DNA of 64,000 bases. Source: Methanobacteriota archaeon (lineage in GTDB: Archaea; Halobacteriota; Bog-38; Methanoflorentales; Methanoflorentaceae). Shown piece by piece: positions 1 to 64,000 of the stretch. Under the pieces are notes generated by a model. The model was not told where the DNA came from, ran no database searches, and worked only from the letters and a program-made list of their open reading frames with translations. How positions within the stretch are numbered: the stretch's first letter is position 1; the number at the start of each line of letters is the position of its first letter. Where the stretch lies: contig CAWDSY010000007.1 of the NCBI GenBank assembly GCA_963805115.1, forward strand, positions 145,604-209,603. Reading direction: 5' to 3'. Position numbers and translations under genes: made by a program.

Positions 1-13
1 GCTAGGTAAGCGC

Positions 14-754
14 ATGCGCATAGTAGCTAATTTTAAGCATTACAAGGAGCTCAATGAGGAGGTCTTTCAGGCGGTTCAGGCTGGCGTAGCTGAGTTGACT
101 CTTGAGGACGTAAACGGCCAAAGGTTTATTGCTGACTGTCTCAAAGGCAAGCTCAAGATCAATATCTATGGCACCCCTGGAAACGATTTGGGAATGTTCA
201 TGGATGGTCCAACGGTAACAGTCTTTGGTAACGCCCAAGACGGCGTCGGAAACACCATGAGTTCAGGGAAGATAATCATACACGGGGACGGACGAGACAT
301 CTTGGGTCACAGTATGAGGGGGGGCAAGATCTTTGTCCGTGGCGACGTTGGTTATAGAGTTGGCATACATATGAAGACTTACAAGTCCAACGTTCCGATA
401 ATAGTTGCCGGTGGACACGCTGGAGATTTCCTCGGAGAGTACATGGCTGGTGGCATGATCATTGTTTTGGGAATCCATAATAGGGCCAAAAAAGCCGAGA
501 TTTTAGGCGATTGGATAGCGACAGGACAACACGGCGGAGCTATTTACGTCAGGGGCAACGTCGACGAGAGCAAGCTAGGCAACGGCGCGTCGCAATTTCC
601 ACTGACTGCAGATGACGAAATCGCTGTTAAAAAAGTTCTCAAGGAGTACTGCCAGGTTTTTGGCCTAGACCTCGATAGCCTACTTGACTCCGAATTCACA
701 AAGATCGCCCCACTCTCTCATAGGCCATATGCCGCATTATATACCTGTGAATAA
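14..754 (+). CDS. Glutamate synthase GXGXG-domain protein (GltB domain-3-like)
   Basis: 246-aa ORF with repeated Gly-rich beta-helix motifs (IYGTPGNDLGMFMDG, IIIHGDGRDILGHSMRGG, IFVRGDVGYRVG) typical of glutamate synthase domain 3 / FwdC-like proteins. Confidence 0.75.
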   Translation: MRIVANFKHYKELNEEVFQAVQAGVAELTLEDVNGQRFIADCLKGKLKINIYGTPGNDLGMFMDGPTVTVFGNAQDGVGNTMSSGKIIIHGDGRDILGHSMRGGKIFVRGDVGYRVGIHMKTYKSNVPIIVAGGHAGDFLGEYMAGGMIIVLGIHNRAKKAEILGDWIATGQHGGAIYVRGNVDESKLGNGASQFPLTADDEIAVKKVLKEYCQVFGLDLDSLLDSEFTKIAPLSHRPYAALYTCE

Positions 755-768
755 GTTGTGGAGGCGAC

Positions 769-1836
769 ATGGACCTTCTCTCATACAAAGACCTGAAACG
801 GAAAGTCTGGGATACGGAAAAATGCTGCGGATGCGGAGCGTGTGTTGGCGTATGCCCGACAGAAGCCCTTTATTTTGACGAGGAGCCTCGCCATCCCGCG
901 TCCAACGATTATTGTAAGGTCACGCGTGATGAGGTTCCTTGCGCGGCTTGTTATTATGCTTGTCCGAGAGCTGATGAAACCTGCTCTGACGGTTTTGGTC
1001 CTATCATATCGATATACGAATCACAATCCAAAATTCGCGTTTCTGACGCCCAATCAGGCGGCGTTGTCAGCTCCGTACTCGCAGCCGCTTTCGAATCGAA
1101 CGCGATTGACGGCGCGATCGTGATGGGCGTAGATAGATGGAGCCAAGCAGCTCAGCCCGCATTCGTTCAGACGTCTGACGCGGTTCTTGGGGCAGCAGGA
1201 TCGAGATACATATGGGCGCCTATTTTGACGGCACTCAGAGAAGCCATAGCAGACAGAGAGCTGCACAAGATTGCGATAGTAGGGACGCCTTGCGTGACTA
1301 GTGCGGTCAGAAGGATTCGGCAATCGAACGTCGACGTCTTGTCAATATATAAAAACGCAATTCGAGTCTCCCTCGGGCTGTTTTGCACAGAAATATTTAC
1401 AGATAGTCTCCTCGAAGAGTTGCGAATAGGCCACGGGATCAAGCCCTGGGAGATAAGCGGTTTCGACGTGAAGGGAAAGTTCATCGTAAAACTGAGAGAT
1501 AACGCTGCGCAAGAGTTGCCTCTAAAAGACTTACGCACGTCAAAGAGAACTGGATGCGAGCACTGCGTGGACTTTACTAGTGAAGACGCCGATTTGTCGT
1601 TCGGAAGCGTTGGCGCCTCGCTTGGACACACGGTTGTAATCGTGCGAACAGATGTCGGCGAAGGTTTTTTGAAACAAGCACAGCGCCTGGGATATATAGA
1701 ACTCAGTTCAGGCGTCGATCTTGCCGCTATAGCGAAAATTGGGGCGAAAAAGAAAGGTATACCATTCGAAACCGCAATGTCACTACTCAAGGAACCGAGT
1801 TATGACGCGCCATCATCTAGCGGAAAGACTGAATAA
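769..1836 (+). CDS. FrhB/FdhB-family F420-binding iron-sulfur protein
   Basis: 355-aa ORF. N-terminal ferredoxin-type cluster CCGCGACVGVCP is followed by an FrhB-like body. It lies 15 nt downstream of the GXGXG-domain gene. Confidence 0.7.
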   Translation: MDLLSYKDLKRKVWDTEKCCGCGACVGVCPTEALYFDEEPRHPASNDYCKVTRDEVPCAACYYACPRADETCSDGFGPIISIYESQSKIRVSDAQSGGVVSSVLAAAFESNAIDGAIVMGVDRWSQAAQPAFVQTSDAVLGAAGSRYIWAPILTALREAIADRELHKIAIVGTPCVTSAVRRIRQSNVDVLSIYKNAIRVSLGLFCTEIFTDSLLEELRIGHGIKPWEISGFDVKGKFIVKLRDNAAQELPLKDLRTSKRTGCEHCVDFTSEDADLSFGSVGASLGHTVVIVRTDVGEGFLKQAQRLGYIELSSGVDLAAIAKIGAKKKGIPFETAMSLLKEPSYDAPSSSGKTE

Positions 1837-2617
1837 TTGGTTCCAGATAATCTCTTCCGCGCTTTTGTCCTTCAATCGTCCGATGTTCGTCTATTAGGAG
1901 CCCGTCATATCCTATTCTGTTTAATGCCTCAATGACAGCTCGCCACGGAACTGATCCTTGCCCAACAACCGCATGCGTTTCTCGAAACCCGTCGTTATCG
2001 TGGATGTGCACGTGCTTGATTCGCGCGCCGAACTTATGAATCATTTGTGGAACTGGAATGTCGGTGGTGTTGCAATGGCCCACGTCCAGGGCCACCTGCA
2101 AGAACTTTGATCTCAGTTCATCGACGATTTCCACGAGAGCGTCGCCAGTCCAAGCTTCTTTAAAAGCGGGCGGGAAGCGCGGCATATTTTCTATGCAGAC
2201 GAGAATTTTTTCGTTCTCTGCTTTTTCACATATGCGCAAAAAAGAGTCGCCTTCATTTTCCTTTGCAATTCGCTCGAATTTTTGCAAGCTTCTCGGATAG
2301 CTGACGATACCTGGGTGAACCACGACTAATTCGCAGCCGAGTTCGCTTGCGTACGTGATCGAGTTGAGTATTTCGTAAAGGGACGCGTTACGAAGCTTGG
2401 GATTAATGCTAGCAAGATTCACGCTGCAGAAAGGTGCGTGCATCGTATACGTGAGATCGTAGCTCCGCTTAAGCTCAGAGAGGAGACTCACGTTGGGCGT
2501 GCTATAGTGGACGTGGGGGAACTCAGAAACTAGCTCGATAGCAGTGAAGGTCGCAGCGGCGCTTACGATAAACTCTCTAACGTCAAGTTCAATCGCTGAA
2601 GAGACACCATACAGCAT
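1817..2617 (-). CDS. Xylose-isomerase-like TIM-barrel protein (sugar phosphate isomerase/epimerase or AP endonuclease 2 superfamily)
   Basis: 266-aa ORF with VVHPG, CIENMP, DVGHCN and HVHIHDNDG..ETH motifs characteristic of this metal-dependent TIM-barrel superfamily. Confidence 0.65.
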   Translation of the reverse strand: MLYGVSSAIELDVREFIVSAAATFTAIELVSEFPHVHYSTPNVSLLSELKRSYDLTYTMHAPFCSVNLASINPKLRNASLYEILNSITYASELGCELVVVHPGIVSYPRSLQKFERIAKENEGDSFLRICEKAENEKILVCIENMPRFPPAFKEAWTGDALVEIVDELRSKFLQVALDVGHCNTTDIPVPQMIHKFGARIKHVHIHDNDGFRETHAVVGQGSVPWRAVIEALNRIGYDGLLIDEHRTIEGQKRGRDYLEPIIQSFR

Positions 2618-2677
2618 TGCTAAACTCCGACTGGAGGTGGGATGACGTCGACTTCTGACCGATTCGGCGGACTGTGC

Positions 2678-3253
2678 TCACGTCTCGTACTCTTTCTTAA
2701 GTGCGTTAAGAGCTTCGATAACGATCTCCACGTAAAGACGAGTATCGTTGCCATAGTGATCGCGGACTTTTGCCGCGTCTTCGTTGTCGAGTTGCAACCG
2801 TTCAATCCGTTCGAGGGTTTTCTCGGCAGTTTCTAATACCCATCTGTTTCGTGTTTCGGAATCGACGACGTTGATAAATTCAGGGCGTATGGATACCTTT
2901 ACCGGACCGTCGTTAGTGCGAAATACGTTCAGCTTGCCGACGACAGCCACGAACGCAGGTACTTCTATTGCACTCAACTGGGTGACTGCCTGTTGCTGAT
3001 ACTGTCCGGCGTATATGGGAAAGACGCCTGTCGGATCGGCCAGTCGAGCGCGCCAATAGTCAGAATCAACGCCAACGTTTTCCTTTTCCGTAAGCGTACC
3101 GACGACAAACACACGATTACATTTGGCGCCTGTTGGGGTCAGAAGATACTGTGGCGCGTAGGTATCTTCGTGTTCCTTGTAGACGAGCGTCGACTCGCTG
3201 AGCTCTTTCGCGTACATGCGTCGCGCGACTTCTCGTTGTCTTAGCGACATCAA
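2678..3253 (-). CDS. RPA-associated OB-fold protein (COG3390-like)
   Basis: 191-aa ORF overlapping the stop of the upstream RPA gene by 4 nt. OB-fold-like core (NRVFVVGTLTEKENVG...YWRARLADPTG...FVAVVGKLNVF) as in euryarchaeal RPA partner proteins. Confidence 0.6.
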   Translation of the reverse strand: MMSLRQREVARRMYAKELSESTLVYKEHEDTYAPQYLLTPTGAKCNRVFVVGTLTEKENVGVDSDYWRARLADPTGVFPIYAGQYQQQAVTQLSAIEVPAFVAVVGKLNVFRTNDGPVKVSIRPEFINVVDSETRNRWVLETAEKTLERIERLQLDNEDAAKVRDHYGNDTRLYVEIVIEALNALKKEYET

Positions 3254-4191
3254 AGACTCCCCTGCGCCCTCTTGAGGACGGCATCAATGTCATCCTCGTC
3301 CATCTTAGGGAGCTCTTCAAAATCTGTTATCAGCAGCCATCGCGGAGTTTTGTTGCCGCGCACCTTATAGTAGCGTCCGATGATGACGGCCTTCATGGCG
3401 TCTGCCGCAACGTTTTGGTCGAGCGCTTCCATAGCCATTTCTTTAGCTGCCTCCAGCGTGATTCCGGTCAATCTTTCCGTCATCTCTCGATTAAAGAGCA
3501 CGTCTGACACGATCTCGCCGTTATCGAGCACACCTTTCACGCGCAAATCGTACACTCCAGTTACTTCGCCGTGCTCCGCGCAGTGCCCCTTGACGACGAC
3601 GCGACTGCACTCCGGGCATCGTTTGATTAATCCCGAGCCGGACTGCACATCGATAATTGCACCAGAGATCTCGTCTTCTGCGCGACCGACTGCTACCTCT
3701 TCATCGAGTGGTGCAATTTCGGATGCTTTGTTCAAGCTAACGCTGAAACGTCCCTGCCACGATTTTGTGACCACGTTGCGTATCGAGTAGCTTTGTCCGT
3801 CCCTGAGAATGGGCAAGTTCGCATTTGACCAGCTCGTAAACTTGATGGTCCCCGTCTCGTCGCCGAGGAGGCCTACTTGCGCTATTGATGGCGAATTAGG
3901 CTCCCACAGCTGCACGACCCGCACGCGGAGGTTGATCCATCTATCTTCCGCATTTATGTCTGTGATTTTTGCGTAGATTACGTCGGTTTCGGAAGCGACA
4001 CCTTCTTTGGGATGGAGTTTGGCAAAATACGAAACCACGCTCCTTCTTGCTTCCTCGATGGGCACCTTAAAATCGTAAACCAGGCTGTTCAGCCGCTGTT
4101 CAATGTCGCTCGTGGGAACTGTGACACCTTGTTCCAAAAAACGAGTACGAATGTCTTCTGCTAGCTCTCTCAAGTCCATTTCTTCCCTCAA
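3250..4191 (-). CDS. rpa: Replication protein A (ssDNA-binding, OB fold plus zinc finger)
   Basis: 313-aa ORF. OB-fold region (RVRVVQLWEP...GLLGDETGTIKFTSW) followed by a CPECSRVVVKGHCAEHG zinc-ribbon, the typical euryarchaeal RPA layout. Confidence 0.75.
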   Translation of the reverse strand: MREEMDLRELAEDIRTRFLEQGVTVPTSDIEQRLNSLVYDFKVPIEEARRSVVSYFAKLHPKEGVASETDVIYAKITDINAEDRWINLRVRVVQLWEPNSPSIAQVGLLGDETGTIKFTSWSNANLPILRDGQSYSIRNVVTKSWQGRFSVSLNKASEIAPLDEEVAVGRAEDEISGAIIDVQSGSGLIKRCPECSRVVVKGHCAEHGEVTGVYDLRVKGVLDNGEIVSDVLFNREMTERLTGITLEAAKEMAMEALDQNVAADAMKAVIIGRYYKVRGNKTPRWLLITDFEELPKMDEDDIDAVLKRAQGSL

Positions 4192-4283
4192 GCCTTTGGT
4201 TTTCTAGTTTGAAAGGCAGCAATATGTTGTACGAGATCGATATAAAGCTTTCTCGCGTGCCAGAAAAGTGTTTAATAATAAGG

Positions 4284-4583
4284 CTGGAGTGGGGGTTGTA
4301 AGCCTCCTTCTGTTTCAAGTGGCATTCATCTAAGCGCTTAACCTGGGTGTCGTCTGGACTGCTCATTCACCCTTTTTAGCTTGCACCTGTGAGGATTCGC
4401 CGTTCCATCGTAACTCCTGCTCTCGTCGGTTCTTCACCTCATACTCATATTTGCAGGGACGTACCGTTTCTGTGCCAGAGCCATGACTCTCGCCATGCGA
4501 GTTTCCCCGCTCACACGTCCAGAGGGTGGGAGGACTTTCCTCAGCGTGTTCCACCGGCAGCCACTCATCCCCTCTCCTCTCTT
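4284..4583 (-). ncRNA. rnpB: RNase P RNA (archaeal type A-like)
   Basis: The minus strand contains GCUGAGGAAAGUCCUCCC (CR-I), GGCACAGAAAC and ACAGAAGGAGGCUUACAAC (CR-IV-like). The 5-prime GGAGAGGGG can pair with the 3-prime CCCCCACUCC as P1. About 300 nt in a 440-nt gap with only short overlapping ORFs. Confidence 0.8.
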
Positions 4584-4629
4584 TATCTCGAAGGCAAACG
4601 TAATATAAGTATTCACTAATATGTGAAGC

Positions 4630-5196
4630 GTGGATTTGGACGAAGCACGTGTGGGTATGCGTCTCGCACGTCAAGCTATCGAGATCGCGGTAAACTCCGG
4701 GGAACGGATAGAAGCGCCGGAAGGCCTTCCCGCCATTTTTGAGGAACTCGGCGGCGTTTTTGTAACCTTACATTCAGGCGGCCTGAGGGGCTGTGTTGGG
4801 TACCCTTATCCAACCATGACAATAAAGGAAGCCCTGATCGACTCAGCAATCAGCGCGGCCTTACACGATTATCGATTTCCTCCCGTGCGGGCGGACGAGT
4901 TGGCACGGATCACGATGGAGATTACGCTCCTTTCGAAACCGGTAAGGATTTTCGGCCCCTCTGACATAGTGATCGGTAAGCACGGCCTCATTGTGAAGAA
5001 AGGGTTGCAGCAAGGATTGCTTTTGCCTCAAGTTGCGACAGATTACGGCTGGACGCCCCAGGAGTTTTTAGATCAAACATACGTCAAGGCAGGCCTGACC
5101 CCTCGAGACGACAGCGCAGAAATATTTGTGTTTGAAGGCCAGGTCTTTTCCGAGCTTCGTCCTGGTGGCGACGTCGTTGAGCGTCGTCTTGAGTGA
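4630..5196 (+). CDS. AMMECR1 domain protein
   Basis: 188-aa ORF with a GVFVTLHSGGLRGCVGYPYP core and a C-terminal region typical of AMMECR1. Confidence 0.85.
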   Translation: MDLDEARVGMRLARQAIEIAVNSGERIEAPEGLPAIFEELGGVFVTLHSGGLRGCVGYPYPTMTIKEALIDSAISAALHDYRFPPVRADELARITMEITLLSKPVRIFGPSDIVIGKHGLIVKKGLQQGLLLPQVATDYGWTPQEFLDQTYVKAGLTPRDDSAEIFVFEGQVFSELRPGGDVVERRLE

Positions 5197-5202
5197 CGCA
5201 CG

Positions 5203-6423
5203 ATGAGCACCACGGTCATCCGAAATGCGAAAGTCTTTCACAAGAGTCGCATCGTTGTCCGTGACGTACTCATCGAAAGCGGCACCATTACAAAGATCGG
5301 ACGCGTCCGCGCCGGAGAGCAAGTGATAGATGCACGCGGCCGATTGCTTCTGCCAGGTGCAATCGACGCGCACGTTCATTTTCGCGATCTGGGCGAAGTC
5401 TACAAAGAGGATTGGTACTCCGGTTCGTGCGCGGCCGCTGCAGGGGGCGTCACCACTGTTATAGACCAACCAAACACGAAACCGGCGATATGTGATGAAG
5501 GCTCCTATTTCGCGAAGCAGCGCGCGGCACGAAAATCCGTTGTTAATTATGGCATCAACGCGGCTATCGATAGGCTCGACCAACTCGAAGACGTTTGGCG
5601 ACTCGGGGCCACGGCTTTTGGAGAGGCATTCATTCAACATAAGTCGCGCGAGGATTTACTTTGCGCGCTGCAAACTATCAAGCGCCTTGATGCCGTCTTG
5701 TGCGTCCATGCGGCCACACGTGCCGATGAAATCTTGGGTGAGGCGGCAGGGATTAAAACAGTTCTCGAATGCAATAGGGGTATTGGAGCCAAAATACACG
5801 TCAGCCATCTAAGCACTTCGGCAGGGCTGGATTTAGTGAGGGCTTCTGATCAGGACGTCACCTGCGAAGTCACTCCGCATCACCTTTTTCTGTCTGAGCT
5901 CGATGAGGGAAGACTTGGCCCGTTTGGGACAATGAACCCGCCGCTTAGAAGCCGGCATGACGTCGATCGGCTGTGGTCACACCTCGATGATATTGATATG
6001 GTCGCGAGCGACCATGCACCCCATTCAATTGCCGACAAAAAAATGCCAAACGCTCCTCCGGGGGTTCCAGGAGTCCAAACTCTGCTTCCGTTGCTACTTT
6101 CAAAGCTGGATCAGATTGGTCTCGGACGTGTTGTCGACTTGGTGTGCACGGCTCCGGCAGACAGATTCAATTTCAAGAGTAAAGGAGCTATAGCTGAAGG
6201 GTTTGACGCAGATCTTATACTCGTTGATCTCAAGGATAAGAAACCGATAACGCCGAGCTTGATGTGGAGCAAGTGTGGTTGGACCCCTTTTGAAGGCTTC
6301 GAAGCCGTCTTCCCATCGCTCACGATGGTGCGCGGCGAAGTTGTTTTCAACGAAGGGTCTATCATAGCGAAGCAGGGGTGGGGCAGACAAGTCTGTGGAG
6401 CTGGTTGCAGCGAACCCGACTAG
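5203..6423 (+). CDS. pyrC: Dihydroorotase-type cyclic amidohydrolase
   Basis: 406-aa ORF with LLPGAIDAHVHFRD, HVSHLST and ASDHAPH metal-ligand motifs. Confidence 0.75.
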   Translation: MSTTVIRNAKVFHKSRIVVRDVLIESGTITKIGRVRAGEQVIDARGRLLLPGAIDAHVHFRDLGEVYKEDWYSGSCAAAAGGVTTVIDQPNTKPAICDEGSYFAKQRAARKSVVNYGINAAIDRLDQLEDVWRLGATAFGEAFIQHKSREDLLCALQTIKRLDAVLCVHAATRADEILGEAAGIKTVLECNRGIGAKIHVSHLSTSAGLDLVRASDQDVTCEVTPHHLFLSELDEGRLGPFGTMNPPLRSRHDVDRLWSHLDDIDMVASDHAPHSIADKKMPNAPPGVPGVQTLLPLLLSKLDQIGLGRVVDLVCTAPADRFNFKSKGAIAEGFDADLILVDLKDKKPITPSLMWSKCGWTPFEGFEAVFPSLTMVRGEVVFNEGSIIAKQGWGRQVCGAGCSEPD

Positions 6424-6531
6424 TCTTCTGCGTGGCGATAGATAGACGCTTCCGAGGCATGCGTTCCAGTAGTCACCTACACAACTTTCATATCAACAGA
6501 AACAGCTCTTGCGCTACTAGTCACCAGGCAA

Positions 6532-7668
6532 TCAGATGATCCCGAGACTGGTGAGCCTTTCGGGAAGGTATACTGCCGTAACGTAGTCTAGGCCTCTGCT
6601 TGCAAACGCCTGTTGTTCAGACTTCTTCTTCAGTTCAAGCTGAATGTTGATCTCTTCCTTCCAGAAATCAGTACCAAAACGCGGATCAGTGAGCTCTGAT
6701 TGGAGTGCTCGCACGTCCTGATCAGACAGCTTATCGGTCGGCAAGTCATAGTTGACGATGTCGCTCGGGCGCACGCCGATGAATTGTGCTGCCGGGGTTG
6801 CCATATATTCCGACATGTGGGCACTCTTTATCGACCCGTACGCGACGGAGGCGAATATTCGGTAGGACCACGGATCCCCGTCTGTAAAAACGACGACTGG
6901 CAGCTTTAGCCGCTCGTTCATTCTTTTTAAAAGCCGCCGTGTGCTTCTCGCTGGCTGGCCTTTCAGGTGCACGATAATTGCATCGTAATCTGTGTCGAAT
7001 CCGTTTTCAATAAGTCTGTCGCGCATACCGCCGGTTTCGATAGCGATGATAAACTTAGCGTCGTGCTCGACGAAATCTAAGTTGTCGACGTTGTAAGGGA
7101 TCTGATAGCCCCCCTCCCCAACGTCATCAATGCAATGGATGACTCGTTCCGTTACCTGCCCGCGTCGTTCAACGTTTTCTTTAATCCGAATGGGACCGAA
7201 AATCGTAGCGCCATTCTCTTCAGGCCGAACGTGAAAGTTCTCGCGTTGGAGTTCAGTTATGATTTCAAGATCCTCGATCATTCTGTCGGACTCGGGCTGC
7301 TCTCTGAACTTTGCTAGTTTCCAGCCTTCGGAAATATAGTAAAGCTCTCTGAGTGTTGATGAGCGGTTCTCTTCGAGCTGTTTATTGAGGAATTCAATCG
7401 TATAACTCGACTTGAGGAGGCTATAGGCGCCTCTCACAGTCTTGCAGCTCCTGGCGCTCTCTCGTTCACCATAAACCCAAACCTCTGATTCTTCATTGAA
7501 CGCGATATTCGATTTCGTTCTTGTTGGGATCAGAAGCTGCGGAATTTGTTCACTGGTAAACTGATCGTAGATGGTTTTAATGATTTGCAGGAGCCTTTGC
7601 TTGGTTACACTATCCTTCTCCTTTTTTGCTTTCAGTAGCTCTTCTTCAACGCTCATGCTTTGCCTCAC
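6532..7668 (-). CDS. top6A: DNA topoisomerase VI subunit A
   Basis: 378-aa ORF, Spo11/Top6A-like ([38 protein letters not shown]). Overlaps top6B by 4 nt. Confidence 0.9.
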
Positions 7669-9530
7669 TCACTAGCTCGCTTCTTAGGTAGCGCGTCGGC
7701 TCCTGTAACCATCTCTGCAAGTATCCCTTCAACGAGGGGATTGGCGCCTGGGGACTGCTCGGACTTAACGGCGTATCTGACTTTTTTTTCTGCATTAGGC
7801 TTGATTGATAGTTTCCAAATGTTGTCGAACTGGCCGTCAAAACTTGACACTCTTGGCTTAGGAGTTGGATCTTCGATCTCTACGGCAGAGACCTGGTGCA
7901 GCTTAAACTCTTTTTGGCTCTCAGAAAAGTTCTTGATGCGGATCGTCACCAATGACATGTCGTCGCTCTGTTCGGTCATCTTTTGCACGAGGACATTCCC
8001 CATAATCTTAGCAACGATGGGTTGAATATCCGGTTGCGGCTCGCCCGTTACCTCGGATACCTTCTCAGCAAGCTTGGGAAGCACCCTCTCTATTATCTCT
8101 TCTTTCTCTTTTCTCTTCGCCAGGACTTTTTGCTTCGCCAAGTAGTTCTTGAGCCCGCGCGCTACGTCTCGGACCGCAAGTTCTATCTCGTCCACTATCT
8201 CGGGGATATCCGCGATGGCTTCTTTTGACTCTGAAGTGAAAGGAACATTCGTTGACGCGACGTGTGTGAGAATGACGACTGGGCCTTGGGGAATGCCGCT
8301 TCCCCCCGGTTGCAGCAGTTCATAGTTCCTCCAGTTGATCTTCTCCACGGCGTGAGTACTCGCGCACCCACCTTGTTGATAAAGCAAAGGAACCCGGTTC
8401 GCGAATCGCAGCAGGTCCGTCTTTTCTTCCTTTGGTAAATTCCCTCCGTAGGCAATGCCCGCTTCGACGATGAATGGGTTGCCTGTGTGCACAGAGGGGT
8501 CTCGCGTAGTCGTCGCGATAAAATCAACGTCGTATTCTTTTTCCAGCCCCTTTCTGATCAGTTCTTCCGTTATAGGGGAAAGGCACTCCGTCGAAGGCGC
8601 GATGATCTTGACGGTCTTGAAAGCTTCGAGCAGGCGCTTTGCCTGATCGCGTGAGAGGTCACTGGGATTTACGTCGGGATCGACTCCAGCTTTTGCGCAT
8701 ATCTCTTTCGCGGTTTTGTGTCCGATGCGGGCAAACTCGTTTGTCAGGAATGAGGTCAGTCGCCTTCTCTCCGTGTACCGCAGCATCTTGATTAGCGTGC
8801 CGAGTTCAATGCCTTCAGGGTGTGGCAGTATTTCACAGGGTTCGACTGGCAAGACTTCCGTCACACGCTCAAACACTTGCGTGTCTCCTGTCGGTTCAAT
8901 CAACGTCAGTCTGGCATGCGGATTGACTATTGCAGTCGATTTTGCATACCCATATATCGATTGTTTGCGAGCGCGGACGTATGTACCTTCCATCTCGACT
9001 TCAATTCTGGTTCCGTGAGGCCTGTCCCACGGCACAATTTTCTCCATTAATATCTCGGGTTCGTTCGTTTTCGTGTTGATAACAAGCTCGTAGTAATGGG
9101 CTTCCTTGTTCTTTCCCGTCTTGGAGTATACTGCCGTAGGCCGTCCAGATGTCAGTTGCGCATACAGGACGACCGCCGAGATTCCTATGCCTTGCTGCCC
9201 TCTGCTCTGTTTCAGGGCGTGAAATCGAGAGCCGTAAAGGAGCTTTCCGAAAACTCGCGGTATCTGCTCTTTCACGATGCCAGGGCCGTTATCTTCTACA
9301 ACAACGCGATAGTTGTCTTTGTCCACCTTGTGAATCTCTATCAGAATATCAGGAAGTACGCCGCTCTCTTCGCAGGCATCGAGTGCGTTATCGACCGCTT
9401 CCTTGACACTTGTTATGAGGCTTCGCGTCGACGAGTCGAAACCGAGGATATGACGGTTTTTTTCAAAGAATTCTGCTATGCTTATCTCGCGTTGTTTCTG
9501 GGCAAGCTTCTCGGCAATGTTTTCAGCCAT
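7665..9530 (-). CDS. top6B: DNA topoisomerase VI subunit B
   Basis: GHKL ATPase motifs ([36 protein letters not shown]). An ATG at 9530 is preferred over the TTG at 9545. Confidence 0.9.
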
Positions 9531-9545
9531 CTGGTGTTCTCCCAA

Positions 9546-9758
9546 TCACAGCTCAGCGCCAACGATCGTGTGAGTTGTAGTGACTCCTTTGATATCTCGT
9601 ATGCTATCAACCGAATTATTCAATGCTGTCAGTCCTTCGACTTCGATAATGACCACAAAGTCATATTCTCCAAAGACATGATATACTTCTCGTATACCAC
9701 CTAACTCTAAAAGCGTTCGGTAAACATATCGTTCTTCTCCCGGAACGACGTTGACCAT
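9546..9758 (-). CDS. Stand-alone Lrp/AsnC-type ligand-binding (RAM) domain protein
   Basis: About 70 aa with [26 protein letters not shown]...IKGVTTTHT. Its stop abuts the top6B start. ATG at 9758; the ORF track extends to a GTG at 9788. Confidence 0.65.
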
Positions 9759-10076
9759 TGTAACTCCGACAACCACGATAATCACCACTCTATAAAAGCG
9801 AAAAGCGTATTTAGAAATTGCGATAGCTCATTGCAAGTCTCTCGACAAAGCCGGTCTGCTCGGATCTCAGCAGGTTACTGCTCAGTTGCTGCCTCTTGGA
9901 GTTAATTTTAGTGTATCGCCAGTCTTTCAGTTGTCTCCTCCGGTCCGTGAACTAAGTCGCTTGACGTTGTTCGACACAAAGGATACTCTATTGAGGTCCA
10001 ACCCTTCGCAGAGAAAACAAGCTCCCGCGCAGAAATTAGTTAAATAGAAATACGTCAACTCTATACTAAAAAAGAA

Positions 10077-10159
10077 GCGGAGGTAGCCAAGTGGTCAACG
10101 GCGGTGGACTCAAGATCCACTCTCAAAGGAGTTCGCGGGTTCGAATCCCTCCCTCCGCA
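10077..10159 (+). tRNA. tRNA-Leu(CAA), long variable arm, no encoded CCA
   Basis: Acceptor GCGGAGG/CCTCCGC, anticodon arm GTGGA-CTCAAGA-TCCAC, long variable arm, T loop TTCGAAT (one C-U mismatch in the T stem). Confidence 0.9.
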
Positions 10160-10325
10160 TCGTAAACAGCCATCATCCTCATTCTTTTTGCGAGTTTAGT
10201 CTGCCGCACGTCTAGCGACGTTATTCGGTCTAAGGCACTGCTTGTTCTTGGAGCAAGGTGTAGGCACGGAAGTGCTACAGGCTTCGGGGGGTATATCTAT
10301 AATAGTTGGAAGGTCAATAACACTT

Positions 10326-10394
10326 GTGCCGATGATGTGCACCGACTTCCGAGCGTCAAAGACGCAATGATGATCCCTATGAGTTCTGAGGCAC
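10326..10394 (+). ncRNA. Candidate C/D box sRNA
   Basis: Terminal stem GTGCC...GGCAC encloses a C box ATGATGT (10332), a C-prime box ATGATGA (10367), an exactly 12-nt guide and a D box CTGA (10386). The D-prime box is degenerate. Confidence 0.55.
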
Positions 10395-10414
10395 TAGATG
10401 AGCAACTGGCTGAA

Positions 10415-10435
10415 CCGCCGAAAAGCGGCTTTTTT
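10415..10435 (+). terminator. Short hairpin followed by a T6 tract
   Basis: CCGC-CGAAAA-GCGG then C-TTTTTT, downstream of the tRNA-Leu/sRNA region. Oligo-T tracts act as archaeal terminators. Confidence 0.35.
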
Positions 10436-10496
10436 GTACTTCATGGTTTCGATGCGGAGAAACACATCCACTGAGTGTTAGTGATTGCGGTCACTC

Positions 10497-10934
10497 ATGA
10501 AAAAGAAAATCAAAGGCATAGCTCGTGACGCATTGAAGTTTGTCCTTGAAGTGAGCGCGTCCTCGCACCCAAAAGAATTCGCTGGGATGTTATACGAGAC
10601 GGACGGGATTATCACGGACGTAGACGTTCCTATTACCCAGTCTTCAAACGTAAGTGCTGTCATGAATCTGTTTATGCTACCTGTCAACACACATACTGTC
10701 GGATCAGTGCACAGCCACCCGTCAGGAGCGCTCCAGCCCTCGGATGCAGATATTCGGCTGTTTATGCAAAGCGGTGACTACCATATTATTGTCGGCTACC
10801 CTTATGATATTACGAGCTGGACTTGCTACGACAGAATCGGCGACAGGAGGGAACTTGACGTGCTAGACGTTGAAATTGAAGAGAGCGCCGTGTATAGAGA
10901 TATACAGGAAACCTTCGGTGGCGAAAATGACTAG
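10497..10934 (+). CDS. JAB/MPN (JAMM) metalloprotease domain protein
   Basis: Contains the JAMM motif GSVHSHPSGALQPSDADI and an upstream Glu (HPKEFAG). ATG at 10497; the ORF track starts at a TTG at 10485. Confidence 0.75.
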   Translation: MKKKIKGIARDALKFVLEVSASSHPKEFAGMLYETDGIITDVDVPITQSSNVSAVMNLFMLPVNTHTVGSVHSHPSGALQPSDADIRLFMQSGDYHIIVGYPYDITSWTCYDRIGDRRELDVLDVEIEESAVYRDIQETFGGEND

Positions 10935-11352
10935 AGTACTCGCCACAGGCACGTTTGATATTTTGCATCCGGGTCATATCTTGTATCTAACGAAAGCAAA
11001 GGAGCTGGGCGACGAATTGTTTGTAATTGTGTCCCGCGATACCATGGTCCAGCATAAGTCAAAACCAGTAATCCCCGAGCGGCAACGGCTGCAAGTGGTC
11101 AGGGCCTTGGAGGTCGTCGATCACGCTGAACTTGGGAGCGAACACGACATATTCGAGCCCTTGATGACAATAAAACCAGACATCGTAGCCCTTGGCTTCG
11201 ATCAGTACTTTGACGAGAAGAAACTCCAAGAAGATCTTGACAAGAGGCACATCCCGTCCAAAGTCGTCCGGCTGCCGTTTCAAGACACCGGAGAGCTATC
11301 GGGCACTGAAAACATCATTCACGAAATCATTAAGCGTCGGGTGAAGTGCTAA
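10927..11352 (+). CDS. ribL: FAD synthetase, archaeal cytidylyltransferase type
   Basis: MTRVLATGTFDILHPGHILYL nucleotidyltransferase motif, about 141 aa. The ATG overlaps the MPN gene stop by 8 nt. Confidence 0.8.
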   Translation: MTRVLATGTFDILHPGHILYLTKAKELGDELFVIVSRDTMVQHKSKPVIPERQRLQVVRALEVVDHAELGSEHDIFEPLMTIKPDIVALGFDQYFDEKKLQEDLDKRHIPSKVVRLPFQDTGELSGTENIIHEIIKRRVKC

Positions 11353-12506
11353 GCCTGTGCCAGTGATGCTCCTATCCTGTTGATGCCATCCTCTATGTTT
11401 TGACGGCTCGCGGCGTACGACAAACGTACGTGACCCTCGCCGTTCGGTCCGAAAGCTGAGCCAGGCGTCACCGCGACAAGAGCATCCTGTAATAGTTTTT
11501 CAGTCACCTCAACAGAATTGCCGAACTGCGAGACATTCGCGAACGCATAAAATGCGCCCCTTGGGAGCGCGCATTCTATCCCCATTTTGCGTAGTCCGTC
11601 GATCATAATGTCTCGCCGCTTCTTGAATTCCGCCACCATTGCACGCATCGCGCCTTGGTCACCTCTTAGCGCCTCAACGCCAGCTCTTTGAGCAAAAGAC
11701 GTGGCGTGGCTTACTGAGTGTTGTTGGATCTTGAGCATGCCTTGAAGGATGGGGGCTGGCGCAGTCGCATAACCGAGCCTCCAGCCCGTCATAGCATAGG
11801 CCTTTGAAAATCCGTTTATCGTGATCGTCCTGTCAGGTATTAGGCTGCCTATGCTGTGATGCTGAGCGCCATAAATGATTTTTTCATAGACTTCGTCTGA
11901 CAGCACAAAGACACCGTGGTCTTCGGCCGTCTCAGCTGCGGTCTTTATTGCATTCTTGCCGTAAACGGCCCCGGTAGGGTTGCACGGGCTGTTTAGAATC
12001 AAGAGCTTAGTATCTCTAGTCATGTGACTCTGCAAGTCCACTGGTACATAGCCATCCTGTTCGGAAACAGGGACCATCACGGGCTTCCCACCAGCGAACT
12101 TAACGATCGCCGAGTAGGAAACCCAAGCAGGGTCGAGTAATAAAACCTCATCTCCTTCATCGATGAGCGTGCAGATCGCTTCAAATATCGCTTGTTTGGC
12201 GCCCGGTGTTACGAGTACGTCGGCTGGACTGACGTCGAGGTTGTTCTCATTTTTCAATCTCTCTGCTATCGCTTCTCGAAGTTCGGGAATTCCGCTGCCT
12301 TGAGTATAGTGTGTCTCACCACGATCGAGGGCCGTTTTTGCTGCTTTTTTTATGTTCTCCGGGGTTTCGAAATCAGGTTCACCGAGACTGAAACTAATAA
12401 TATCTCGACCCTCACTTCTGAGCTTGGCTGCGGTGTCCGCAATCTTCATTGTTGCGGACTCAGGTATATGCCGGACTCTTGAGGAAATGACCGGATTTGG
12501 GTTCAT
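11349..12506 (-). CDS. Aspartate/class I-II PLP aminotransferase
   Basis: 385-aa ORF with LNSPCNPTG and the PLP-lysine motif SFSKAYAMTGWRLGY. Confidence 0.8.
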   Translation of the reverse strand: MNPNPVISSRVRHIPESATMKIADTAAKLRSEGRDIISFSLGEPDFETPENIKKAAKTALDRGETHYTQGSGIPELREAIAERLKNENNLDVSPADVLVTPGAKQAIFEAICTLIDEGDEVLLLDPAWVSYSAIVKFAGGKPVMVPVSEQDGYVPVDLQSHMTRDTKLLILNSPCNPTGAVYGKNAIKTAAETAEDHGVFVLSDEVYEKIIYGAQHHSIGSLIPDRTITINGFSKAYAMTGWRLGYATAPAPILQGMLKIQQHSVSHATSFAQRAGVEALRGDQGAMRAMVAEFKKRRDIMIDGLRKMGIECALPRGAFYAFANVSQFGNSVEVTEKLLQDALVAVTPGSAFGPNGEGHVRLSYAASRQNIEDGINRIGASLAQA

Positions 12507-12928
12507 CAGAGTCTCTTAAAAAGCTTTACAGCGGCTTCTACAGCTCTTTTTGCATAGTCGACGCGTTCGTGTGCTTCTAGGCGGGACATTCTTGGACCTG
12601 ATATTCCCAAGGTGATTGGCTTGTTGTACTCAAGGGCTAGATCGGTAATCTTTCGCGTCGCGTGCTGTGCGACGATTTCGTCGTGCGCCGTCGCTCCTTC
12701 AATCACGCAGCCGATTGTCACCACTGCATCTACCCCGTCGTCTGTGGCCAAACTTTTGACTGCCAAGGGCATGTCAAAAACTCCAGGAACTAAAATGGTC
12801 TTCACGACATCAGCGCCTAGGAATGCCGCATGTTCTTTTGCGAGAATCTCCATCGGGTACGTAATGTCCCGATTAAATTCAGCCACGACGAATCCAAGCC
12901 TTACACGCACTTCATCTTTCTGTTCCAT
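12506..12928 (-). CDS. ribH: 6,7-dimethyl-8-ribityllumazine synthase
   Basis: 140-aa ORF. VVAEFNRDIT, VPGVFDMPLA and GCVIEGATAHDEIV are typical of lumazine synthase. Confidence 0.85.
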   Translation of the reverse strand: MEQKDEVRVRLGFVVAEFNRDITYPMEILAKEHAAFLGADVVKTILVPGVFDMPLAVKSLATDDGVDAVVTIGCVIEGATAHDEIVAQHATRKITDLALEYNKPITLGISGPRMSRLEAHERVDYAKRAVEAAVKLFKRL

Positions 12929-12950
12929 GATAATACTCCTGAGCAGCGCT

Positions 12951-13442
<492 letters not shown>

Positions 13443-14591
13443 TCACAGTCCCTCGAGCACGCGATCGGCCGCGAGCGTTCCTGCCCCCATCTCGTCAACG
13501 ATGCCGCCCTCCAGCAATATTAGCTCGAGCTTCTCTATTGCCTGCAATATGTCGCCCTTGCTGAGATTGCCCATGTTGCCTATTCGGAAGATATGGCCTT
13601 TGAGCCGTTCTTGGCCGCCGGCGATGATGATGCCTCGGCGGTGCATCCCCTCCTTCAGCGCCGCAAATTCCATTTCAGGAGGCACGTTGATTGCCGTAAC
13701 GGTGTTCGAATACGCGCTTGAAGGGCCAAGCTTTGGAAATAGCTCCAGGTCCATAGCCTGAACGGCTGTGCGAATCGATGAGGCATAAACGCTATACCGA
13801 TCGATGCGTGCCTCAAGTCCCTCAACCTCCAACAGTTTAAGAGCCTCTTCAAGCGCGAAGAACAGCGGCACGGCGGGAGTATAGGGTGTCTGCCCTTTTT
13901 CAGCTGCTTCCCTGTATGCGAGAAGGTCGGCGTAGTAAGGTCTTTTCTCCGCGGTTTTGATGACGTCCCACGCCCGATCACTTACTGAGACCATCGAAAG
14001 GCCTGGCGGCAAGCCAAGGCATTTCTGAGAGCCGGTAAACGCTATGTCGACACCCCATTTGTCTATAGGGGCTTGAATGCCGCCGATGGATGATACCCCA
14101 TCCATAATCAGCAGAGCGTCTTGCTTTCGACAGAGAGCGCCTATCTTTTGAACATCATTCGTCATGCCTGTGGAGGTCTCATTATGGACAACGGTGACCG
14201 CATCTGCCCCAGTTTCGAGTGCCTGTTTGACTTGTTCAACCTCGATCGACGTCCCCCAATCAGCGATGACCGCCGTTGAGCTGCCGTAAAGTACGGTCAG
14301 CAATTTCAGTCGTTCTCCGAACTTGCCGTTTTCGAGCGCAATATATTTTTTGTCTGTCCCGAGGTTTCCGACAGCTGCCTCCATGGCACACGTCCCAGAC
14401 CCGTTCAGGATAAGGACGTCGCTTTCTGTCTTGAAAACGCTGCGGAGTTTTTCTCGACTCTCGTCTAGGAGCTTCCTGAACTCAGGCCCCCTGTGATTGA
14501 TCATCGGTTTTGACATAGCGCGCAGCACTTGAGGCGCTACCGGAACGGGCCCGGGGAGCATTATCAGCGCGGTCTCAGTCGTATTGTCCAT
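13443..14591 (-). CDS. Class V aminotransferase (serine-pyruvate / alanine-glyoxylate type)
   Basis: 382-aa ORF with a VHNETSTG motif and the PLP-lysine motif TGSQKCLGLPPGLS. Confidence 0.75.
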   Translation of the reverse strand: MDNTTETALIMLPGPVPVAPQVLRAMSKPMINHRGPEFRKLLDESREKLRSVFKTESDVLILNGSGTCAMEAAVGNLGTDKKYIALENGKFGERLKLLTVLYGSSTAVIADWGTSIEVEQVKQALETGADAVTVVHNETSTGMTNDVQKIGALCRKQDALLIMDGVSSIGGIQAPIDKWGVDIAFTGSQKCLGLPPGLSMVSVSDRAWDVIKTAEKRPYYADLLAYREAAEKGQTPYTPAVPLFFALEEALKLLEVEGLEARIDRYSVYASSIRTAVQAMDLELFPKLGPSSAYSNTVTAINVPPEMEFAALKEGMHRRGIIIAGGQERLKGHIFRIGNMGNLSKGDILQAIEKLELILLEGGIVDEMGAGTLAADRVLEGL

Positions 14592-15142
14592 AAACGCGTT
14601 TCTCCTTCACACTATGTGCGCAAACAGCAATCGGTCTTCGTATTAAATCGCAGCACTCTGTATTTAGAGTTTTTTCGTACTACTTTCAGCGTTGTTGCTA
14701 ACTCACGGTCTTTCTCCCTTGCGGCGGCGAGGCTCGATGGCCTTGCTAGGGCTCTACCCTTACTCGTTTAAGTGTGCTCCAGAAGGCTCTTCTGGCCTAG
14801 GGTAAAAAGGGCTGAACAACAACAATGCATTTGTTCGTGTCCCGCATAAGCCAGGGCGTTGCCCTTGTCCTGGGGATGATAAGCGATGCGAGCGCAACAA
14901 CGTCACTTGCCTACGCATATTGAAAGAAGAGAAAGCTAAGGTTCAATGAGCACTGGAAACCGCCTTAGATCCGGTCAAAAAGAACGTTATGCGCAGAAAG
15001 ATGCGACTCTTTTAGATATCACGCCTTAATGCACCCGCATTCCTCCGCCGCCTGGGTTTTTAGGTCATCGGGGCACACCATTTACAGCTGCTCGGCCTCA
15101 CTGACGGGTGGCGCTCCTAAAGATCGTGGCGCGGCTCGCGGC

Positions 15143-15586
15143 TTAACGGTTTTGTTCTGCGATGTGCATACGCGCGGGGCGTATCACCATGACGCACGTG
15201 CGGGCGTTTTGCATTACCTGGGTCACTGTGCTACGCACGAGCAGTCTCGACGCTGAGAAAGAGTGTGCGTCTCCGAGCACGACGATATCATATTGTCCTT
15301 CGCTCACCTCGTCCAGGATCTCTTCGGCAGCGTGCCCCTCCCGCACAACCGCGCGGACGGCGAGACCCTGTTCTCGCATATGTGCGCAGAGAGGGTCGAG
15401 AAAGATCCGTCTCGCAGCTTTTTTCTCTGAGTCAACGTCTCCGACGGCACCCCGATCGCAGATGCCGAGAGTACTGCGGAGCCAGCTCTCTGCCAGATCA
15501 TTGATGTGCAGGTGATGTGCACATACGACGCAGAAAAGCTTGCGATTTCTGTGCTCGAAATCTATGAAGCATCCAAACCTTACTAC
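15143..15586 (-). CDS. Universal stress protein (UspA) family ORF without a canonical start codon
   Basis: The C-terminal half is clearly USP-like (GHAAEEILDEVSEGQYDIVVLGDAHS...VTQVMQNARTCVMVIRP). The frame is open for 148 codons from 15586. The only ATG/GTG/TTG is at 15379, and ATA sits at the expected start (15565). Confidence 0.5.
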   Translation of the reverse strand, partial: VVRFGCFIDFEHRNRKLFCVVCAHHLHINDLAESWLRSTLGICDRGAVGDVDSEKKAARRIFLDPLCAHMREQGLAVRAVVREGHAAEEILDEVSEGQYDIVVLGDAHSFSASRLLVRSTVTQVMQNARTCVMVIRPARMHIAEQNR

Positions 15587-15954
15587 TCAATCTTATGTTT
15601 TTAACTTTGCGAGTGAGCTGATGACTGAAGTCAATGGAACGCTGTTCGTGTCAGGGTATAGAGAAGAGCCAGTCGAACCTCACGAATGCAGGGCCACGGT
15701 TACGATCACGACTGAGCGGGCAAACGTGGTGAAAGCACAAAATGCCAGCGCGAAAACATTTGATGTCATGAAGAAGGCGCTTTCTGCTGCTAAATCGAGA
15801 GTGCGATAGCAACGATCTTCTTTAACGTTGAAAAGCCGCGTTATTATGATTCCACAAGACACAAGGCTTTTGCAACTTTGGATTCGTCAACTGCCGGCAC
15901 TGCGCAGCATCAAAAACCCGACGGTTTCTTTTCGCTGCAAATCGCACCGTCGTT

Positions 15955-16500
15955 CTAAGCGCCGCGCATCCGAAGCGCTTCAGTGTAAATCCGTCGGAGG
16001 TCATTAGACGTTGAGGCCTTTGATATGAGATCGCTGGTCGCAGCTTGGAATGCCGCTTCTGATTCGGCGTCTCTGTTGTGTGTTAGCCTAAGATCACACA
16101 GCGCCCACTGAAGGTAATCGTCGTGCGTATCCGGACTGGTATCTAAGAGCTCGCTTTGTGCGGCGGCATATTCGGCATCTAGCTCTGTTTCTTGCTCTTC
16201 GCTCTGCTGCGGTTGCTGCAGCTCGCTGATCGTTGCCATTTCAATGAGCTTGGCGTCGACGCCGCAGCAGTACGCGAGTGCTCGTGCTCGAGAGACAGGC
16301 GTGCTCTCGTGATCATTTCTCAGCATGTCGATGGCTTGTGCCATGACTTCGTGCAGATCTAGCAGTGTTTCGACGTGCTGCGGGCTCATATAGACGTTCG
16401 CCGAAAGGGTTTGACTCGTCAAACGTGTCAAACCCGCGCGGCGCCTTCGAGCATACGCGCGGTTATAGCTCCTGCGTTTCTCTGGGTCTTTAATCGGCAC
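15955..16500 (-). CDS. Hypothetical protein (basic N-terminus, acidic C-terminal half)
   Basis: 181-aa ORF starting MPIKDPEKRRSYNRAYARRRRAG, with no family recognised. Overlaps the upstream ORF by 11 nt (operon-like). Confidence 0.4.
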   Translation of the reverse strand: MPIKDPEKRRSYNRAYARRRRAGLTRLTSQTLSANVYMSPQHVETLLDLHEVMAQAIDMLRNDHESTPVSRARALAYCCGVDAKLIEMATISELQQPQQSEEQETELDAEYAAAQSELLDTSPDTHDDYLQWALCDLRLTHNRDAESEAAFQAATSDLISKASTSNDLRRIYTEALRMRGA

Positions 16501-16777
16501 GTTTTAGCTCGAGATCAGCCTTGTACATTAGTCTATCCAGCCACCTTGTCGCAATGAACCCATACATTATCATATCGATAAGGTCATCCGCACTGAACTG
16601 CGATGGATCGCTTCGCAAGCGGTTATACAGCCTAAAACACGCGACGGTGAGCTTTCTTAAATCTCCCACTTCGCCCGTGAAACGGCCATCTTTGTATATG
16701 TCAATAAGGCCTTGGTAGCGAATCTCGATGTCATCGTCGCTGTTTATGGGCTCCATTTCATCTTTGTCTTCTTTCAT
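16490..16777 (-). CDS. Hypothetical acidic protein
   Basis: 95-aa ORF with no family recognised, co-oriented and overlapping with 15955..16500. Confidence 0.4.
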   Translation of the reverse strand: MKEDKDEMEPINSDDDIEIRYQGLIDIYKDGRFTGEVGDLRKLTVACFRLYNRLRSDPSQFSADDLIDMIMYGFIATRWLDRLMYKADLELKRAD

Positions 16778-16897
16778 ATAACCTCCTTGTGTTTGAAAAG
16801 TGGCCGCCGGAGCACCACCCTATACTTATATGCTATTATGACATAAAAGAGGCATGATAGGGGCATATATGGGAACAGATGCCTATTTTATTGGAGG

Positions 16898-17783
16898 ATG
16901 TGCGCCGTGCGGATCGAAGAACTTAAGGAGCGACTACAAAACATTGGGATTGCCGTCTCTGAAAAGACACTTAGACGTTGGGGGGCTGGGGGCTTCATAC
17001 ACGATCATCTTTCGACGATGAAGCTGCCCGGAATAGGTCGGGGGAACTAGAGGAGTGGCCCGAAGAGTCGTTTGAAGAGGCCGCAGCGTTCCACGAGGTG
17101 CGCTATAGCGGCGTGGTAAAGCCCCGGGCTCTCACGAAAGAGATGTTCGAAACCATCAAAGACAGAGCTGAAGACATCTACACGACGGGAAGTGTGATCT
17201 GCATAATCCCCCCAATTACGCGCTGGATTGGGGCCTTCAAGCCATCCGATTTCCGGATCAGCTTCAAATACGGCTCGTGCCTGACCACGACCCATTAGAC
17301 GAGACCCTTTTTTCGGGTTTCCGGGAAGGAGAGTACCGAGAAAGTGTTGACAGGCTTGATGAAAAGATTCCCCTCTTTCCGGGAAACACGCCCGGGGAAA
17401 AAGCTGACGTTCTAAACAAGTTGCTCATCGTTTGGATCACCGCTACCGAAAAAGCTCGATACACGGAACGAGCAAGAACAGAAGGACGGGACAACGGCGT
17501 GTGGCCGATCACCAAGACAGCTAGGGTGAGTATCCACTTTGCTGCAAAGGTGGGGAAAGAACGCGATTCAAACGGGAAAGAAACAATCGCAGTACGCCGG
17601 AAGTACGTAGAAAGCGAGCTTGAAGAGGCCGACACGAATGAGATAGTCTTGTACAAAAACGAGGAGGACGTTCGGCAGCTTACGTTGCGCGCACTATCAC
17701 AGCATACCCTAGATCTTTTTGGCCCCCCGCCGTTCGACCTTGTCCATCAAGCTTTAGCGAAATACGATACGCCGCATGAATGA
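16898..17783 (+). pseudogene. HTH-containing gene broken into three reading frames
   Basis: ATG 16898 gives MCAVRIEELKERLQNIGIAVSEKTLRRWGAGG... with a stop at 17048. The sense continues in the -1 frame (ELEEWPEESFEEAAAFHEV..., to 17298) and again in the next -1 frame (17277..17783). The first shift is at a GGGGG run near 17040. Confidence 0.45.
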
Positions 17784-17859
17784 TTGCGGTGAAAGGACAA
17801 GAGCTTAAATAGAACACAGCGCGCTGCTTAAAGAGAAACAACGAACCCAAAAAGAACAA

Positions 17860-17908
17860 TGGGCTCGGCCGGATTCGAACCGGCGACCTCCGCCGTGTGA
17901 AGGCGGAG
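17860..17908 (-). tRNA. tRNA-Val(CAC) 3-prime half only (att-like fragment)
   Basis: Minus strand reads CTCCGCC-TTCACAC-GGCGGAG-GTC-GCCGG-TTCGAAT-CCGGC-CGAGCCC-A. No D arm or 5-prime acceptor strand lies upstream. Confidence 0.8.
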
Positions 17909-18222
17909 GCTTTTGGGCTTTCTGCGGCGTTTTCTGTGCTTGATATGACCACAAGAAATGCTAGCGCCCCTTCATGAACGGTCTGATAGATTTTGGTTGG
18001 CAACCCAGCGAGCATAGAGAACATATGCGGCAACCGAACCGTGGGGTAGCTGAACCTGGCTTTGGCATGGTGCATCGATATTTTGCTTCGGTGGATCTCG
18101 AGCAGTTCGCTTTTTGGCAATGCAACGTCAGCACAGAAGTTGGTATCAAGGTTAATAGCTGACATAAGTGGATAACCTAGGGGTTGCAGGCATAACCGTT
18201 GTGATTATCCGCAAATGACTAA
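17860..18222 (-). mobile_element. Module copy A: integrase-N-like ORF start fused to the tRNA-Val 3-prime half (putative int(N)/attR junction)
   Basis: The ORF from 18165 (MSAINLD...ELLEIHRSKIS...HEGALAFLVVISSTENAAESPKASAFTRRRSPVRIRPSP) reads through the tRNA fragment. Homologous copies lie at 22.4 and 39.5 kb. Confidence 0.55.
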
Positions 18223-18322
18223 CTGGTCCTTTGAGAACATGTCAATCAGAACGAAATTACGATGCTTCTGCGGTTAGTCTCCGCACAGAGCTGCGGCAAG
18301 GTTACATTTCGCTCTTTAATGC

Positions 18323-18583
18323 TCACAGAGAGTTATCGACGCGCTGGTCAAGGGGTGGCGCGACCCTTAATTTCGTGTGCCGTCGATAAATCACCTCGCC
18401 CACAAAACAGGCGATGAGGACGATGAAGAGCGAAGAAAGCGTGCTCGGCGATATGCCAGCTTCGTAGCCCATAAGCGCACTGAAAAAGACAAGACATGTG
18501 ACAACGGTTACTGCGATGATCACTGGATTCGCTCCTGTCGCGGTATATAGACGCAGATGCGCGATGTGGGTTATCAAGCACAT
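18323..18583 (-). CDS. Hypothetical small membrane protein
   Basis: 86-aa ORF with two hydrophobic segments (VIIAVTVVTCLVFFSALMGY, LSSLFIVLIACFVGEVIY). No family recognised. Confidence 0.35.
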   Translation of the reverse strand: MCLITHIAHLRLYTATGANPVIIAVTVVTCLVFFSALMGYEAGISPSTLSSLFIVLIACFVGEVIYRRHTKLRVAPPLDQRVDNSL

Positions 18584-18796
18584 AAGAATCGGTCAAAATG
18601 TTCATCTCGCATACTCCTTAACTTAACAGAATCTCATAGGAAAAATTAGTATATAGATCCTTATTTTATCTCCGATAAAATTGATTACCACGTGCTGCCC
18701 CCATACCTAGCGAAAAAGGGGCTGACATCGGCACGAAACTCTTCCCCAACTAGTTTCTCATACTACCTATATAAGCATGCTCGGACAAGCAAGGGC

Positions 18797-18836
18797 AAAA
18801 GTAGATTCATTTTCAAAAAAGTAGATTCATTTTCAA
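18797..18836 (+). repeat. Perfect 20-bp tandem duplication (AAAAGTAGATTCATTTTCAA x2)
   Basis: Two identical adjacent units ending 4 nt before the GTG at 18841 and 13 nt before the ATG at 18850 of the MacB-like gene. Confidence 0.9.
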
Positions 18837-18849
18837 GAAGGTGGAGAGC

Positions 18850-20270
18850 ATGGGCATCATAACTAGGGCGTTCAGAAACCTTTCACGACGCAAAACCAGG
18901 GCCGCATTTATCGTTGTGGCACTCAGTTTTTGCATGGCCATCTTAATCGCCATTCCACCCGGCATAGCAGCTAACCAAAATGCGACCAATAGTCTAACAA
19001 ACACATTGGGCAATACGATCACGCAAACGGCGGCAACCGTCAACAACTCATCAACGCAGATACAATGCAGCCTCACTCAAAGTGCCCCAACAGGGTTTGG
19101 TGTTCGTTCTGGGTCAAGCGCTATGCCGGGAGGAGGCTCTCAGCAACAGGTTAGCTCTCCACAGTCTTCGTATGGCGGCGGCGCATTCGGTGGGGGCTCA
19201 TTAAAGCCCATGAATGAAAGCTCGTACAGCGACGTTAACACATCTCTCTCAGGCGTCGCTGCAGTTGAACCCATACTCCGGGTGGTAGAAGGGCATAACG
19301 AAACAATAACACCACGATACGGTGCATCGATCCAAAGCTTCAATGTCACCGTGCCCGACTACATCATCACGGGGGTACCGTTAAATGCCTCATTAATCGA
19401 CAATTACCCCATTCTGCCAACCAACATCGCGCAAGGGAAAAATCTGCAGCCAAATGAAACGGGCGCCGTCGTGTTAAGCGAAAACAGCTCCGCCTACTTT
19501 GACGCAGGCGTGGGAGCTACCGTGAACATCCTGGGCACCAACTTCACCGTCGCGGGCATCTACGCGCCTACGAGCACTTCAAACAACCAGTCCGTCTACA
19601 TGAACCTGGCTGACGCACAGGCCTTGACCAACAACACCAACGTCATCACGTCGTTTAATGTGTTCGCCACGAGCACGGATACCGTCACCTCAGTCGCACA
19701 AACCATACAGTCCACGCATGCAGAACTCGATGTGACGACCCCGCAGGACATCTTAAACCAGCTTCTACAACTGCAATCATCATACGGCGACCGTTTAAAC
19801 GCAACCACGGTGCTTATGGACCAAACACAAATGCAAGCGATTGAAGAAATCGTCATCGCGTTCGCCGCCACCGGCATCATTGTGCTCTTTGTCATGCTCT
19901 ACACGGTGCGTGAACGAACCAGGGAAATCGGCACGCTTAAAGCAATCGGAGCCAGTGACGCAGCGATCATGGGCAATTCATGCTTGAGGGCATCTTACTC
20001 AGTGTGCTTGCAGGAATCGTGGGCGTCCTCATTGGCACCATTGGGGCACCCTATTTGTCAGGCCTTCTGTTGCCAGCCGTAGGGAATTCACTCGGCGGCT
20101 ATGGCTTTGCGGCAGCTAGGGGTCCGGCGGCAACTCCTGCGGTGACGGTAAGCCCTGAACTTATGCTCATTGGCTTTAGCGCAGCAGTCGTGCTCGGCGC
20201 CATCGGCAGCCTCTACCCGGCGTGGCGTGCTGCACGAACGAGACCCGCGGAGGCGATGCGGTATGAGTGA
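18850..20270 (+). pseudogene. MacB/FtsX-type ABC transporter permease, frameshifted
   Basis: N-terminal TM, large extracytoplasmic domain and FtsX-like C-terminus. The frame breaks near 19971-19979 (GASDAAIMG | expected QFMLEGILLSVLAG), consistent with a 1-nt deletion. The second part is ORF 19980..20270. Confidence 0.7.
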
Positions 20271-21105
20271 GACCGTGCTCAAAACCGAACACCTCACCAA
20301 AACCTACAAGCTCGACAAGGGAGAGGTACGGCCGCTCACCGACGTGAACCTTGAAGTCAAAAAAGGCGAGTTCACCGCTATCATGGGGCCGTCCGGCAGC
20401 GGCAAAACCACGCTGCTCAACCTCATCGGCGCAATCGACAAGCCGACCACAGGCAAGGTGTTCTTGGACAACGTCGACATCGGAAGCTTGCCCGGGTCAC
20501 AACTCTGTAAGATACGCAGGGGCAAAATAGGCTTCGTATTCCAGAACTTCAACCTCTTACCCTATTTAAACGCGAGAGAGAACGTGGAGTTGCCGATGGA
20601 ACTGTCGGGGAAATACAAGGGTGAAAGAACGAAACGAGCGAAAGAACTCCTCGCCACCGTAGGCCTGGAAGGACGAGAAAACCATCGACCGAATCGACTG
20701 AGCCAGGGAGAACAACAACGAGTGGCAATAGCCAGAGCCTTAGCCAATGACCCCGCCATAATCCTCGCAGACGAGCCCACAGGAAACCTTGACCGACAAA
20801 ACAAGAGAGAAGTCGTTAAGCTCCTCGCCAACCTCAACCTTAACCACGGCACGACGATTATTGTGGTTACACACGATGGGAGCGTGGCAGCACAAACCGA
20901 ACGCGTGCTTTACTTAAACCTTGGGGAAATCACCAAAGAAAAAGCAGGCCTCCACAAGGAAAAAAAGAACAGTGCCCTGGTTGCGAACGAAGAGGAGGAA
21001 AAAGTCGCGATAACTGAGAGTGAGCTCACCAAGCTACAAGAGCGAGGGATTTTAACAGAATCTGAACTTGAAGCGAAAAAGAAAGACCTGCTGTCTAAGT
21101 TCTAA
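20263..21105 (+). CDS. ABC transporter ATP-binding protein (MacB/LolD type) with a SHOCT-like C-terminal tail
   Basis: Walker A GPSGSGKTT, signature LSQGEQQR, Walker B ILADEPTG. The ATG at 20263 overlaps the permease stop. Tail: ITESELTKLQERGILTESELEAKKKDLLSKF. Confidence 0.85.
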   Translation: MSETVLKTEHLTKTYKLDKGEVRPLTDVNLEVKKGEFTAIMGPSGSGKTTLLNLIGAIDKPTTGKVFLDNVDIGSLPGSQLCKIRRGKIGFVFQNFNLLPYLNARENVELPMELSGKYKGERTKRAKELLATVGLEGRENHRPNRLSQGEQQRVAIARALANDPAIILADEPTGNLDRQNKREVVKLLANLNLNHGTTIIVVTHDGSVAAQTERVLYLNLGEITKEKAGLHKEKKNSALVANEEEEKVAITESELTKLQERGILTESELEAKKKDLLSKF

Positions 21106-21580
21106 AGTTGCCCTTTGTGACATTGTGCAAAGATCTTTGGCAGCCTCCGCCAAGGTGATCCTGTTAGTTTGCTTGCCCAGTAGCCGTCGTGTCAAGGCGG
21201 GTAATTTGGCCTTTGTTTTGTCATTTTTCAAAATTTTTGCACCGTTTTCAGCGCCTGCACGCTGAGGAACGACGACGACAAAAGCGATTGCTCCTGTGAT
21301 GATGCTGGCCGACGTAAAACGCCATCATTTACAACGGCATCTAAGATTGAGACACCTAATTTAGTCTTCGCTTGATGTAGACGGAAACCGTATGTCGACG
21401 CACGGTGTGAGTGGGATACATTGGAAGCATTACAAACACTCCCTACCGGAGCACGTGTATGAAGGTCTACACGAAGTATTGGAAAAGTGCGACTGTGTAG
21501 GCGGAAGAGCACGCTTTATGGTTATTGGAATTAATTAAACTGACGTTCAGATTTGATTAATTAATGAAGGAGCTAGGTAT

Positions 21581-22285
21581 ATGGATTTCAAAGAACAAGC
21601 AGGACTGTTAAAAAGAGTGCTTGGATTAAAGAAGGAACCACTGGCAATCACGTTCACGAATGACGAAGTTTCAGATGGCCTGTACGAGAAAACATCGATT
21701 TGTCAGGCGTTGAAGCGTGCTGCCGAAGGTGACTGTTTTGTTATTGATGAAAAGGTAGAGACCTGCCCTGGCGGCAGTAGGTATTGCGGTTTCACGGAGT
21801 TTGCGGGACAACAGAAAAGGAGACTTCAGCGGTTCCTTACTAAAGGAGAGAAGCTCACCAGTACGATTGTATCCTTCGAGAGAATGGTAAAACTGACCGT
21901 TCAGCCGCCTACAGGATTGGCAGATAGATTAGTGATATGTCCGCTTGAAAAAACAACACGACGACCTGACATTGTGTTGTTTCAGTGCAACCCAGAACAA
22001 GCGTGTCGGCTGATAACCTTGGACACCTACTGGGATGGCATATCACCACAACAACAGGTCATAGGAGCATTATGCCATAGTTCTATAACATATCCCGTAA
22101 TGACGGGATGTACTAACATAACTACTGGTGATTGGACAGCACGAAGACAGCAAGGATTTGAACCGGACATACTATTCCTGTCAGTGCCGTACGAACGAAT
22201 GCACAATTTAATAGCTGCTGTCCCCAACTGCTCAGCAGGAGATGCAGAAGCAGTAATACCCGAAGGATTCCAGCAGGGTAATTAA
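21581..22285 (+). CDS. DUF169 family protein
   Basis: 234-aa ORF. The N-terminal LGLKKEPLAITF and overall pattern resemble DUF169 proteins (recognition from memory). Confidence 0.6.
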   Translation: MDFKEQAGLLKRVLGLKKEPLAITFTNDEVSDGLYEKTSICQALKRAAEGDCFVIDEKVETCPGGSRYCGFTEFAGQQKRRLQRFLTKGEKLTSTIVSFERMVKLTVQPPTGLADRLVICPLEKTTRRPDIVLFQCNPEQACRLITLDTYWDGISPQQQVIGALCHSSITYPVMTGCTNITTGDWTARRQQGFEPDILFLSVPYERMHNLIAAVPNCSAGDAEAVIPEGFQQGN

Positions 22286-22366
22286 GATCAGGGTAGTCCT
22301 TGGGTCTTGCTTGATTTTTTGTCAATGCTGGCACCAAAATGAAATTCCCTGCAAATAGAGTAACTA

Positions 22367-22771
22367 TCGGCGACCTTCGCCTGATATGGGCGATATCACT
22401 GTTTCGGACCAAACGATCGTAATCTAATACGATTGTTGTCGGCGTGTGAAGGCGACGGTTTAGGGCTTTCTGAATCTTTTTCTGTATGCGAAATGACCAC
22501 GAGAAAGGCTAGCGCCCCTTCGTGAATTGTTAGATAGATTTTGATTGCAACCCCGCAAGCTCGGTGAACGTATGCGGCAAGCGAATCGTTGGCTAGCTAT
22601 AATCGGTTTTTGCGCGGTGGAGCGAGATTTTGCTGCGGTGGATCTCCAGTAGCTCGTTTTCTGGCGGGGCAACGCCAACAAAAAGGTCTGGGTAATGTTC
22701 AGTAGCAGACATGGTGGTTGAAGAGGTCGGTGCTGCGCACTTAACCGTTGTGATTAGCCGCGTGCAACTAA
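22367..22771 (-). mobile_element. Module copy B: decayed paralog of copy A
   Basis: ATG 22712: MSATEHYPDLFVGVAPPENELLEIHRSKISLHRAKTDYS then TAG where copy A has TAC. After a 1-nt deletion: IHEGALAFLVVISHTEKDSESPKPSPSH. The tRNA-like CGCCTTCACACG is followed by a roughly 60-nt insert, then GGCGAAGGTCGCCGA. Confidence 0.6.
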
Positions 22772-23170
22772 GCCAAATAGGGATATCGTGGGACTGCAAG
22801 CAAATCTGTTAATTCTAGAGTCGTTAACAGCGGCCAAGCGAATTGGAGCGCAAATCTGAATGGACAGTCGAACTCAAGCAAAGCTCGAGGGGTACACGGC
22901 AAAGACTCTCCGCAAGCGCTAAACACTGCAGGCTTAGCTCTTCGCCCACCCGGTGGCGTCTGAAAGCTTCAGCACGAAAGGGTAATCAGAACGCCTTCAG
23001 CACAAAGTCAACCTTTATTCACGCAGTTCAGTCAGCAATAGGGGCAGGACAGGCGAAACAGACTTTTGCAAGTCTCTTCATGCTACTTTCACGCCATAAC
23101 TAAGCGACAAGTGTCTCGATAGAGTTATGGCATGAAAAGGTCTTACTTAAGGTTCGCAAAAGGGGAAAAA

Positions 23171-23464
23171 ATGGCGTTTCAATGGTTTAACATCGTGCTC
23201 ATCGCGATCGGAATCTACGTCGCCGTAGACGGCGTCGCAAGCGTATTGGTCAAACACGGACAGTACCACAACGTCTGGTTCGACGGCGAGAGATACGTCA
23301 GAACGCTGACTGGAATCGTGATAATCATTTTAGGGATCGCCGTGACGCGATTAAAAATGCCGAAACGAGAAGAGGACGCATTCAATGAGACCTTGAACGC
23401 TCTGACGCAAACCTCCACGGCTGCCTTAGAACCCTTATGCTCGAGCGCGCTGCGTTCGCGCTAA
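23171..23464 (+). CDS. Hypothetical small membrane protein
   Basis: MAFQWFNIVLIAIGIYVAVDGVASVL and a second TM (LTGIVIIILGIAV). The start is uncertain; the ORF track begins at 23132. Confidence 0.35.
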   Translation: MAFQWFNIVLIAIGIYVAVDGVASVLVKHGQYHNVWFDGERYVRTLTGIVIIILGIAVTRLKMPKREEDAFNETLNALTQTSTAALEPLCSSALRSR

Positions 23465-24747
23465 GCTCGAATCGCACGTGACTTTTTCTTGATTATCGAG
23501 AGATAAAGCGATTGGTGTATCCCTGCCACGTACTTCCAACCAATGCGCTTTTCGACGTACGCCAACGCCCGTTGCGAATATCGTTCCCTAATCTGCCTGT
23601 TAGAGAGCAGCAGCACCACATAATCCTTAAGCTGTTCCAAGTCTCCCCGCGGAACGACGACCCCTCCGCCGCTCGCCTCTACTTCGTCCCGCAGACCCCC
23701 AACGTCCGTGACGACGGCAGGCTTGCCCAGCGAAAATGCGTGAGCCAACACCCCCGACTGACTGCTTTGCTCATACGGCAACACAACGATATCTGCCGCA
23801 TTTTCAATCGTTAGATACTCCTTTGGCTGGAAAGAACCTTGGATGACGACGATGTTGTCCTTTGCAGGGCTGTCAGCAACTGCCTTCAACAACGTAGGTT
23901 TGTAGCGCACCCCGTCCCGGGACCCTGGCCGCGCATCTCCTGCGATAACCAGAACGGCGTCAGGCACTTCGCTGACTACTTGTGGCCATATCTCGACAAC
24001 GTCGTCAAAGCGCTTGTATTGCTCCCACCAGCCCAAACACATGGCGACGTCCTTACCCTGAAGACCATACTCTTTTTTCGACTCGACGACACCAGGCACG
24101 CCCCCTGCCTTTAGCACTTCAGCCCCGTGCGGTATCACGGTGACGTTCTGGGGCACCCAGCCCAGGTTCACCGGCAGAAAGATCTTTTGGAGCTCCTCGT
24201 GCACGATACCGGCATCAACGAGCTGCAAACTCAGGTTCATGAATAAACACTCCTTGTAGCCGAGGGTGCTGTACACTGAATGATACGTCACGACGGTGGG
24301 GATTCTTTGCAGGTTCAACCGCACGAGAAGGTCAAGCAGATCAGTGCTAAGTTTGCCGTCGATATCGTAAAGACCGTATTCGTGTTGAATGTGCACGACA
24401 TCAGGGTTCAGCTTCTCGATGGCGTCAAAAACGTCCTGATACCAACCTACTTTCTGCGGATCCATCGCAGCAAAAACGTTTTTCTGTCCTGCGTGCCCGC
24501 CTGCATCGAGATCCGGATTGCAGATGACGTACACCGTGTGCCCACGCTTCTTGATGCCTTCAACGAGTTCGTGAGAATAGGTCGCTATGCCATCAAATCT
24601 CGGCGGATACGGAGAGACAAAACAGATCCTTAAGCGGGAGACCGCTTTACTGGTCTGCGCTTTTGGTTCGCCTGGGCACATTAGCCACACCTGCTGCGTC
24701 GCATGCTTTGTACAACCTATAAAAACCTTCTGAAAAATATTTAACAC
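23461..24747 (-). CDS. Glycosyltransferase family 4 (GT-B fold)
   Basis: RICFVSPYPPRFDGIATYSHELV N-terminal domain and a C-terminal LPYEQSSQSGVLAHAFSLGKPAVVTDVGGL motif. The true start may be the internal ATG near 24681. Confidence 0.8.
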   Translation of the reverse strand: MLNIFQKVFIGCTKHATQQVWLMCPGEPKAQTSKAVSRLRICFVSPYPPRFDGIATYSHELVEGIKKRGHTVYVICNPDLDAGGHAGQKNVFAAMDPQKVGWYQDVFDAIEKLNPDVVHIQHEYGLYDIDGKLSTDLLDLLVRLNLQRIPTVVTYHSVYSTLGYKECLFMNLSLQLVDAGIVHEELQKIFLPVNLGWVPQNVTVIPHGAEVLKAGGVPGVVESKKEYGLQGKDVAMCLGWWEQYKRFDDVVEIWPQVVSEVPDAVLVIAGDARPGSRDGVRYKPTLLKAVADSPAKDNIVVIQGSFQPKEYLTIENAADIVVLPYEQSSQSGVLAHAFSLGKPAVVTDVGGLRDEVEASGGGVVVPRGDLEQLKDYVVLLLSNRQIRERYSQRALAYVEKRIGWKYVAGIHQSLYLSIIKKKSRAIRA

Positions 24748-25054
24748 TTCAACCTACTATGCGTCAAAAAGAGTTTGTCCTAGACCTCATTCCGTAGAAC
24801 AGTCTTCATAAACTGGCGACGTCCTGGAGGATACGAAACGGCCTTGAAACGAATGAGAGGAGTATGCGGCTGCTACTACCTATCATAAGAACGCTCAAAC
24901 AGACAGTTTAGGCAAGAGGTAGCGAAGCCACAGCGGACGTGCGTTTCGACAATTGAATGTCGGCGCGCACTGATACGACTTGTATTTCACTTACTGGATG
25001 TAACGTAGCCTTATACATTCCGCGAAAACAGATTAGAGAGACGATCCGCATCGC

Positions 25055-25828
25055 ATGGCAAGCATTCTCATAACAGGTTGCAGGGGCGGCATAGGGCTCG
25101 ATGTGGCCTGCCGGCTGCTTAAAAGAGGACACATAGTGTATGCAACCGTTCACCGTGCGATCTCAGTGAATGACGTGCGGACTGCCCTGCGGTCCTATGG
25201 CGGGGACTTTGTGGTGGACACACTCGACATCACAAAACCCAGCGACTTTGACAAAGTGGATAACTGGGACATTGACGTGTTAATCAACAATGCGGCGATA
25301 GGCGATTCGGGACCCTTAGCGGAAATAGACCTTCAGCAAGTTGAAGCTACGTGCAAGACGAATGTTTTTGCAACGCTCCGCTTGACGCAAAAAGTGGTGC
25401 CGAAGCTCATTGAACACGGTGGTGGACGAATCGTGTTTATGGGATCAATGGCAGGTACGGTGCCAACCCCCTTCTATGCGCCCTATGGGATGACCAAATT
25501 CGCACTCGAAGGCGTCGCGTCTTCTCTCCGAACGGAATTGAAACCGTTCGGCATCAAAGTCATCATCGTCAATCCAGGGGTGTACAAGACAGGCTTCAAC
25601 GAGAGCTTCATGTCACAGAAATACGAGTGGATGGGCGCGCAGAGTCTTTACAAAGATCATATGGCATATGTGCGGCGCGCGGACCGGGTCATGAAGCTCG
25701 GGCTACCAAGCACCTGGAGCATCGCACGACAAGTCGTGAGGGCGGTGGAAGCCCGGTGGCCTAAGCGCAGGTACGTCGCTCCTGGCTGGGAGTGGGTTTT
25801 CCTTCCACTCCTTCGCTGGTTTGGGTGA
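25055..25828 (+). CDS. Short-chain dehydrogenase/reductase (SDR)
   Basis: ILITGCRGGIGLD cofactor motif, NNAAIG, YAPYGMTKFAL catalytic Y-x3-K. Confidence 0.85.
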   Translation: MASILITGCRGGIGLDVACRLLKRGHIVYATVHRAISVNDVRTALRSYGGDFVVDTLDITKPSDFDKVDNWDIDVLINNAAIGDSGPLAEIDLQQVEATCKTNVFATLRLTQKVVPKLIEHGGGRIVFMGSMAGTVPTPFYAPYGMTKFALEGVASSLRTELKPFGIKVIIVNPGVYKTGFNESFMSQKYEWMGAQSLYKDHMAYVRRADRVMKLGLPSTWSIARQVVRAVEARWPKRRYVAPGWEWVFLPLLRWFG

Positions 25829-25917
25829 AGCCTCTAAACGCGCTACTCGCTTTGCAGTTTCGTCGCGAGCGTTACCATTTTTTCGCCAAACCTCTGCACT
25901 CCTGCGACGCCTGATCG

Positions 25918-26115
25918 TCAGGTGCTCCGGGAGTAACAGACGATGAGTCTGATGGCGATGGGGATGGAAGTCGTGCCGACCTGCAAGCTGCTCAGCGCCG
26001 TTGGGATGCCAGGGATGAGGTAGCCGAAAAGCACCCCTGTGACCATCGCTAGGAATATTCATAACGTCAACAGCTCATTCAAGCGAGAGAGTCTTGCCTT
26101 AGGCTTTTCTGGCAT
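25918..26115 (-). pseudogene. ACR3 arsenite efflux permease, N-terminal remnant
   Basis: [58 protein letters not shown] aligns with residues 1-60 of the intact ACR3 at 27895..28962. Trp is changed to TGA at 26059-26061 and similarity is lost after about 60 codons. Confidence 0.7.
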
Positions 26116-26176
26116 AATAGAAGGAGATGAATCTATTGCCGTTTTATCGATACCTAATTCAACCGACAGCGGCGGC

Positions 26177-27049
26177 CTAAGGCTTTTCCCCAACTACTTT
26201 TATGCTTCTCACAGCGTTGGCAACATCTTCTAACTCTTCAGGTGCCAGGCTTAGGCTGCTCCTGACAGTTTGTGCAGTTGGATCGTTTGCAAGGCAATCT
26301 ACCGAGAGTGCAGACCCGTCAACGATTTCCACACCCTCAAACCCAGAAGCGAGTGCAATCTCATCAATGATCTTTACCCCGTGAAACCCGGCAGCCCGGA
26401 TAGTTTCCAAGTAGGCGTCTTTCATAATCGCCCCCGAGAGACAGCCAACATACGCGGCAACCGACTGCTTCACGGCATCTGGAAGCTCTTTTAGCAAAAC
26501 GATATCAGAAACGGCAAATCGCCCCCCCGGCTTCAGCACGCGGAACGCTTCGTTAAAGACCGCGGCCTTGTTAGGCGTGAGGTTGATCACGCAGTTTGAG
26601 ATAAGAACGTCGACTGAGTTGTCTGCTACCGGTAGGTGTTCTAGTTCTCCAAGTCTAAAATCAACGTTTTTGTAGCCGCCCTTACGCGCATTAGACCGCG
26701 CCTTATCGACCATTTCCGGGGTCATATCAACCCCGATTACCAGTCCGTCATCGCCGACTTTATTGGCAGCGAGGAAACAATCAAAACCCGCACCTGATCC
26801 AAGGTCAAGCACCGTCTCGCCCTTTTTCAGCGAGGCCAATGCGGTGGGATTGCCGCAGCCAAGGCCAAGATTGGCCCCTTCTGGCACTGAGTCCAGGTCT
26901 TCTTTTTTGTAGCCCACTGCCAAGCTGATGTCACTCACAAAATTGGTGCTCCCGCCGCAGCAACTATTCACGGCGAAACTGCGTGGCTCATTCTTTGCCA
27001 CTTTCGCATAGGCGTCTCTGACGGCGCCCTTAATATTCTCCTCTTCCAT
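26177..27049 (-). CDS. arsM: Arsenite S-adenosylmethionine methyltransferase
   Basis: NSCCGG, LGLGCGNPTALA, VLDLGSGAGFDCF, ISNCVINL and YVGCLSGA: the SAM motifs and all four conserved Cys positions of ArsM. Confidence 0.8.
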   Translation of the reverse strand: MEEENIKGAVRDAYAKVAKNEPRSFAVNSCCGGSTNFVSDISLAVGYKKEDLDSVPEGANLGLGCGNPTALASLKKGETVLDLGSGAGFDCFLAANKVGDDGLVIGVDMTPEMVDKARSNARKGGYKNVDFRLGELEHLPVADNSVDVLISNCVINLTPNKAAVFNEAFRVLKPGGRFAVSDIVLLKELPDAVKQSVAAYVGCLSGAIMKDAYLETIRAAGFHGVKIIDEIALASGFEGVEIVDGSALSVDCLANDPTAQTVRSSLSLAPEELEDVANAVRSIKVVGEKP

Positions 27050-27066
27050 AACAATTCACTCCTGTA

Positions 27067-27333
27067 CTAGAACGTATCCTTAAAAACAGGGCCTAAAAAG
27101 CTCTTGACCGTTGCAGAAAGTTCCTCGACCTTGATGAGAGAGATGCAGCGGACCTCGCCGTCTCGCTCACAGCTGACGGCCGCCAGCTTGTCCCCCGCCC
27201 GTATATGGGCACGGTCGCGCAGCTCCTTAGGTAGTACCATCTGCCCTCGCTCGTCAACGCTCACGACTGCTTCTACCTTGCAATTACTTTTGCCCGTATC
27301 GTCGGGCGCACAACTTAAGGCTTCTTTTGTCAT
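27067..27333 (-). CDS. AbrB/MazE/SpoVT-type DNA-binding protein
   Basis: 88-aa ORF with a swapped-hairpin core, VSVDERGQMVLPKELRDRAHIRAGDKL. Lies 17 nt upstream of arsM on the same strand. Confidence 0.65.
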   Translation of the reverse strand: MTKEALSCAPDDTGKSNCKVEAVVSVDERGQMVLPKELRDRAHIRAGDKLAAVSCERDGEVRCISLIKVEELSATVKSFLGPVFKDTF

Positions 27334-27894
27334 AGAACTCTACATAATAGTACGATTATCAGTGTATGTAAACTTTTCTGACAAATCTCAATAATGTGAA
27401 TAATGAGAGATCGTCGCAAGCTTAAACATTAGTACGCTCGTTTGTGACTTGAAAAGGTATTTGAAAGAGACTAATGTTTATGAAGTCTAGGTTATAAGCG
27501 CAGCATGATCGAGGTAGTCATCTTAATCAGTCTCGTAAACGTTGCCCTTTGGTTTTCAGCCCACAAGATTACTGTGCGAGGTTATCTTCTCTATCTCGAG
27601 TATCATTTCACGCAGAATGGTGGAGGATAAGCTCACCTCTATTCTGTCGATGACTACATCAAGCAGCTTGTTATCGCGACAGCGCAGAACAGCAGGGGCT
27701 TGCACGAAAGTTAAGATCTCAAAACCGCTGAAGCAAAGGAGCTTAAGGTTTTCCTGCACGCTGCCCCGGGTTTGTGCGAGAAGCAATAGGGCTTGTTGAA
27801 AAAGTAATATAGTTCTTTCGGACGGCTGGCAGAGCCTGTATCATGCGGCTTGCTTTGTTGAATTCTCTTCGTATTACAAAGCGTTGCTTAGGAG

Positions 27895-28962
27895 CTATGT
27901 AGCATCACTAGTAGGACTAAAGTAGCGTGTAGAAAACCAAAGCGCAACGTTGACCAAGCTTATAAGAACGGGTACTTCAATCAGTGGCCCTATGACAGCG
28001 GTAAACGCCTGCCCCGAATTGATACCGAAAACCGCCACAGCGACTGCTATCGCGAGCTCGAAATTGTTGCTCGATGCCGTGAATGCCAGCGTGGCCGTCT
28101 TAGCATAGTTGATCCTGACCCGCCAGCAGACGTAGAACGTGAGGAAGAACATAATTAGGAAAAAGAAGAGCAAAGGGATCGCAATGCGCACTACATCGAG
28201 TGGCAGCGATATAATGAGGTTCCCCTTCAAAGAGAACATTATAATGATAGTGTATAACAGCGCTATCAGCGAAACAGGCCCGATCTTCGGGACGAAACGC
28301 GTTTCGTACCATTCCCGCCCTTTAAGTTTCAACCCTGCGAACCGGGTAACGATTCCTAGAACGAACGGGATGCCGAGATAGATCGCGACAGTTTCTGCAA
28401 TCTCCACAATGGATATGTTCACTACTGTTGCCACTTGAGTTATGCCAAGCCACTGAGGCAATATTGTGATAAGGAAGAAGGCGTAGACTGAGTAGAACAG
28501 AATCTGCAAGATCGAATTCAGGGCGACCAAGGCCGCTGCGTACTCACTGTCGCCGCCAGCGAGGTTAATCCAAACGATGACCATCGCAATGCAAGGCGCG
28601 ATGCCGATGAGAATGAGCCCAACAAAGTATTCAGGATTGTTGCGCATAAAGATGACCGCGAGAGCGAACATCACGAGGGGGGCGATGATCCAGTTGAACA
28701 CAAGTCCTAAACCTAAGACCTTGGTATCCCGAAAGACCTTTCCCAACTCCTCGTAGCGAACCTTGGCCAGCGGCGGATACATCATTACGATGAGCCCGAT
28801 TGCGATGGGGATTGACGTCGTTCCTACGGATAATTGGTTGAGCGCGCCTGGGACGCCAGGGACAAAGTACCCTACCGATAGCCCTATGAGCATCGCTAGA
28901 AAGATCCAGAGGGTGAGGAATTCGTTTAGGAACGACAGTCGTCCTTTGGGTTTTTCAACCAT
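27895..28962 (-). CDS. acr3: ACR3 family arsenite efflux transporter
   Basis: 355-aa polytopic ORF with [39 protein letters not shown] and IAPCIAMV, typical of ACR3. Confidence 0.85.
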
Positions 28963-29058
28963 GTACGAAACCTTTCAATTCGTGATTCTCCGCAATTCGG
29001 TGACGAAATAGCAGTGCTTCGATACAGCCAACAGCTCGGTACAGCGATTGCGTCTTGA

Positions 29059-29301
29059 TTACCCAAGCTGACAGCAGCCTTTCCTTTTCGCCAATAGATC
29101 GTAAAGCGTGCGTCCCTTGGGCGTAAGCTCGAATTGATTTTCATTTTCTGATACAAGGCCAGATTTGACAAGCTTTGCCATTTCAGTCTCAACTATCTCC
29201 GACTTCCTTGTCCTGAAACTTTCAGCGTAGCGCCTTTTAACCGCAGGTTCCATAAGGCGCCAGAGCAGGTCGTGAGCTTCAATATTGATATCTAAGTCCA
29301 T
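29059..29301 (-). CDS. Small winged-helix-like protein with a C-terminal vicinal Cys pair
   Basis: 80-aa ORF. ...VETEMAKLVKSGLVSENENQFELTPKGRTLYDLL resembles a recognition helix plus wing. Ends in KRKGCCQLG. Immediately upstream of acr3 on the same strand. Confidence 0.5.
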   Translation of the reverse strand: MDLDINIEAHDLLWRLMEPAVKRRYAESFRTRKSEIVETEMAKLVKSGLVSENENQFELTPKGRTLYDLLAKRKGCCQLG

Positions 29302-29639
29302 TGCTGCTGCCTCTGAGCTCTATACTCGTAACACTGGCTTTTATAGATCAATCAGAAAAGAACGTTAGCTTCGGCATGATACGATCACCAAAGCCGTCAG
29401 TATAACCTTTACGATAATCTGCACAGGGCGATAATAAATTCCTCTAAAGCTTTAGCATCTTTCTGGGAGATATTTTCAAGCATTTCAGTTTTCGGCCTCC
29501 TCTAAGATAGCCTTAAGAAGCTCCTCGAAAGACTTTAAATACCGGATTTTTTCGTCTGCTATAACGAAATAGGCCTTTTCCTGAGTCATATCCTACCCAG
29601 CATCTTGTCGCAACTAATTGCTGAAAGTTGTAATAAATA

Positions 29640-29661
29640 TTGATATATTATCATATATCAA
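29640..29661. promoter_or_regulatory. 9-4-9 palindrome TTGATATAT-TATC-ATATATCAA (site 1)
   Basis: Perfect inverted repeat about 50-70 nt upstream of the small ORFs / wHTH / acr3 transcription unit (minus strand). Confidence 0.6.
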
Positions 29662-29874
29662 TGTTATGAAAACAGCTTAGCAGTAGAAGCATTACTATAC
29701 ACAAACAACATTTATTGAGAGAATGCGTCCGAACGAGATTAAGAAACGTGGGAAACGTCCGCGCTAGTCTAACTTGTTTCGCGCATTTTCAATAATTCGG
29801 CAATTTGGATAAGATCTCACCTGATGCGCTTTCTCCATAGCTTCTTGCTGTCCTATAGACTTGCATCTAAGCGA

Positions 29875-30070
29875 TTACATCGGTTGGCAACAAGCCTTCT
29901 TTTTCGCCAACAAATTATGGATGGTGAGTCCTTTGGGCGTAAGCTCGAACCAGATTGTCCTTTTCCAAGACGAGCTCTGATTTGACGAGTTTAGCCACCT
30001 CTGTCTCAACTATCTGCGACTTTCGTGCGCCAAAGCTTTCCGTGTAACGCTTTTTTATGTTGCGTGTCAA
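29875..30070 (-). pseudogene. Truncated, frameshifted paralog of the 80-aa wHTH-CC gene
   Basis: ...NIKKRYTESFGARKSQIVETEVAKLVKSELVLEKDN, then after a frameshift WFELTPKGLTIHNLLAKKKACCQPM*. It lacks about the first 15 codons. Confidence 0.55.
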
Positions 30071-30263
30071 TCGTTATCATCGCAATTCAGCTCTAACACA
30101 CGCTTTTAACAGGTAGATTCTCAATTAAGAACAACGGAAACGTATGAACATATATAAATATATAATCCTTTAGTTATATTATAGTGTGTAACTAAAAGAC
30201 TCAAAGAGCGTTAAATTCATTATTTTGAATATTAAATGTCGATATCAAGCCTAAGGTGATTAC

Positions 30264-30503
30264 ATGAAGATAAAGGTATACGGACCGGGATGCGCAAACT
30301 GCCAAAATCTAGAAAAAAATGCTAAACGAGCTGTAAAAGAAATTGGTTTAGATGTTGAAATTGTGCAAATTCAGGAGATTGACCAGATAATGGAAGCTGG
30401 AATAATTGCGACTCCCGGATTAGCAATCGATGGAGAAATAAAGTCAATGGGAAGGGTTCCGTCTGTGGAAGAAATAAAAAAATGGATTAAAGCTAAAATG
30501 TAA
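30264..30503 (+). CDS. Thioredoxin-fold redox-active disulfide protein 2 family
   Basis: 79 aa: MKIKVYGPGCANCQNLEKNA...TPGLAIDGEIKSMGRVPSVEEIKKWI. A CxxC small thioredoxin-like protein of the kind usually paired with a COG0701 permease. Confidence 0.8.
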   Translation: MKIKVYGPGCANCQNLEKNAKRAVKEIGLDVEIVQIQEIDQIMEAGIIATPGLAIDGEIKSMGRVPSVEEIKKWIKAKM

Positions 30504-30554
30504 AAAAAATATGGAAAGAAATCCAAATTCTTCGAGCAGAAAGATCCTATTATC

Positions 30555-31542
30555 TTACGTTATAGCATTGAACAAGTAGCCAATGGCAGTTATGGACACG
30601 GCCAATACGGCTATGAAGATTGCCAGGAGTTTAGGTTTCAACACTTTTCTGAGTATAATCATTTCTGGCAGGGACAACGCAGTGACCGCCATCATAAATG
30701 CCAGTGCAGTTCCGACAGATACCCCCTTATCGATGAGGACTGCAACCAATGGGATGATCCCCGCAGCATTTGAGTATAAAGGCACTCCAATCAGTACCTG
30801 CTATCGGTACCGCAAAGGGATTATTTGGACCAACATAGGTGGCGAGGAACTCTGTTGGGACATATCCGTGTATAATCGCACCTAATCCAATCGCTATTAC
30901 GACATAAGGCATGATCCTTTTCAACAGATCTTTAGTGTAATCTCTCGAGGAGAGGGTGCGTTCTTTTAAGGTCTGTTTACCCTCTTCCAGAGTCATTCCT
31001 GATGCTTCCGCTGCTTTTATTTTTTCGATCATCTCGTAAACGTAGCTCTCCACTTCACCCTCCAGTTTAAGCTTTCCAATAATTATGCCGGCTATTATGG
31101 CGATAACGAGTCCGGATATAATGTAAATGGCTGTAATTTGCCATCCCACCATGCCCCCCAATAAGACAATGGCTACTTCGTTTACCATAGGAGAAGCAAT
31201 TAGGAAGGAAAAAGTCACCCCCAATGGGACTCCGGATTCTACGAATCCTATGAAGAGCGGCACTGCCGAGCACGAACAGAAGGGTGTGATAACGCCTATT
31301 AAAGCAGCGACCACATTTCCGAGATACTCATTTCTTTTACCTAAGGCTTTTCTAACCTTTAGAGGAGAGATATAACTTCTGAAAAAGGCTATGGCGAATA
31401 TTATTACGACTAACAGGATTAGGATTTTTATGGTGTCATAGATGAAGAAGTTGACTGCACTGCCTAACGCAGACGCAGGATTTAACCCCATCAAAACGTA
31501 TGTTAAGTAATTAACAGCCTCCTGTAAAATATCCGGGACCAC
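30555..31542 (-). pseudogene. COG0701/ArsP-like permease, frameshifted
   Basis: Polytopic ORF with the TPFCSCSAVPLFIGF motif. The frame breaks near 30800 (...NPFAVPIAG | LIGVPLYSNAAGIIPLVAVLIDKG), splitting it into ORFs 30727..31542 and 30555..30785. Confidence 0.7.
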
Positions 31543-31592
31543 TGCTTACCTCATAATTTCTTGAATAGTGTCGTCCTATTCGTCCATTGCCC

Positions 31593-31967
31593 TCACTTGG
31601 TAGATGTTAGAAATTCCATCCCTTCAACCGCGGTAGCAAACGTGGTGGAGGCTAAAGCGAATCGGGTTGCAAGCAGTGCCTCCGCGATTTCTTCTTTAGT
31701 TACTCCGGCGCGATGGGCAATCTTGATGAACGTCTCAGTACAAAGGTGACACCCGACAGCCGACGAAGCAGCAATCATGATGAGATGTTTGTATTTGGGC
31801 GGGATATGGTCTAGTTGCTCCATTACAAACTTGCGCTCTTGAGCCTGCCTCGGAATCCACTCGGGGATAAGCTTTGACATCAGCACCATGGGCGTCGGCT
31901 CCTCCCCTAACGGCTTTTCCATCATCTTAAGAATTTCCTCAACTGTCATTTGCTTCTCGTCTGTCAT
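31593..31967 (-). CDS. Carboxymuconolactone decarboxylase (AhpD-like) family protein
   Basis: 124-aa ORF with HLIMIAASSAVGCHLCTETF, a CxxC motif in a CMD-type helix. Confidence 0.7.
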   Translation of the reverse strand: MTDEKQMTVEEILKMMEKPLGEEPTPMVLMSKLIPEWIPRQAQERKFVMEQLDHIPPKYKHLIMIAASSAVGCHLCTETFIKIAHRAGVTKEEIAEALLATRFALASTTFATAVEGMEFLTSTK

Positions 31968-32022
31968 TTTCGTTCTCCTTTTTCCGTTTTTTTTGCCCCA
32001 ACCGTGTTGCCACTCGGTTGGA

Positions 32023-32784
32023 TCATAGGCCTTTCGTCAGATTGCGCCTGTGAAACGTGCGAGCGAGCAGGACAAAGACAACGCTAAAACCGATAAGGAC
32101 GGCCCAGTCGAGCAGGAGCGGGATCGTCGCGCTGCCCAACAAAGCACGGTCAAATCCGTCAACGAGGTACGTGATCGGCGAACAGTACGCCGCCACTTTT
32201 GCAACCCCTTGGAGACTCGCAATCGGCACAAATATGCCGCTAATGAAGATCAGAGGAAAGCGGACGAGGTTTGAGAGCAGCATAACGTTGGAGGGGTTTG
32301 TGCTTGCCGGAGACGCAAGGAGCACGCCGAGTGCTGAGAAACAGAACGCGCCGAGCACCAGGCTTATAGCAATGATGAGACCTCCTGTGAGGCTCATTGA
32401 GTAGCCGAACGCCGCCGTTCCAGCGGCTAAGATAATGACGTTGATGATGATGCCGTATAGCATGCCCGCGACAACGTCCCCGAGAATCAGAGTGTTCACG
32501 GTCACGGGAAAGGACAGTAGCCGTTCGTAGGTGCCTGCTCGCTTCTCCCAGGGGGTTATCAAAGGGCCAACAGACGAAGCCACGAAGAACACAAACATTG
32601 CTGCAAGTCCCGGGAACAGCGTACGAAGGTCGGCGCTCCTGCCTAAGGAGAACGCGAAGAACATGAAGAGCGGAAACAGAAAGCCGAACATGAGCACAGG
32701 CGGCTTGGTGTAGTAAATGCGCATGTCCTTCTCCGCTATGAGCGCTATGCTGCGAAGGTAGCTGAGAAGGGTATTACGGGGCAT
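32023..32784 (-). CDS. ABC-2 type transporter permease
   Basis: 253-aa six-TM ORF overlapping the ATPase gene stop by 11 nt. Confidence 0.8.
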   Translation of the reverse strand: MPRNTLLSYLRSIALIAEKDMRIYYTKPPVLMFGFLFPLFMFFAFSLGRSADLRTLFPGLAAMFVFFVASSVGPLITPWEKRAGTYERLLSFPVTVNTLILGDVVAGMLYGIIINVIILAAGTAAFGYSMSLTGGLIIAISLVLGAFCFSALGVLLASPASTNPSNVMLLSNLVRFPLIFISGIFVPIASLQGVAKVAAYCSPITYLVDGFDRALLGSATIPLLLDWAVLIGFSVVFVLLARTFHRRNLTKGL

Positions 32785-33736
32785 GCGCTTTGCCCTCCGT
32801 CAAGGAAACGAAGACGTCTTCTAGACTGGCGCCTTCAATGCTCAACGCGGTGAAAGAAAGCTGCCGCCTTTCGGCGAAAGCGAAAACACACTTAGCCAGC
32901 GCATCAGGATCATCGGTGTAAAACCGCCACTTGTCGCCCGTCTGTTCCGTTCGATTCACCAAGCCGCTGCGTTCGATCTCTCCTATGTCTGTGGGTGTAT
33001 CAAACGCGACCTCAACGGATTGAGTTTCTTTGAACGCCTGCTTCAGGCGCTCAGGGGTATCAATAGCAGCTAGTGCCCCGTGGTTGATTATGCCAACCCG
33101 ATCGCACAGAGTATTTGCCTCCTCGATGTTATGGGTCGTCAAGAACACCGTTGTTCCCGCGTCGTTCATTTCCCGGATAATGGCGCGAATGAGGCGCTGG
33201 CTGTGCACGTCGAGTCCCGAGGTAGGTTCATCGAGAAAGAGTACCTTTGGGATGTGCACGAGCGCGCTTGCGATGAGTACGCGCTGTTTCATGCCTTTCG
33301 AGAACCCTTCGACGCGATCGTCCTTTCTGTCGGAGAGTTCAAACTTCTCCAAGAGCTGATCTGCACGTTCATCAACCGCCTTCCGGCGCATACCGTAGAA
33401 CCGACCCGCGAGGACGACGTTCTGTTTGGCCGTTAACTCGGTGTACACATTGCTCATCTCGGGAATGATGCCCATTTGCATCTTTGCAGCGATTGCGTGC
33501 TTTTGTATGTCAATCCCGCAGATAGCGATCTTCCCGGCATCTGGCGTGAGTATGCCCGTAAGCATTCTGATGGTCGTCGTCTTTCCTGCACCATTGGGGC
33601 CGAGAAACCCGAACAGCTCACCTTCAGGAACGCTAAATGAAATGTCTTTAACCGCCGTGACTGCACCGAACTGCTTGGCCAGACCAATCGCCGAAATGAC
33701 CTCATTATGTTCTTGTTTCATTGTTGCTCGACTCAC
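32774..33736 (-). CDS. ABC transporter ATP-binding protein (ABC-2/daunorubicin-resistance type)
   Basis: Walker A GPNGAGKTT, signature FSKGMKQR, Walker B LFLDEPTSGLD, plus the C-terminal domain of this subfamily. The alternative ATG is at 33721. Confidence 0.85.
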   Translation of the reverse strand: MSRATMKQEHNEVISAIGLAKQFGAVTAVKDISFSVPEGELFGFLGPNGAGKTTTIRMLTGILTPDAGKIAICGIDIQKHAIAAKMQMGIIPEMSNVYTELTAKQNVVLAGRFYGMRRKAVDERADQLLEKFELSDRKDDRVEGFSKGMKQRVLIASALVHIPKVLFLDEPTSGLDVHSQRLIRAIIREMNDAGTTVFLTTHNIEEANTLCDRVGIINHGALAAIDTPERLKQAFKETQSVEVAFDTPTDIGEIERSGLVNRTEQTGDKWRFYTDDPDALAKCVFAFAERRQLSFTALSIEGASLEDVFVSLTEGKAHAP

Positions 33737-33815
33737 GGTTTATCGCGCTCAGTCAAACCGGGAAACTACTTCGTTCGTCGGCGACTTGTCATTGCTCCCC
33801 TCAAATAACGATATA

Positions 33816-33837
33816 TTAATATATTAACATATATCAA
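33816..33837. promoter_or_regulatory. 9-4-9 palindrome TTAATATAT-TAAC-ATATATCAA (site 2, one mismatch)
   Basis: Located 80-100 nt upstream of the ABC ATPase start (minus strand), between it and the arsR stop. Confidence 0.5.
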
Positions 33838-33956
33838 TGTTGTGAGAGTGCCTTTAAATAACGCTGATTCTCTCACCGAGTAAAAACGACGTCTAAAACC
33901 GATCAGAACCCGCTACGTTCTGAAAAAATTGATCAGAGCTGAGCCATGTTCGCGCG

Positions 33957-34340
33957 CTAGTCCAACTCGTCGAGCGCTTCTAAAAGCGTTTTAAGACGAT
34001 CGCCCGCAAGTCGGTGGAAGGTCCATTTGCCTTGGCGTCGTTCCACGACAAGGTTGGCGTCTTTGAGTATGCGCAGGTGGTGTGACACAGCAGACTGCTG
34101 TGCATCAAGAAGGAGCATAAGTTCGCAAACGCAGAGCTCATGTCGTCTCAGAGCTTTGATGATTTTAAGTCTTGTTGGATCGGCTACAGCCTTGAGGGTG
34201 CGTGCCTGTTTGTATGTGTCACGCGCGTTAATCTCCTCGGCAATTTCCTTTAGCGTAAGTTGACGCTCCTCGACGTCGATGTTGTATGCCTCTGCGAAGT
34301 TTTGAAGCGATTGAATCGGGTTGTCAATCTTCATAGCCAT
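33957..34340 (-). CDS. arsR: ArsR/SmtB family metalloregulator
   Basis: KAVADPTRLKIIKALRRHELCVCELMLLLDAQQSAVSHHLRILKDANLV: a wHTH with the ELCVC metalloid-binding motif. An ATG at 34340 (RBS-like AGAGGG) is preferred over the track start at 34385. Confidence 0.85.
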   Translation of the reverse strand: MAMKIDNPIQSLQNFAEAYNIDVEERQLTLKEIAEEINARDTYKQARTLKAVADPTRLKIIKALRRHELCVCELMLLLDAQQSAVSHHLRILKDANLVVERRQGKWTFHRLAGDRLKTLLEALDELD

Positions 34341-34373
34341 CCCTCTAAAAGATACATTTTGTTGAAGGTATAA

Positions 34374-34389
34374 ATATATGATCATATAT
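34374..34389. promoter_or_regulatory. 16-bp perfect palindrome ATATATGATCATATAT in the arsR promoter
   Basis: Lies 34-49 nt upstream of the preferred arsR start and overlaps a TATA-like tract. Its half-sites resemble the arms of the 9-4-9 palindrome. Confidence 0.45.
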
Positions 34390-34539
34390 GTGCGGTTTTC
34401 ATATCGCTAATGAACACTTTCTTGCGTTTGGCGACCCCTCGTTTGTTCGCAAAATGAATCGCATGTAAATACAGCGCAGAACGTCAGGAGGGTCGCGTTT
34501 GATGGTTGTAACTGATGCTTCAACTTCTCATTAAGAATA

Positions 34540-34561
34540 TTGATATATGACAATATATCAA
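34540..34561. promoter_or_regulatory. 9-4-9 palindrome TTGATATAT-GACA-ATATATCAA (site 3)
   Basis: Perfect inverted repeat 48 nt upstream of the HEAT-repeat gene, in the divergent arsR / HEAT intergenic region. Confidence 0.6.
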
Positions 34562-34608
34562 TGCAATATTGCTAGACAGCGCATTCAGTTTCTAGCGATG
34601 CGAGCACA

Positions 34609-34932
34609 ATGACAACTGCACCAACTGTTGCTGCGTTAATTGCTGCATTGAATGATCGAAGCCCGGCCGTTCGAAAGAGAGCTGCAGAGACTCTCGGAGA
34701 GCTGGAAGAAGTGCATGCGGTTGAACCCTTGACGCGCGCTTTAAAAGATAGTGATACCGACGTGCGTGTACATGTTGCTCTTGCGCTGGGGATGATAGGC
34801 GATATGAGCGCGACGGCACCCCTCACCTACGCGTTGAAAGATGAAGAAGATGAAGCTGTCAAGGGCGCACTAGAAACCGCGTTAGATATGGTTAAACAGA
34901 AAATCATGGGCAAAAAAATGCGAGTTCTTTGA
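34609..34932 (+). CDS. HEAT-repeat (PBS-lyase-like) protein
   Basis: 107 aa with three repeats of the form L..AL.D....VR..AA.ALG (AALNDRSPAVRKRAAETLGEL, RALKDSDTDVRVHVALALGMI, YALKDEEDEAV). Confidence 0.7.
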   Translation: MTTAPTVAALIAALNDRSPAVRKRAAETLGELEEVHAVEPLTRALKDSDTDVRVHVALALGMIGDMSATAPLTYALKDEEDEAVKGALETALDMVKQKIMGKKMRVL

Positions 34933-35038
34933 CGCCAAATGAGATGCGTTCAGAAGGAATGTTAACAAAATCTAAATCAAAGTTAGGTATCAGAGACCCG
35001 AATGGATCCGCTGGCAGTTAAGCAATAAGAGGATACAA

Positions 35039-35401
35039 ATGAGCGATAATGGCCGGCAAATCCTTCTCCTGACGTGCTCAGGGGTTTCTCATACAGGAAA
35101 GCTCACCACTAGGACCGGAACATGGCTCCGATACCGACATCCGAAACTGATTACTCGTCATCTACAACTTACCACCTTAAAACGTCCGCTGGATAAGGAA
35201 CTCCGGGAAGACGAAAATCTCGTTGCAGTAGACGGATGTGAAGAATGTTGTATAAAAAAGAGAATGGATGCGATCGGAACGAAGCTGGATATTTACATTG
35301 TTGTAACACGGGAAGGAATCATTAAACGTGGGATGGAAGAGGCTCGGCCAGAGGAGATTGAAACTCTCTCCCAAGTCATCGTGAGAAAAGCGACGGAATA
35401 A
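35039..35401 (+). CDS. DGC-domain putative zinc-binding protein
   Basis: 120 aa with LLLTCSGVSHTG and VAVDGCEECCIKK, matching the conserved DGC motif and Cys pattern (family recalled from memory). Confidence 0.55.
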   Translation: MSDNGRQILLLTCSGVSHTGKLTTRTGTWLRYRHPKLITRHLQLTTLKRPLDKELREDENLVAVDGCEECCIKKRMDAIGTKLDIYIVVTREGIIKRGMEEARPEEIETLSQVIVRKATE

Positions 35402-35672
35402 ATGATAAATGCCTACTGGTAAGCAAAATAATCGCCATCCACAGCAACGAATCATGTAGGTACAGGGCGAGACAGGCTTTTAGCCCACGTCGCCTATTAT
35501 AATAATCAAACGGTCGCAGATTCTCGTAACGAATTCAAAAACAGCATTGCCAAAATTCAAGCTCAAGCGGGTTTCTTTATCGAGGGGGGCGATAGATCAC
35601 GATAAGCATCGCTAATGAGATCAGCAGTCAAGAAGGAGAAAAACATTTTTTCAGGAAAAAAGAGGAGAGCAA

Positions 35673-36203
35673 ATGTTACTTAGAGACTATACGTTGAGGT
35701 TAGTTCTCTCAGACTGTTGTCCTTCATCTCAAGAGGTGAACGCCCTCGTGGATCTGCCTGAGGATATAAGCGAAGTATTTCCCTACCTCAACACAGTTAT
35801 GAAAGGATTGCAGTATGATCATAATGAGAGAGTCTTAACCGTTAGGCGAGAACGACGCTTAATAACCTTTAGACCACGACAAATAGCAGTGGCAAAACTA
35901 GAGGACGAAAATGAAGCAAGGTCGGTCATAGAAGAGCTGAGAGAGATTGTGAATGAGACTTATGCGAATAGAGATCATATCACACCGACCTACACCTCCA
36001 GACCGACCCCCCGACCTCTTGATGTCTATACGCTGCTTCCGGGAAACAACTGTAAGGAGTGCGGGGAACTAACCTGTTTGGCTTTCGCTTTAAACTTGGT
36101 TAATGACAAAGTGAAATTAACCCAGTGTCCATTACTTTTCAAAAAGGAATTTGAGGTAAATCGCTCCAAATTAAAGGATTTTTTGCCAGACTCGGCAACG
36201 TAA
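35673..36203 (+). CDS. Protein with a C-terminal RnfB/CdhD-type putative Fe-S cluster domain
   Basis: 176 aa. C-terminal CKECGELTCLAFALNLVNDKVKLTQCP fits C-x2-C-x4-C-x16-C. The N-terminal 120 aa are unassigned. Confidence 0.55.
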   Translation: MLLRDYTLRLVLSDCCPSSQEVNALVDLPEDISEVFPYLNTVMKGLQYDHNERVLTVRRERRLITFRPRQIAVAKLEDENEARSVIEELREIVNETYANRDHITPTYTSRPTPRPLDVYTLLPGNNCKECGELTCLAFALNLVNDKVKLTQCPLLFKKEFEVNRSKLKDFLPDSAT

Positions 36204-36319
36204 GAGCCAGCGGAACAGGTACCTAGGCAAAAAAATAGATGGAAAGCGTGACGCACGCTACCCAGCCAAATAGGCGCTCCTTAAGTCAGCACCAGAAGCG
36301 ATTGCGTGATAAAGAGGAT

Positions 36320-37147
36320 CTATGAGCCTTTCTTACCCCTTATCTCGCTCCTCATCGAGTTTTTTGAGGTCACATCTCCGACAACAAACCCGTCATAATC
36401 AAATTGCAGCTTATCATCAGCCGAACTCGAAGGATCCTTCGCCTTATTGACTTCCGATATCTCAGCGGTCCCTTCGGGTTCAGTTACCTCTATCCTTCTC
36501 GATCGCCGCGGCCTTGAGTTAAGGCTTGATAGGTTACCATCCGTGTGATGAACTACCGGGGACTCGCCGCTGAGCGGAGTCCTATTGCTTGAACTGCTGT
36601 CTCTGGGCCCATGGCCGTCCCCGAAACGCAAGACCTGCATAAGCAAAAAGCCGAGGACGGTTAAAAGGAGCGTATAAAGCACTAGATCGCTCCACGGATA
36701 TCCGGCGACATTTTCAGTAATTGCATACTTACGTGAATCAATGATGAGATGACTGGCCACGATGGCAAATACCGCGTAACCTGCGACTAGTGCAGTCTTC
36801 GGGCGACGCACGAAAGGCACGAAGGCCGCAAGGAAGACGATCGGCAGCAAAGCAAGGGAATGAGAGATCTCGATGCCAAGCGCTCGTGCCATGTCCGGTA
36901 AGAAGGCTATGAACGGCACCACGATCAGGTAGCGATAATTTAGGATCGGGAGGACGATGCATATGGGCAGCGCTACGTGGACGAGGATTTCATAGCGCTC
37001 TCTTGCCGGCCCATCAAACCAGAGAAGGAAGATGAGCAACTCAGCAACAATCGCGACAGTAAGCTTGAGGAGGTCGGCTTGAAACGCTCGTCTCTCGTAT
37101 TGCTTCCTTTGATCTGTCGGATAGTAAGAGGCTTCATAAGTGTTCAC
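36320..37147 (-). CDS. Hypothetical membrane protein (possibly DUF457-like membrane hydrolase) with a Ser/Pro-rich cytoplasmic tail
   Basis: 275-aa ORF with about five TM segments carrying conserved-looking His/Asp positions (ISHSLALL, SHLIIDSRKY). The family assignment is weak. Confidence 0.45.
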   Translation of the reverse strand: MNTYEASYYPTDQRKQYERRAFQADLLKLTVAIVAELLIFLLWFDGPARERYEILVHVALPICIVLPILNYRYLIVVPFIAFLPDMARALGIEISHSLALLPIVFLAAFVPFVRRPKTALVAGYAVFAIVASHLIIDSRKYAITENVAGYPWSDLVLYTLLLTVLGFLLMQVLRFGDGHGPRDSSSSNRTPLSGESPVVHHTDGNLSSLNSRPRRSRRIEVTEPEGTAEISEVNKAKDPSSSADDKLQFDYDGFVVGDVTSKNSMRSEIRGKKGS

Positions 37148-37215
37148 GCTGACCTTGAACCTCTAGAAAATGAGCCACTACGTCGTGCGTTAGTATCGCG
37201 AGCAAACTTCTCAGC

Positions 37216-37869
37216 CTAATAGAATAAAAAACGCTGGTTTATCAGGTAGATGCCGACGATAAGGAGCACCAATCCTGCAGCTCGTTTTATCCAAATAGTG
37301 TTTGCAGTCCTGGCAACGAGAGATGATGACAGCTTCGTCGAGTACGCAACGGCTAGCATCGGGACAGCGAACCCGAGCGAGTATACCAGGAGAAGGAAGC
37401 CACCAGTTAGCACATTTCCACGTGCGGCGACCCATGTAAGTATCGCGCCTAACACAGCGCCGGTGCACGGTAACCAGATGACCCCGAGCGACATGCCGAG
37501 CAACAAGCCGCTGATAACTCCTTCTCTCGGAAGGTTATACGATCGTTTTGAGACGGCATCGACAAACCCCAGTCGCGGAGCGTTATACGGTAAGTGCAAG
37601 TCGAACAACATCCAGACGCCAATGATCATCACGATGATTATGGCAATTACGTCCAGGTACCACGCGACGCTCTGAAATACTGAGCCGAATGCGGACGCTA
37701 ACAACCCCATAGCGGTGAATGACATACTGAGTCCCAGAACGATTGCGAGCGGCCGCCATTTCCCACCGTCCGTCGATGATGCCATTACCGCTGGAAGTAC
37801 GATAAGTACGCACGGCGTGAAGACGCTTACAAGTCCCGCTCCAAAAGCGATCAAAGGGTTTACTTCCAT
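37216..37869 (-). CDS. ccdA: CcdA/DsbD-type thiol:disulfide transmembrane electron transporter
   Basis: 217-aa six-TM ORF with the two conserved Cys motifs VSVFTPCVLIVLP and VIWLPCTGAVLG. Confidence 0.8.
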   Translation of the reverse strand: MEVNPLIAFGAGLVSVFTPCVLIVLPAVMASSTDGGKWRPLAIVLGLSMSFTAMGLLASAFGSVFQSVAWYLDVIAIIIVMIIGVWMLFDLHLPYNAPRLGFVDAVSKRSYNLPREGVISGLLLGMSLGVIWLPCTGAVLGAILTWVAARGNVLTGGFLLLVYSLGFAVPMLAVAYSTKLSSSLVARTANTIWIKRAAGLVLLIVGIYLINQRFLFY

Positions 37870-38288
37870 TGTCGCGCGTCCTCAATCGTGTTCGTTAGGG
37901 TTTGCTCATCCGTTACTCCAACACTCTTCGCAACTGCGCCATCACTCCTTATCACAATAGTTTCCGGGACGGTCGTCACGCCATAATTCGTAGCTTTACC
38001 CGTTCTGTCCGTCAACGGGTTAATCATTAGGATCGTAACTCCAGTCCCGTTGTACTTGGTCTCGAGGTGTGAAATGATCACTTTCTGCTCCGCACAGAGT
38101 GTGCAGTTCATTCCGAAGTACAACAAGACCGGTCCCTTTTTTAAGAGTGCGGTTATATCAGAGGGGTGCGACGTGCCTCCTACGAAGGTCAGCTTGTTTC
38201 CTGAGGTCTCGGTAGTGCAGCCGCTCACACTTATTATAAGAACGCTCAGCAAAGCTAACGCTACCAACGTTTTTAAACTGTCATTCAT
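37860..38288 (-). CDS. TlpA-like extracytoplasmic thioredoxin-fold lipoprotein
   Basis: Signal/lipobox LLSVLIISVSGC and thioredoxin motif YFGMNCTLCAEQ. The ATG at 38288 forms an ATGA overlap with the upstream gene's stop. Overlaps ccdA by 10 nt. Confidence 0.7.
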   Translation of the reverse strand: MNDSLKTLVALALLSVLIISVSGCTTETSGNKLTFVGGTSHPSDITALLKKGPVLLYFGMNCTLCAEQKVIISHLETKYNGTGVTILMINPLTDRTGKATNYGVTTVPETIVIRSDGAVAKSVGVTDEQTLTNTIEDARQWK

Positions 38289-38542
38289 TGTTTCACTTGG
38301 GTTTGCTGTGCTTGAATGAGCCAATCTGCAATCTCTTGCTTGCTTGGCAAGCGACCGAACGCCTTGACCTCTTCATTGATGACTAGCGCAGGAACCGCTA
38401 AAACAGGGTATTCTAATATGTCCCGTTGTTGCGTGACCTTATTCACTGTGGCGTCAATGTCTTGTTCGGCGACCACGTCGCGAACCATCTGTTCAAGGCT
38501 GTTGCACCTTGCGCATCCCATTCCCAGAATCTTGACTTCCAC
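38285..38542 (-). CDS. Thioredoxin-fold redox-active disulfide protein 2 family (second copy)
   Basis: 85 aa: MEVKILGMGCARCNSLEQ...VPALVINEEVKAFGRLPSKQEIADWL, a paralog of 30264..30503 with higher GC content. Confidence 0.75.
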   Translation of the reverse strand: MEVKILGMGCARCNSLEQMVRDVVAEQDIDATVNKVTQQRDILEYPVLAVPALVINEEVKAFGRLPSKQEIADWLIQAQQTQVKQ

Positions 38543-38555
38543 GACGTTACCCTTT

Positions 38556-38573
38556 CGCGTATTACAATACGCG
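38556..38573. promoter_or_regulatory. 18-bp perfect palindrome CGCGTATTACAATACGCG
   Basis: Lies 14-31 nt upstream of the GTG start (38542) of the thioredoxin-like gene, as either a DNA operator or a 5-prime-UTR hairpin. Confidence 0.4.
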
Positions 38574-38808
38574 ATTTATATCTACACATTTGCATATATC
38601 GATATTATAAATAGTTGTGGATTCGCCTCGTTTAAGTCAACACTTTTGTCACGAAAAACTTTAGAGAAAAAACAACAGGTGAAGCGCGGTACCGCTTAAA
38701 AAACATGACTTTGTAACACATCGCCCTTCTTGCAGAAGCCACGCTGCACACTCAAGCCGGCTCAGCGTTCTTTCAGCGTAAAATTTTTCGACTAATATCG
38801 ACAGAGGC

Positions 38809-39246
38809 TCAAGGATCCTGAGAAAAGGTGGCCTCGATCCATTCTTCGATTCGGTCGCGCACACGCCTAAAAGATGTGCACGATGCACCGTCAGGCCCTG
38901 CGTCTACTAGAGGATCGTCAAAGTCGTGATGGATGTACTCGGTTCCTCCGGGGATAATGGCTCCTGGGAAAATGGGGCATCTCTCCTGGGCACGAGCACA
39001 CATGGTCACGACATAGTCAAAGGATGCGTCGAGATACTCGTCGAGTGGCTTAGCGCGTTGAGAGGCAATATCGATGTTCTTCTCTGCCATCACTTCGACA
39101 GCACACGGGTGAACTTCGGTCGGTTCGCTACCGGCGCTGAATGCCTCGTATCGATCGCTGTGCAGGGCGTTGACGAACCCCTCGGCCATCTGCGAGCGTG
39201 CTGCATTGTGGGTGCATAAGAATAGGATCCTCTTCTTGTCGTCCAT
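38809..39246 (-). CDS. arsC: Arsenate reductase, LMW-PTPase / thioredoxin-coupled type
   Basis: ILFLCTHNAARSQMAEG P-loop with downstream Cys residues, 145 aa. Confidence 0.85.
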   Translation of the reverse strand: MDDKKRILFLCTHNAARSQMAEGFVNALHSDRYEAFSAGSEPTEVHPCAVEVMAEKNIDIASQRAKPLDEYLDASFDYVVTMCARAQERCPIFPGAIIPGGTEYIHHDFDDPLVDAGPDGASCTSFRRVRDRIEEWIEATFSQDP

Positions 39247-39527
39247 TGTGCTCTTCCGATATTCCAGTTAAATTGATCAAAATCAGTTTCGAAGCTGCTT
39301 ATGCTCAGTGACTATATAATTGCTACCTCCGTAGTTTAGTGACAATTTCGCTTCTAGATATGATTAGGACGAACTTTGATCTTCGATTTGTGATTTCACG
39401 GAACTCGCAGTTCTTATTGTGGCGAGAAGTTGTTTGATATAGGCGACGTTCCCAACAAAATGTGAATGCTTATACTCTTCAGATCGGTGGGGTCCCGCGA
39501 TGTTTAGCGAAAACAAAAGTCTATCGA

Positions 39528-39770
39528 CGTGTGAAGGCGGAGGATTCAGCGTCCAACGTAGCGCTTTCTGGATTTCTGTCAGCACTTTTTTGCGTGGCTG
39601 CGCTGCGAGACGTGACAACAACCAGGAAGGCAAGCGCAACCACGACGGTCCGATTTATTCGCTCAGAAGCCAATAGGGCTAGCTAATTATGAAGAAAGAA
39701 AGAGCTATGGCGAGACTGGGATCCATTTCGTCCTTTCTCTTACATCACGCGACTATTAGAAAGCTGCCAT
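39528..39770 (-). mobile_element. Module copy C: strongly decayed paralog of copies A and B
   Basis: In the copy A-equivalent frame it reads ...LALLASERINRTVVVALAFLVVVTSRSAATQKSADRNPESATLDAESSAFTRR*. Copy A has LAGLPTKIYQTVHEGALAFLVVISS...KASAFTRRR. The 16 nt CCTCCGCCTTCACACG are identical to the tRNA-Val anticodon arm. There are in-frame stops near the ATG at 39770. Confidence 0.5.
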
Positions 39771-39864
39771 GCGTTGCACATGCGCTCACGACAAACGAGC
39801 GGCTCGCGTAAGTACTCTGCCCCGTTCAGAAAGAGTTTTACAGTCCTGGGACAACTACACCGCG

Positions 39865-40272
39865 ATGAATAACCCCGATGTGGCAATACTGGTGGGCTCC
39901 ACCTCTGATATGTACGTCGCCGAAAAAGCGATAGAGATACTCGAGGACGCGGGCGTTGCGTACGATCTGGAGGTTATCTCCGCGCATCGAGAGCCAACGC
40001 GCCTCGATGAATATCTTAGAAAAGCTCAAGCTAAGGTTTATATTGCTATCGCAGGCCTCTCTGCAGCTCTTCCAGGCATTATCGCATCAAAGACGACCGC
40101 CCCAGTGATCGGCGTCCCGGTAAGCACTAAGCTCAGCGGTCTGGACGCGCTGCTCTCTATAGTGCAAATGCCGGCGGGAGTTCCAGTGGCGTCCGTCGGA
40201 ATAGATGGCGGGAAAAACGCTGCATTATTCGCCCTGAGAATTCTGCAAGCAAATAGTAGCGCGAAAGAATAA
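39865..40272 (+). CDS. purE: N5-carboxyaminoimidazole ribonucleotide mutase
   Basis: [15 protein letters not shown]...ISAHREP...[10 protein letters not shown]...PVIGVPV motifs. The ATG at 39865 is preferred over the track start at 39769, which overlaps module C. Confidence 0.85.
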
Positions 40273-40296
40273 GCCGCACTTCGCAACGACACCGAA

Positions 40297-41568
40297 CTAG
40301 CTCTTTGAGTTGCTTAACGCCGCTTTTGCTATTTTTATCGCACAAAGATCTCCGCACATGGAGCAAGCATCGGTCTGTCGGTTGCGGCAGCTAAATTTCG
40401 CTCTAGCTAGATCTGGATCGACTGAAAGACGGAATTGTTTTTCCCAGTCCAGGCTGGCCCGTGATTTGGCCATCTCTTCGTCCAGCTTGTGCGCGCGGGG
40501 CATTCCCCTCGCAAGGTCGGCAACGTGAGCGGCTATCTTTGTGACGATCGCTCCTTGCTTGATGTCGTCTGGTGTCGGCAACGCGAGGTGCTCTGACGGC
40601 GTTGTCATACACAAGAAATCGGCTCCAAACATTCCGGCAAGAGAGCCTCCGATTGCTCCTGTTATGTGGTCATACCCCGGCGCTATGTCCGTGACGAGTG
40701 GTCCTAGCAGGTAGAGTGGGGCGCCGTCTGTCAACGATTTCATCGCTTTGACGTTGGCCTCGATTTCGTTAAGTGGCACGTGACCCGGTCCTTCAACCAA
40801 GGTCTGGACACCGCTTTCGCGCGCCCGCTGTGTGAGCTCTCCGAGCTGTATATATTCCATGAATTTAGGACGGTCGCTTGCGTCGTGCAAGCATCCCGAC
40901 CTCATGCCGTCACCAAGGCTGATCACAAAGTCATACTCACGTGCGAGCTCAAGGAGATAATCATACTCGACGTAGAAGGGGTTGTCTTCGCCGTTGTGAA
41001 CCATCCACGCAATGGTGAAAGCGCCGCCTCTGCTGACGACTCCCATAATTCTTTTGCTCTTCTTCAGTACTTCGAGGGATTTCAAATTGACTCCCGCGTG
41101 GATGGTCATGAAATCAATGCCGTCTTGGGCGTGCTTGCGAACCGTGTCGAACATGTCATCTGTCGTCATTGATACAACAGCGTCTCGCCGCATTGCTGCC
41201 TGATATATTGGCACCGTGCCAATCGGGGCTTCGATCTCTCGTAAAATTTGCCGCCGAATACTATCTAGATCCCCGCCTGTCGATAGATCCATAACAGTAT
41301 CTGCACCGTATCTCAGCGCTATTCGTGCCTTAGCGAGCTCTTCGCTTTTGTCGATGTAGTCCACTGATGTGCCAATATTGGCGTTCACTTTTGTGCGCAG
41401 CGCTTCGCCTATGCCGATCGCCGCGATATCGTGAGTGGCGTTCTTAGGTATTACGCTGCGTCCACTAGCGATAAGGCGCCTGAGTTTATCGCTTGATATG
41501 CCCTCTGATTTGGCAGCGTTTTTTATGTCGTCGTTCAAGCCTTTTTTGGCTTCTGTTAGTAGTGTCAT
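40297..41568 (-). CDS. thiC: Phosphomethylpyrimidine synthase
   Basis: Highly conserved ThiC sequence ([31 protein letters not shown]). The ATG at 41568 ([10 protein letters not shown]) gives about 423 aa. Confidence 0.9.
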
Positions 41569-41589
41569 GGTGCTAGTATGATTGCGGGT

Positions 41590-41642
41590 CTGCTCACATC
41601 TCCCACAGTGATTATGCTCTTGTTGCTTAAAAATGTGAGCAG
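41590..41642 (-). promoter_or_regulatory. 10-bp perfect stem hairpin in the thiC leader / divergent promoter region
   Basis: CTGCTCACAT ... ATGTGAGCAG separated by 33 nt, ending 22 nt upstream of the thiC ATG. Confidence 0.35.
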
Positions 41643-41702
41643 TGCTGGCCTCGCGCAGATCGGGCCTAAGCTTTATCTTGCTGCGCGCCGAACTGTACCG
41701 AA

Positions 41703-42326
41703 GTGCGCGTGGATACCTTTTCGTGGCGTTATGCGAGCAACACCTTCTGGTTGAGTGCAAAGCAAAACGCTGTTGTTGATCTAGGGTCCGTAATGACAGC
41801 CAAACAGCTGCCGCTGGATGAAGCGTGTTGCATCATTTTGACTCACTTGCACTACGATCACACGGCGGCCTTAGATCAGCTGAAACTTGGTGCCAAGACA
41901 GTCGTAATGATGCACGAGGCCGACGCGCAAGCGATCGGGACGAGCGCTTCCGCCGCACATTTTTTTGGCGCACACGCGCCTAAGTTTCGCGTCGACACTG
42001 TGCTTACAGACGGCGATAAAATTGATCTTGGTGATTCGACGCTGCGCGTGATCCACACTCCCGGACACACTCCTGGAAGCATCTGCCTTTACGAAGCCGA
42101 GTCGAAAAGCCTTTTTTCCGGAGACACAGTTTTTCCGTACGGTAGCGTTGGTCGTACTGATCTGCCTGGCGGAAGCTCGCGTGACCTGACACGCTCGATC
42201 TCGCGGTTAGTGACGCTGGACGTTAGCGTGCTATATCCTGGTCACGGGGAGGTAACCGCAAACAACGTAAATGAACAGATTAAACAGTCCCTCAAGCTCG
42301 CCAAAGCAGCGGAAGGCCCAGAGTAA
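41703..42326 (+). CDS. MBL-fold metallo-hydrolase
   Basis: 207 aa with [22 protein letters not shown] and YPGHG motifs. GTG start. Confidence 0.75.
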
Positions 42327-42789
42327 TGTAGCCAGCGGTGTTTACGTCCTAGTTCTTTCGTTGGTCCGTGCCAAGCGCGTGACGGTGGGGCAGCTCCGGA
42401 CGATCCAATTTGCGCCAGGTTTCTACGCTTACGTAGGGTCGGCGATGGGGCCGGGCGGGTTCAAACGCGTTGCACGCCACGTGGATGTGTCTACAGGGCG
42501 CAACAAGACGCACAAGTGGCACATCGATCATCTCTCAGCCGTTGCAGAGATAATCGGGATAAATAAAATCGTAACCGGCGACCGAATCGAATGTGAAATG
42601 GCGCGCAATCTAGCGCTAAACCCGGTGCTGACCGGCGTCGCGGGTTTTGGCTCGTCAGATTGTAGGTGCTGTACGCACCTTTTCTATGCACGGCACCTTC
42701 ATGACCTTGAAAACGCGATACAGAAGGTCATTAACAATCAATGTCATGAGACAAGCCGTCTGTCTACGAGCGTCGAAAAGTTGCGATAG
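42271..42789 (+). CDS. DUF123 (GIY-YIG-like) domain protein
   Basis: GVYVLVLSL..., GFYAYVGSAMGPGGFKRVARH and KWHIDHL match the DUF123 pattern. The start is uncertain because the ORF overlaps the MBL gene end by 56 nt. Confidence 0.6.
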   Translation: MNRLNSPSSSPKQRKAQSNVASGVYVLVLSLVRAKRVTVGQLRTIQFAPGFYAYVGSAMGPGGFKRVARHVDVSTGRNKTHKWHIDHLSAVAEIIGINKIVTGDRIECEMARNLALNPVLTGVAGFGSSDCRCCTHLFYARHLHDLENAIQKVINNQCHETSRLSTSVEKLR

Positions 42790-42873
42790 CTGGCAAATGA
42801 AGCGGGAGCAGTCGCCACACGTAATTTATTTAAGGCTGCGAATCTAGGTCGCGCGCAACGGAGGATGGACTGA

Positions 42874-43824
42874 ATGGGAATACTCACCAATACGGTCGGC
42901 AGCTATCCAACGCACGATATCGGAGAAGCGCTGAAGGTAAAAATGAGCCTTCAAGATCTTATGGCCGGAAAGGATCCTTTCGTCACGTCGATTGAGGCTG
43001 CAGTCGCTGATCAACTCAGAGCCGGCATTGATCTGGTCTCTGATGGCCAGGTCAGAGCGGATATGGTCAGCTTATTTGCGGCGGGGATTCCGGGCATGAA
43101 AACCGATAGGGGTCGCTCGTACATAAAGGGAAAAATTACTCGACCCCTGAGAGCTATTACCGTAAACGACTTCATGTTGGCACGACAGTGTGCAGGAACG
43201 GACGCTAAAATCAAAGGGATCGTGACCGGTCCTGCTACGCTCGCCGCATCCTCGTCTTTGAGTGCTGGAGCGCCGTACAGGTCGAGTCTCGATCCGCGCT
43301 TGCTTGATGACTTGGCAAAAGCGCTCCGCTTTGAAGCAGAGCAGCTCGTTCGTGCTGGAGCAGATGCTTTGCAGATCGATGAACCCGTTTTGTATAATGT
43401 GGGGGTCGAGAAAGTACTGAGATTTGTTGACGCAGCGGTCGATGGTATAAAGATTCCTGTGAAGCTTCATCCCCACGTCGCATCCTTCAAGGATTATGAG
43501 CAGCTATTGAAGCTGGAAAACGTGCAAATTATCGGCGTCGAAGCAGCGAAATTCCCCGTTTTGCTGGATGAATTGACCGGAGCTGCGTTTGAAGGTCACG
43601 GAAAAAAAGTCGCGCTTGGCGTGGTCGACACTGATCGCCAAGAGGTCGAATCGGTAGAAACGGTAAAGAAGCGAATCGAGCGCGGCATAGACGTCTTTGG
43701 TGAAGACATGTGGATCAATCCCGATTGTGGGCTACGCCTTCAGAAGAGGGAAGTAGCATTTCAGAAGCTTAAAGTGATGGTTGATGCCGTCACGAGCGTC
43801 AAACGCGAGCTCAATTTATCCTAG
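42874..43824 (+). CDS. Cobalamin-independent methionine synthase (MetE C-terminal-domain-like, archaeal short form)
   Basis: 316 aa with TNTVGSYP, QIDEPVL and WINPDCGLR motifs. Confidence 0.7.
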   Translation: MGILTNTVGSYPTHDIGEALKVKMSLQDLMAGKDPFVTSIEAAVADQLRAGIDLVSDGQVRADMVSLFAAGIPGMKTDRGRSYIKGKITRPLRAITVNDFMLARQCAGTDAKIKGIVTGPATLAASSSLSAGAPYRSSLDPRLLDDLAKALRFEAEQLVRAGADALQIDEPVLYNVGVEKVLRFVDAAVDGIKIPVKLHPHVASFKDYEQLLKLENVQIIGVEAAKFPVLLDELTGAAFEGHGKKVALGVVDTDRQEVESVETVKKRIERGIDVFGEDMWINPDCGLRLQKREVAFQKLKVMVDAVTSVKRELNLS

Positions 43825-44632
43825 CATCCACCACTACGTGTGCAACTCCCGGGGCGTAGTCCTTCACTTTGCGCACGCTGAGTAACTCGGGTGATCGAGC
43901 GAGTGCTCGGGCAGCCTGCGCCACGTGAGCACGAGGGCGCTCGCCTATCAATTCTAACGGGACGAGTTCGTGGTAGTGTACGACGCCCCCGGGAACGAGA
44001 GCTTGAAGCGCTTTGCAAAGATAGTCGCACGCGTCAAAGTGTCCCATTAGTACGCGGTCAAATTGCTCTTTCGGCGTGACGTCAGCACAGTTGCCCAAGA
44101 TAGGTCGGACTATGCCGTCAACGTTGTTAAGCGTGATATTCTCCTTCAGGTAATCATATGCAATTGAATTGAGTTCAATCGCGCATATTGACTGAGGGTG
44201 CGCGTGCACTGCCATTGGTATACAGAGCTGGCCTATGCCACTGAACATGTCAAGGACTTTTTCGTTGCCGCCGACTTTGCTCATTCGAACTCGCTCCGCA
44301 AAGTTGCCTGCAGAGAACATGACGCGGCTTGCGTCGAGTGCGAATTTGCAATAGTTTTCCTTGTGGATGGTGCTCGTTTCTGAGCCCGCTATGACTTCAA
44401 TGTTAGGCGTACGTAGGTTACCTCGTATTCCTTTGTCCCACAATGCGCTCTTGCAGCGCGGGTACAAGTCCAGCAACGCCTCGCCTATGTCGTGTTTAAG
44501 GTGCTCAATTTTCGCGGGGATATTCACCAGCACCAAGTCGCCAAGGATCTGCCACCTGCGGGGAAGCAGCTGTTTTTCGTCTTCTGCGAGTGGCGCCGGT
44601 AGCAATGGTTCCAGCAGCTGATGCCCCCTCAT
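43811..44632 (-). CDS. trm5: tRNA (guanine37-N1)-methyltransferase Trm5 / Met-10+ family
   Basis: 273 aa with RWQILGDLVLV, VLDMFSGIGQLCIPMAV (SAM motif) and VVHYHE. Confidence 0.75.
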   Translation of the reverse strand: MRGHQLLEPLLPAPLAEDEKQLLPRRWQILGDLVLVNIPAKIEHLKHDIGEALLDLYPRCKSALWDKGIRGNLRTPNIEVIAGSETSTIHKENYCKFALDASRVMFSAGNFAERVRMSKVGGNEKVLDMFSGIGQLCIPMAVHAHPQSICAIELNSIAYDYLKENITLNNVDGIVRPILGNCADVTPKEQFDRVLMGHFDACDYLCKALQALVPGGVVHYHELVPLELIGERPRAHVAQAARALARSPELLSVRKVKDYAPGVAHVVVDARIN

Positions 44633-45651
44633 GGAAGGATGAATACTCCTTCTCGCGTCTTCACGACCTGTATCTCCCTACCTTCGTCGTCTTTACAAAC
44701 ATACGCAGGCCTTTTAATAGCAAGAGTGACGTAAGTCTCCGGATCGAGCAGGTGGGCCTCATCGGCATCGATCGAGACCAAGACAGTTCGTTTCGCGTCA
44801 CTTCGAGCGCCCAAGAGTCGGGCATTGCGCAAATCTTCTACTTTTAGAGCAGCGCTTTGGCCTGTTTCAAGGTCGACGGCGTTTGTCGCGCTTGTTATCG
44901 AGCATATCTCATAAATGTGCTGCTTGACCGAAACAATCGCGCCAGTCGGAAATTCAGGTAGCCTTACGACAAAGGTTACACGGTAAATGTCCTTTCCGTC
45001 GCGTCGTCCCACAAGCTTGGCTGAATCGCTGAAGCTGCCCCCCATCTCCCGAACCAAGGCGCGGACAATTCGCTTTGCAGCTTTGACTGTGCCGACGTAC
45101 AGGTCAAGGCCTTCTCTTAGCTGGATGGTCTTAGCAATAAACGCTAGCCTATCCGCCTTCTGTGCGCTTTCAATGGTTCTTGTCACGATTTCGAGGGCGC
45201 GGTGTAACTCGGACTCGTCCGGCGTCCTGTGGTCTGCGCGTATTTGAACTTTGCTTTCGTAGTAACCGCCTGAAATTCTACAGCATCTGTCGCATGTCGC
45301 TCGGTCTACGCGAACATCTACATCATAACTCTTGTGTTGCGTCTCCCCAAGATAAGGAACGTCGACTTCGACGCGCGCACGTACCATCGTCTGCGTAACT
45401 TCATTCAAAATAACCGTGACTGTGGCCTCCTCTGCATCGATCGTCAGAGCCTCTTCGACCACACGGCCTATTGCGTGATCGAGGTCCTCATTCCGCCAGT
45501 GTCCTCTGAAAAAGTGATCGGAGCACATCGGACATATTTTGATGGTGAGGACTCCAGGAACTGCCGCGATATTACGGCCTTGTGCGAGACACCGCTCGCA
45601 TATACCGTCTGAGGGCTCACCACAGCTGGGACAAATGCTTTTCAAAGTCAA
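44629..45651 (-). CDS. NMD3 family protein (archaeal)
   Basis: 340 aa with N-terminal Cys clusters CPSCGEPSDGICERCL, CPMCSDHF and CDRCCRISGGYYE. Confidence 0.75.
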   Translation of the reverse strand: MTLKSICPSCGEPSDGICERCLAQGRNIAAVPGVLTIKICPMCSDHFFRGHWRNEDLDHAIGRVVEEALTIDAEEATVTVILNEVTQTMVRARVEVDVPYLGETQHKSYDVDVRVDRATCDRCCRISGGYYESKVQIRADHRTPDESELHRALEIVTRTIESAQKADRLAFIAKTIQLREGLDLYVGTVKAAKRIVRALVREMGGSFSDSAKLVGRRDGKDIYRVTFVVRLPEFPTGAIVSVKQHIYEICSITSATNAVDLETGQSAALKVEDLRNARLLGARSDAKRTVLVSIDADEAHLLDPETYVTLAIKRPAYVCKDDEGREIQVVKTREGVFILP

Positions 45652-45666
45652 ACGATCTCCTCTGAT

Positions 45667-45993
45667 TTAGAAAAGAACCATTTGGGCGTGCGGAATACCG
45701 TCAATTGTGATCACGCAATGCTCATCCACGACGCCGCTGTCGATGCCGCACGCAACAGATTGTTCGCCGACGAGATTCGCGATCGTGGCTTCTTCGAGTG
45801 CCTTTTTCACCTCGTGTTCATCTGCAGGACGACCCTTGAAAAAGTCTTCGTTAACAGAAAGGTGAAGCTCTCCTTCACGAAATGTGCGCCCTATTAGTCC
45901 TGAATCACATACAGCGACGAGGATCTCTTTGTTAACACTGTATGACTTCAAGTACATAGTCGTAAGAGTAGCGACATTATCGTTTTCAAGCAT
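45667..45993 (-). CDS. DUF424 domain protein
   Basis: ILVAVCDSGLIGRTFREGELHLSV...FFKGRP...IANLVGEQSV...IDGIPHAQMVLF. The ATG at 45993 lies just after the mcm stop; an alternative ATG is at 45957. Confidence 0.6.
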   Translation of the reverse strand: MLENDNVATLTTMYLKSYSVNKEILVAVCDSGLIGRTFREGELHLSVNEDFFKGRPADEHEVKKALEEATIANLVGEQSVACGIDSGVVDEHCVITIDGIPHAQMVLF

Positions 45994-45994
45994 T

Positions 45995-48058
45995 CTATTG
46001 TTGTGTAAGCCTATAGTTACGGCTGTACCTGACTGGCTCAAATATTGCCGCTTCCTGCACCAGTCGGGCAATTTCGGCTTCGACTTTGTCTTTTTCAAAT
46101 CCTAGTTTCGATGCTCTCTCTACAATTGTGTCAATGTGGGCGGATCCTGCCTCTCGCTCGAGTTCCCTGATGATATCCCTAATGCTTTTGATGCGTTCCT
46201 GCTGACTTTTGCTTTTTCCGACTGCTATTACGTCGAAATCTCGCTTTCCGGTTTCAGGGTCCACGCCGACCTCTTTTAGACACGCTTCGACGATTTGAAT
46301 GACGCGTTTCGCGTCCTCGAGCGTCACCCACTTGCTTAGCCTCATGCGCGCGCTCGCTTCGGAAAGCCGTACGAGAGCTTCGAGCTGGCGAGCGGTTATA
46401 GGGATCGGCGAACCCTCGCCGCCTTCTCTCCTTAAACCTACGTAGTAGTCTATGAATTGCTGTTTGGCCTCTTCAGTGAGGATTGGATTGACCCTTTTTG
46501 CGTATCCAATGAACTTCCGCAGCAGCTCTGCTTCAATTTCTGGACTTATGATGCTCATTGCGGCCTCTACCTCCTGATTGGGCATTCCTGAGGAGGCAAG
46601 CTCTCCTGCAAAATGCGACTGGAGTATGTGCTTTGCGATGCCTGTATCAGTGCTCTCGTTTGGTACATCAGTCAGCACGAAGATCAGGTCAAAGCGAGAA
46701 AGAAGGGTGGGCTGCATATTGATTTGCTCTGCGATTGATTCATACGGGTCGAATCGCCCGTATCGGGGGTTCGCGGCTCCCAGCAGGGCGCAACGGCTCT
46801 TAAGGTTTGCCATAATTCCCGCTTTTGCCACGCTGACGGTTTGCTGTTCCATCGCTTCGTGGAGAGAAGATCTATCCTCAGACCGCATCTTGTCCATTTC
46901 ATCAACTGCCGCTATTCCTTGATCTGCGAGCACAAGTGCACCCGCCTCTAGAGTCCATCTGCCGTCGCCAAATTCATCTTTTATCGCAGTTGCCGTTAAC
47001 CCCGCTGATGTCGAACTCTTGCCACTGGCGTATATGCCTCTAGGCGCGAGCTGGACGACGTACCGCAGCAGTTGTGACTTACCTATGCCGGGATCGCCCA
47101 CAAGCAGAATGTGAATATCTCCTCGAATGTGTGAACCGTCAGGAAGCTTTTTCGGCACGCCCGAAAAAAGTTGGAGCGCTATTGCCTCCTTGACGCTCTC
47201 ATAGCCGAAAATTGATGGAGCTATTGATCGCACGATTGCGCGTTCAATTCCTGCGGTCTTTGCAAGCTTGTCTATTATGCTTGCATCCTCGCCCGATATT
47301 TCGATGTCCTGAAACTCTTTATCTTCAATTTCGATCGAATTTGCCTCGAGAAACAAATCGAAGGTCGTGCTTTTCACGTTTTGATACTGCCGTTGTGCAA
47401 CTCGCAGTAAGCCAGTCATTACAACTCTATCGCCGGGAAATACCATTCCGGCCAGCGCGGCTTCTACGTTTGCATCGAGCGTCTGCGGTTGTTCCCCGCC
47501 TTTCAAGCCTTCAGGGGACTCTTGCAGCCGAATTTTTTGTGCATCGACGAATTTCGAATGTGCGAAATTCAACTTGAAAGGGCCTTTCTTCCTGCAGACC
47601 CGGTGAGAGCATTCAGTTGGCTCTTTGAGCTTGGCATCATCTTGTTCGACGCTTGTAATGTTGCCGCAGCTCAAACATTCAAAGCCCGCTTCAGTGAGCT
47701 TCGGACGAACCTCAGTGGCTTTGCGCACAAGCCCTTCGATTGATACGAGCTTGCCGACGTGGTCACTTCTCAGGTCTCTAATCTTTGTTTTATCAGAAAC
47801 GTTGACGATACGGACTTCCACGTCCAGTTTGCATTCGATGGGCAGATCATATTCAAGGAGCGCATCGTGCGCTGACCTTAGGACAGAAATTGGGCCATCA
47901 ATTAATGCATCTGCCAGAGCGATGTCGAAGTTTTGTAGGGCCTGATAGTCCACATCGATGCAGTTTACCTCTGGGTACTCGCTAGCTAGTTTGAGTATCT
48001 GCTTTTCGTAGTAGCGGGCGAAAAATGTGGCCCACCGGTCCTTAAAATCACCACTCAT
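45995..48058 (-). CDS. mcm: MCM replicative helicase
   Basis: About 687 aa with a Zn motif CLSCGN...CSHRVC, Walker A GDPGIGKSQ, Walker B AAVDEMDKM and the arginine finger SRFDLIF. No intein. Confidence 0.92.
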   Translation of the reverse strand: MSGDFKDRWATFFARYYEKQILKLASEYPEVNCIDVDYQALQNFDIALADALIDGPISVLRSAHDALLEYDLPIECKLDVEVRIVNVSDKTKIRDLRSDHVGKLVSIEGLVRKATEVRPKLTEAGFECLSCGNITSVEQDDAKLKEPTECSHRVCRKKGPFKLNFAHSKFVDAQKIRLQESPEGLKGGEQPQTLDANVEAALAGMVFPGDRVVMTGLLRVAQRQYQNVKSTTFDLFLEANSIEIEDKEFQDIEISGEDASIIDKLAKTAGIERAIVRSIAPSIFGYESVKEAIALQLFSGVPKKLPDGSHIRGDIHILLVGDPGIGKSQLLRYVVQLAPRGIYASGKSSTSAGLTATAIKDEFGDGRWTLEAGALVLADQGIAAVDEMDKMRSEDRSSLHEAMEQQTVSVAKAGIMANLKSRCALLGAANPRYGRFDPYESIAEQINMQPTLLSRFDLIFVLTDVPNESTDTGIAKHILQSHFAGELASSGMPNQEVEAAMSIISPEIEAELLRKFIGYAKRVNPILTEEAKQQFIDYYVGLRREGGEGSPIPITARQLEALVRLSEASARMRLSKWVTLEDAKRVIQIVEACLKEVGVDPETGKRDFDVIAVGKSKSQQERIKSIRDIIRELEREAGSAHIDTIVERASKLGFEKDKVEAEIARLVQEAAIFEPVRYSRNYRLTQQ

Positions 48059-48199
48059 GCAGACTAAACTATACAAATCATTCCACTTAAATGTAAGCGA
48101 AGCAGTTACGCACTAATTAAAGCTTAAAATAAAGCTTCCCGCGATTCAGCAAATTGGCGGCTTTGCTTCAGCGCGAAACCGCAGGAGGACCTGTTCGCA

Positions 48200-48607
48200 C
48201 TACCTCTCGAAGAACATCAGCGGATAGTCAGCGTCCTCATCGTACTGCATCTTCGCAAGCACTTTAGCCGTCCCATAGGTGACAACAAGCTGGACGTCGA
48301 GCATCTTGCCTTCAAGTTCTGCGTAGCCAAATTTGTTGATTTTCGACGCCACGCGGTCTCTGTCGATGCTGACGATAATACTCTCGACGTAGGGCTGCAC
48401 CCGTATACTTTCTTCGATTGCTTTTTCAAGGGTCGCAATTGTGTCCAAATCGAGTGGTGCGCCGACGTATTGGTGATATAATGCACCAAGTTTTATGCCT
48501 GCTTCAAAAAGCGCTTGGTCTCTCTCGTTTATCTGAAATACCCCCGGTACAGTGGGTTCAGAAGGTACACAATCGAGAGTAGCAGGAGAACGGCGGAGAT
48601 ACTCCAA
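48200..48607 (-). CDS. Archaeal dihydroneopterin aldolase (MptD-like)
   Basis: ALFEAGIKLGALYHQYVG...YPLMFFER pattern recalled for the MptD family. The 5-prime end overlaps the pssA stop region by 79 nt, so the true start is unclear. Confidence 0.55.
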   Translation of the reverse strand: MEYLRRSPATLDCVPSEPTVPGVFQINERDQALFEAGIKLGALYHQYVGAPLDLDTIATLEKAIEESIRVQPYVESIIVSIDRDRVASKINKFGYAELEGKMLDVQLVVTYGTAKVLAKMQYDEDADYPLMFFER

Positions 48608-49209
48608 TAACTCGTTCCGATCGCGTAAAGAAGGAGGATGAGCAGGAGCAATGCGCCCACGACAGCGAGGGTAATTGTGTTTCTGACTTTCGGGTACTTG
48701 ATATCGCTCACCATCAGTCCTGCGAGGACGAGAGCGACAGCTAACAAGCCGACGGCTGGAAGTCCAGCAAGAATATATAGCGCGACTATCATGCCAGCCG
48801 CAGTGACGGGCAGCCCGGAAAAGGCGGCTTCCTGAGGGGCGACGTTGTACCGCGCAAGCCGCAACATCCCCCCGACTAAGTATAGGAACGACACGACAAA
48901 GATCAAAAAGAAGAGAAAGCGATAGCCTACGGCGGCTCTGACCGCGTAATACACCAGGAATGACGGCGCCAACCCGAAAGAAACAAAATCTGCAAGTGAG
49001 TCGAGCTGGAACCCGAGGCTTCCTTGTCCTCGTGTTCGGGCCAGATAACCATCAGCTCCGTCTGCGAGGACGCACACAAGAACAAACACTGCGGCAATAC
49101 CAATGTCGTTAGCCGCCGTGAGAAAGAGGAGGGCTAACATGCCAAACAGCAAGTTCACTATTGTGGCAACATCCTGCTCTCTAATTTCCAAATCAAAAGG
49201 TAATCTCAT
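48529..49209 (-). CDS. pssA: CDP-alcohol phosphatidyltransferase, archaetidylserine synthase type
   Basis: DGADGYLARTRGQGSLGFQLDSLADF matches D-G-x2-A-R-x8-G-x3-D-x3-D. Polytopic, 226 aa. Confidence 0.85.
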   Translation of the reverse strand: MRLPFDLEIREQDVATIVNLLFGMLALLFLTAANDIGIAAVFVLVCVLADGADGYLARTRGQGSLGFQLDSLADFVSFGLAPSFLVYYAVRAAVGYRFLFFLIFVVSFLYLVGGMLRLARYNVAPQEAAFSGLPVTAAGMIVALYILAGLPAVGLLAVALVLAGLMVSDIKYPKVRNTITLAVVGALLLLILLLYAIGTSYWSISAVLLLLSIVYLLNPLYRGYFR

Positions 49210-49220
49210 AACACCTGCTC

Positions 49221-49808
49221 CTATATAAGCAACTTAGCGATTGTCGTCTTTCCCGCTTTGACTCTTTGCCCTCGCGATACGACAAATGAATAACCGCTAG
49301 GGAGTGCAACGTCGACCCGTGAGCCAAATCGAATCATGCCTATTCTCTGGCCTCTCCCGAGAATTTCATTTTGCTTGACGTAGCATACGATCCGTCTGAT
49401 AACCGCACCTGAGATTTGGGTGACAACAACATTCCCAAGCCGAGTTCGTATAGTAATACTGTTCCGCTCATTTTTGTCCGATTCCTTATGAAAAGCGGGG
49501 AGCCTGCCTCCTTTGTGGTAACGTATGTCGATGACTTCACCATCGACGGGAGATCTGTTGACGTGTACGTTATGGATGTTCATAAAAATGCTGAGCTGGT
49601 TTTCTTGTATCTTGAGCACCCTGCCGTCTGCAGGACTGACTACGTCGGTCGCGTTATGGCTTTCCGATAACCGTTCAGGATCTCTGAAAAAGAGAAAAAG
49701 GGACAGCGTAAGGATTATCCCAAGCAACGCGTAATGAGTGAAGAATCCCATGAACGCCGTTAGCGCGGAAGACCCCAGAATCCAGTATTCAGACCCCTTA
49801 GCGAGCAC
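49221..49808 (-). CDS. psd: Phosphatidyl(archaetidyl)serine decarboxylase proenzyme
   Basis: 195 aa with VSPADGRV and the self-cleavage-type motif RFGSRVDV. Confidence 0.8.
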   Translation of the reverse strand: MLAKGSEYWILGSSALTAFMGFFTHYALLGIILTLSLFLFFRDPERLSESHNATDVVSPADGRVLKIQENQLSIFMNIHNVHVNRSPVDGEVIDIRYHKGGRLPAFHKESDKNERNSITIRTRLGNVVVTQISGAVIRRIVCYVKQNEILGRGQRIGMIRFGSRVDVALPSGYSFVVSRGQRVKAGKTTIAKLLI

Positions 49809-50568
49809 GCGTCACGCCTCCTTTTAGCAAATCAAATACGCCAACCACCATATCAAGCAATTCTGGGAGTATCAGGAATACCAAGTAAGAGATGAGTAGC
49901 AACGCACCTAGGGATCCAATTTTTGAAAGGACGTCGTGCGACACGTAGAAACTGTCTGCCGGCAATCCAAACCATTGGTTACCGGTAGCTGTTAGCACAA
50001 ACGCATCACGAAGGATGTTTAGAACGTAGATTGTGGGGATAGCGACCATGAATGCCGCCAATTTTCTGCGTGGAGGGGCAGCAACGCACGATATTACTCC
50101 AAGGAACAGTGCGATGCTTTCAATGCCAGTGCAGGCGAGAATGAATTGAACCGGGACGCCGTTAAGCGTCAACACGTTCCAATTGGCCTGTACTGCCGGC
50201 ACGCCGACAGAGTTTAGTAGCAAGGCAGTCTGCGATGCCACTGCGTCTATCAAAACGTGGCTGAGAGACGAAAACTGTGCGAAGGAGAAGTAAAAAACGC
50301 CTCCTACTGCTGCGGCTTTGGTTATTAGCAATGTTAAGTCGTCAGCTTTCGTCCACATCATATAGCCGATGTAGCCGCAAAAAACGGCGACTAGAAGACA
50401 TACTAATACGTTGAAATAGTCGCTAATTGCGAGATAATAGGCCGGCTGGTATGCCCAGTTCAGCGCGAAAAAAACCCAGCCGGCAGCTCCGAGCTGATAT
50501 GTGACTTTACGCGGCGCAGCGATTGCTATTATGAAAAGAACGAGCGCAATCCACAATAAAGTTTGCAT
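49798..50568 (-). CDS. Archaeosortase/exosortase family transpeptidase
   Basis: Polytopic ORF with the family Cys/Arg/His positions in LACTGIESIALF, LNILRDAF and YVSHDVLSK. ATG at 50568; the ORF track has a TTG at 50580. Confidence 0.75.
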   Translation of the reverse strand: MQTLLWIALVLFIIAIAAPRKVTYQLGAAGWVFFALNWAYQPAYYLAISDYFNVLVCLLVAVFCGYIGYMMWTKADDLTLLITKAAAVGGVFYFSFAQFSSLSHVLIDAVASQTALLLNSVGVPAVQANWNVLTLNGVPVQFILACTGIESIALFLGVISCVAAPPRRKLAAFMVAIPTIYVLNILRDAFVLTATGNQWFGLPADSFYVSHDVLSKIGSLGALLLISYLVFLILPELLDMVVGVFDLLKGGVTRAR

Positions 50569-50786
50569 TAAGTCCACCAACGCGCCGTATCACTACATCA
50601 ATACACAACGCCTTATAATAAAACTGGCATATAACCATTTTGACTCCGCTCTTTGGCGTTGTTCTTTTGATCTGCGATCGGAGTTTTGTCCGCGCTAGCG
50701 TGGCAGCAAAGACCTACATATTTATTGTGCAAGAGAAAAAGAATTCACTCGTAAGAAGCGATGCGTAATCGGTATCTGTGATCGAA

Positions 50787-51104
50787 ATGGAATTCTGTCC
50801 AAAGTGCAAGAGTATTATGGTTCCTGAAGAAGGCTTCGTGAAGTGCCGGACGTGTGGTTTCACCAAAGAAAAAGGTCAAGTAGATAAGAAGAAGCACCTT
50901 CACGAAATCTCTCGCAATACACGAACCATGTTGGTGATCGAAGGCGAGTCAGAAAACGGCAAGCCCACAATCAAGGCGCATTGCTCTGAATGTGGGAACG
51001 ATAAAGCCTATTGGTGGCTTAGACAATTGCGTTCCGCCGATGAGAGCGAGGTACGATTCTTTCGATGTACGAAGTGCGGCAAGACGTGGCGAGAATACGA
51101 CTAG
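50787..51104 (+). CDS. tfs: Transcription factor S / RNA polymerase subunit M
   Basis: MEFCPKCKSIM N-terminal Zn ribbon and a C-terminal CSECGNDKAYWWLRQLRSADESEVRFFRCTKCG with the acidic loop. Confidence 0.85.
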   Translation: MEFCPKCKSIMVPEEGFVKCRTCGFTKEKGQVDKKKHLHEISRNTRTMLVIEGESENGKPTIKAHCSECGNDKAYWWLRQLRSADESEVRFFRCTKCGKTWREYD

Positions 51105-51238
51105 TTGCTAGAGATAACGCCTACGGATCGCTTACGCAAAAACGTGCCAGAACATAGCGGACTTCGCCGGCCACGCGAACCAATCGGATACAACACTGAA
51201 ACCTCAGTCGGCATGCAAGGTCGACGCAAATTTTGCAA

Positions 51239-51925
51239 ATGGATATCGAAGTCGTACTGGTGAATCCTGTTTATGAGGGTAACGTGGGCGCTGTGGCTCG
51301 CGTTATGAAAAACTTTGGGTATTCGAAGCTGACATTGATCAACCCGTGCGAGCTGGGGGCTTTCGCACGAGCGATGGCGTCGCACGCCCAGGATGTTCTC
51401 GACGCAGCGCGGCGTAAGACGCTTGAAGATGTTCTAGTTGCTTCTAATTTGGTGATAGGCACGACTGGAATTGCCAGGTCAAAAGCTAGTCTTAGGGCGC
51501 CGTACGAGCTTGCGAGGCTCGGCGGTAAGCTCTCGGAAATGCGCGGTATCGCCTCAATACTATTTGGCGCTGAAGATCAGGGACTTTCGAATGAAGTGTT
51601 ACAAGAATGCGACGTTGTCGTCAACGTCGAAACAAGCACGAAATATCCAGTAATGAACATTTCGCACGCTGCTGCAGTCATATTGTATAGTATAGCTAGC
51701 GCAACGACTCCTGCCGCAAGACGAACGGTCGCAACCCACGCTGACCTGGACCGATTGCTTCAGCATACAAGCGAAGTTCTCGAAGAAATCGATTTTCCGG
51801 CGCACAAACGGCGTCGCGTGCTTCTCAACCTTAAGCGCATCTGGGGCAGATCAGAACTCAGCAGTTCAGAAGTGAGGACGCTGAGAGGCGTACTGAGCAG
51901 AATAGAACTCCGTCTCAGACGATGA
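51239..51925 (+). CDS. SpoU/TrmH-family RNA 2-prime-O-methyltransferase (TrmJ-like)
   Basis: VVLVNPVYEGNVGAVARVMKNFG, ILFGAEDQGLSN and MNISHAAAVILY are SPOUT motifs. Confidence 0.8.
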   Translation: MDIEVVLVNPVYEGNVGAVARVMKNFGYSKLTLINPCELGAFARAMASHAQDVLDAARRKTLEDVLVASNLVIGTTGIARSKASLRAPYELARLGGKLSEMRGIASILFGAEDQGLSNEVLQECDVVVNVETSTKYPVMNISHAAAVILYSIASATTPAARRTVATHADLDRLLQHTSEVLEEIDFPAHKRRRVLLNLKRIWGRSELSSSEVRTLRGVLSRIELRLRR

Positions 51926-51927
51926 GG

Positions 51928-52782
51928 TCACTTGAGGTACTTTCCCACAATCGGACGGAGCTTTTCGAACACCTCGTCTGAAATGGCCTCTGGCCTCGTC
52001 ACTATAGCGTCCTTCAAAGCGTGTCTGCACTGGCACGCGCTGTTTGTTATTGGGAGGTGGGGCACCACTTCTTGGATAATTCTTTGCGTGCTGGCGGCAT
52101 TTCTCTTGACGTTGTTTATGACCGTTTCGATAGTCACCTGCTCCTCGCGCCAGACGTCGTAATCAGTAACAGTGGCCAACATGCTGAAGCACATCTCTGC
52201 TTCTCTCGCGAGTTTTGCCTCCGACAGTGCCGTCATTCCGATGATGTCGAACCCCATATGCCGATATGCGTTCGATTCTGCGCGTGTCGAAAATTGCGGG
52301 CCCTCAATGCAGATGTACGTACCGCCTTTCGTGACACTAGATCCGACGCGTTGCGCCGCGCGATACAACTCGCGTGACAAGTCGTCACAAAATGGGTCGG
52401 CGAAGCTTATGTGCACGCAAATATCCTCAAAAAATGTATTCGGTCGCAGCTTGGTCCTGTCAAAAAGTTGGTCGGGGATAACCATTTCAAGTGGCCGTAT
52501 CTTCTCTTTGAGGCTGCCTACCGCGGAAATTGCGATTACAGTGGTGATGCCTAAGATTTTCAGGGCGTAGATGTTCGCGCGATAATCTATGCGACTCGGC
52601 GAAAAACGGTGTCCTGCTCCGTGTCTGGCTAAAAAAGCGCAAGCTCTTCCTTCCACTAGTCCGACGATTATGTCGCTTGATGGGGGACCAAATGGCGTAC
52701 TGATCTTAAGCGTCGTTGCATCTTCGAGCAGGTCAGGGTTGTAAAAACCGGTGCCGCCTACAAAAGCAATTTCGGCGTTCAT
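51928..52782 (-). CDS. mtnP: S-methyl-5-prime-thioadenosine phosphorylase
   Basis: MNAEIAFVGGTGFY, FLARHG.GH and IGMTALSEAKLAREAE motifs. The ATG at 52782 forms an ATGA overlap with the PRTase stop. Confidence 0.85.
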   Translation of the reverse strand: MNAEIAFVGGTGFYNPDLLEDATTLKISTPFGPPSSDIIVGLVEGRACAFLARHGAGHRFSPSRIDYRANIYALKILGITTVIAISAVGSLKEKIRPLEMVIPDQLFDRTKLRPNTFFEDICVHISFADPFCDDLSRELYRAAQRVGSSVTKGGTYICIEGPQFSTRAESNAYRHMGFDIIGMTALSEAKLAREAEMCFSMLATVTDYDVWREEQVTIETVINNVKRNAASTQRIIQEVVPHLPITNSACQCRHALKDAIVTRPEAISDEVFEKLRPIVGKYLK

Positions 52783-53465
52783 TTTAGCTTCCAGCCTCCT
52801 TGACCAAGTGCTAGAACCCCTCTTCTTTGCATCTCTTTCAAGATCTCCGGCAGGCGTCCGGGTTGAGCTATGTCCAAATGAATGGGATCGATCGAGAACC
52901 AATGGTTCAGCCCCGCTTTGATTGACTTTTCGTTCCACACCTCTTTTCTGTCCTTGGCCATAAGCTTCGTTATCAAGTCAATCATATCTTCGATAAAATT
53001 CCACGGATACACCACCCACATCCAATCTTCGAGAAACTCAGCAAAGTAGTCAGGCCTAGTTTCTGAAGTGAAGAGCAGCTGCAGTACCCCCGTCCTGCAG
53101 TCAGCCGGTTTGAACTCTTTCACGTAGTCTGAAGCGTGTTGAAGGCTTTTTCCCGTGTCTGCAATGTCGTCTACGATAAGCACACGTTTGTCCTTAACCA
53201 TCTCTTCTGCGATCGGGTATCGAACCCTACACTCATCTGCCAAGCGAGCAGTCCCTACATAATGTTCAACCTTCAGGCTGATTAAATCCGAAATGCCGAG
53301 AAAATCACAGACCATGCGGCCAGCAAACCAGCCCCCGCGCGCGAGCGCTACGATAACATCTGGGTCATATCCTGACTCCACGACACTCGATGACAAATCG
53401 CGACATAAGTCATAGATATAGTTCCAGTTCGTCACTGTACATTTGATCTTTTCAGGAAGAGCCAT
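52779..53465 (-). CDS. Purine phosphoribosyltransferase (Hpt-like) with a C-terminal extension
   Basis: VIVALARGGWFAGR and the PRPP motif VLIVDDIADTGKSL, 228 aa. Confidence 0.75.
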   Translation of the reverse strand: MALPEKIKCTVTNWNYIYDLCRDLSSSVVESGYDPDVIVALARGGWFAGRMVCDFLGISDLISLKVEHYVGTARLADECRVRYPIAEEMVKDKRVLIVDDIADTGKSLQHASDYVKEFKPADCRTGVLQLLFTSETRPDYFAEFLEDWMWVVYPWNFIEDMIDLITKLMAKDRKEVWNEKSIKAGLNHWFSIDPIHLDIAQPGRLPEILKEMQRRGVLALGQGGWKLK

Positions 53466-53585
53466 GGATCATTCGTCGAGAAAACATAATATTTATTTCT
53501 GCCTGTTCTATGTTTGTAATAGAATGGAAAAGGAATATCATACAGCAAATGCTATTAGAGAGCGGTGGTTTAAAGGAGTTTTCCT

Positions 53586-54038
53586 ATGCGACTTGAACAA
53601 GACGATCTTAACGCGATAGGCGAAATAGTAGTGGGTCGCTATTTCAAAAAAGGCGGCCTCAAGTATATCAGTCTGAGAGACCCGCGGAGAATTTTTAAGG
53701 CGTACAACGAGGTGGACGAGCAGTACAAGGCGTATCCTCACATGAGTCGTGACTGGTACGTCTCCAACTCTGTCGATAGAGATGCTTACATCGCAAGAAC
53801 GTGGAAGGAACTGAAAAAGCTCGTAGATTTTTTGAATGACTTGAACGACAAAAGCCTCTACAACTTTGTAGTCCGCGCGGACAACAAGCTCGCTTTGGCC
53901 AAAGTCGAAACTCAACGATCAGAGGTCTCAAAAGAGGCCGCGGCGATCGCGAGGAGGCACGATTACAAACTCTACCTTTTCACCGTCAAGGTCCCAAGCA
54001 ATCTTGAATACGACGTGGATGTTGTGAACGGCGACTGA
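53586..54038 (+). CDS. Hypothetical protein
   Basis: 150-aa ORF after an AT-rich 120-nt gap. No family recognised. Confidence 0.4.
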   Translation: MRLEQDDLNAIGEIVVGRYFKKGGLKYISLRDPRRIFKAYNEVDEQYKAYPHMSRDWYVSNSVDRDAYIARTWKELKKLVDFLNDLNDKSLYNFVVRADNKLALAKVETQRSEVSKEAAAIARRHDYKLYLFTVKVPSNLEYDVDVVNGD

Positions 54039-54047
54039 GTCCCACGC

Positions 54048-54797
54048 TCATCGCGCGAGAGACCTCAGCCGCTTTTGCATTAGAGCGTACGACGCCTTCA
54101 AGTTCTCTACGTTATCAAACGTTGCTTTAAGCAAGTCCAGCTCATCTTTATGGTTTTCATTTTTAAAGTGCTTCGCAAAACTGACGAGATTTTTCAACGC
54201 TCGTGTCACTTCGTCGACGATTGTGACGGTGCTCGCTATTGCGGTTCGAGAAAGCGGATTTAGATCGACAGTCAAAACGGTTTTTCCGAGTTTAGTTAAA
54301 GCTTGAGCTCTATCGCCGTCTTCTAGCGGAACGAATACCACGTCGGCTTGGAATATCCCGTTCTTGTGGACGTTTGCCCTGTCACTTGCTATGTGCGCGA
54401 GTTTGATGAAATCGAACCCCGTCAAAACGTTTGCTACGCCGCACGCGCGCAAGTGATCTGCAATTCTTTTTGTCCGCTGTGCTGATGGATGAAACAGATT
54501 AATCTCTACGGGGATGCCTGTAATTGCGTGCAACTCGGCGATTTCGCCTGGCACGAGTGAGGCGGTGTTCCCATTAACTGAGAGAACGGGGTAGTTTGCG
54601 GTGAGCAAATGGGCACACGCAACTTTGGTGGCGTTGCGCGCACTGTCGCTCGTTTGCTCCCCCAGCAGATAATCAAACGCTTCGCCTCTTCCGTGTGCAA
54701 TAAGGCCGTGAGTACTGGCGATGCCTCGTTCATAGCCATCCACTAGTTTATTGCGTAACATCAGTGATGCGTAACGGGGATGTTCTTCAGAGACCAT
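54048..54797 (-). CDS. 4-phosphopantoate--beta-alanine ligase (archaeal phosphopantothenate synthetase)
   Basis: GLIAHGRGEAFDYLLGE, VLSVNGNTASL, VFVPLEDGDR and VDLNPLSRTA match the archaeal PPS family. Confidence 0.8.
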   Translation of the reverse strand: MVSEEHPRYASLMLRNKLVDGYERGIASTHGLIAHGRGEAFDYLLGEQTSDSARNATKVACAHLLTANYPVLSVNGNTASLVPGEIAELHAITGIPVEINLFHPSAQRTKRIADHLRACGVANVLTGFDFIKLAHIASDRANVHKNGIFQADVVFVPLEDGDRAQALTKLGKTVLTVDLNPLSRTAIASTVTIVDEVTRALKNLVSFAKHFKNENHKDELDLLKATFDNVENLKASYALMQKRLRSLAR

Positions 54798-54882
54798 AGT
54801 CGCTTGATGCGGGCGTCATTTCGTCTGATATAGCGCCTTCGCAACCCCTTGTATATAAGCCTTCAGTGACAGACATGCTGTT

Positions 54883-56019
54883 GTGAGGAATGCGTCAGGA
54901 AACCTAACTCGAAAAGAGCTCCTGCTGAACTCCTTTAAGCTGGGTAGATTAGAGAAGGAGCTATTTGGTGCCACGCCGCCCTCCACGTTTGTCGGAAGAT
55001 TTGGTTATCCTGAAGTTCTCGCGGGACCGTTGGTTTCCCCTATAGTAGGGGAGCCGGCACTTGCGGATACGCCGGACAAGTGGCTTCACTTCAGCAGAGA
55101 GCAAATAATCGGGCTGAGGTCTAACCTGGTCCGATCCAATTTCAAGTTGAACGTACGAGATGCGCAAGATCCTGATCGACTGCTCAAGGAGACGCAGGAG
55201 CTTGCAATGGCCGCGCTTCCGGTCGACGTAGAGGTAAAGTTTTTGAAGCCGCCGAAGCGCACGCTTCGTTTTGACAGCATACTCACGCCTATGGGCCCGT
55301 CGGGCACCGTGACCGACATAGAGATAGTTGAGAATCCGCACGTCCCAAGGAAAGTGGATATGCTTGCCGATGATCGGGACATTAAGGCCGCAGAGGCGGC
55401 AACCATTTTGTACGAGGACTCAATATCTCCCTATCAAATAAGTCGGCTTCTGTCAGTCGGCACGTTGGGGAAAAAACGTTTGATCGTCCCAACACGTTGG
55501 TCTATCACGGCAACCGATTCCATTCTGGGCAACAGTTTGTTGAAACGGGTGCGCAGTTACCCAGAGTACGCGGAGATTCAGCTCTTTATTTCAGAAGCTT
55601 TTGGAAACCACTTCGAGATCCTGTTGATTCCTCGCGTGTATGCTTTCGGATGGACGGAAATGTGGCTTTCGGAGGCCGGAAAGGTCGAGATTGGCGACTT
55701 GTATGAAGATACGATAAACAAGCCTGGATATATGGATGGGGGCTATTACGCAGCCCGATTCTCTGCGCTCGAGTTTCTTGATCAGCGAAGGAGGCAGGCG
55801 GCAATATATGTGATGCGTGAAGTCAAACCCACTTATGATATTCCTCTCGGAAGCTGGGTTATTCGAGAGCTCGTTAAGCAGGCTTTCTTCCTCCGACCTC
55901 TGACATTTGAAAGTATCGCCGATGCCCTGCGAAGCGTCCGGGCCCGTGTCAAAGTTCCCGCCAACACTCTTTTTTTGAAAAAACAATTGTCGCAGACAAA
56001 TCTCGCGCAGTTTGGTTAA
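54883..56019 (+). CDS. Nre family DNA repair protein (DUF650/DUF651)
   Basis: 378 aa with ELFGATPPSTFVGRFGYPEV near the N-terminus, as in archaeal Nre proteins. GTG start. Confidence 0.65.
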   Translation: MRNASGNLTRKELLLNSFKLGRLEKELFGATPPSTFVGRFGYPEVLAGPLVSPIVGEPALADTPDKWLHFSREQIIGLRSNLVRSNFKLNVRDAQDPDRLLKETQELAMAALPVDVEVKFLKPPKRTLRFDSILTPMGPSGTVTDIEIVENPHVPRKVDMLADDRDIKAAEAATILYEDSISPYQISRLLSVGTLGKKRLIVPTRWSITATDSILGNSLLKRVRSYPEYAEIQLFISEAFGNHFEILLIPRVYAFGWTEMWLSEAGKVEIGDLYEDTINKPGYMDGGYYAARFSALEFLDQRRRQAAIYVMREVKPTYDIPLGSWVIRELVKQAFFLRPLTFESIADALRSVRARVKVPANTLFLKKQLSQTNLAQFG

Positions 56020-56167
56020 ATGAAAAGTTCGGGGACAGCATATGCTAGCGCATAGCGGCAGCAGCGTTAAAATGAATCCCAAAACTTATTACTTCTGGAG
56101 TTAATGCCACACGTTAAGATCGGCACTGATCCGGTCTGAGCGAAGCAAACTGGAATGAGGAGTGCAC

Positions 56168-57268
56168 ATGGCCGTAAAAGTTGCAATAAATGGTTATGGA
56201 AACATCGGTAAGCGGGTTGCAGACGCAGTAGCGAAGCAGGATGACATGAAGCTAGTCGGAGTGGCAAAAACGCGGCCAAATTTTGAAGCCTTTGTCGCAG
56301 TTCAGAAGGGGTACACCCTCTATGCATCTGAAGAGGACAAGATAGCCGCTTTTAATGCCGCAGGCTTGGAGGTCGCTGGCACGACGATGGACATGCTAGG
56401 CGAAGCTGACGTTGTTGTGGATGCGACCCCGGAAGGAATGGGTGCGCAGAACCTGGAAGCGATCTATAAGAAGCTAGGCATCAAGGCTATATTTGAAGGC
56501 GGGGAGAAACATAACGCGATTGGAGCGTCATTCAACGCCTACTGCAACTATCAGGAAGCCCTTGGCAAGAGTTACGTTCGGGTCGTATCATGCAATACGA
56601 CCGGATTGTGTCGCTCTCTGTCCGCGATAGATAACGTCGCCGGCATTAAGAAGGCGCGAGTCGTCCTGGTGCGCAGGGGTGCTGACCCTATACAAGTCAA
56701 GAAAGGGCCGATAAACGCGATTATTCCAAATCCGCCTACGGTTCCGTCGCACCACGGCCCAGATGTGAATACCGTGATGCCAGGGTGGGACGTCGCGACG
56801 ATAGCAGTGCTTGTCCCGACAACGCTTATGCACCAGCATAACCTTATGATCGAAGTAGAAAACAGCGTCTCTCGTGAAGATGTACTCAGGGAGTTTTATA
56901 GCCACATGAGGCTGATGTTGGTGCGGGCAGGAGATGGTCTAGGCTCTACCGCGGAGATCATCGAGTTAAGCCGAGACCTTGGAAGGCCTCGTTATGACCT
57001 CTGGGAGATCCCAATTTGGGAAGAAAGCGTTAACGTCGTGGGCAAAGAGGTATTCTACATGCAGGCCGTTCATCAAGAGGCCGACATAATTTTAGACAAT
57101 ATCGATTGCATTAGGGCGGTCACGGAGACTGAAAAAGATCCACAAGCGTCGATTCGAAAAACTGACAAAGCAATGGGAGTTATGGGTTCTTTTAGGCCGC
57201 CGCTGTGCCTCGAGGACAATCCCGAGGAGCTTCGCGAAATTCACCGCAAGTTGTGGGGGATCGAATAA
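56168..57268 (+). CDS. gap: Glyceraldehyde-3-phosphate dehydrogenase, archaeal type II
   Basis: [29 protein letters not shown] catalytic Cys motif and PSHHGPDV. About a 30-aa C-terminal extension. Confidence 0.9.
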
Positions 57269-57710
57269 CCCGCAAAAAAGCCGTTGATACGCGAAAAACG
57301 CACACAGAGGGCGAAACGCGCGCCTGCGCTGCAGTCGAAGCGAACGCTTCGTTGCTTTGGTGGGTTTGTAACGCTCAACGAGATGGGCTTCTGGCAAGAC
57401 GTCCTTCGAGTCGACACCAGTATGCTCGTCGATCGAAAACTTGAAAATCTCCAAATCGAAGCGCATTGAAGCGATCTGGGATAACGCCACGGAACGTGTC
57501 GGTAGGGAAACAAAAGTCGCGATGATCGCGCACTACGGCCATTCGAGAGACTCTCTTCCCTCGATCAGCACACATCCGTGTTCAGGAACCATTCGGCGGG
57601 CCGCCCAACAGAGACTCGCTGAGAATAACGCCGAGCCCGTTTGACGGCATCCGAGTAATGAGTTCGATAGTTTGATATCGTCCGAGATAGCGGCGGAATG
57701 AAGTGAAAAA

Positions 57711-58508
57711 ATGAAGTATACGCAGTTGGATATCGCCCCGACCATCAGCTCACTGTTAGGATTCGACATCCCCGACAAAGACGGGAGCGAGATCAAAGAG
57801 ATCAGTGCGTACTGCGCGGACAAGAATATTGATCAAATACTGCTCATAGTCGTAGACGGTGTCGGGGCCGCGCTGTACAAGAAATTGGACGGTGTTCTGG
57901 CGCAGTTGCAGGCCCTCTCGGACGACGGTCTCTTTTTTGAGATCCATTCGCTGCCTCCTAGGATAACGACTCCAAATATCGGCACTATCTTGACGGGCTA
58001 TAGTCCGGAGCATCACCTTCTGTATGAAGTAGCTGATACCTTTTATACACCGGTTAGGTCGATTCTTGAGATTGCAAGCGATAGCGGAATCAAGTCGGGC
58101 ATAGTGATTGAGCTGCTGGGGGCGAAAGCGATGCTAAATCGAGTCGATCTCGCCATTGGTGTGGAAAACCTTCACGGGATTATTGATTACGATCGAAGGA
58201 TAACCGATCTGGCACTTAAGGCGTTCAGTTTGGAAGGAATAAGGTTACTGATGATACATCTGCGGGCAATCGATAACTGCGCACACCACTACGCGAAAGC
58301 GTGGGATGATCTTGCTTTTTCAGCACAAACGATCAATGAGAATTTGGAGCGGATCTGTCGCGGCTTGTGCCGGCCGACGTTGATTCTAGCAACCTCCGAC
58401 CATCCTATCCACGTCGAAAAATGGGCGCACCTTGAAGACAATAACACTGACGTTCCACTTATTGCCAGCTATGTGAACGTAGCTAGCGGCCCAAAAAAAG
58501 GAGAATAA
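57711..58508 (+). CDS. Alkaline-phosphatase-superfamily protein (type I phosphodiesterase / nucleotide pyrophosphatase-like)
   Basis: LLIVVDGVGA, PPRITTPNIGTILTGYSPEHH and TSDHP metal-site motifs. Unusual N-terminal LDIAPTISSLLGFDIP segment. Confidence 0.65.
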   Translation: MKYTQLDIAPTISSLLGFDIPDKDGSEIKEISAYCADKNIDQILLIVVDGVGAALYKKLDGVLAQLQALSDDGLFFEIHSLPPRITTPNIGTILTGYSPEHHLLYEVADTFYTPVRSILEIASDSGIKSGIVIELLGAKAMLNRVDLAIGVENLHGIIDYDRRITDLALKAFSLEGIRLLMIHLRAIDNCAHHYAKAWDDLAFSAQTINENLERICRGLCRPTLILATSDHPIHVEKWAHLEDNNTDVPLIASYVNVASGPKKGE

Positions 58509-58583
58509 GCCCCGACGTTCTATGTTGGCCTCCGCCGACGTCATAGTTAAGTCTATCAATCTCTGGTTCACAAGAGTTAGACG

Positions 58584-59444
58584 ATGAAAGACAGACACGT
58601 CATGGAAGCTATGGGAAAAGCTTACGTCGTGGTTGAAGACGGACGCGTGGTCGAGGTTGGAGAACCGCTAATCGAACGGTGTCCAATTTTTGCAAAGGCG
58701 CGCGGCATTGAACAGATTAGTCAAGAGGTAGTAAAGCAGAATATCGAGTTCCGGATTCGCGATTTTGGTATGTGTACAGGCGAGCGGGCCATCGAGATGG
58801 AGGTTTTTGTTGGCTTTGGCGCGTCTGAAGTAATGATGACTGGACTCCGGCGGGGTTTGATTGACGCTAGCGTCTCGGTTTGTGAGGGTGTAGGCACCGT
58901 CATCACGTCCAGTCCTACCCTCACTCAAGGAATTGGAGCGCGGATTTCCGGCGTCATAGAAACGACCCTGATTCCGAAGCTGAAGAATCGAGTCGAGGAA
59001 AAAGGAGGAATTCTGCTAGATGGGAACAACGCCATTATTAATCAGCCTTTGGGCGTTGCCCGCGCTATAGAAATGGGTTTCGAGTGCGTGGCTGTCACCG
59101 TTGCGACGCTTTCTGACGCTCAGCAATGTCGCCTTATCGAGCGCGAAACGGGCGCCACCGTAGTTGTCATCGGCGTGCACGTAACAGGAATGGAACAGGA
59201 CGTCGCGAGCGATTTCATAGACGCGGTGGACATAACTACGGGCTGTGCGTCGCGAGTGATCAGAGAAACTGTCGGCAACAAAGCGCTCGCACAAGTTGGA
59301 ACTGGGGTGCCGCTGTTCGCCTTGTCGCAAAAGGGAAAAGAGCTGTTGCTCGAGAGAGCCAAGGAAGTCACGACCCCGATCCTCATCAACACGATGAAAC
59401 TGCCGGTCCTGCCAGAAGATAAGCAACCAAGGCCTTTGATATGA
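58584..59444 (+). CDS. DUF2099 family protein (methanogenesis-marker-8-like)
   Basis: 286 aa. VVEVGEPLIERCPIF, FGASEVMMTGL and CEGVGTVI resemble the archaeal DUF2099 family (recalled, not searched). Confidence 0.55.
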   Translation: MKDRHVMEAMGKAYVVVEDGRVVEVGEPLIERCPIFAKARGIEQISQEVVKQNIEFRIRDFGMCTGERAIEMEVFVGFGASEVMMTGLRRGLIDASVSVCEGVGTVITSSPTLTQGIGARISGVIETTLIPKLKNRVEEKGGILLDGNNAIINQPLGVARAIEMGFECVAVTVATLSDAQQCRLIERETGATVVVIGVHVTGMEQDVASDFIDAVDITTGCASRVIRETVGNKALAQVGTGVPLFALSQKGKELLLERAKEVTTPILINTMKLPVLPEDKQPRPLI

Positions 59445-59453
59445 GGGTATCCT

Positions 59454-60626
59454 GTGGACTATGAGTACGGCATCAATACGAAGTTGGTGCACGCCGGAGA
59501 ACGTCCATCTCCCGACACCTGCGCGCTAGCACCGCCGATTTACCAAACGTCGAGCTTCGCAATAGACGAGATCCTTCCATCGGGAATAAAACGCGGAAAG
59601 TACGTCTATTCCCGGCTTTCAAATCCCACACTCACTGCATTAGAACTTAAAATGGCGGCCGTTGAGGGGGGCGATGCTGCGGTCAGTTTCGCCACAGGGA
59701 TGGGGGCCATTTCGGCAATAATGCTTACGCTGCTTAAATGCGGCGATCATCTTATCGCTGATCAAGTGCTCTACGGCAGCACCTATGACCTTTTAAAAAG
59801 AGGCGCTCCACGCCTCGGCTTTGAGGTAAGCTTTGTCGACGCCTCTAATCCTGAAAATGTAGCAGAGGCCGTACGAGACAACACGAAACTTGTTTTTTTT
59901 GAAACCCCGGCTAACCCGACGCTAAAGTTAGTGGACATTCATAAAGTCGCGGCAGTCGCATCAGAAAATAGACTCAAAACGATCGTCGACAACACCTTCC
60001 TAACTCCCTACTACCAAAAACCCCTAGAACTAGGGGCCGATATTGTCGTGCACAGCGCGACGAAATACTTGAATGGGCACGGCGACGCATTAGGGGGGGT
60101 AGTTATCTCATCTTATGAAGAAGCAGTCACAATCAGGAAGGGGGTGTTGCGCGATATGGGCGCCGCACTTAGTCCTTTCAACGCCTTTCTTATCTTGCGC
60201 GGACTTCGCACGTTAGCAGTAAGGATGGAGCGTCACGCACAGAACGCGACTGAGCTCGCTGCTTTCTTGAAAGCGCATAAGGCCGTTAAGCAGGTTCTTT
60301 ATCCCGCATTCGACCGAAACTTCGAGAACAATCCTAATCTGAAGAAACAAATGGCAGGCTTTGGAGGAATGCTAGCATTTAGGATTCGCGGAGGAGTTGA
60401 GTCAGCGGTGACTTTTTTGAACACTCTCAAACTGTGCACGGTTGCGGTGAGTCTCGGCGACACCGCGACTCTGATCGAGCATCCGGGACTTATGACTCAC
60501 GCAGTTATTCCCAAGGAAGAGAGAGAAATGCTCGGAATCACGGATGACCTTATACGCGTGTCTGCTGGGCTTGAAGATGTTGCGGACATCAAGGCAGACT
60601 TGGAACAAGCGCTCGATGCGATTTAG
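59454..60626 (+). CDS. Cys/Met-metabolism PLP enzyme (O-acetylhomoserine sulfhydrylase / cystathionine gamma-synthase / methionine gamma-lyase family)
   Basis: 390 aa with YSRLSNPT and the PLP-lysine motif HSATKYLNGHGD. GTG start. Confidence 0.85.
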   Translation: MDYEYGINTKLVHAGERPSPDTCALAPPIYQTSSFAIDEILPSGIKRGKYVYSRLSNPTLTALELKMAAVEGGDAAVSFATGMGAISAIMLTLLKCGDHLIADQVLYGSTYDLLKRGAPRLGFEVSFVDASNPENVAEAVRDNTKLVFFETPANPTLKLVDIHKVAAVASENRLKTIVDNTFLTPYYQKPLELGADIVVHSATKYLNGHGDALGGVVISSYEEAVTIRKGVLRDMGAALSPFNAFLILRGLRTLAVRMERHAQNATELAAFLKAHKAVKQVLYPAFDRNFENNPNLKKQMAGFGGMLAFRIRGGVESAVTFLNTLKLCTVAVSLGDTATLIEHPGLMTHAVIPKEEREMLGITDDLIRVSAGLEDVADIKADLEQALDAI

Positions 60627-60642
60627 TGCGTCTCTAAACGTG

Positions 60643-62142
60643 TTAACTCCCGTCACCTGCTGCTTCTCTAAATCGGGCTATTACGAATTCTGGATCGAGA
60701 GTGGCCAAAAACCATCCTGCCCGGGGCCCCGACGTTTTTGCGAGGAGCGAAATGTATATCGCTTTAAATGCCTCTTTCGAGTGAATCCCCACTTGTTCGC
60801 TGATGTTGTAGACTTCATTGTGCAACCACTCAGGATCCTTGCTGTCCGTCTCGAGTGCCTTCGCCAGCTTGTCTAATGCTTTTTTCTGTCCCGCTGTGAG
60901 CGTTTTGACTTGGATTGGAAGCGTGCGCTGAACCTCAAACTTCACAAACGGCGGTGCAAAACGATCGAGCCAGTTTCTTACGTTCTGCGCTCTTCTTCTT
61001 AGGGCGGTCGTGTCGGTAGTTTCGTAGCCGCTTCGACGAAGAACTTCTACCAGCTCGTCGCAGTTGTGTGCGATTTGAACCGCCGTCACCATGTGTCTAA
61101 ACGGCACGTTGCACCCCTGCTCAGAGATTCGAGATAGCTCAAAAGCGCGACCTTCGCCGCGATCAAATTCATCAACCAACGTCAACAGCCCTAGACCCGG
61201 ATCGAAATCGATGAGTTTCTCTGGCTTTGTTTTTATGATCATATATCGCAAGACGTCGGCAGGCGCGCTCTCTAGCATCTCCTGAATGCTAATAGTCACG
61301 CCTTTGGAGCTCGACATCTTGCCACGTCCTTTGAGGTGGATGTGACCATAAGGAACCGGAACGGGGGGGGCATACCCGTACACCTCTCTTGAGATACGCT
61401 GGCCAGTATCGTAGGAGCCCCCTGCGACAGCGTGGTCTTTGCCAAAGGGCTCAATAGTCACGCCTAGAATTTTCCAGCGTGCTGGCCAGTCGACGCGCCA
61501 GGCAAGTTTGCCTTGTCCACTTGAGTAATCAGCAACTCCTTCGGCGCCGCAGTCGCATCTATATCGTACAGCACTGCGCGCAGGAACGTGCTCAATGATT
61601 TGTGCCGCACTGATTCGCCGGCAGCGCTCGCAAAGTGGGTTATACGGACTCCAGCCCACAGGTAGTTTTCTCTTTGAAACGCTCTCAATTATGTCGGCGA
61701 TCAGATTGTGCTGTTCGAGCGCGATTTTCGTCGCCTTTGTATAGAGTCCTTCTTTGTACATCCTGTCTGCTCGATAGACTTCAAGAGCAATATCTAATTC
61801 ACCTAGCGATTCTGAGAAAGGCTTGAGATAGTGCTCAGCATAGCTCGAACAGCAGCCAAAAGGATCAGGTATTTCTGACAACGGCATGCCGACGTATTTT
61901 TTGTAAGCGGCTGGCAAGAAAGGGTAGACCGTTCGAAGAGGGTCGTACGTATCAGCGATGTATATAAGCCGAGCGGTTTTTTCCGCGTCCCCAATAGCTC
62001 TGAAAATAGCGTCGCCAGTCACTACTTCTCGCATATTACCGACGTGAATGTTGCCGGAGGGAGTTATTCCTGTAGCTATGACTTGCTGCCCTTCAACGGC
62101 GCGTGCAACGACGTCCGCCCAGTGAATGTGTGCTTCTTCCAT
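60643..62142 (-). CDS. lysK: Lysyl-tRNA synthetase, class I
   Basis: GITPSGNIHVGNMRE (HIGH-like) and GKMSSSKG (KMSKS) motifs, 499 aa, archaeal class I architecture. Confidence 0.9.
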   Translation of the reverse strand: MEEAHIHWADVVARAVEGQQVIATGITPSGNIHVGNMREVVTGDAIFRAIGDAEKTARLIYIADTYDPLRTVYPFLPAAYKKYVGMPLSEIPDPFGCCSSYAEHYLKPFSESLGELDIALEVYRADRMYKEGLYTKATKIALEQHNLIADIIESVSKRKLPVGWSPYNPLCERCRRISAAQIIEHVPARSAVRYRCDCGAEGVADYSSGQGKLAWRVDWPARWKILGVTIEPFGKDHAVAGGSYDTGQRISREVYGYAPPVPVPYGHIHLKGRGKMSSSKGVTISIQEMLESAPADVLRYMIIKTKPEKLIDFDPGLGLLTLVDEFDRGEGRAFELSRISEQGCNVPFRHMVTAVQIAHNCDELVEVLRRSGYETTDTTALRRRAQNVRNWLDRFAPPFVKFEVQRTLPIQVKTLTAGQKKALDKLAKALETDSKDPEWLHNEVYNISEQVGIHSKEAFKAIYISLLAKTSGPRAGWFLATLDPEFVIARFREAAGDGS

Positions 62143-62306
62143 CTTTTATGCAGGAAGCAGAGCTTTTTCTTTAAGTCAATTGCGCTCGCTGCGTCAATCG
62201 CCGCCTTTTCCCATACTCGGTGGTCGACAAAAACGTCAAGTCTCTTCTGAGCGTGTCAAATCCGCCAGTCAGTAATCCTTTTGGAGCGCCACGTGCGAAT
62301 TGTAGA

Positions 62307-62618
62307 TCACAAAGTCTCTTCGTGAATCCAGTCGAGATACGCTGGCGATCCCGATTCTATCGTGAAAGAGATAATGCAAGGGTTCTCGTAGCTGTGCAAC
62401 TGCCGCACTCTGGCAGTAACCTTGTCGACTAGTGAAGACTTGGTCTTAATCGACAATGCATACTCATCATCTTCTTCGATGCTTCCCTTCCATCTGTACA
62501 GTGACTTGATCGGGTAAATGTTCACGCAAGCCCCTAGCTTTTCTTCGACTATTGCGCGGGCGATGCCCTTTGCCTCCTTTAGAGTTGCTGCAGTTACGTA
62601 TATGTCAGAGAACATCAT
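62307..62618 (-). CDS. cutA: Divalent-cation tolerance protein CutA
   Basis: 103 aa with EEKLGACVNIYPIKSLYRWKGSIEEDDEYALSIKT...HSYENP. Confidence 0.85.
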   Translation of the reverse strand: MMFSDIYVTAATLKEAKGIARAIVEEKLGACVNIYPIKSLYRWKGSIEEDDEYALSIKTKSSLVDKVTARVRQLHSYENPCIISFTIESGSPAYLDWIHEETL

Positions 62619-62642
62619 GAGACCAGTTAAGGTGAAAGCCGC

Positions 62643-63980
62643 TTGGATTATTATACTCTTGCATTAGTGATCTTCGCAGCTTATTGGCTTCTCGTGATAT
62701 TTCTGAACAGCCGAGGCATCCTAGCGCGACACGGCGTTAGCGCTTACGGTCCTATTCTAATGCTCCGGACAACGCAGGGCTTGCGTTTGCTTGACAAGTT
62801 AGCGCGTCCAAAACGGTTCTGGAGGTTTTTTGCGAACATCGGCATTCCCTTGACCGTTGTTGCTATGTTCTTCATGTTGGCCATCCTCGTTGTTGGTGAC
62901 GTCAGGATCTTGGTCACACAGCCCGCGCCCACCGCTTTGAACGCTCCACAAAACGTGTTGCTTCTTCCCGGAATAAATCAATTCATTCCGTTAACGTGGG
63001 GACTCATCGGCTTGATAGTCACACTGGTGGTTCATGAGCTCTCACACGCAATCTTGAGCAGAGTGGCCGACATCAAAGTGAAATCACTTGGTCTACTCAT
63101 CGCGCTAGTGCCGATCGGAGCTTTCGCAGAGCCTGACGAATCGCAACTGCTTGGGATAGACGCTAAACATGGCCAAAAAATTGCTACGCGTCCAGAACGG
63201 CTTAGGGTTTTCAGCGCCGGTATAACAGGAAACTTCGCCGTCGCACTCATAGCGCTCATGCTATTTTTCGGCCCGGTGCTATCATCTGTAACGGCAACAA
63301 ACGGCCTTGGGGTGGTATCGGTTGTGTCTGGATCACCCGCGGAACAAGCGGGCCTGCAACCGGGTATGACCATCTCTCAGATCGATGGCATTACGATCTC
63401 TGACACGAACGACTTTCAAGCATTCATGAACGCGACCCACCCAGGGCAGATCGTTACTGTGAAAGCGATAGATCAGGGAACTCCCAAGACCTTCGGCATC
63501 GTTTTAGCCAAGAATCCCAACTCCGACAAGGGGTTTCTGGGCATCGGAGGAGGGTCAGCGTCAGAACTCCTCACTTTCCTTAAGGGGGTCCCGAGTAACC
63601 TCAATACTTTTCAAGGGTGGGGCGTCCTTATAGGTCTGCCTTTGCTCCTTTTTGGCGGCTTTACAGGCAATATCGCGCACCTCTACCAGCCTATCGGGTG
63701 GGCGGCCCCGCTTGGGAACGGCTTTTTTTGGATAGCAAACACTCTCCTTTGGGTGGGGTGGCTAAACTTCTACGTAGGGCTCTTCAACTGCCTTCCTGCA
63801 GTCCCCTTGGATGGCGGACACATCTTCAGGGAACTCTTTAAGTCGCTCACCGAAAAGCTCCTGCGAAATGCCAAAGATCAAGAACGGGTCACAAGCGCAC
63901 TCGTGACGACGCTCGGCGCCGTTATACTTGCCTCTTTCTTGATCCTGCTGATCGGTCCCTATGTCTTTGGCACATTTTAA
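62643..63980 (+). CDS. Site-2 protease (peptidase M50) with a PDZ domain
   Basis: 445 aa, polytopic, with a HELSHAIL zinc motif, an internal PDZ-like segment (GSPAEQAGLQPGMTISQIDG) and NCLPAVPLDGGH. TTG start. Confidence 0.8.
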   Translation: MDYYTLALVIFAAYWLLVIFLNSRGILARHGVSAYGPILMLRTTQGLRLLDKLARPKRFWRFFANIGIPLTVVAMFFMLAILVVGDVRILVTQPAPTALNAPQNVLLLPGINQFIPLTWGLIGLIVTLVVHELSHAILSRVADIKVKSLGLLIALVPIGAFAEPDESQLLGIDAKHGQKIATRPERLRVFSAGITGNFAVALIALMLFFGPVLSSVTATNGLGVVSVVSGSPAEQAGLQPGMTISQIDGITISDTNDFQAFMNATHPGQIVTVKAIDQGTPKTFGIVLAKNPNSDKGFLGIGGGSASELLTFLKGVPSNLNTFQGWGVLIGLPLLLFGGFTGNIAHLYQPIGWAAPLGNGFFWIANTLLWVGWLNFYVGLFNCLPAVPLDGGHIFRELFKSLTEKLLRNAKDQERVTSALVTTLGAVILASFLILLIGPYVFGTF

Positions 63981-64000
63981 GACTCTACGCGCGCTTCAAG

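Follow-up and report, generated by a model that had tools for sequence, protein, structure and literature searches.

A dead relic beside purE in a peat archaeon is probably the scar of an integrase split on integration at tRNA-Val

Copy C, a short relic upstream of purE in the 64,000-nt stretch of DNA analysed here (the window), is very probably an inert scar. It would comprise the 3'-terminal ~110-145 nt of an int(N) pseudogene and, adjoining them, the left half of its att core, both derived from a split-integrase family. We observed four Int(N) relics in the window (A, B, C and D) and one Int(C) fragment, all within a 24.9-kb variable region (Table 1). The earlier note had counted copy C as the third copy of a module; a fourth relic, copy D, lies at 21302-21184. 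The nature of the module had gone unrecognised, and our data point to the Int(N) half of a tyrosine integrase that is split on integration. The scar itself is ordinary, and the integrase family behind it appears to be undescribed so far: a limited literature search found no description of this tRNA-Val split-integrase family.

Table 1. Positions of the relics and related features in the window; int(N) and Int(C) stand for the predicted N-terminal and C-terminal halves of the putative integrase
Feature	Positions	Strand	Description
Variable region	14768..39628		24.9 kb, class-V aminotransferase gene to purE; contains A, D, B, C and captured genes
Copy A	17860..18165	-	intact int(N) frame, in frame through the complete att; nhmmer E=1.9e-81
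Copy D	21184..21302	-	3' third of int(N), tRNA-Val(GAC) type, ...CCCGCCTTGACACGACGG then break, CTACTGG
Int(C) catalytic-domain C-terminus relic	21374..21490	+	MSTHGVSGIHWKHYKHSLPEHVYEGL; inverted relative to the int(N) copies
Tail of B	22368..22442	-	47-nt spacer, box ATATCGCC-CATATCA-GGCGAAGGTCGCCG; new junction at the T-stem/T-loop border
Copy B	22443..22712	-	int(N) pseudogene; TAG at codon 40, 1-nt deletion, broken after CACACG; nhmmer E=8.7e-68
Tail of C	39435..39527	-	spacer starting TCGATAGA, box AACGTCGCCTATATCA (39450-39435) cut right after its own 7-nt loop
Half att core of copy C	39528..39543	-	linker CCT, left anticodon-stem arm CCGCC, 7-nt anticodon loop TTCACAC, G39; right arm missing
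Copy C	39528..39673	-	dead int(N) relic, 5'-truncated; ~module nt 165-272 plus a 36-nt linker insertion; stop codon right after the core
13-nt repeat	39717..39729	-	GAAATGGATCCCA; partner GAAATGGAGCCCA at 16759-16747

The minus strand of copy C reads CCTCCGCCTTCACACG from 39543 to 39528, and we found the identical 16-mer in copy A (17909->17894), as the earlier note had reported. Its identification as the anticodon arm of tRNA-Val(CAC) also held. Copy B carries the 16-mer with two mismatches (22458->22443), and the window contains three matches against an expectation of 0.03. The frame upstream of the 16-mer in copy C translates to ...LLASERINRTVVVALAFLVVVTSRSAATQKSADRNPESATLDAESSAFTRR*, which reproduced the translation quoted before.

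We searched the window with a DNA profile made from 66 module copies of other genomes, with the window sequences excluded. The full profile matched copy C at 39661-39522 (nhmmer, E=1.7e-12), and a profile cut before the 16-mer matched 39638-39547 (nhmmer, E=1.3e-5). With the 16-mer removed, the copy C region matched the module copy of a related locus, L024, at 81% over 72 nt (blastn, E=1.7e-10). The module protein profile matched 39518-39664 (hmmsearch, i-E=0.0014). Similarity of copy C to the int(N) module family (A, B and 303 homologs) is thus significant outside the tRNA-derived core. It was on such similarity beyond the 16 nt that the reading of copy C as a degenerate relative of A and B had been made to depend, and that reading stands.

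The module-like DNA in copy C amounts to about 110-145 nt only (39673-39528), corresponding to the final third of the module, and no module similarity was detected in the copy C region upstream of ~39673. The ATG at 39770, which had been taken as the start of the copy, is not a module start, because the DNA at 39717-39770 is 100% identical to that upstream of purE in strains without copy C (L149). A complete reading frame from a start codon through att is absent from copy C, where a stop directly follows ...FTRR. The 7-nt loop TTCACAC is presumed to be the overlap region. We observed no hairpin at the core of copy C (MFE -0.9 kcal/mol, z=0.28), in which the two inverted arms are not both present. 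The core of copy A has both arms and forms an 8-bp hairpin around the 7-nt loop (-9.7 kcal/mol, z=-2.9). Copy C lacks the right arm, a start codon and Int(C), and so would be without function at present. A 91-aa open reading frame (39364..39639) runs across the relic in a different frame, and for that reason it is plausible that it is a wrong-frame reading of the relic.

In copy A the sequence goes on after the 16-mer as GGCGGAGGTCGCCGGTTCGAATCCGGCCGAGCCCA. Window positions 17905-17860 correspond to positions 28-73 of tRNA-Val(CAC), comprising the anticodon stem, the loop TTCACAC, the variable loop, the T arm and the 3' acceptor strand (reference: the intact tRNA-Val(CAC) of a related genome, L060 2506-2579). 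The open reading frame of copy A extends by chance to 17680. Two reading frames of copy B were detected by hmmsearch. Copy D matched both the full profile (nhmmer, 21294-21184, E=4.8e-9) and a truncated profile (E=3e-4). The Int(C) relic, whose frame was read directly from the sequence, was 50-60% identical over 30 aa to the Int(C) of two related loci, L054 and L058 (tblastn, E=2e-4 to 2e-5). The window contains no intact tRNA-Val and no intact Int(C).

The tRNA identity of B and C ends at the same nucleotide, after CACACG (G39), and a break after TTCACACG was found family-wide. By script, 55 copies have a recognisable loop; 26 continue through the reference tRNA 3' half and 29 do not. Of these 29, 7-8 retain a complete 3' half that belongs to another type (TAC in most cases), which leaves ~19 truly broken copies in other genomes, besides B and C; in these, similarity ends 0 to ~9 nt past the loop. 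The strand cuts of IntSSV1 border the anticodon loop, which acts as the overlap region (PMC8371274), so the break in B and C would lie where a crossover is expected. By this analogy, from which the cleavage positions of the family integrase are also drawn, the break after the anticodon loop may mark the strand-exchange region.

The earlier note had argued for a defined breakpoint on two grounds: that B and C break at the same nucleotide, which we confirmed and found to recur in the 19 copies elsewhere, and that each continues into a different, unrelated sequence, which did not hold. The tails of B (22442-22368) and C (39527-39435) are homologous to each other and of a type common to other broken copies. 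Both start with YCGAYA (YCGAYAAT in most copies; TCGATAGA in C) and follow one plan, a 47-95-nt spacer (47 nt in B, ~77 nt in C) and then a second anticodon-arm-like box, (A)CGTCGCC-TATATCA(-GGCGAAGGTCGCCG). The left context of this box, (A)CGTCGCC, is of tRNA type, and its loop TATATCA is not an anticodon loop. The tail of C is homologous to that of L025 (80% over 46 nt, E=3e-5), and the tail of B to those of L020, L024, L025, L019 and L059. Tails of the B/C type follow broken copies in L019, L020, L025, L011 and L059, and in L024 and L010 the module is joined directly to a TATATCA arm. These tails, with their spacer and TATATCA box, do not fit a simple crossover between att and a secondary site. 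The promoter region of tRNA-Val(CAC) was tried as the source of the spacer and rejected: alignments to the upstream DNA of L060/L065 gave no consistent gain over shuffles (z -0.6 to 3.7; none for B).

The breaks in B and C could also be the product of ordinary decay, by indels in the att/tRNA relic, or of one ancestral rearrangement copied with its flanks, rather than of crossovers. We consider this doubtful, while giving it appreciable weight. YCGAYA (mostly YCGAYAAT) follows the break in B, C, L019, L020, L025, L011, L023 and L022, often with a TATATCA box, and because these first bases are shared, many seemingly independent breaks may stem from one event. The ortholog of B in L024 lacks the first core and the spacer, which fits a deletion between stem repeats, and other local junctions are microhomology events (the 13-nt repeats and GCGCTTGCC). 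Against decay, other subfamilies break in the same 9-nt stretch and continue differently (GAC-type AGCGA..., GGCGG then break, GGCGT...). This stretch is the exact stem/loop border used by IntSSV1 (PMC8371274), and the right end of the tail lies at the T-stem/T-loop border, also a classical crossover site.

Crossover at the att of an integrase remains our preferred reading of the breaks, and we assessed the family to which the module belongs. Pfam and NCBIfam searches with the module returned no family. The copy A protein has 303 homologs, all of 80-176 aa, from 'Halobacteriota/Methanomicrobia' peat MAGs (bog_38, fen, SPRUCE, MFD), closed chromosomes among them. Their common layout is ...YPTIRLPHTFSKLAGLPTRIYQTVHEGALAFLVV..., a variable linker, (SVFTRRR or PALTWRR)SPVRIRPSP and then diverging tails, in which (SVFTRRR|PALTWRR)SPVRIRPSP is the 3' half of tRNA-Val CAC or GAC translated in frame. 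Nucleotide diversity at codon positions 1/2/3 was 0.23/0.15/0.55 in the core, a pattern that suggests protein-level selection, and flat in the att part (0.23/0.18/0.25). A census gave 87 copies in 63 loci, 22 of which hold more than one copy; in 19 of these 22 all copies lie on a single strand. Int(C) follows within 1.3 kb in 7 copies. A distant module homolog lies antisense to, and overlaps, an intact tRNA-Val in Methanospirillum purgamenti (L058), L054 and L019. The AF2 model of the module (pLDDT 62) has a beta-beta-alpha-beta-beta core, and its top Foldseek ranks were VapB1, C56 of pSSVi, MazE and C68 of pSSVx (AbrB/MazE-like), all weak (E 1.2-3). A scan of IMG/VR for episomal module copies found no relatives.

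To the 3' side of att lies Int(C), and its reading frame is continuous with att in several related elements. In L058, direct repeats of 45 nt (532-576 and 10328-10372), running from the anticodon loop of tRNA-Val(TAC) to 3 nt beyond its 3' end, bound an element of 9.8 kb that encodes GmrSD and a D5-like primase. In L054, a MAG, 47-nt direct repeats of tRNA-Val lie 6.2 kb apart. When the DNA left of one repeat is joined to that right of the other, single open reading frames of 456 aa (L058) and 442 aa (L054) are restored; their C-terminal 315-330 aa contain ...AYTGQR..., HYVP.HP, GDLRKF.EQ, THGVSG and ...HYK. Strong homologs of Int(C) were found at many Bog-38 loci, often just 3' of a window-type module and on the same strand (L065, L048, L008, L028, L062, L046). 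A 537-aa frame in L024 joins an intact-looking tRNA-Val(GAC), att, an acidic linker of ~200 aa (SFFLES...TRIMAQKKHNKDKKLHN...) and the catalytic region.

Int(C) is a predicted tyrosine recombinase, given its Pfam match, the annotation of its homologs and its structural matches. The L024 integrase matched PF00589 above the gathering cut-off (E=5.2e-7, 30.0 bits; cut-off 27.1 bits). Database homologs of Int(C) are annotated 'integrase' or 'tyrosine-type recombinase', many with a precomputed PF00589 match. The AF2 model of a 312-aa member (pLDDT 84) matched Cre, Tn1549 Int, lambda Int(75-356), XerH and IntI in Foldseek (probability 1.0, E from 2.8e-5, ~300-340 columns), and these matches cover the core-binding and catalytic domains. 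Alignment A6 of Int(C) has the invariant residues R382, K413, R481, H504 and Y514/Y523 in the expected order, and they would be the R..K..R..H..Y catalytic residues; the HxxR box lacks a conserved His. An Int(C) profile found nothing at E<=10 among PDB sequences, and hence no match to any solved recombinase, SSV1 Int and XerA presumably among them. None of 8 members matched PF16795 (Phage_integr_3) at E<=10.

For window-type modules, the frame of Int(N) in Bog-38 peat archaea passes through att into the Cre/lambda-like Int(C). P0189 (412 aa, L068), at the edge of a Prim-Pol element, encodes, without a change of frame, the entire module, att, the linker and the beginning of Int(C), and att is crossed in frame also by P0363, P0397, P0376 and P0361. 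The conserved linker SFFLQS..TRIM..KKHNKDKKLHN follows att in two settings, behind modules and behind intact tRNAs leading to Int(C). Intact tRNA-Val stands at one element end in L058, L054, L060, L019 and L065; in the last three, int(N) with or without a tRNA 3' half follows 3.5-7.7 kb on, on the same strand. The module/Int(C) junctions of L065 and L048 are out of frame. An intact full-length integrase of the window type (sense-oriented, ~600 aa) was not found, P0189 being truncated, and a search with P0189 against 1.84 billion cluster representatives for such a protein returned fragments only. From the frame continuity across att and the open reading frames restored across the tRNA-Val repeats, the module is read as Int(N) of a predicted tyrosine integrase whose att site sits inside its own gene.

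The module might instead be a stand-alone small AbrB-like regulator that lies beside the att of tRNA-Val-integrating elements and is no part of the integrase. Such a regulator would account for the shortness of all 303 homologs, the lack of a Pfam/NCBIfam family and the AbrB/MazE-like fold ranks, and Int(C) has Cre-like core-binding and catalytic domains on its own. We consider it quite improbable, since in P0189, P0363, P0397, P0376 and both reconstructed elements the frame runs on past att to the linker and Int(C), the same linker stands behind modules and intact tRNAs alike, and no stop codon ends the module ahead of att.

We return to copy C as the remnant of such an Int(N), at the purE locus. 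The captured genes of the variable region are, by Pfam assignment, MacB/ABC transporter, DUF169, glycosyltransferase, SDR, ArsM-like methyltransferase, ACR3, ArsP, ABC-2 transporter, ArsR, DsbD, thioredoxin and ArsC. In L154 (PurE 92% identical), 1-5821 matches window 8935-14767 and 5923-12570 matches 39629-46273, and because only ~100 nt lie between, 14768-39628 of the window is a variable region. L154 lacks the island and keeps the 5' part of the relic beside purE (~39673-39629), reading ...CGAATACATCGGCCGTCGTGGCTGCGCTTGCC before the match ends. In L151 (PurE identical, 96.7% nucleotide identity) the relic is common down to 39614, past which come a linker that differs, a complete 3' half of tRNA-Val(TAC) type and the remnant of an Int linker. 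Four further genomes (L149, L150, L152, L153; PurE 100% identical) lack ~16760-39716, about 23 kb, and the deletion end points are the 13-nt repeats GAAATGGA(T/G)CCCA (39729-39717 and 16759-16747). In these four, 39716-39528 is wholly gone and just 139 nt upstream of purE are kept. A metagenome scan with PurE gave relatives of <=56% identity only, of no use for synteny, and an exact look-up of the window ArsC returned no record.

Compared with L154, the left boundary of the island falls within the relic (39629/39628), at the 9-nt GCGCTTGCC; a microhomology deletion in L154 could equally explain it. The 5' part of copy C is common to genomes that have something else (L151) or nothing (L154) downstream. 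From these comparisons, copy C is an old scar at a recombination hot spot, common to diverged lineages, and was not brought in with the arsenic island. The sequence 3' of copy C has been repeatedly exchanged or lost.

The earlier note had set conservation of copy C upstream of purE in genomes without the island against its own reading. This was found in part: the 5' portion (~39673-39629) is present in L154, and the rest of the relic is not. Copy C could be a functional element upstream of purE (a promoter, a leader or a small open reading frame) whose likeness to the module is secondary, given that 39730-39629 is kept beside purE in L154 (~90% identity) and also in L151. This is very improbable: the four genomes with 100% identical PurE lack 39716-39528, and the family profile still recognises the conserved part as module.

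Hardly credible is a reading of the tRNA-like pieces as split-tRNA halves or an intron-containing tRNA-Val, in which the 62-75 nt of B between CACAC(G) and GGCGAAGG would be the intron: tRNA-like sequence does resume after the insert of B, with a compensatory C-G to T-A stem change, but no tRNA 5' half lies near A, B, C or D, the T arm is missing after B and C, bulge-helix-bulge pairing is not evident, the upstream sequence is protein-coding with codon periodicity, and no tRNA was called in 16700-40000 by ARAGORN or Rfam (E<=1). We rejected it for B and C on the first, fourth and last of these points. The sole ARAGORN call in the window was tRNA-Leu(CAA) at 10077-10159, with none at copy A.

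The scars of the window are best explained by a split integrase, as follows. Peat archaea (Bog-38 lineage, Methanomicrobia-related) and Methanospirillum would carry a family of tyrosine integrases with att inside the integrase gene; this att would equal the part of tRNA-Val that begins with the anticodon stem and runs to the 3' end (isoacceptors CAC, GAC or TAC). The full protein would comprise an ~85-aa N-terminal beta-rich domain of DNA-binding type (the module), ~18 aa encoded by att (FTRRRSPVRIRPSP), a long acidic linker and the Cre/lambda-Int-like core-binding and catalytic Int(C). Integration into tRNA-Val would regenerate the tRNA beside Int(C) and leave Int(N), joined to a tRNA 3' half, at the element's other end, splitting the integrase gene. 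Repeated integrations and decay would then build same-strand arrays of int(N)/att scars around captured genes; in the window, genes for transporters and arsenic resistance would be bracketed in this way by A, D, B and C. The 7-bp overlap would correspond to the anticodon loop, and the inverted core sites to the two strands of its stem. In B and C, the partner with which att recombined at the loop may have been a variant site or no tRNA at all. The conserved core of int(N) has served as a recombination point repeatedly. Homology, continuity of the gene through att, direct repeats, the fold and polymorphism in the population were observed directly, while the cleavage positions, the order of events and the origin of the tails are inferred.

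SSV-type archaeal integrases were reportedly studied by She et al. in 2001-2004. In these 'type I' or 'suicidal' integrases (IntSSV1/SSV2, Int-pTN3, Int-pT26-2), att lies inside the int open reading frame, as it does here (PMC7253208, PMC8371274). When the element enters the tRNA gene, int is divided into an int(N) and an int(C) part, one at either end of the element, and the tRNA is restored; the peptide encoded by att forms part of the protein; hybrid int(N)/int(C) junctions are known, as are out-of-frame ones; and scars of int(N) plus a tRNA half bracket captured genes. The family described here would share all four traits. Its catalytic part is PF00589, whereas all known suicidal families are PF16795 according to a review (PMC8371274), and structurally it comes closest to Cre, Tn1549 Int and lambda Int, not to SSV1 Int. 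The family is found in mesophilic peat archaea and in Methanospirillum, not in hyperthermophiles; the same review treats the suicidal system as a hyperthermophile feature of a single clade and leaves Methanomicrobiales unmentioned (PMC8371274). Unlike in SSV-type integrases, the split here would remove the accessory N-terminal domain and linker only and leave a complete core-binding and catalytic protein, and the gene occurs in either orientation with respect to the tRNA. Tandem arrays on a single strand are frequent here (19/22 multi-copy loci), whereas Badel et al. 2020 report zero tandem integrations and list no such arrays in their data sets (PMC7253208). Anatomy and mechanism thus match the SSV-type suicidal integrases, and one defining feature of the known group, PF16795, is lacking.

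Lambda-type integrases have the same three-part layout (N-terminal DNA-binding, core-binding and catalytic), and Int(C) aligns to lambda Int 75-356. In contrast to them, the N-terminal domain here is predicted as beta-beta-alpha-beta-beta and weakly AbrB/MazE-like, and att would lie in the coding linker between the N-terminal and core-binding domains. She, Peng, Zillig and Garrett reportedly described in 2001 'gene capture' by integrated elements trapped in archaeal chromosomes. The likeness lies in decayed elements bordered by int fragments and partial tRNA repeats, with the cargo fixed in the chromosome. The arrays here differ in that no intact tRNA of the window adjoins them and that microhomology deletions make them polymorphic between near-identical strains.

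Copy C itself would have no function today, and the meaning of the finding lies with the family. Hundreds of unannotated 'hypothetical' open reading frames of 90-170 aa in peat-archaeal MAGs would be explained as int(N) fragments fused to tRNA-Val halves, and such fragments may serve as border markers for captured gene blocks, for example the arsenic-resistance set. Integrases with att inside the gene have so far been described as one PF16795 clade, mainly of hyperthermophiles, and a PF00589 family in mesophilic methanogen relatives would broaden this picture. Because the split leaves a complete core-binding and catalytic protein, there is a possibility that Int(C) alone retains some activity. 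We also entertain, as a speculative and rather improbable idea, a second, independently evolved split-on-integration lineage in mesophilic archaea, combining a PF00589 Cre/lambda-like recombinase with an AbrB-like N-domain and acting as an integron-like capture platform. If so, integration would not be truly 'suicidal', and Int(C) or reconstituted junction genes could keep shuffling tRNA-Val half-site cassettes. The variant cores (TATATCA and TCAGCGA loops) would be switched overlap sequences, and the whole would be an integron-like platform for gene capture, here with arsenic resistance. Targeting all three tRNA-Val isoacceptors in two orientations and in tandem arrays, the family would offer natural material for studying how an integrase switches sites and survives its own split.

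An integrated element carrying a split integrase of this family occupies tRNA-Val(TAC) in Methanospirillum purgamenti (locus L058). Its N-terminal part, int(N), lies antisense to the tRNA, and joining the two ends of the element regained an ORF of 456 aa. The cargo comprises a D5-like primase-helicase and GmrSD.

Elsewhere, int(N) copies were found in clusters. L001 is closely related to the copy A region and has a pair of neighbouring int(N) copies with ~150 nt between them; the second of the pair carries a tRNA-Val(GAC) half, and a third copy follows after 4 kb. Compared with the window, the L001 copy is mosaic in its 3' part. L013, another close relative of the copy A region, holds three full copies in 5.8 kb. 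In L046, ARAGORN called a 92-nt 'tRNA-Leu(caa)' that overlaps an int(N) copy at its end, and the att part of this copy differs in its T arm (GGGAGTTCAAATCTCCC). Either the call is false, or the att site was derived from another tRNA.

In the window, we observed a conserved motif ~30-50 nt 5' of the int(N) ATG in copies A and B. The motif is also present in many int(N) homologs, where over-extended ORFs read it as ...RLITT(I/V)K..., and it may be an int promoter, operator or arm-type site. [quoted passage not shown] Beside copy A, two overlapping ORFs look like a single frameshifted gene; a Pfam search of the 168-aa ORF gave no match.

Features of the window and of int(N) loci in other genomes
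Feature	Position	Strand	Description
Arsenic and redox gene set	26177-39246		compact; within the variable region
Motif, copy A	18191-18212	-	GCGG(A/C)TAATCACAACGGTTA
Motif, copy B	22740-22761	-	same motif
Overlapping ORFs	16978-17783	+	lengths 106 and 168 aa; flanked by the 95-aa ORF and the end of the tRNA half of copy A
95-aa ORF	16490-16777		
int(N) relic D	21184-21302	-	core of tRNA-Val(GAC) type
Int(C) relic	21374-21490	+	THGVSGIHWKHYKHSLPEHVY
Direct repeats	16747-16759; 39717-39729		13 nt, imperfect; GAAATGGA(G/T)CCCA
L058 element	532-10372 of locus		9.8 kb; NZ_CP075546.1, about 2527.6-2537.4 kb
L001 int(N) copies	10001-10738; 14426-14654 of locus		
L013 int(N) copies	2063-7809 of locus		
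L046 'tRNA-Leu(caa)'	2347-2438 of locus		

The arsenic and redox set encodes an ArsM-like methyltransferase, ACR3 (SBF family), an ArsP permease, an ABC-2 transporter, ArsR, a DsbD-like protein, thioredoxin and an LMWP-type ArsC. GC content falls to 0.41 near 29-32 kb of the window. The direct repeats bracket ~23 kb that is absent from four strains with an identical PurE (L149, L150, L152 and L153). In these strains, the 95-aa ORF is joined to the purE-proximal repeat. The ~23-kb difference among strains looks like a microhomology deletion polymorphism.
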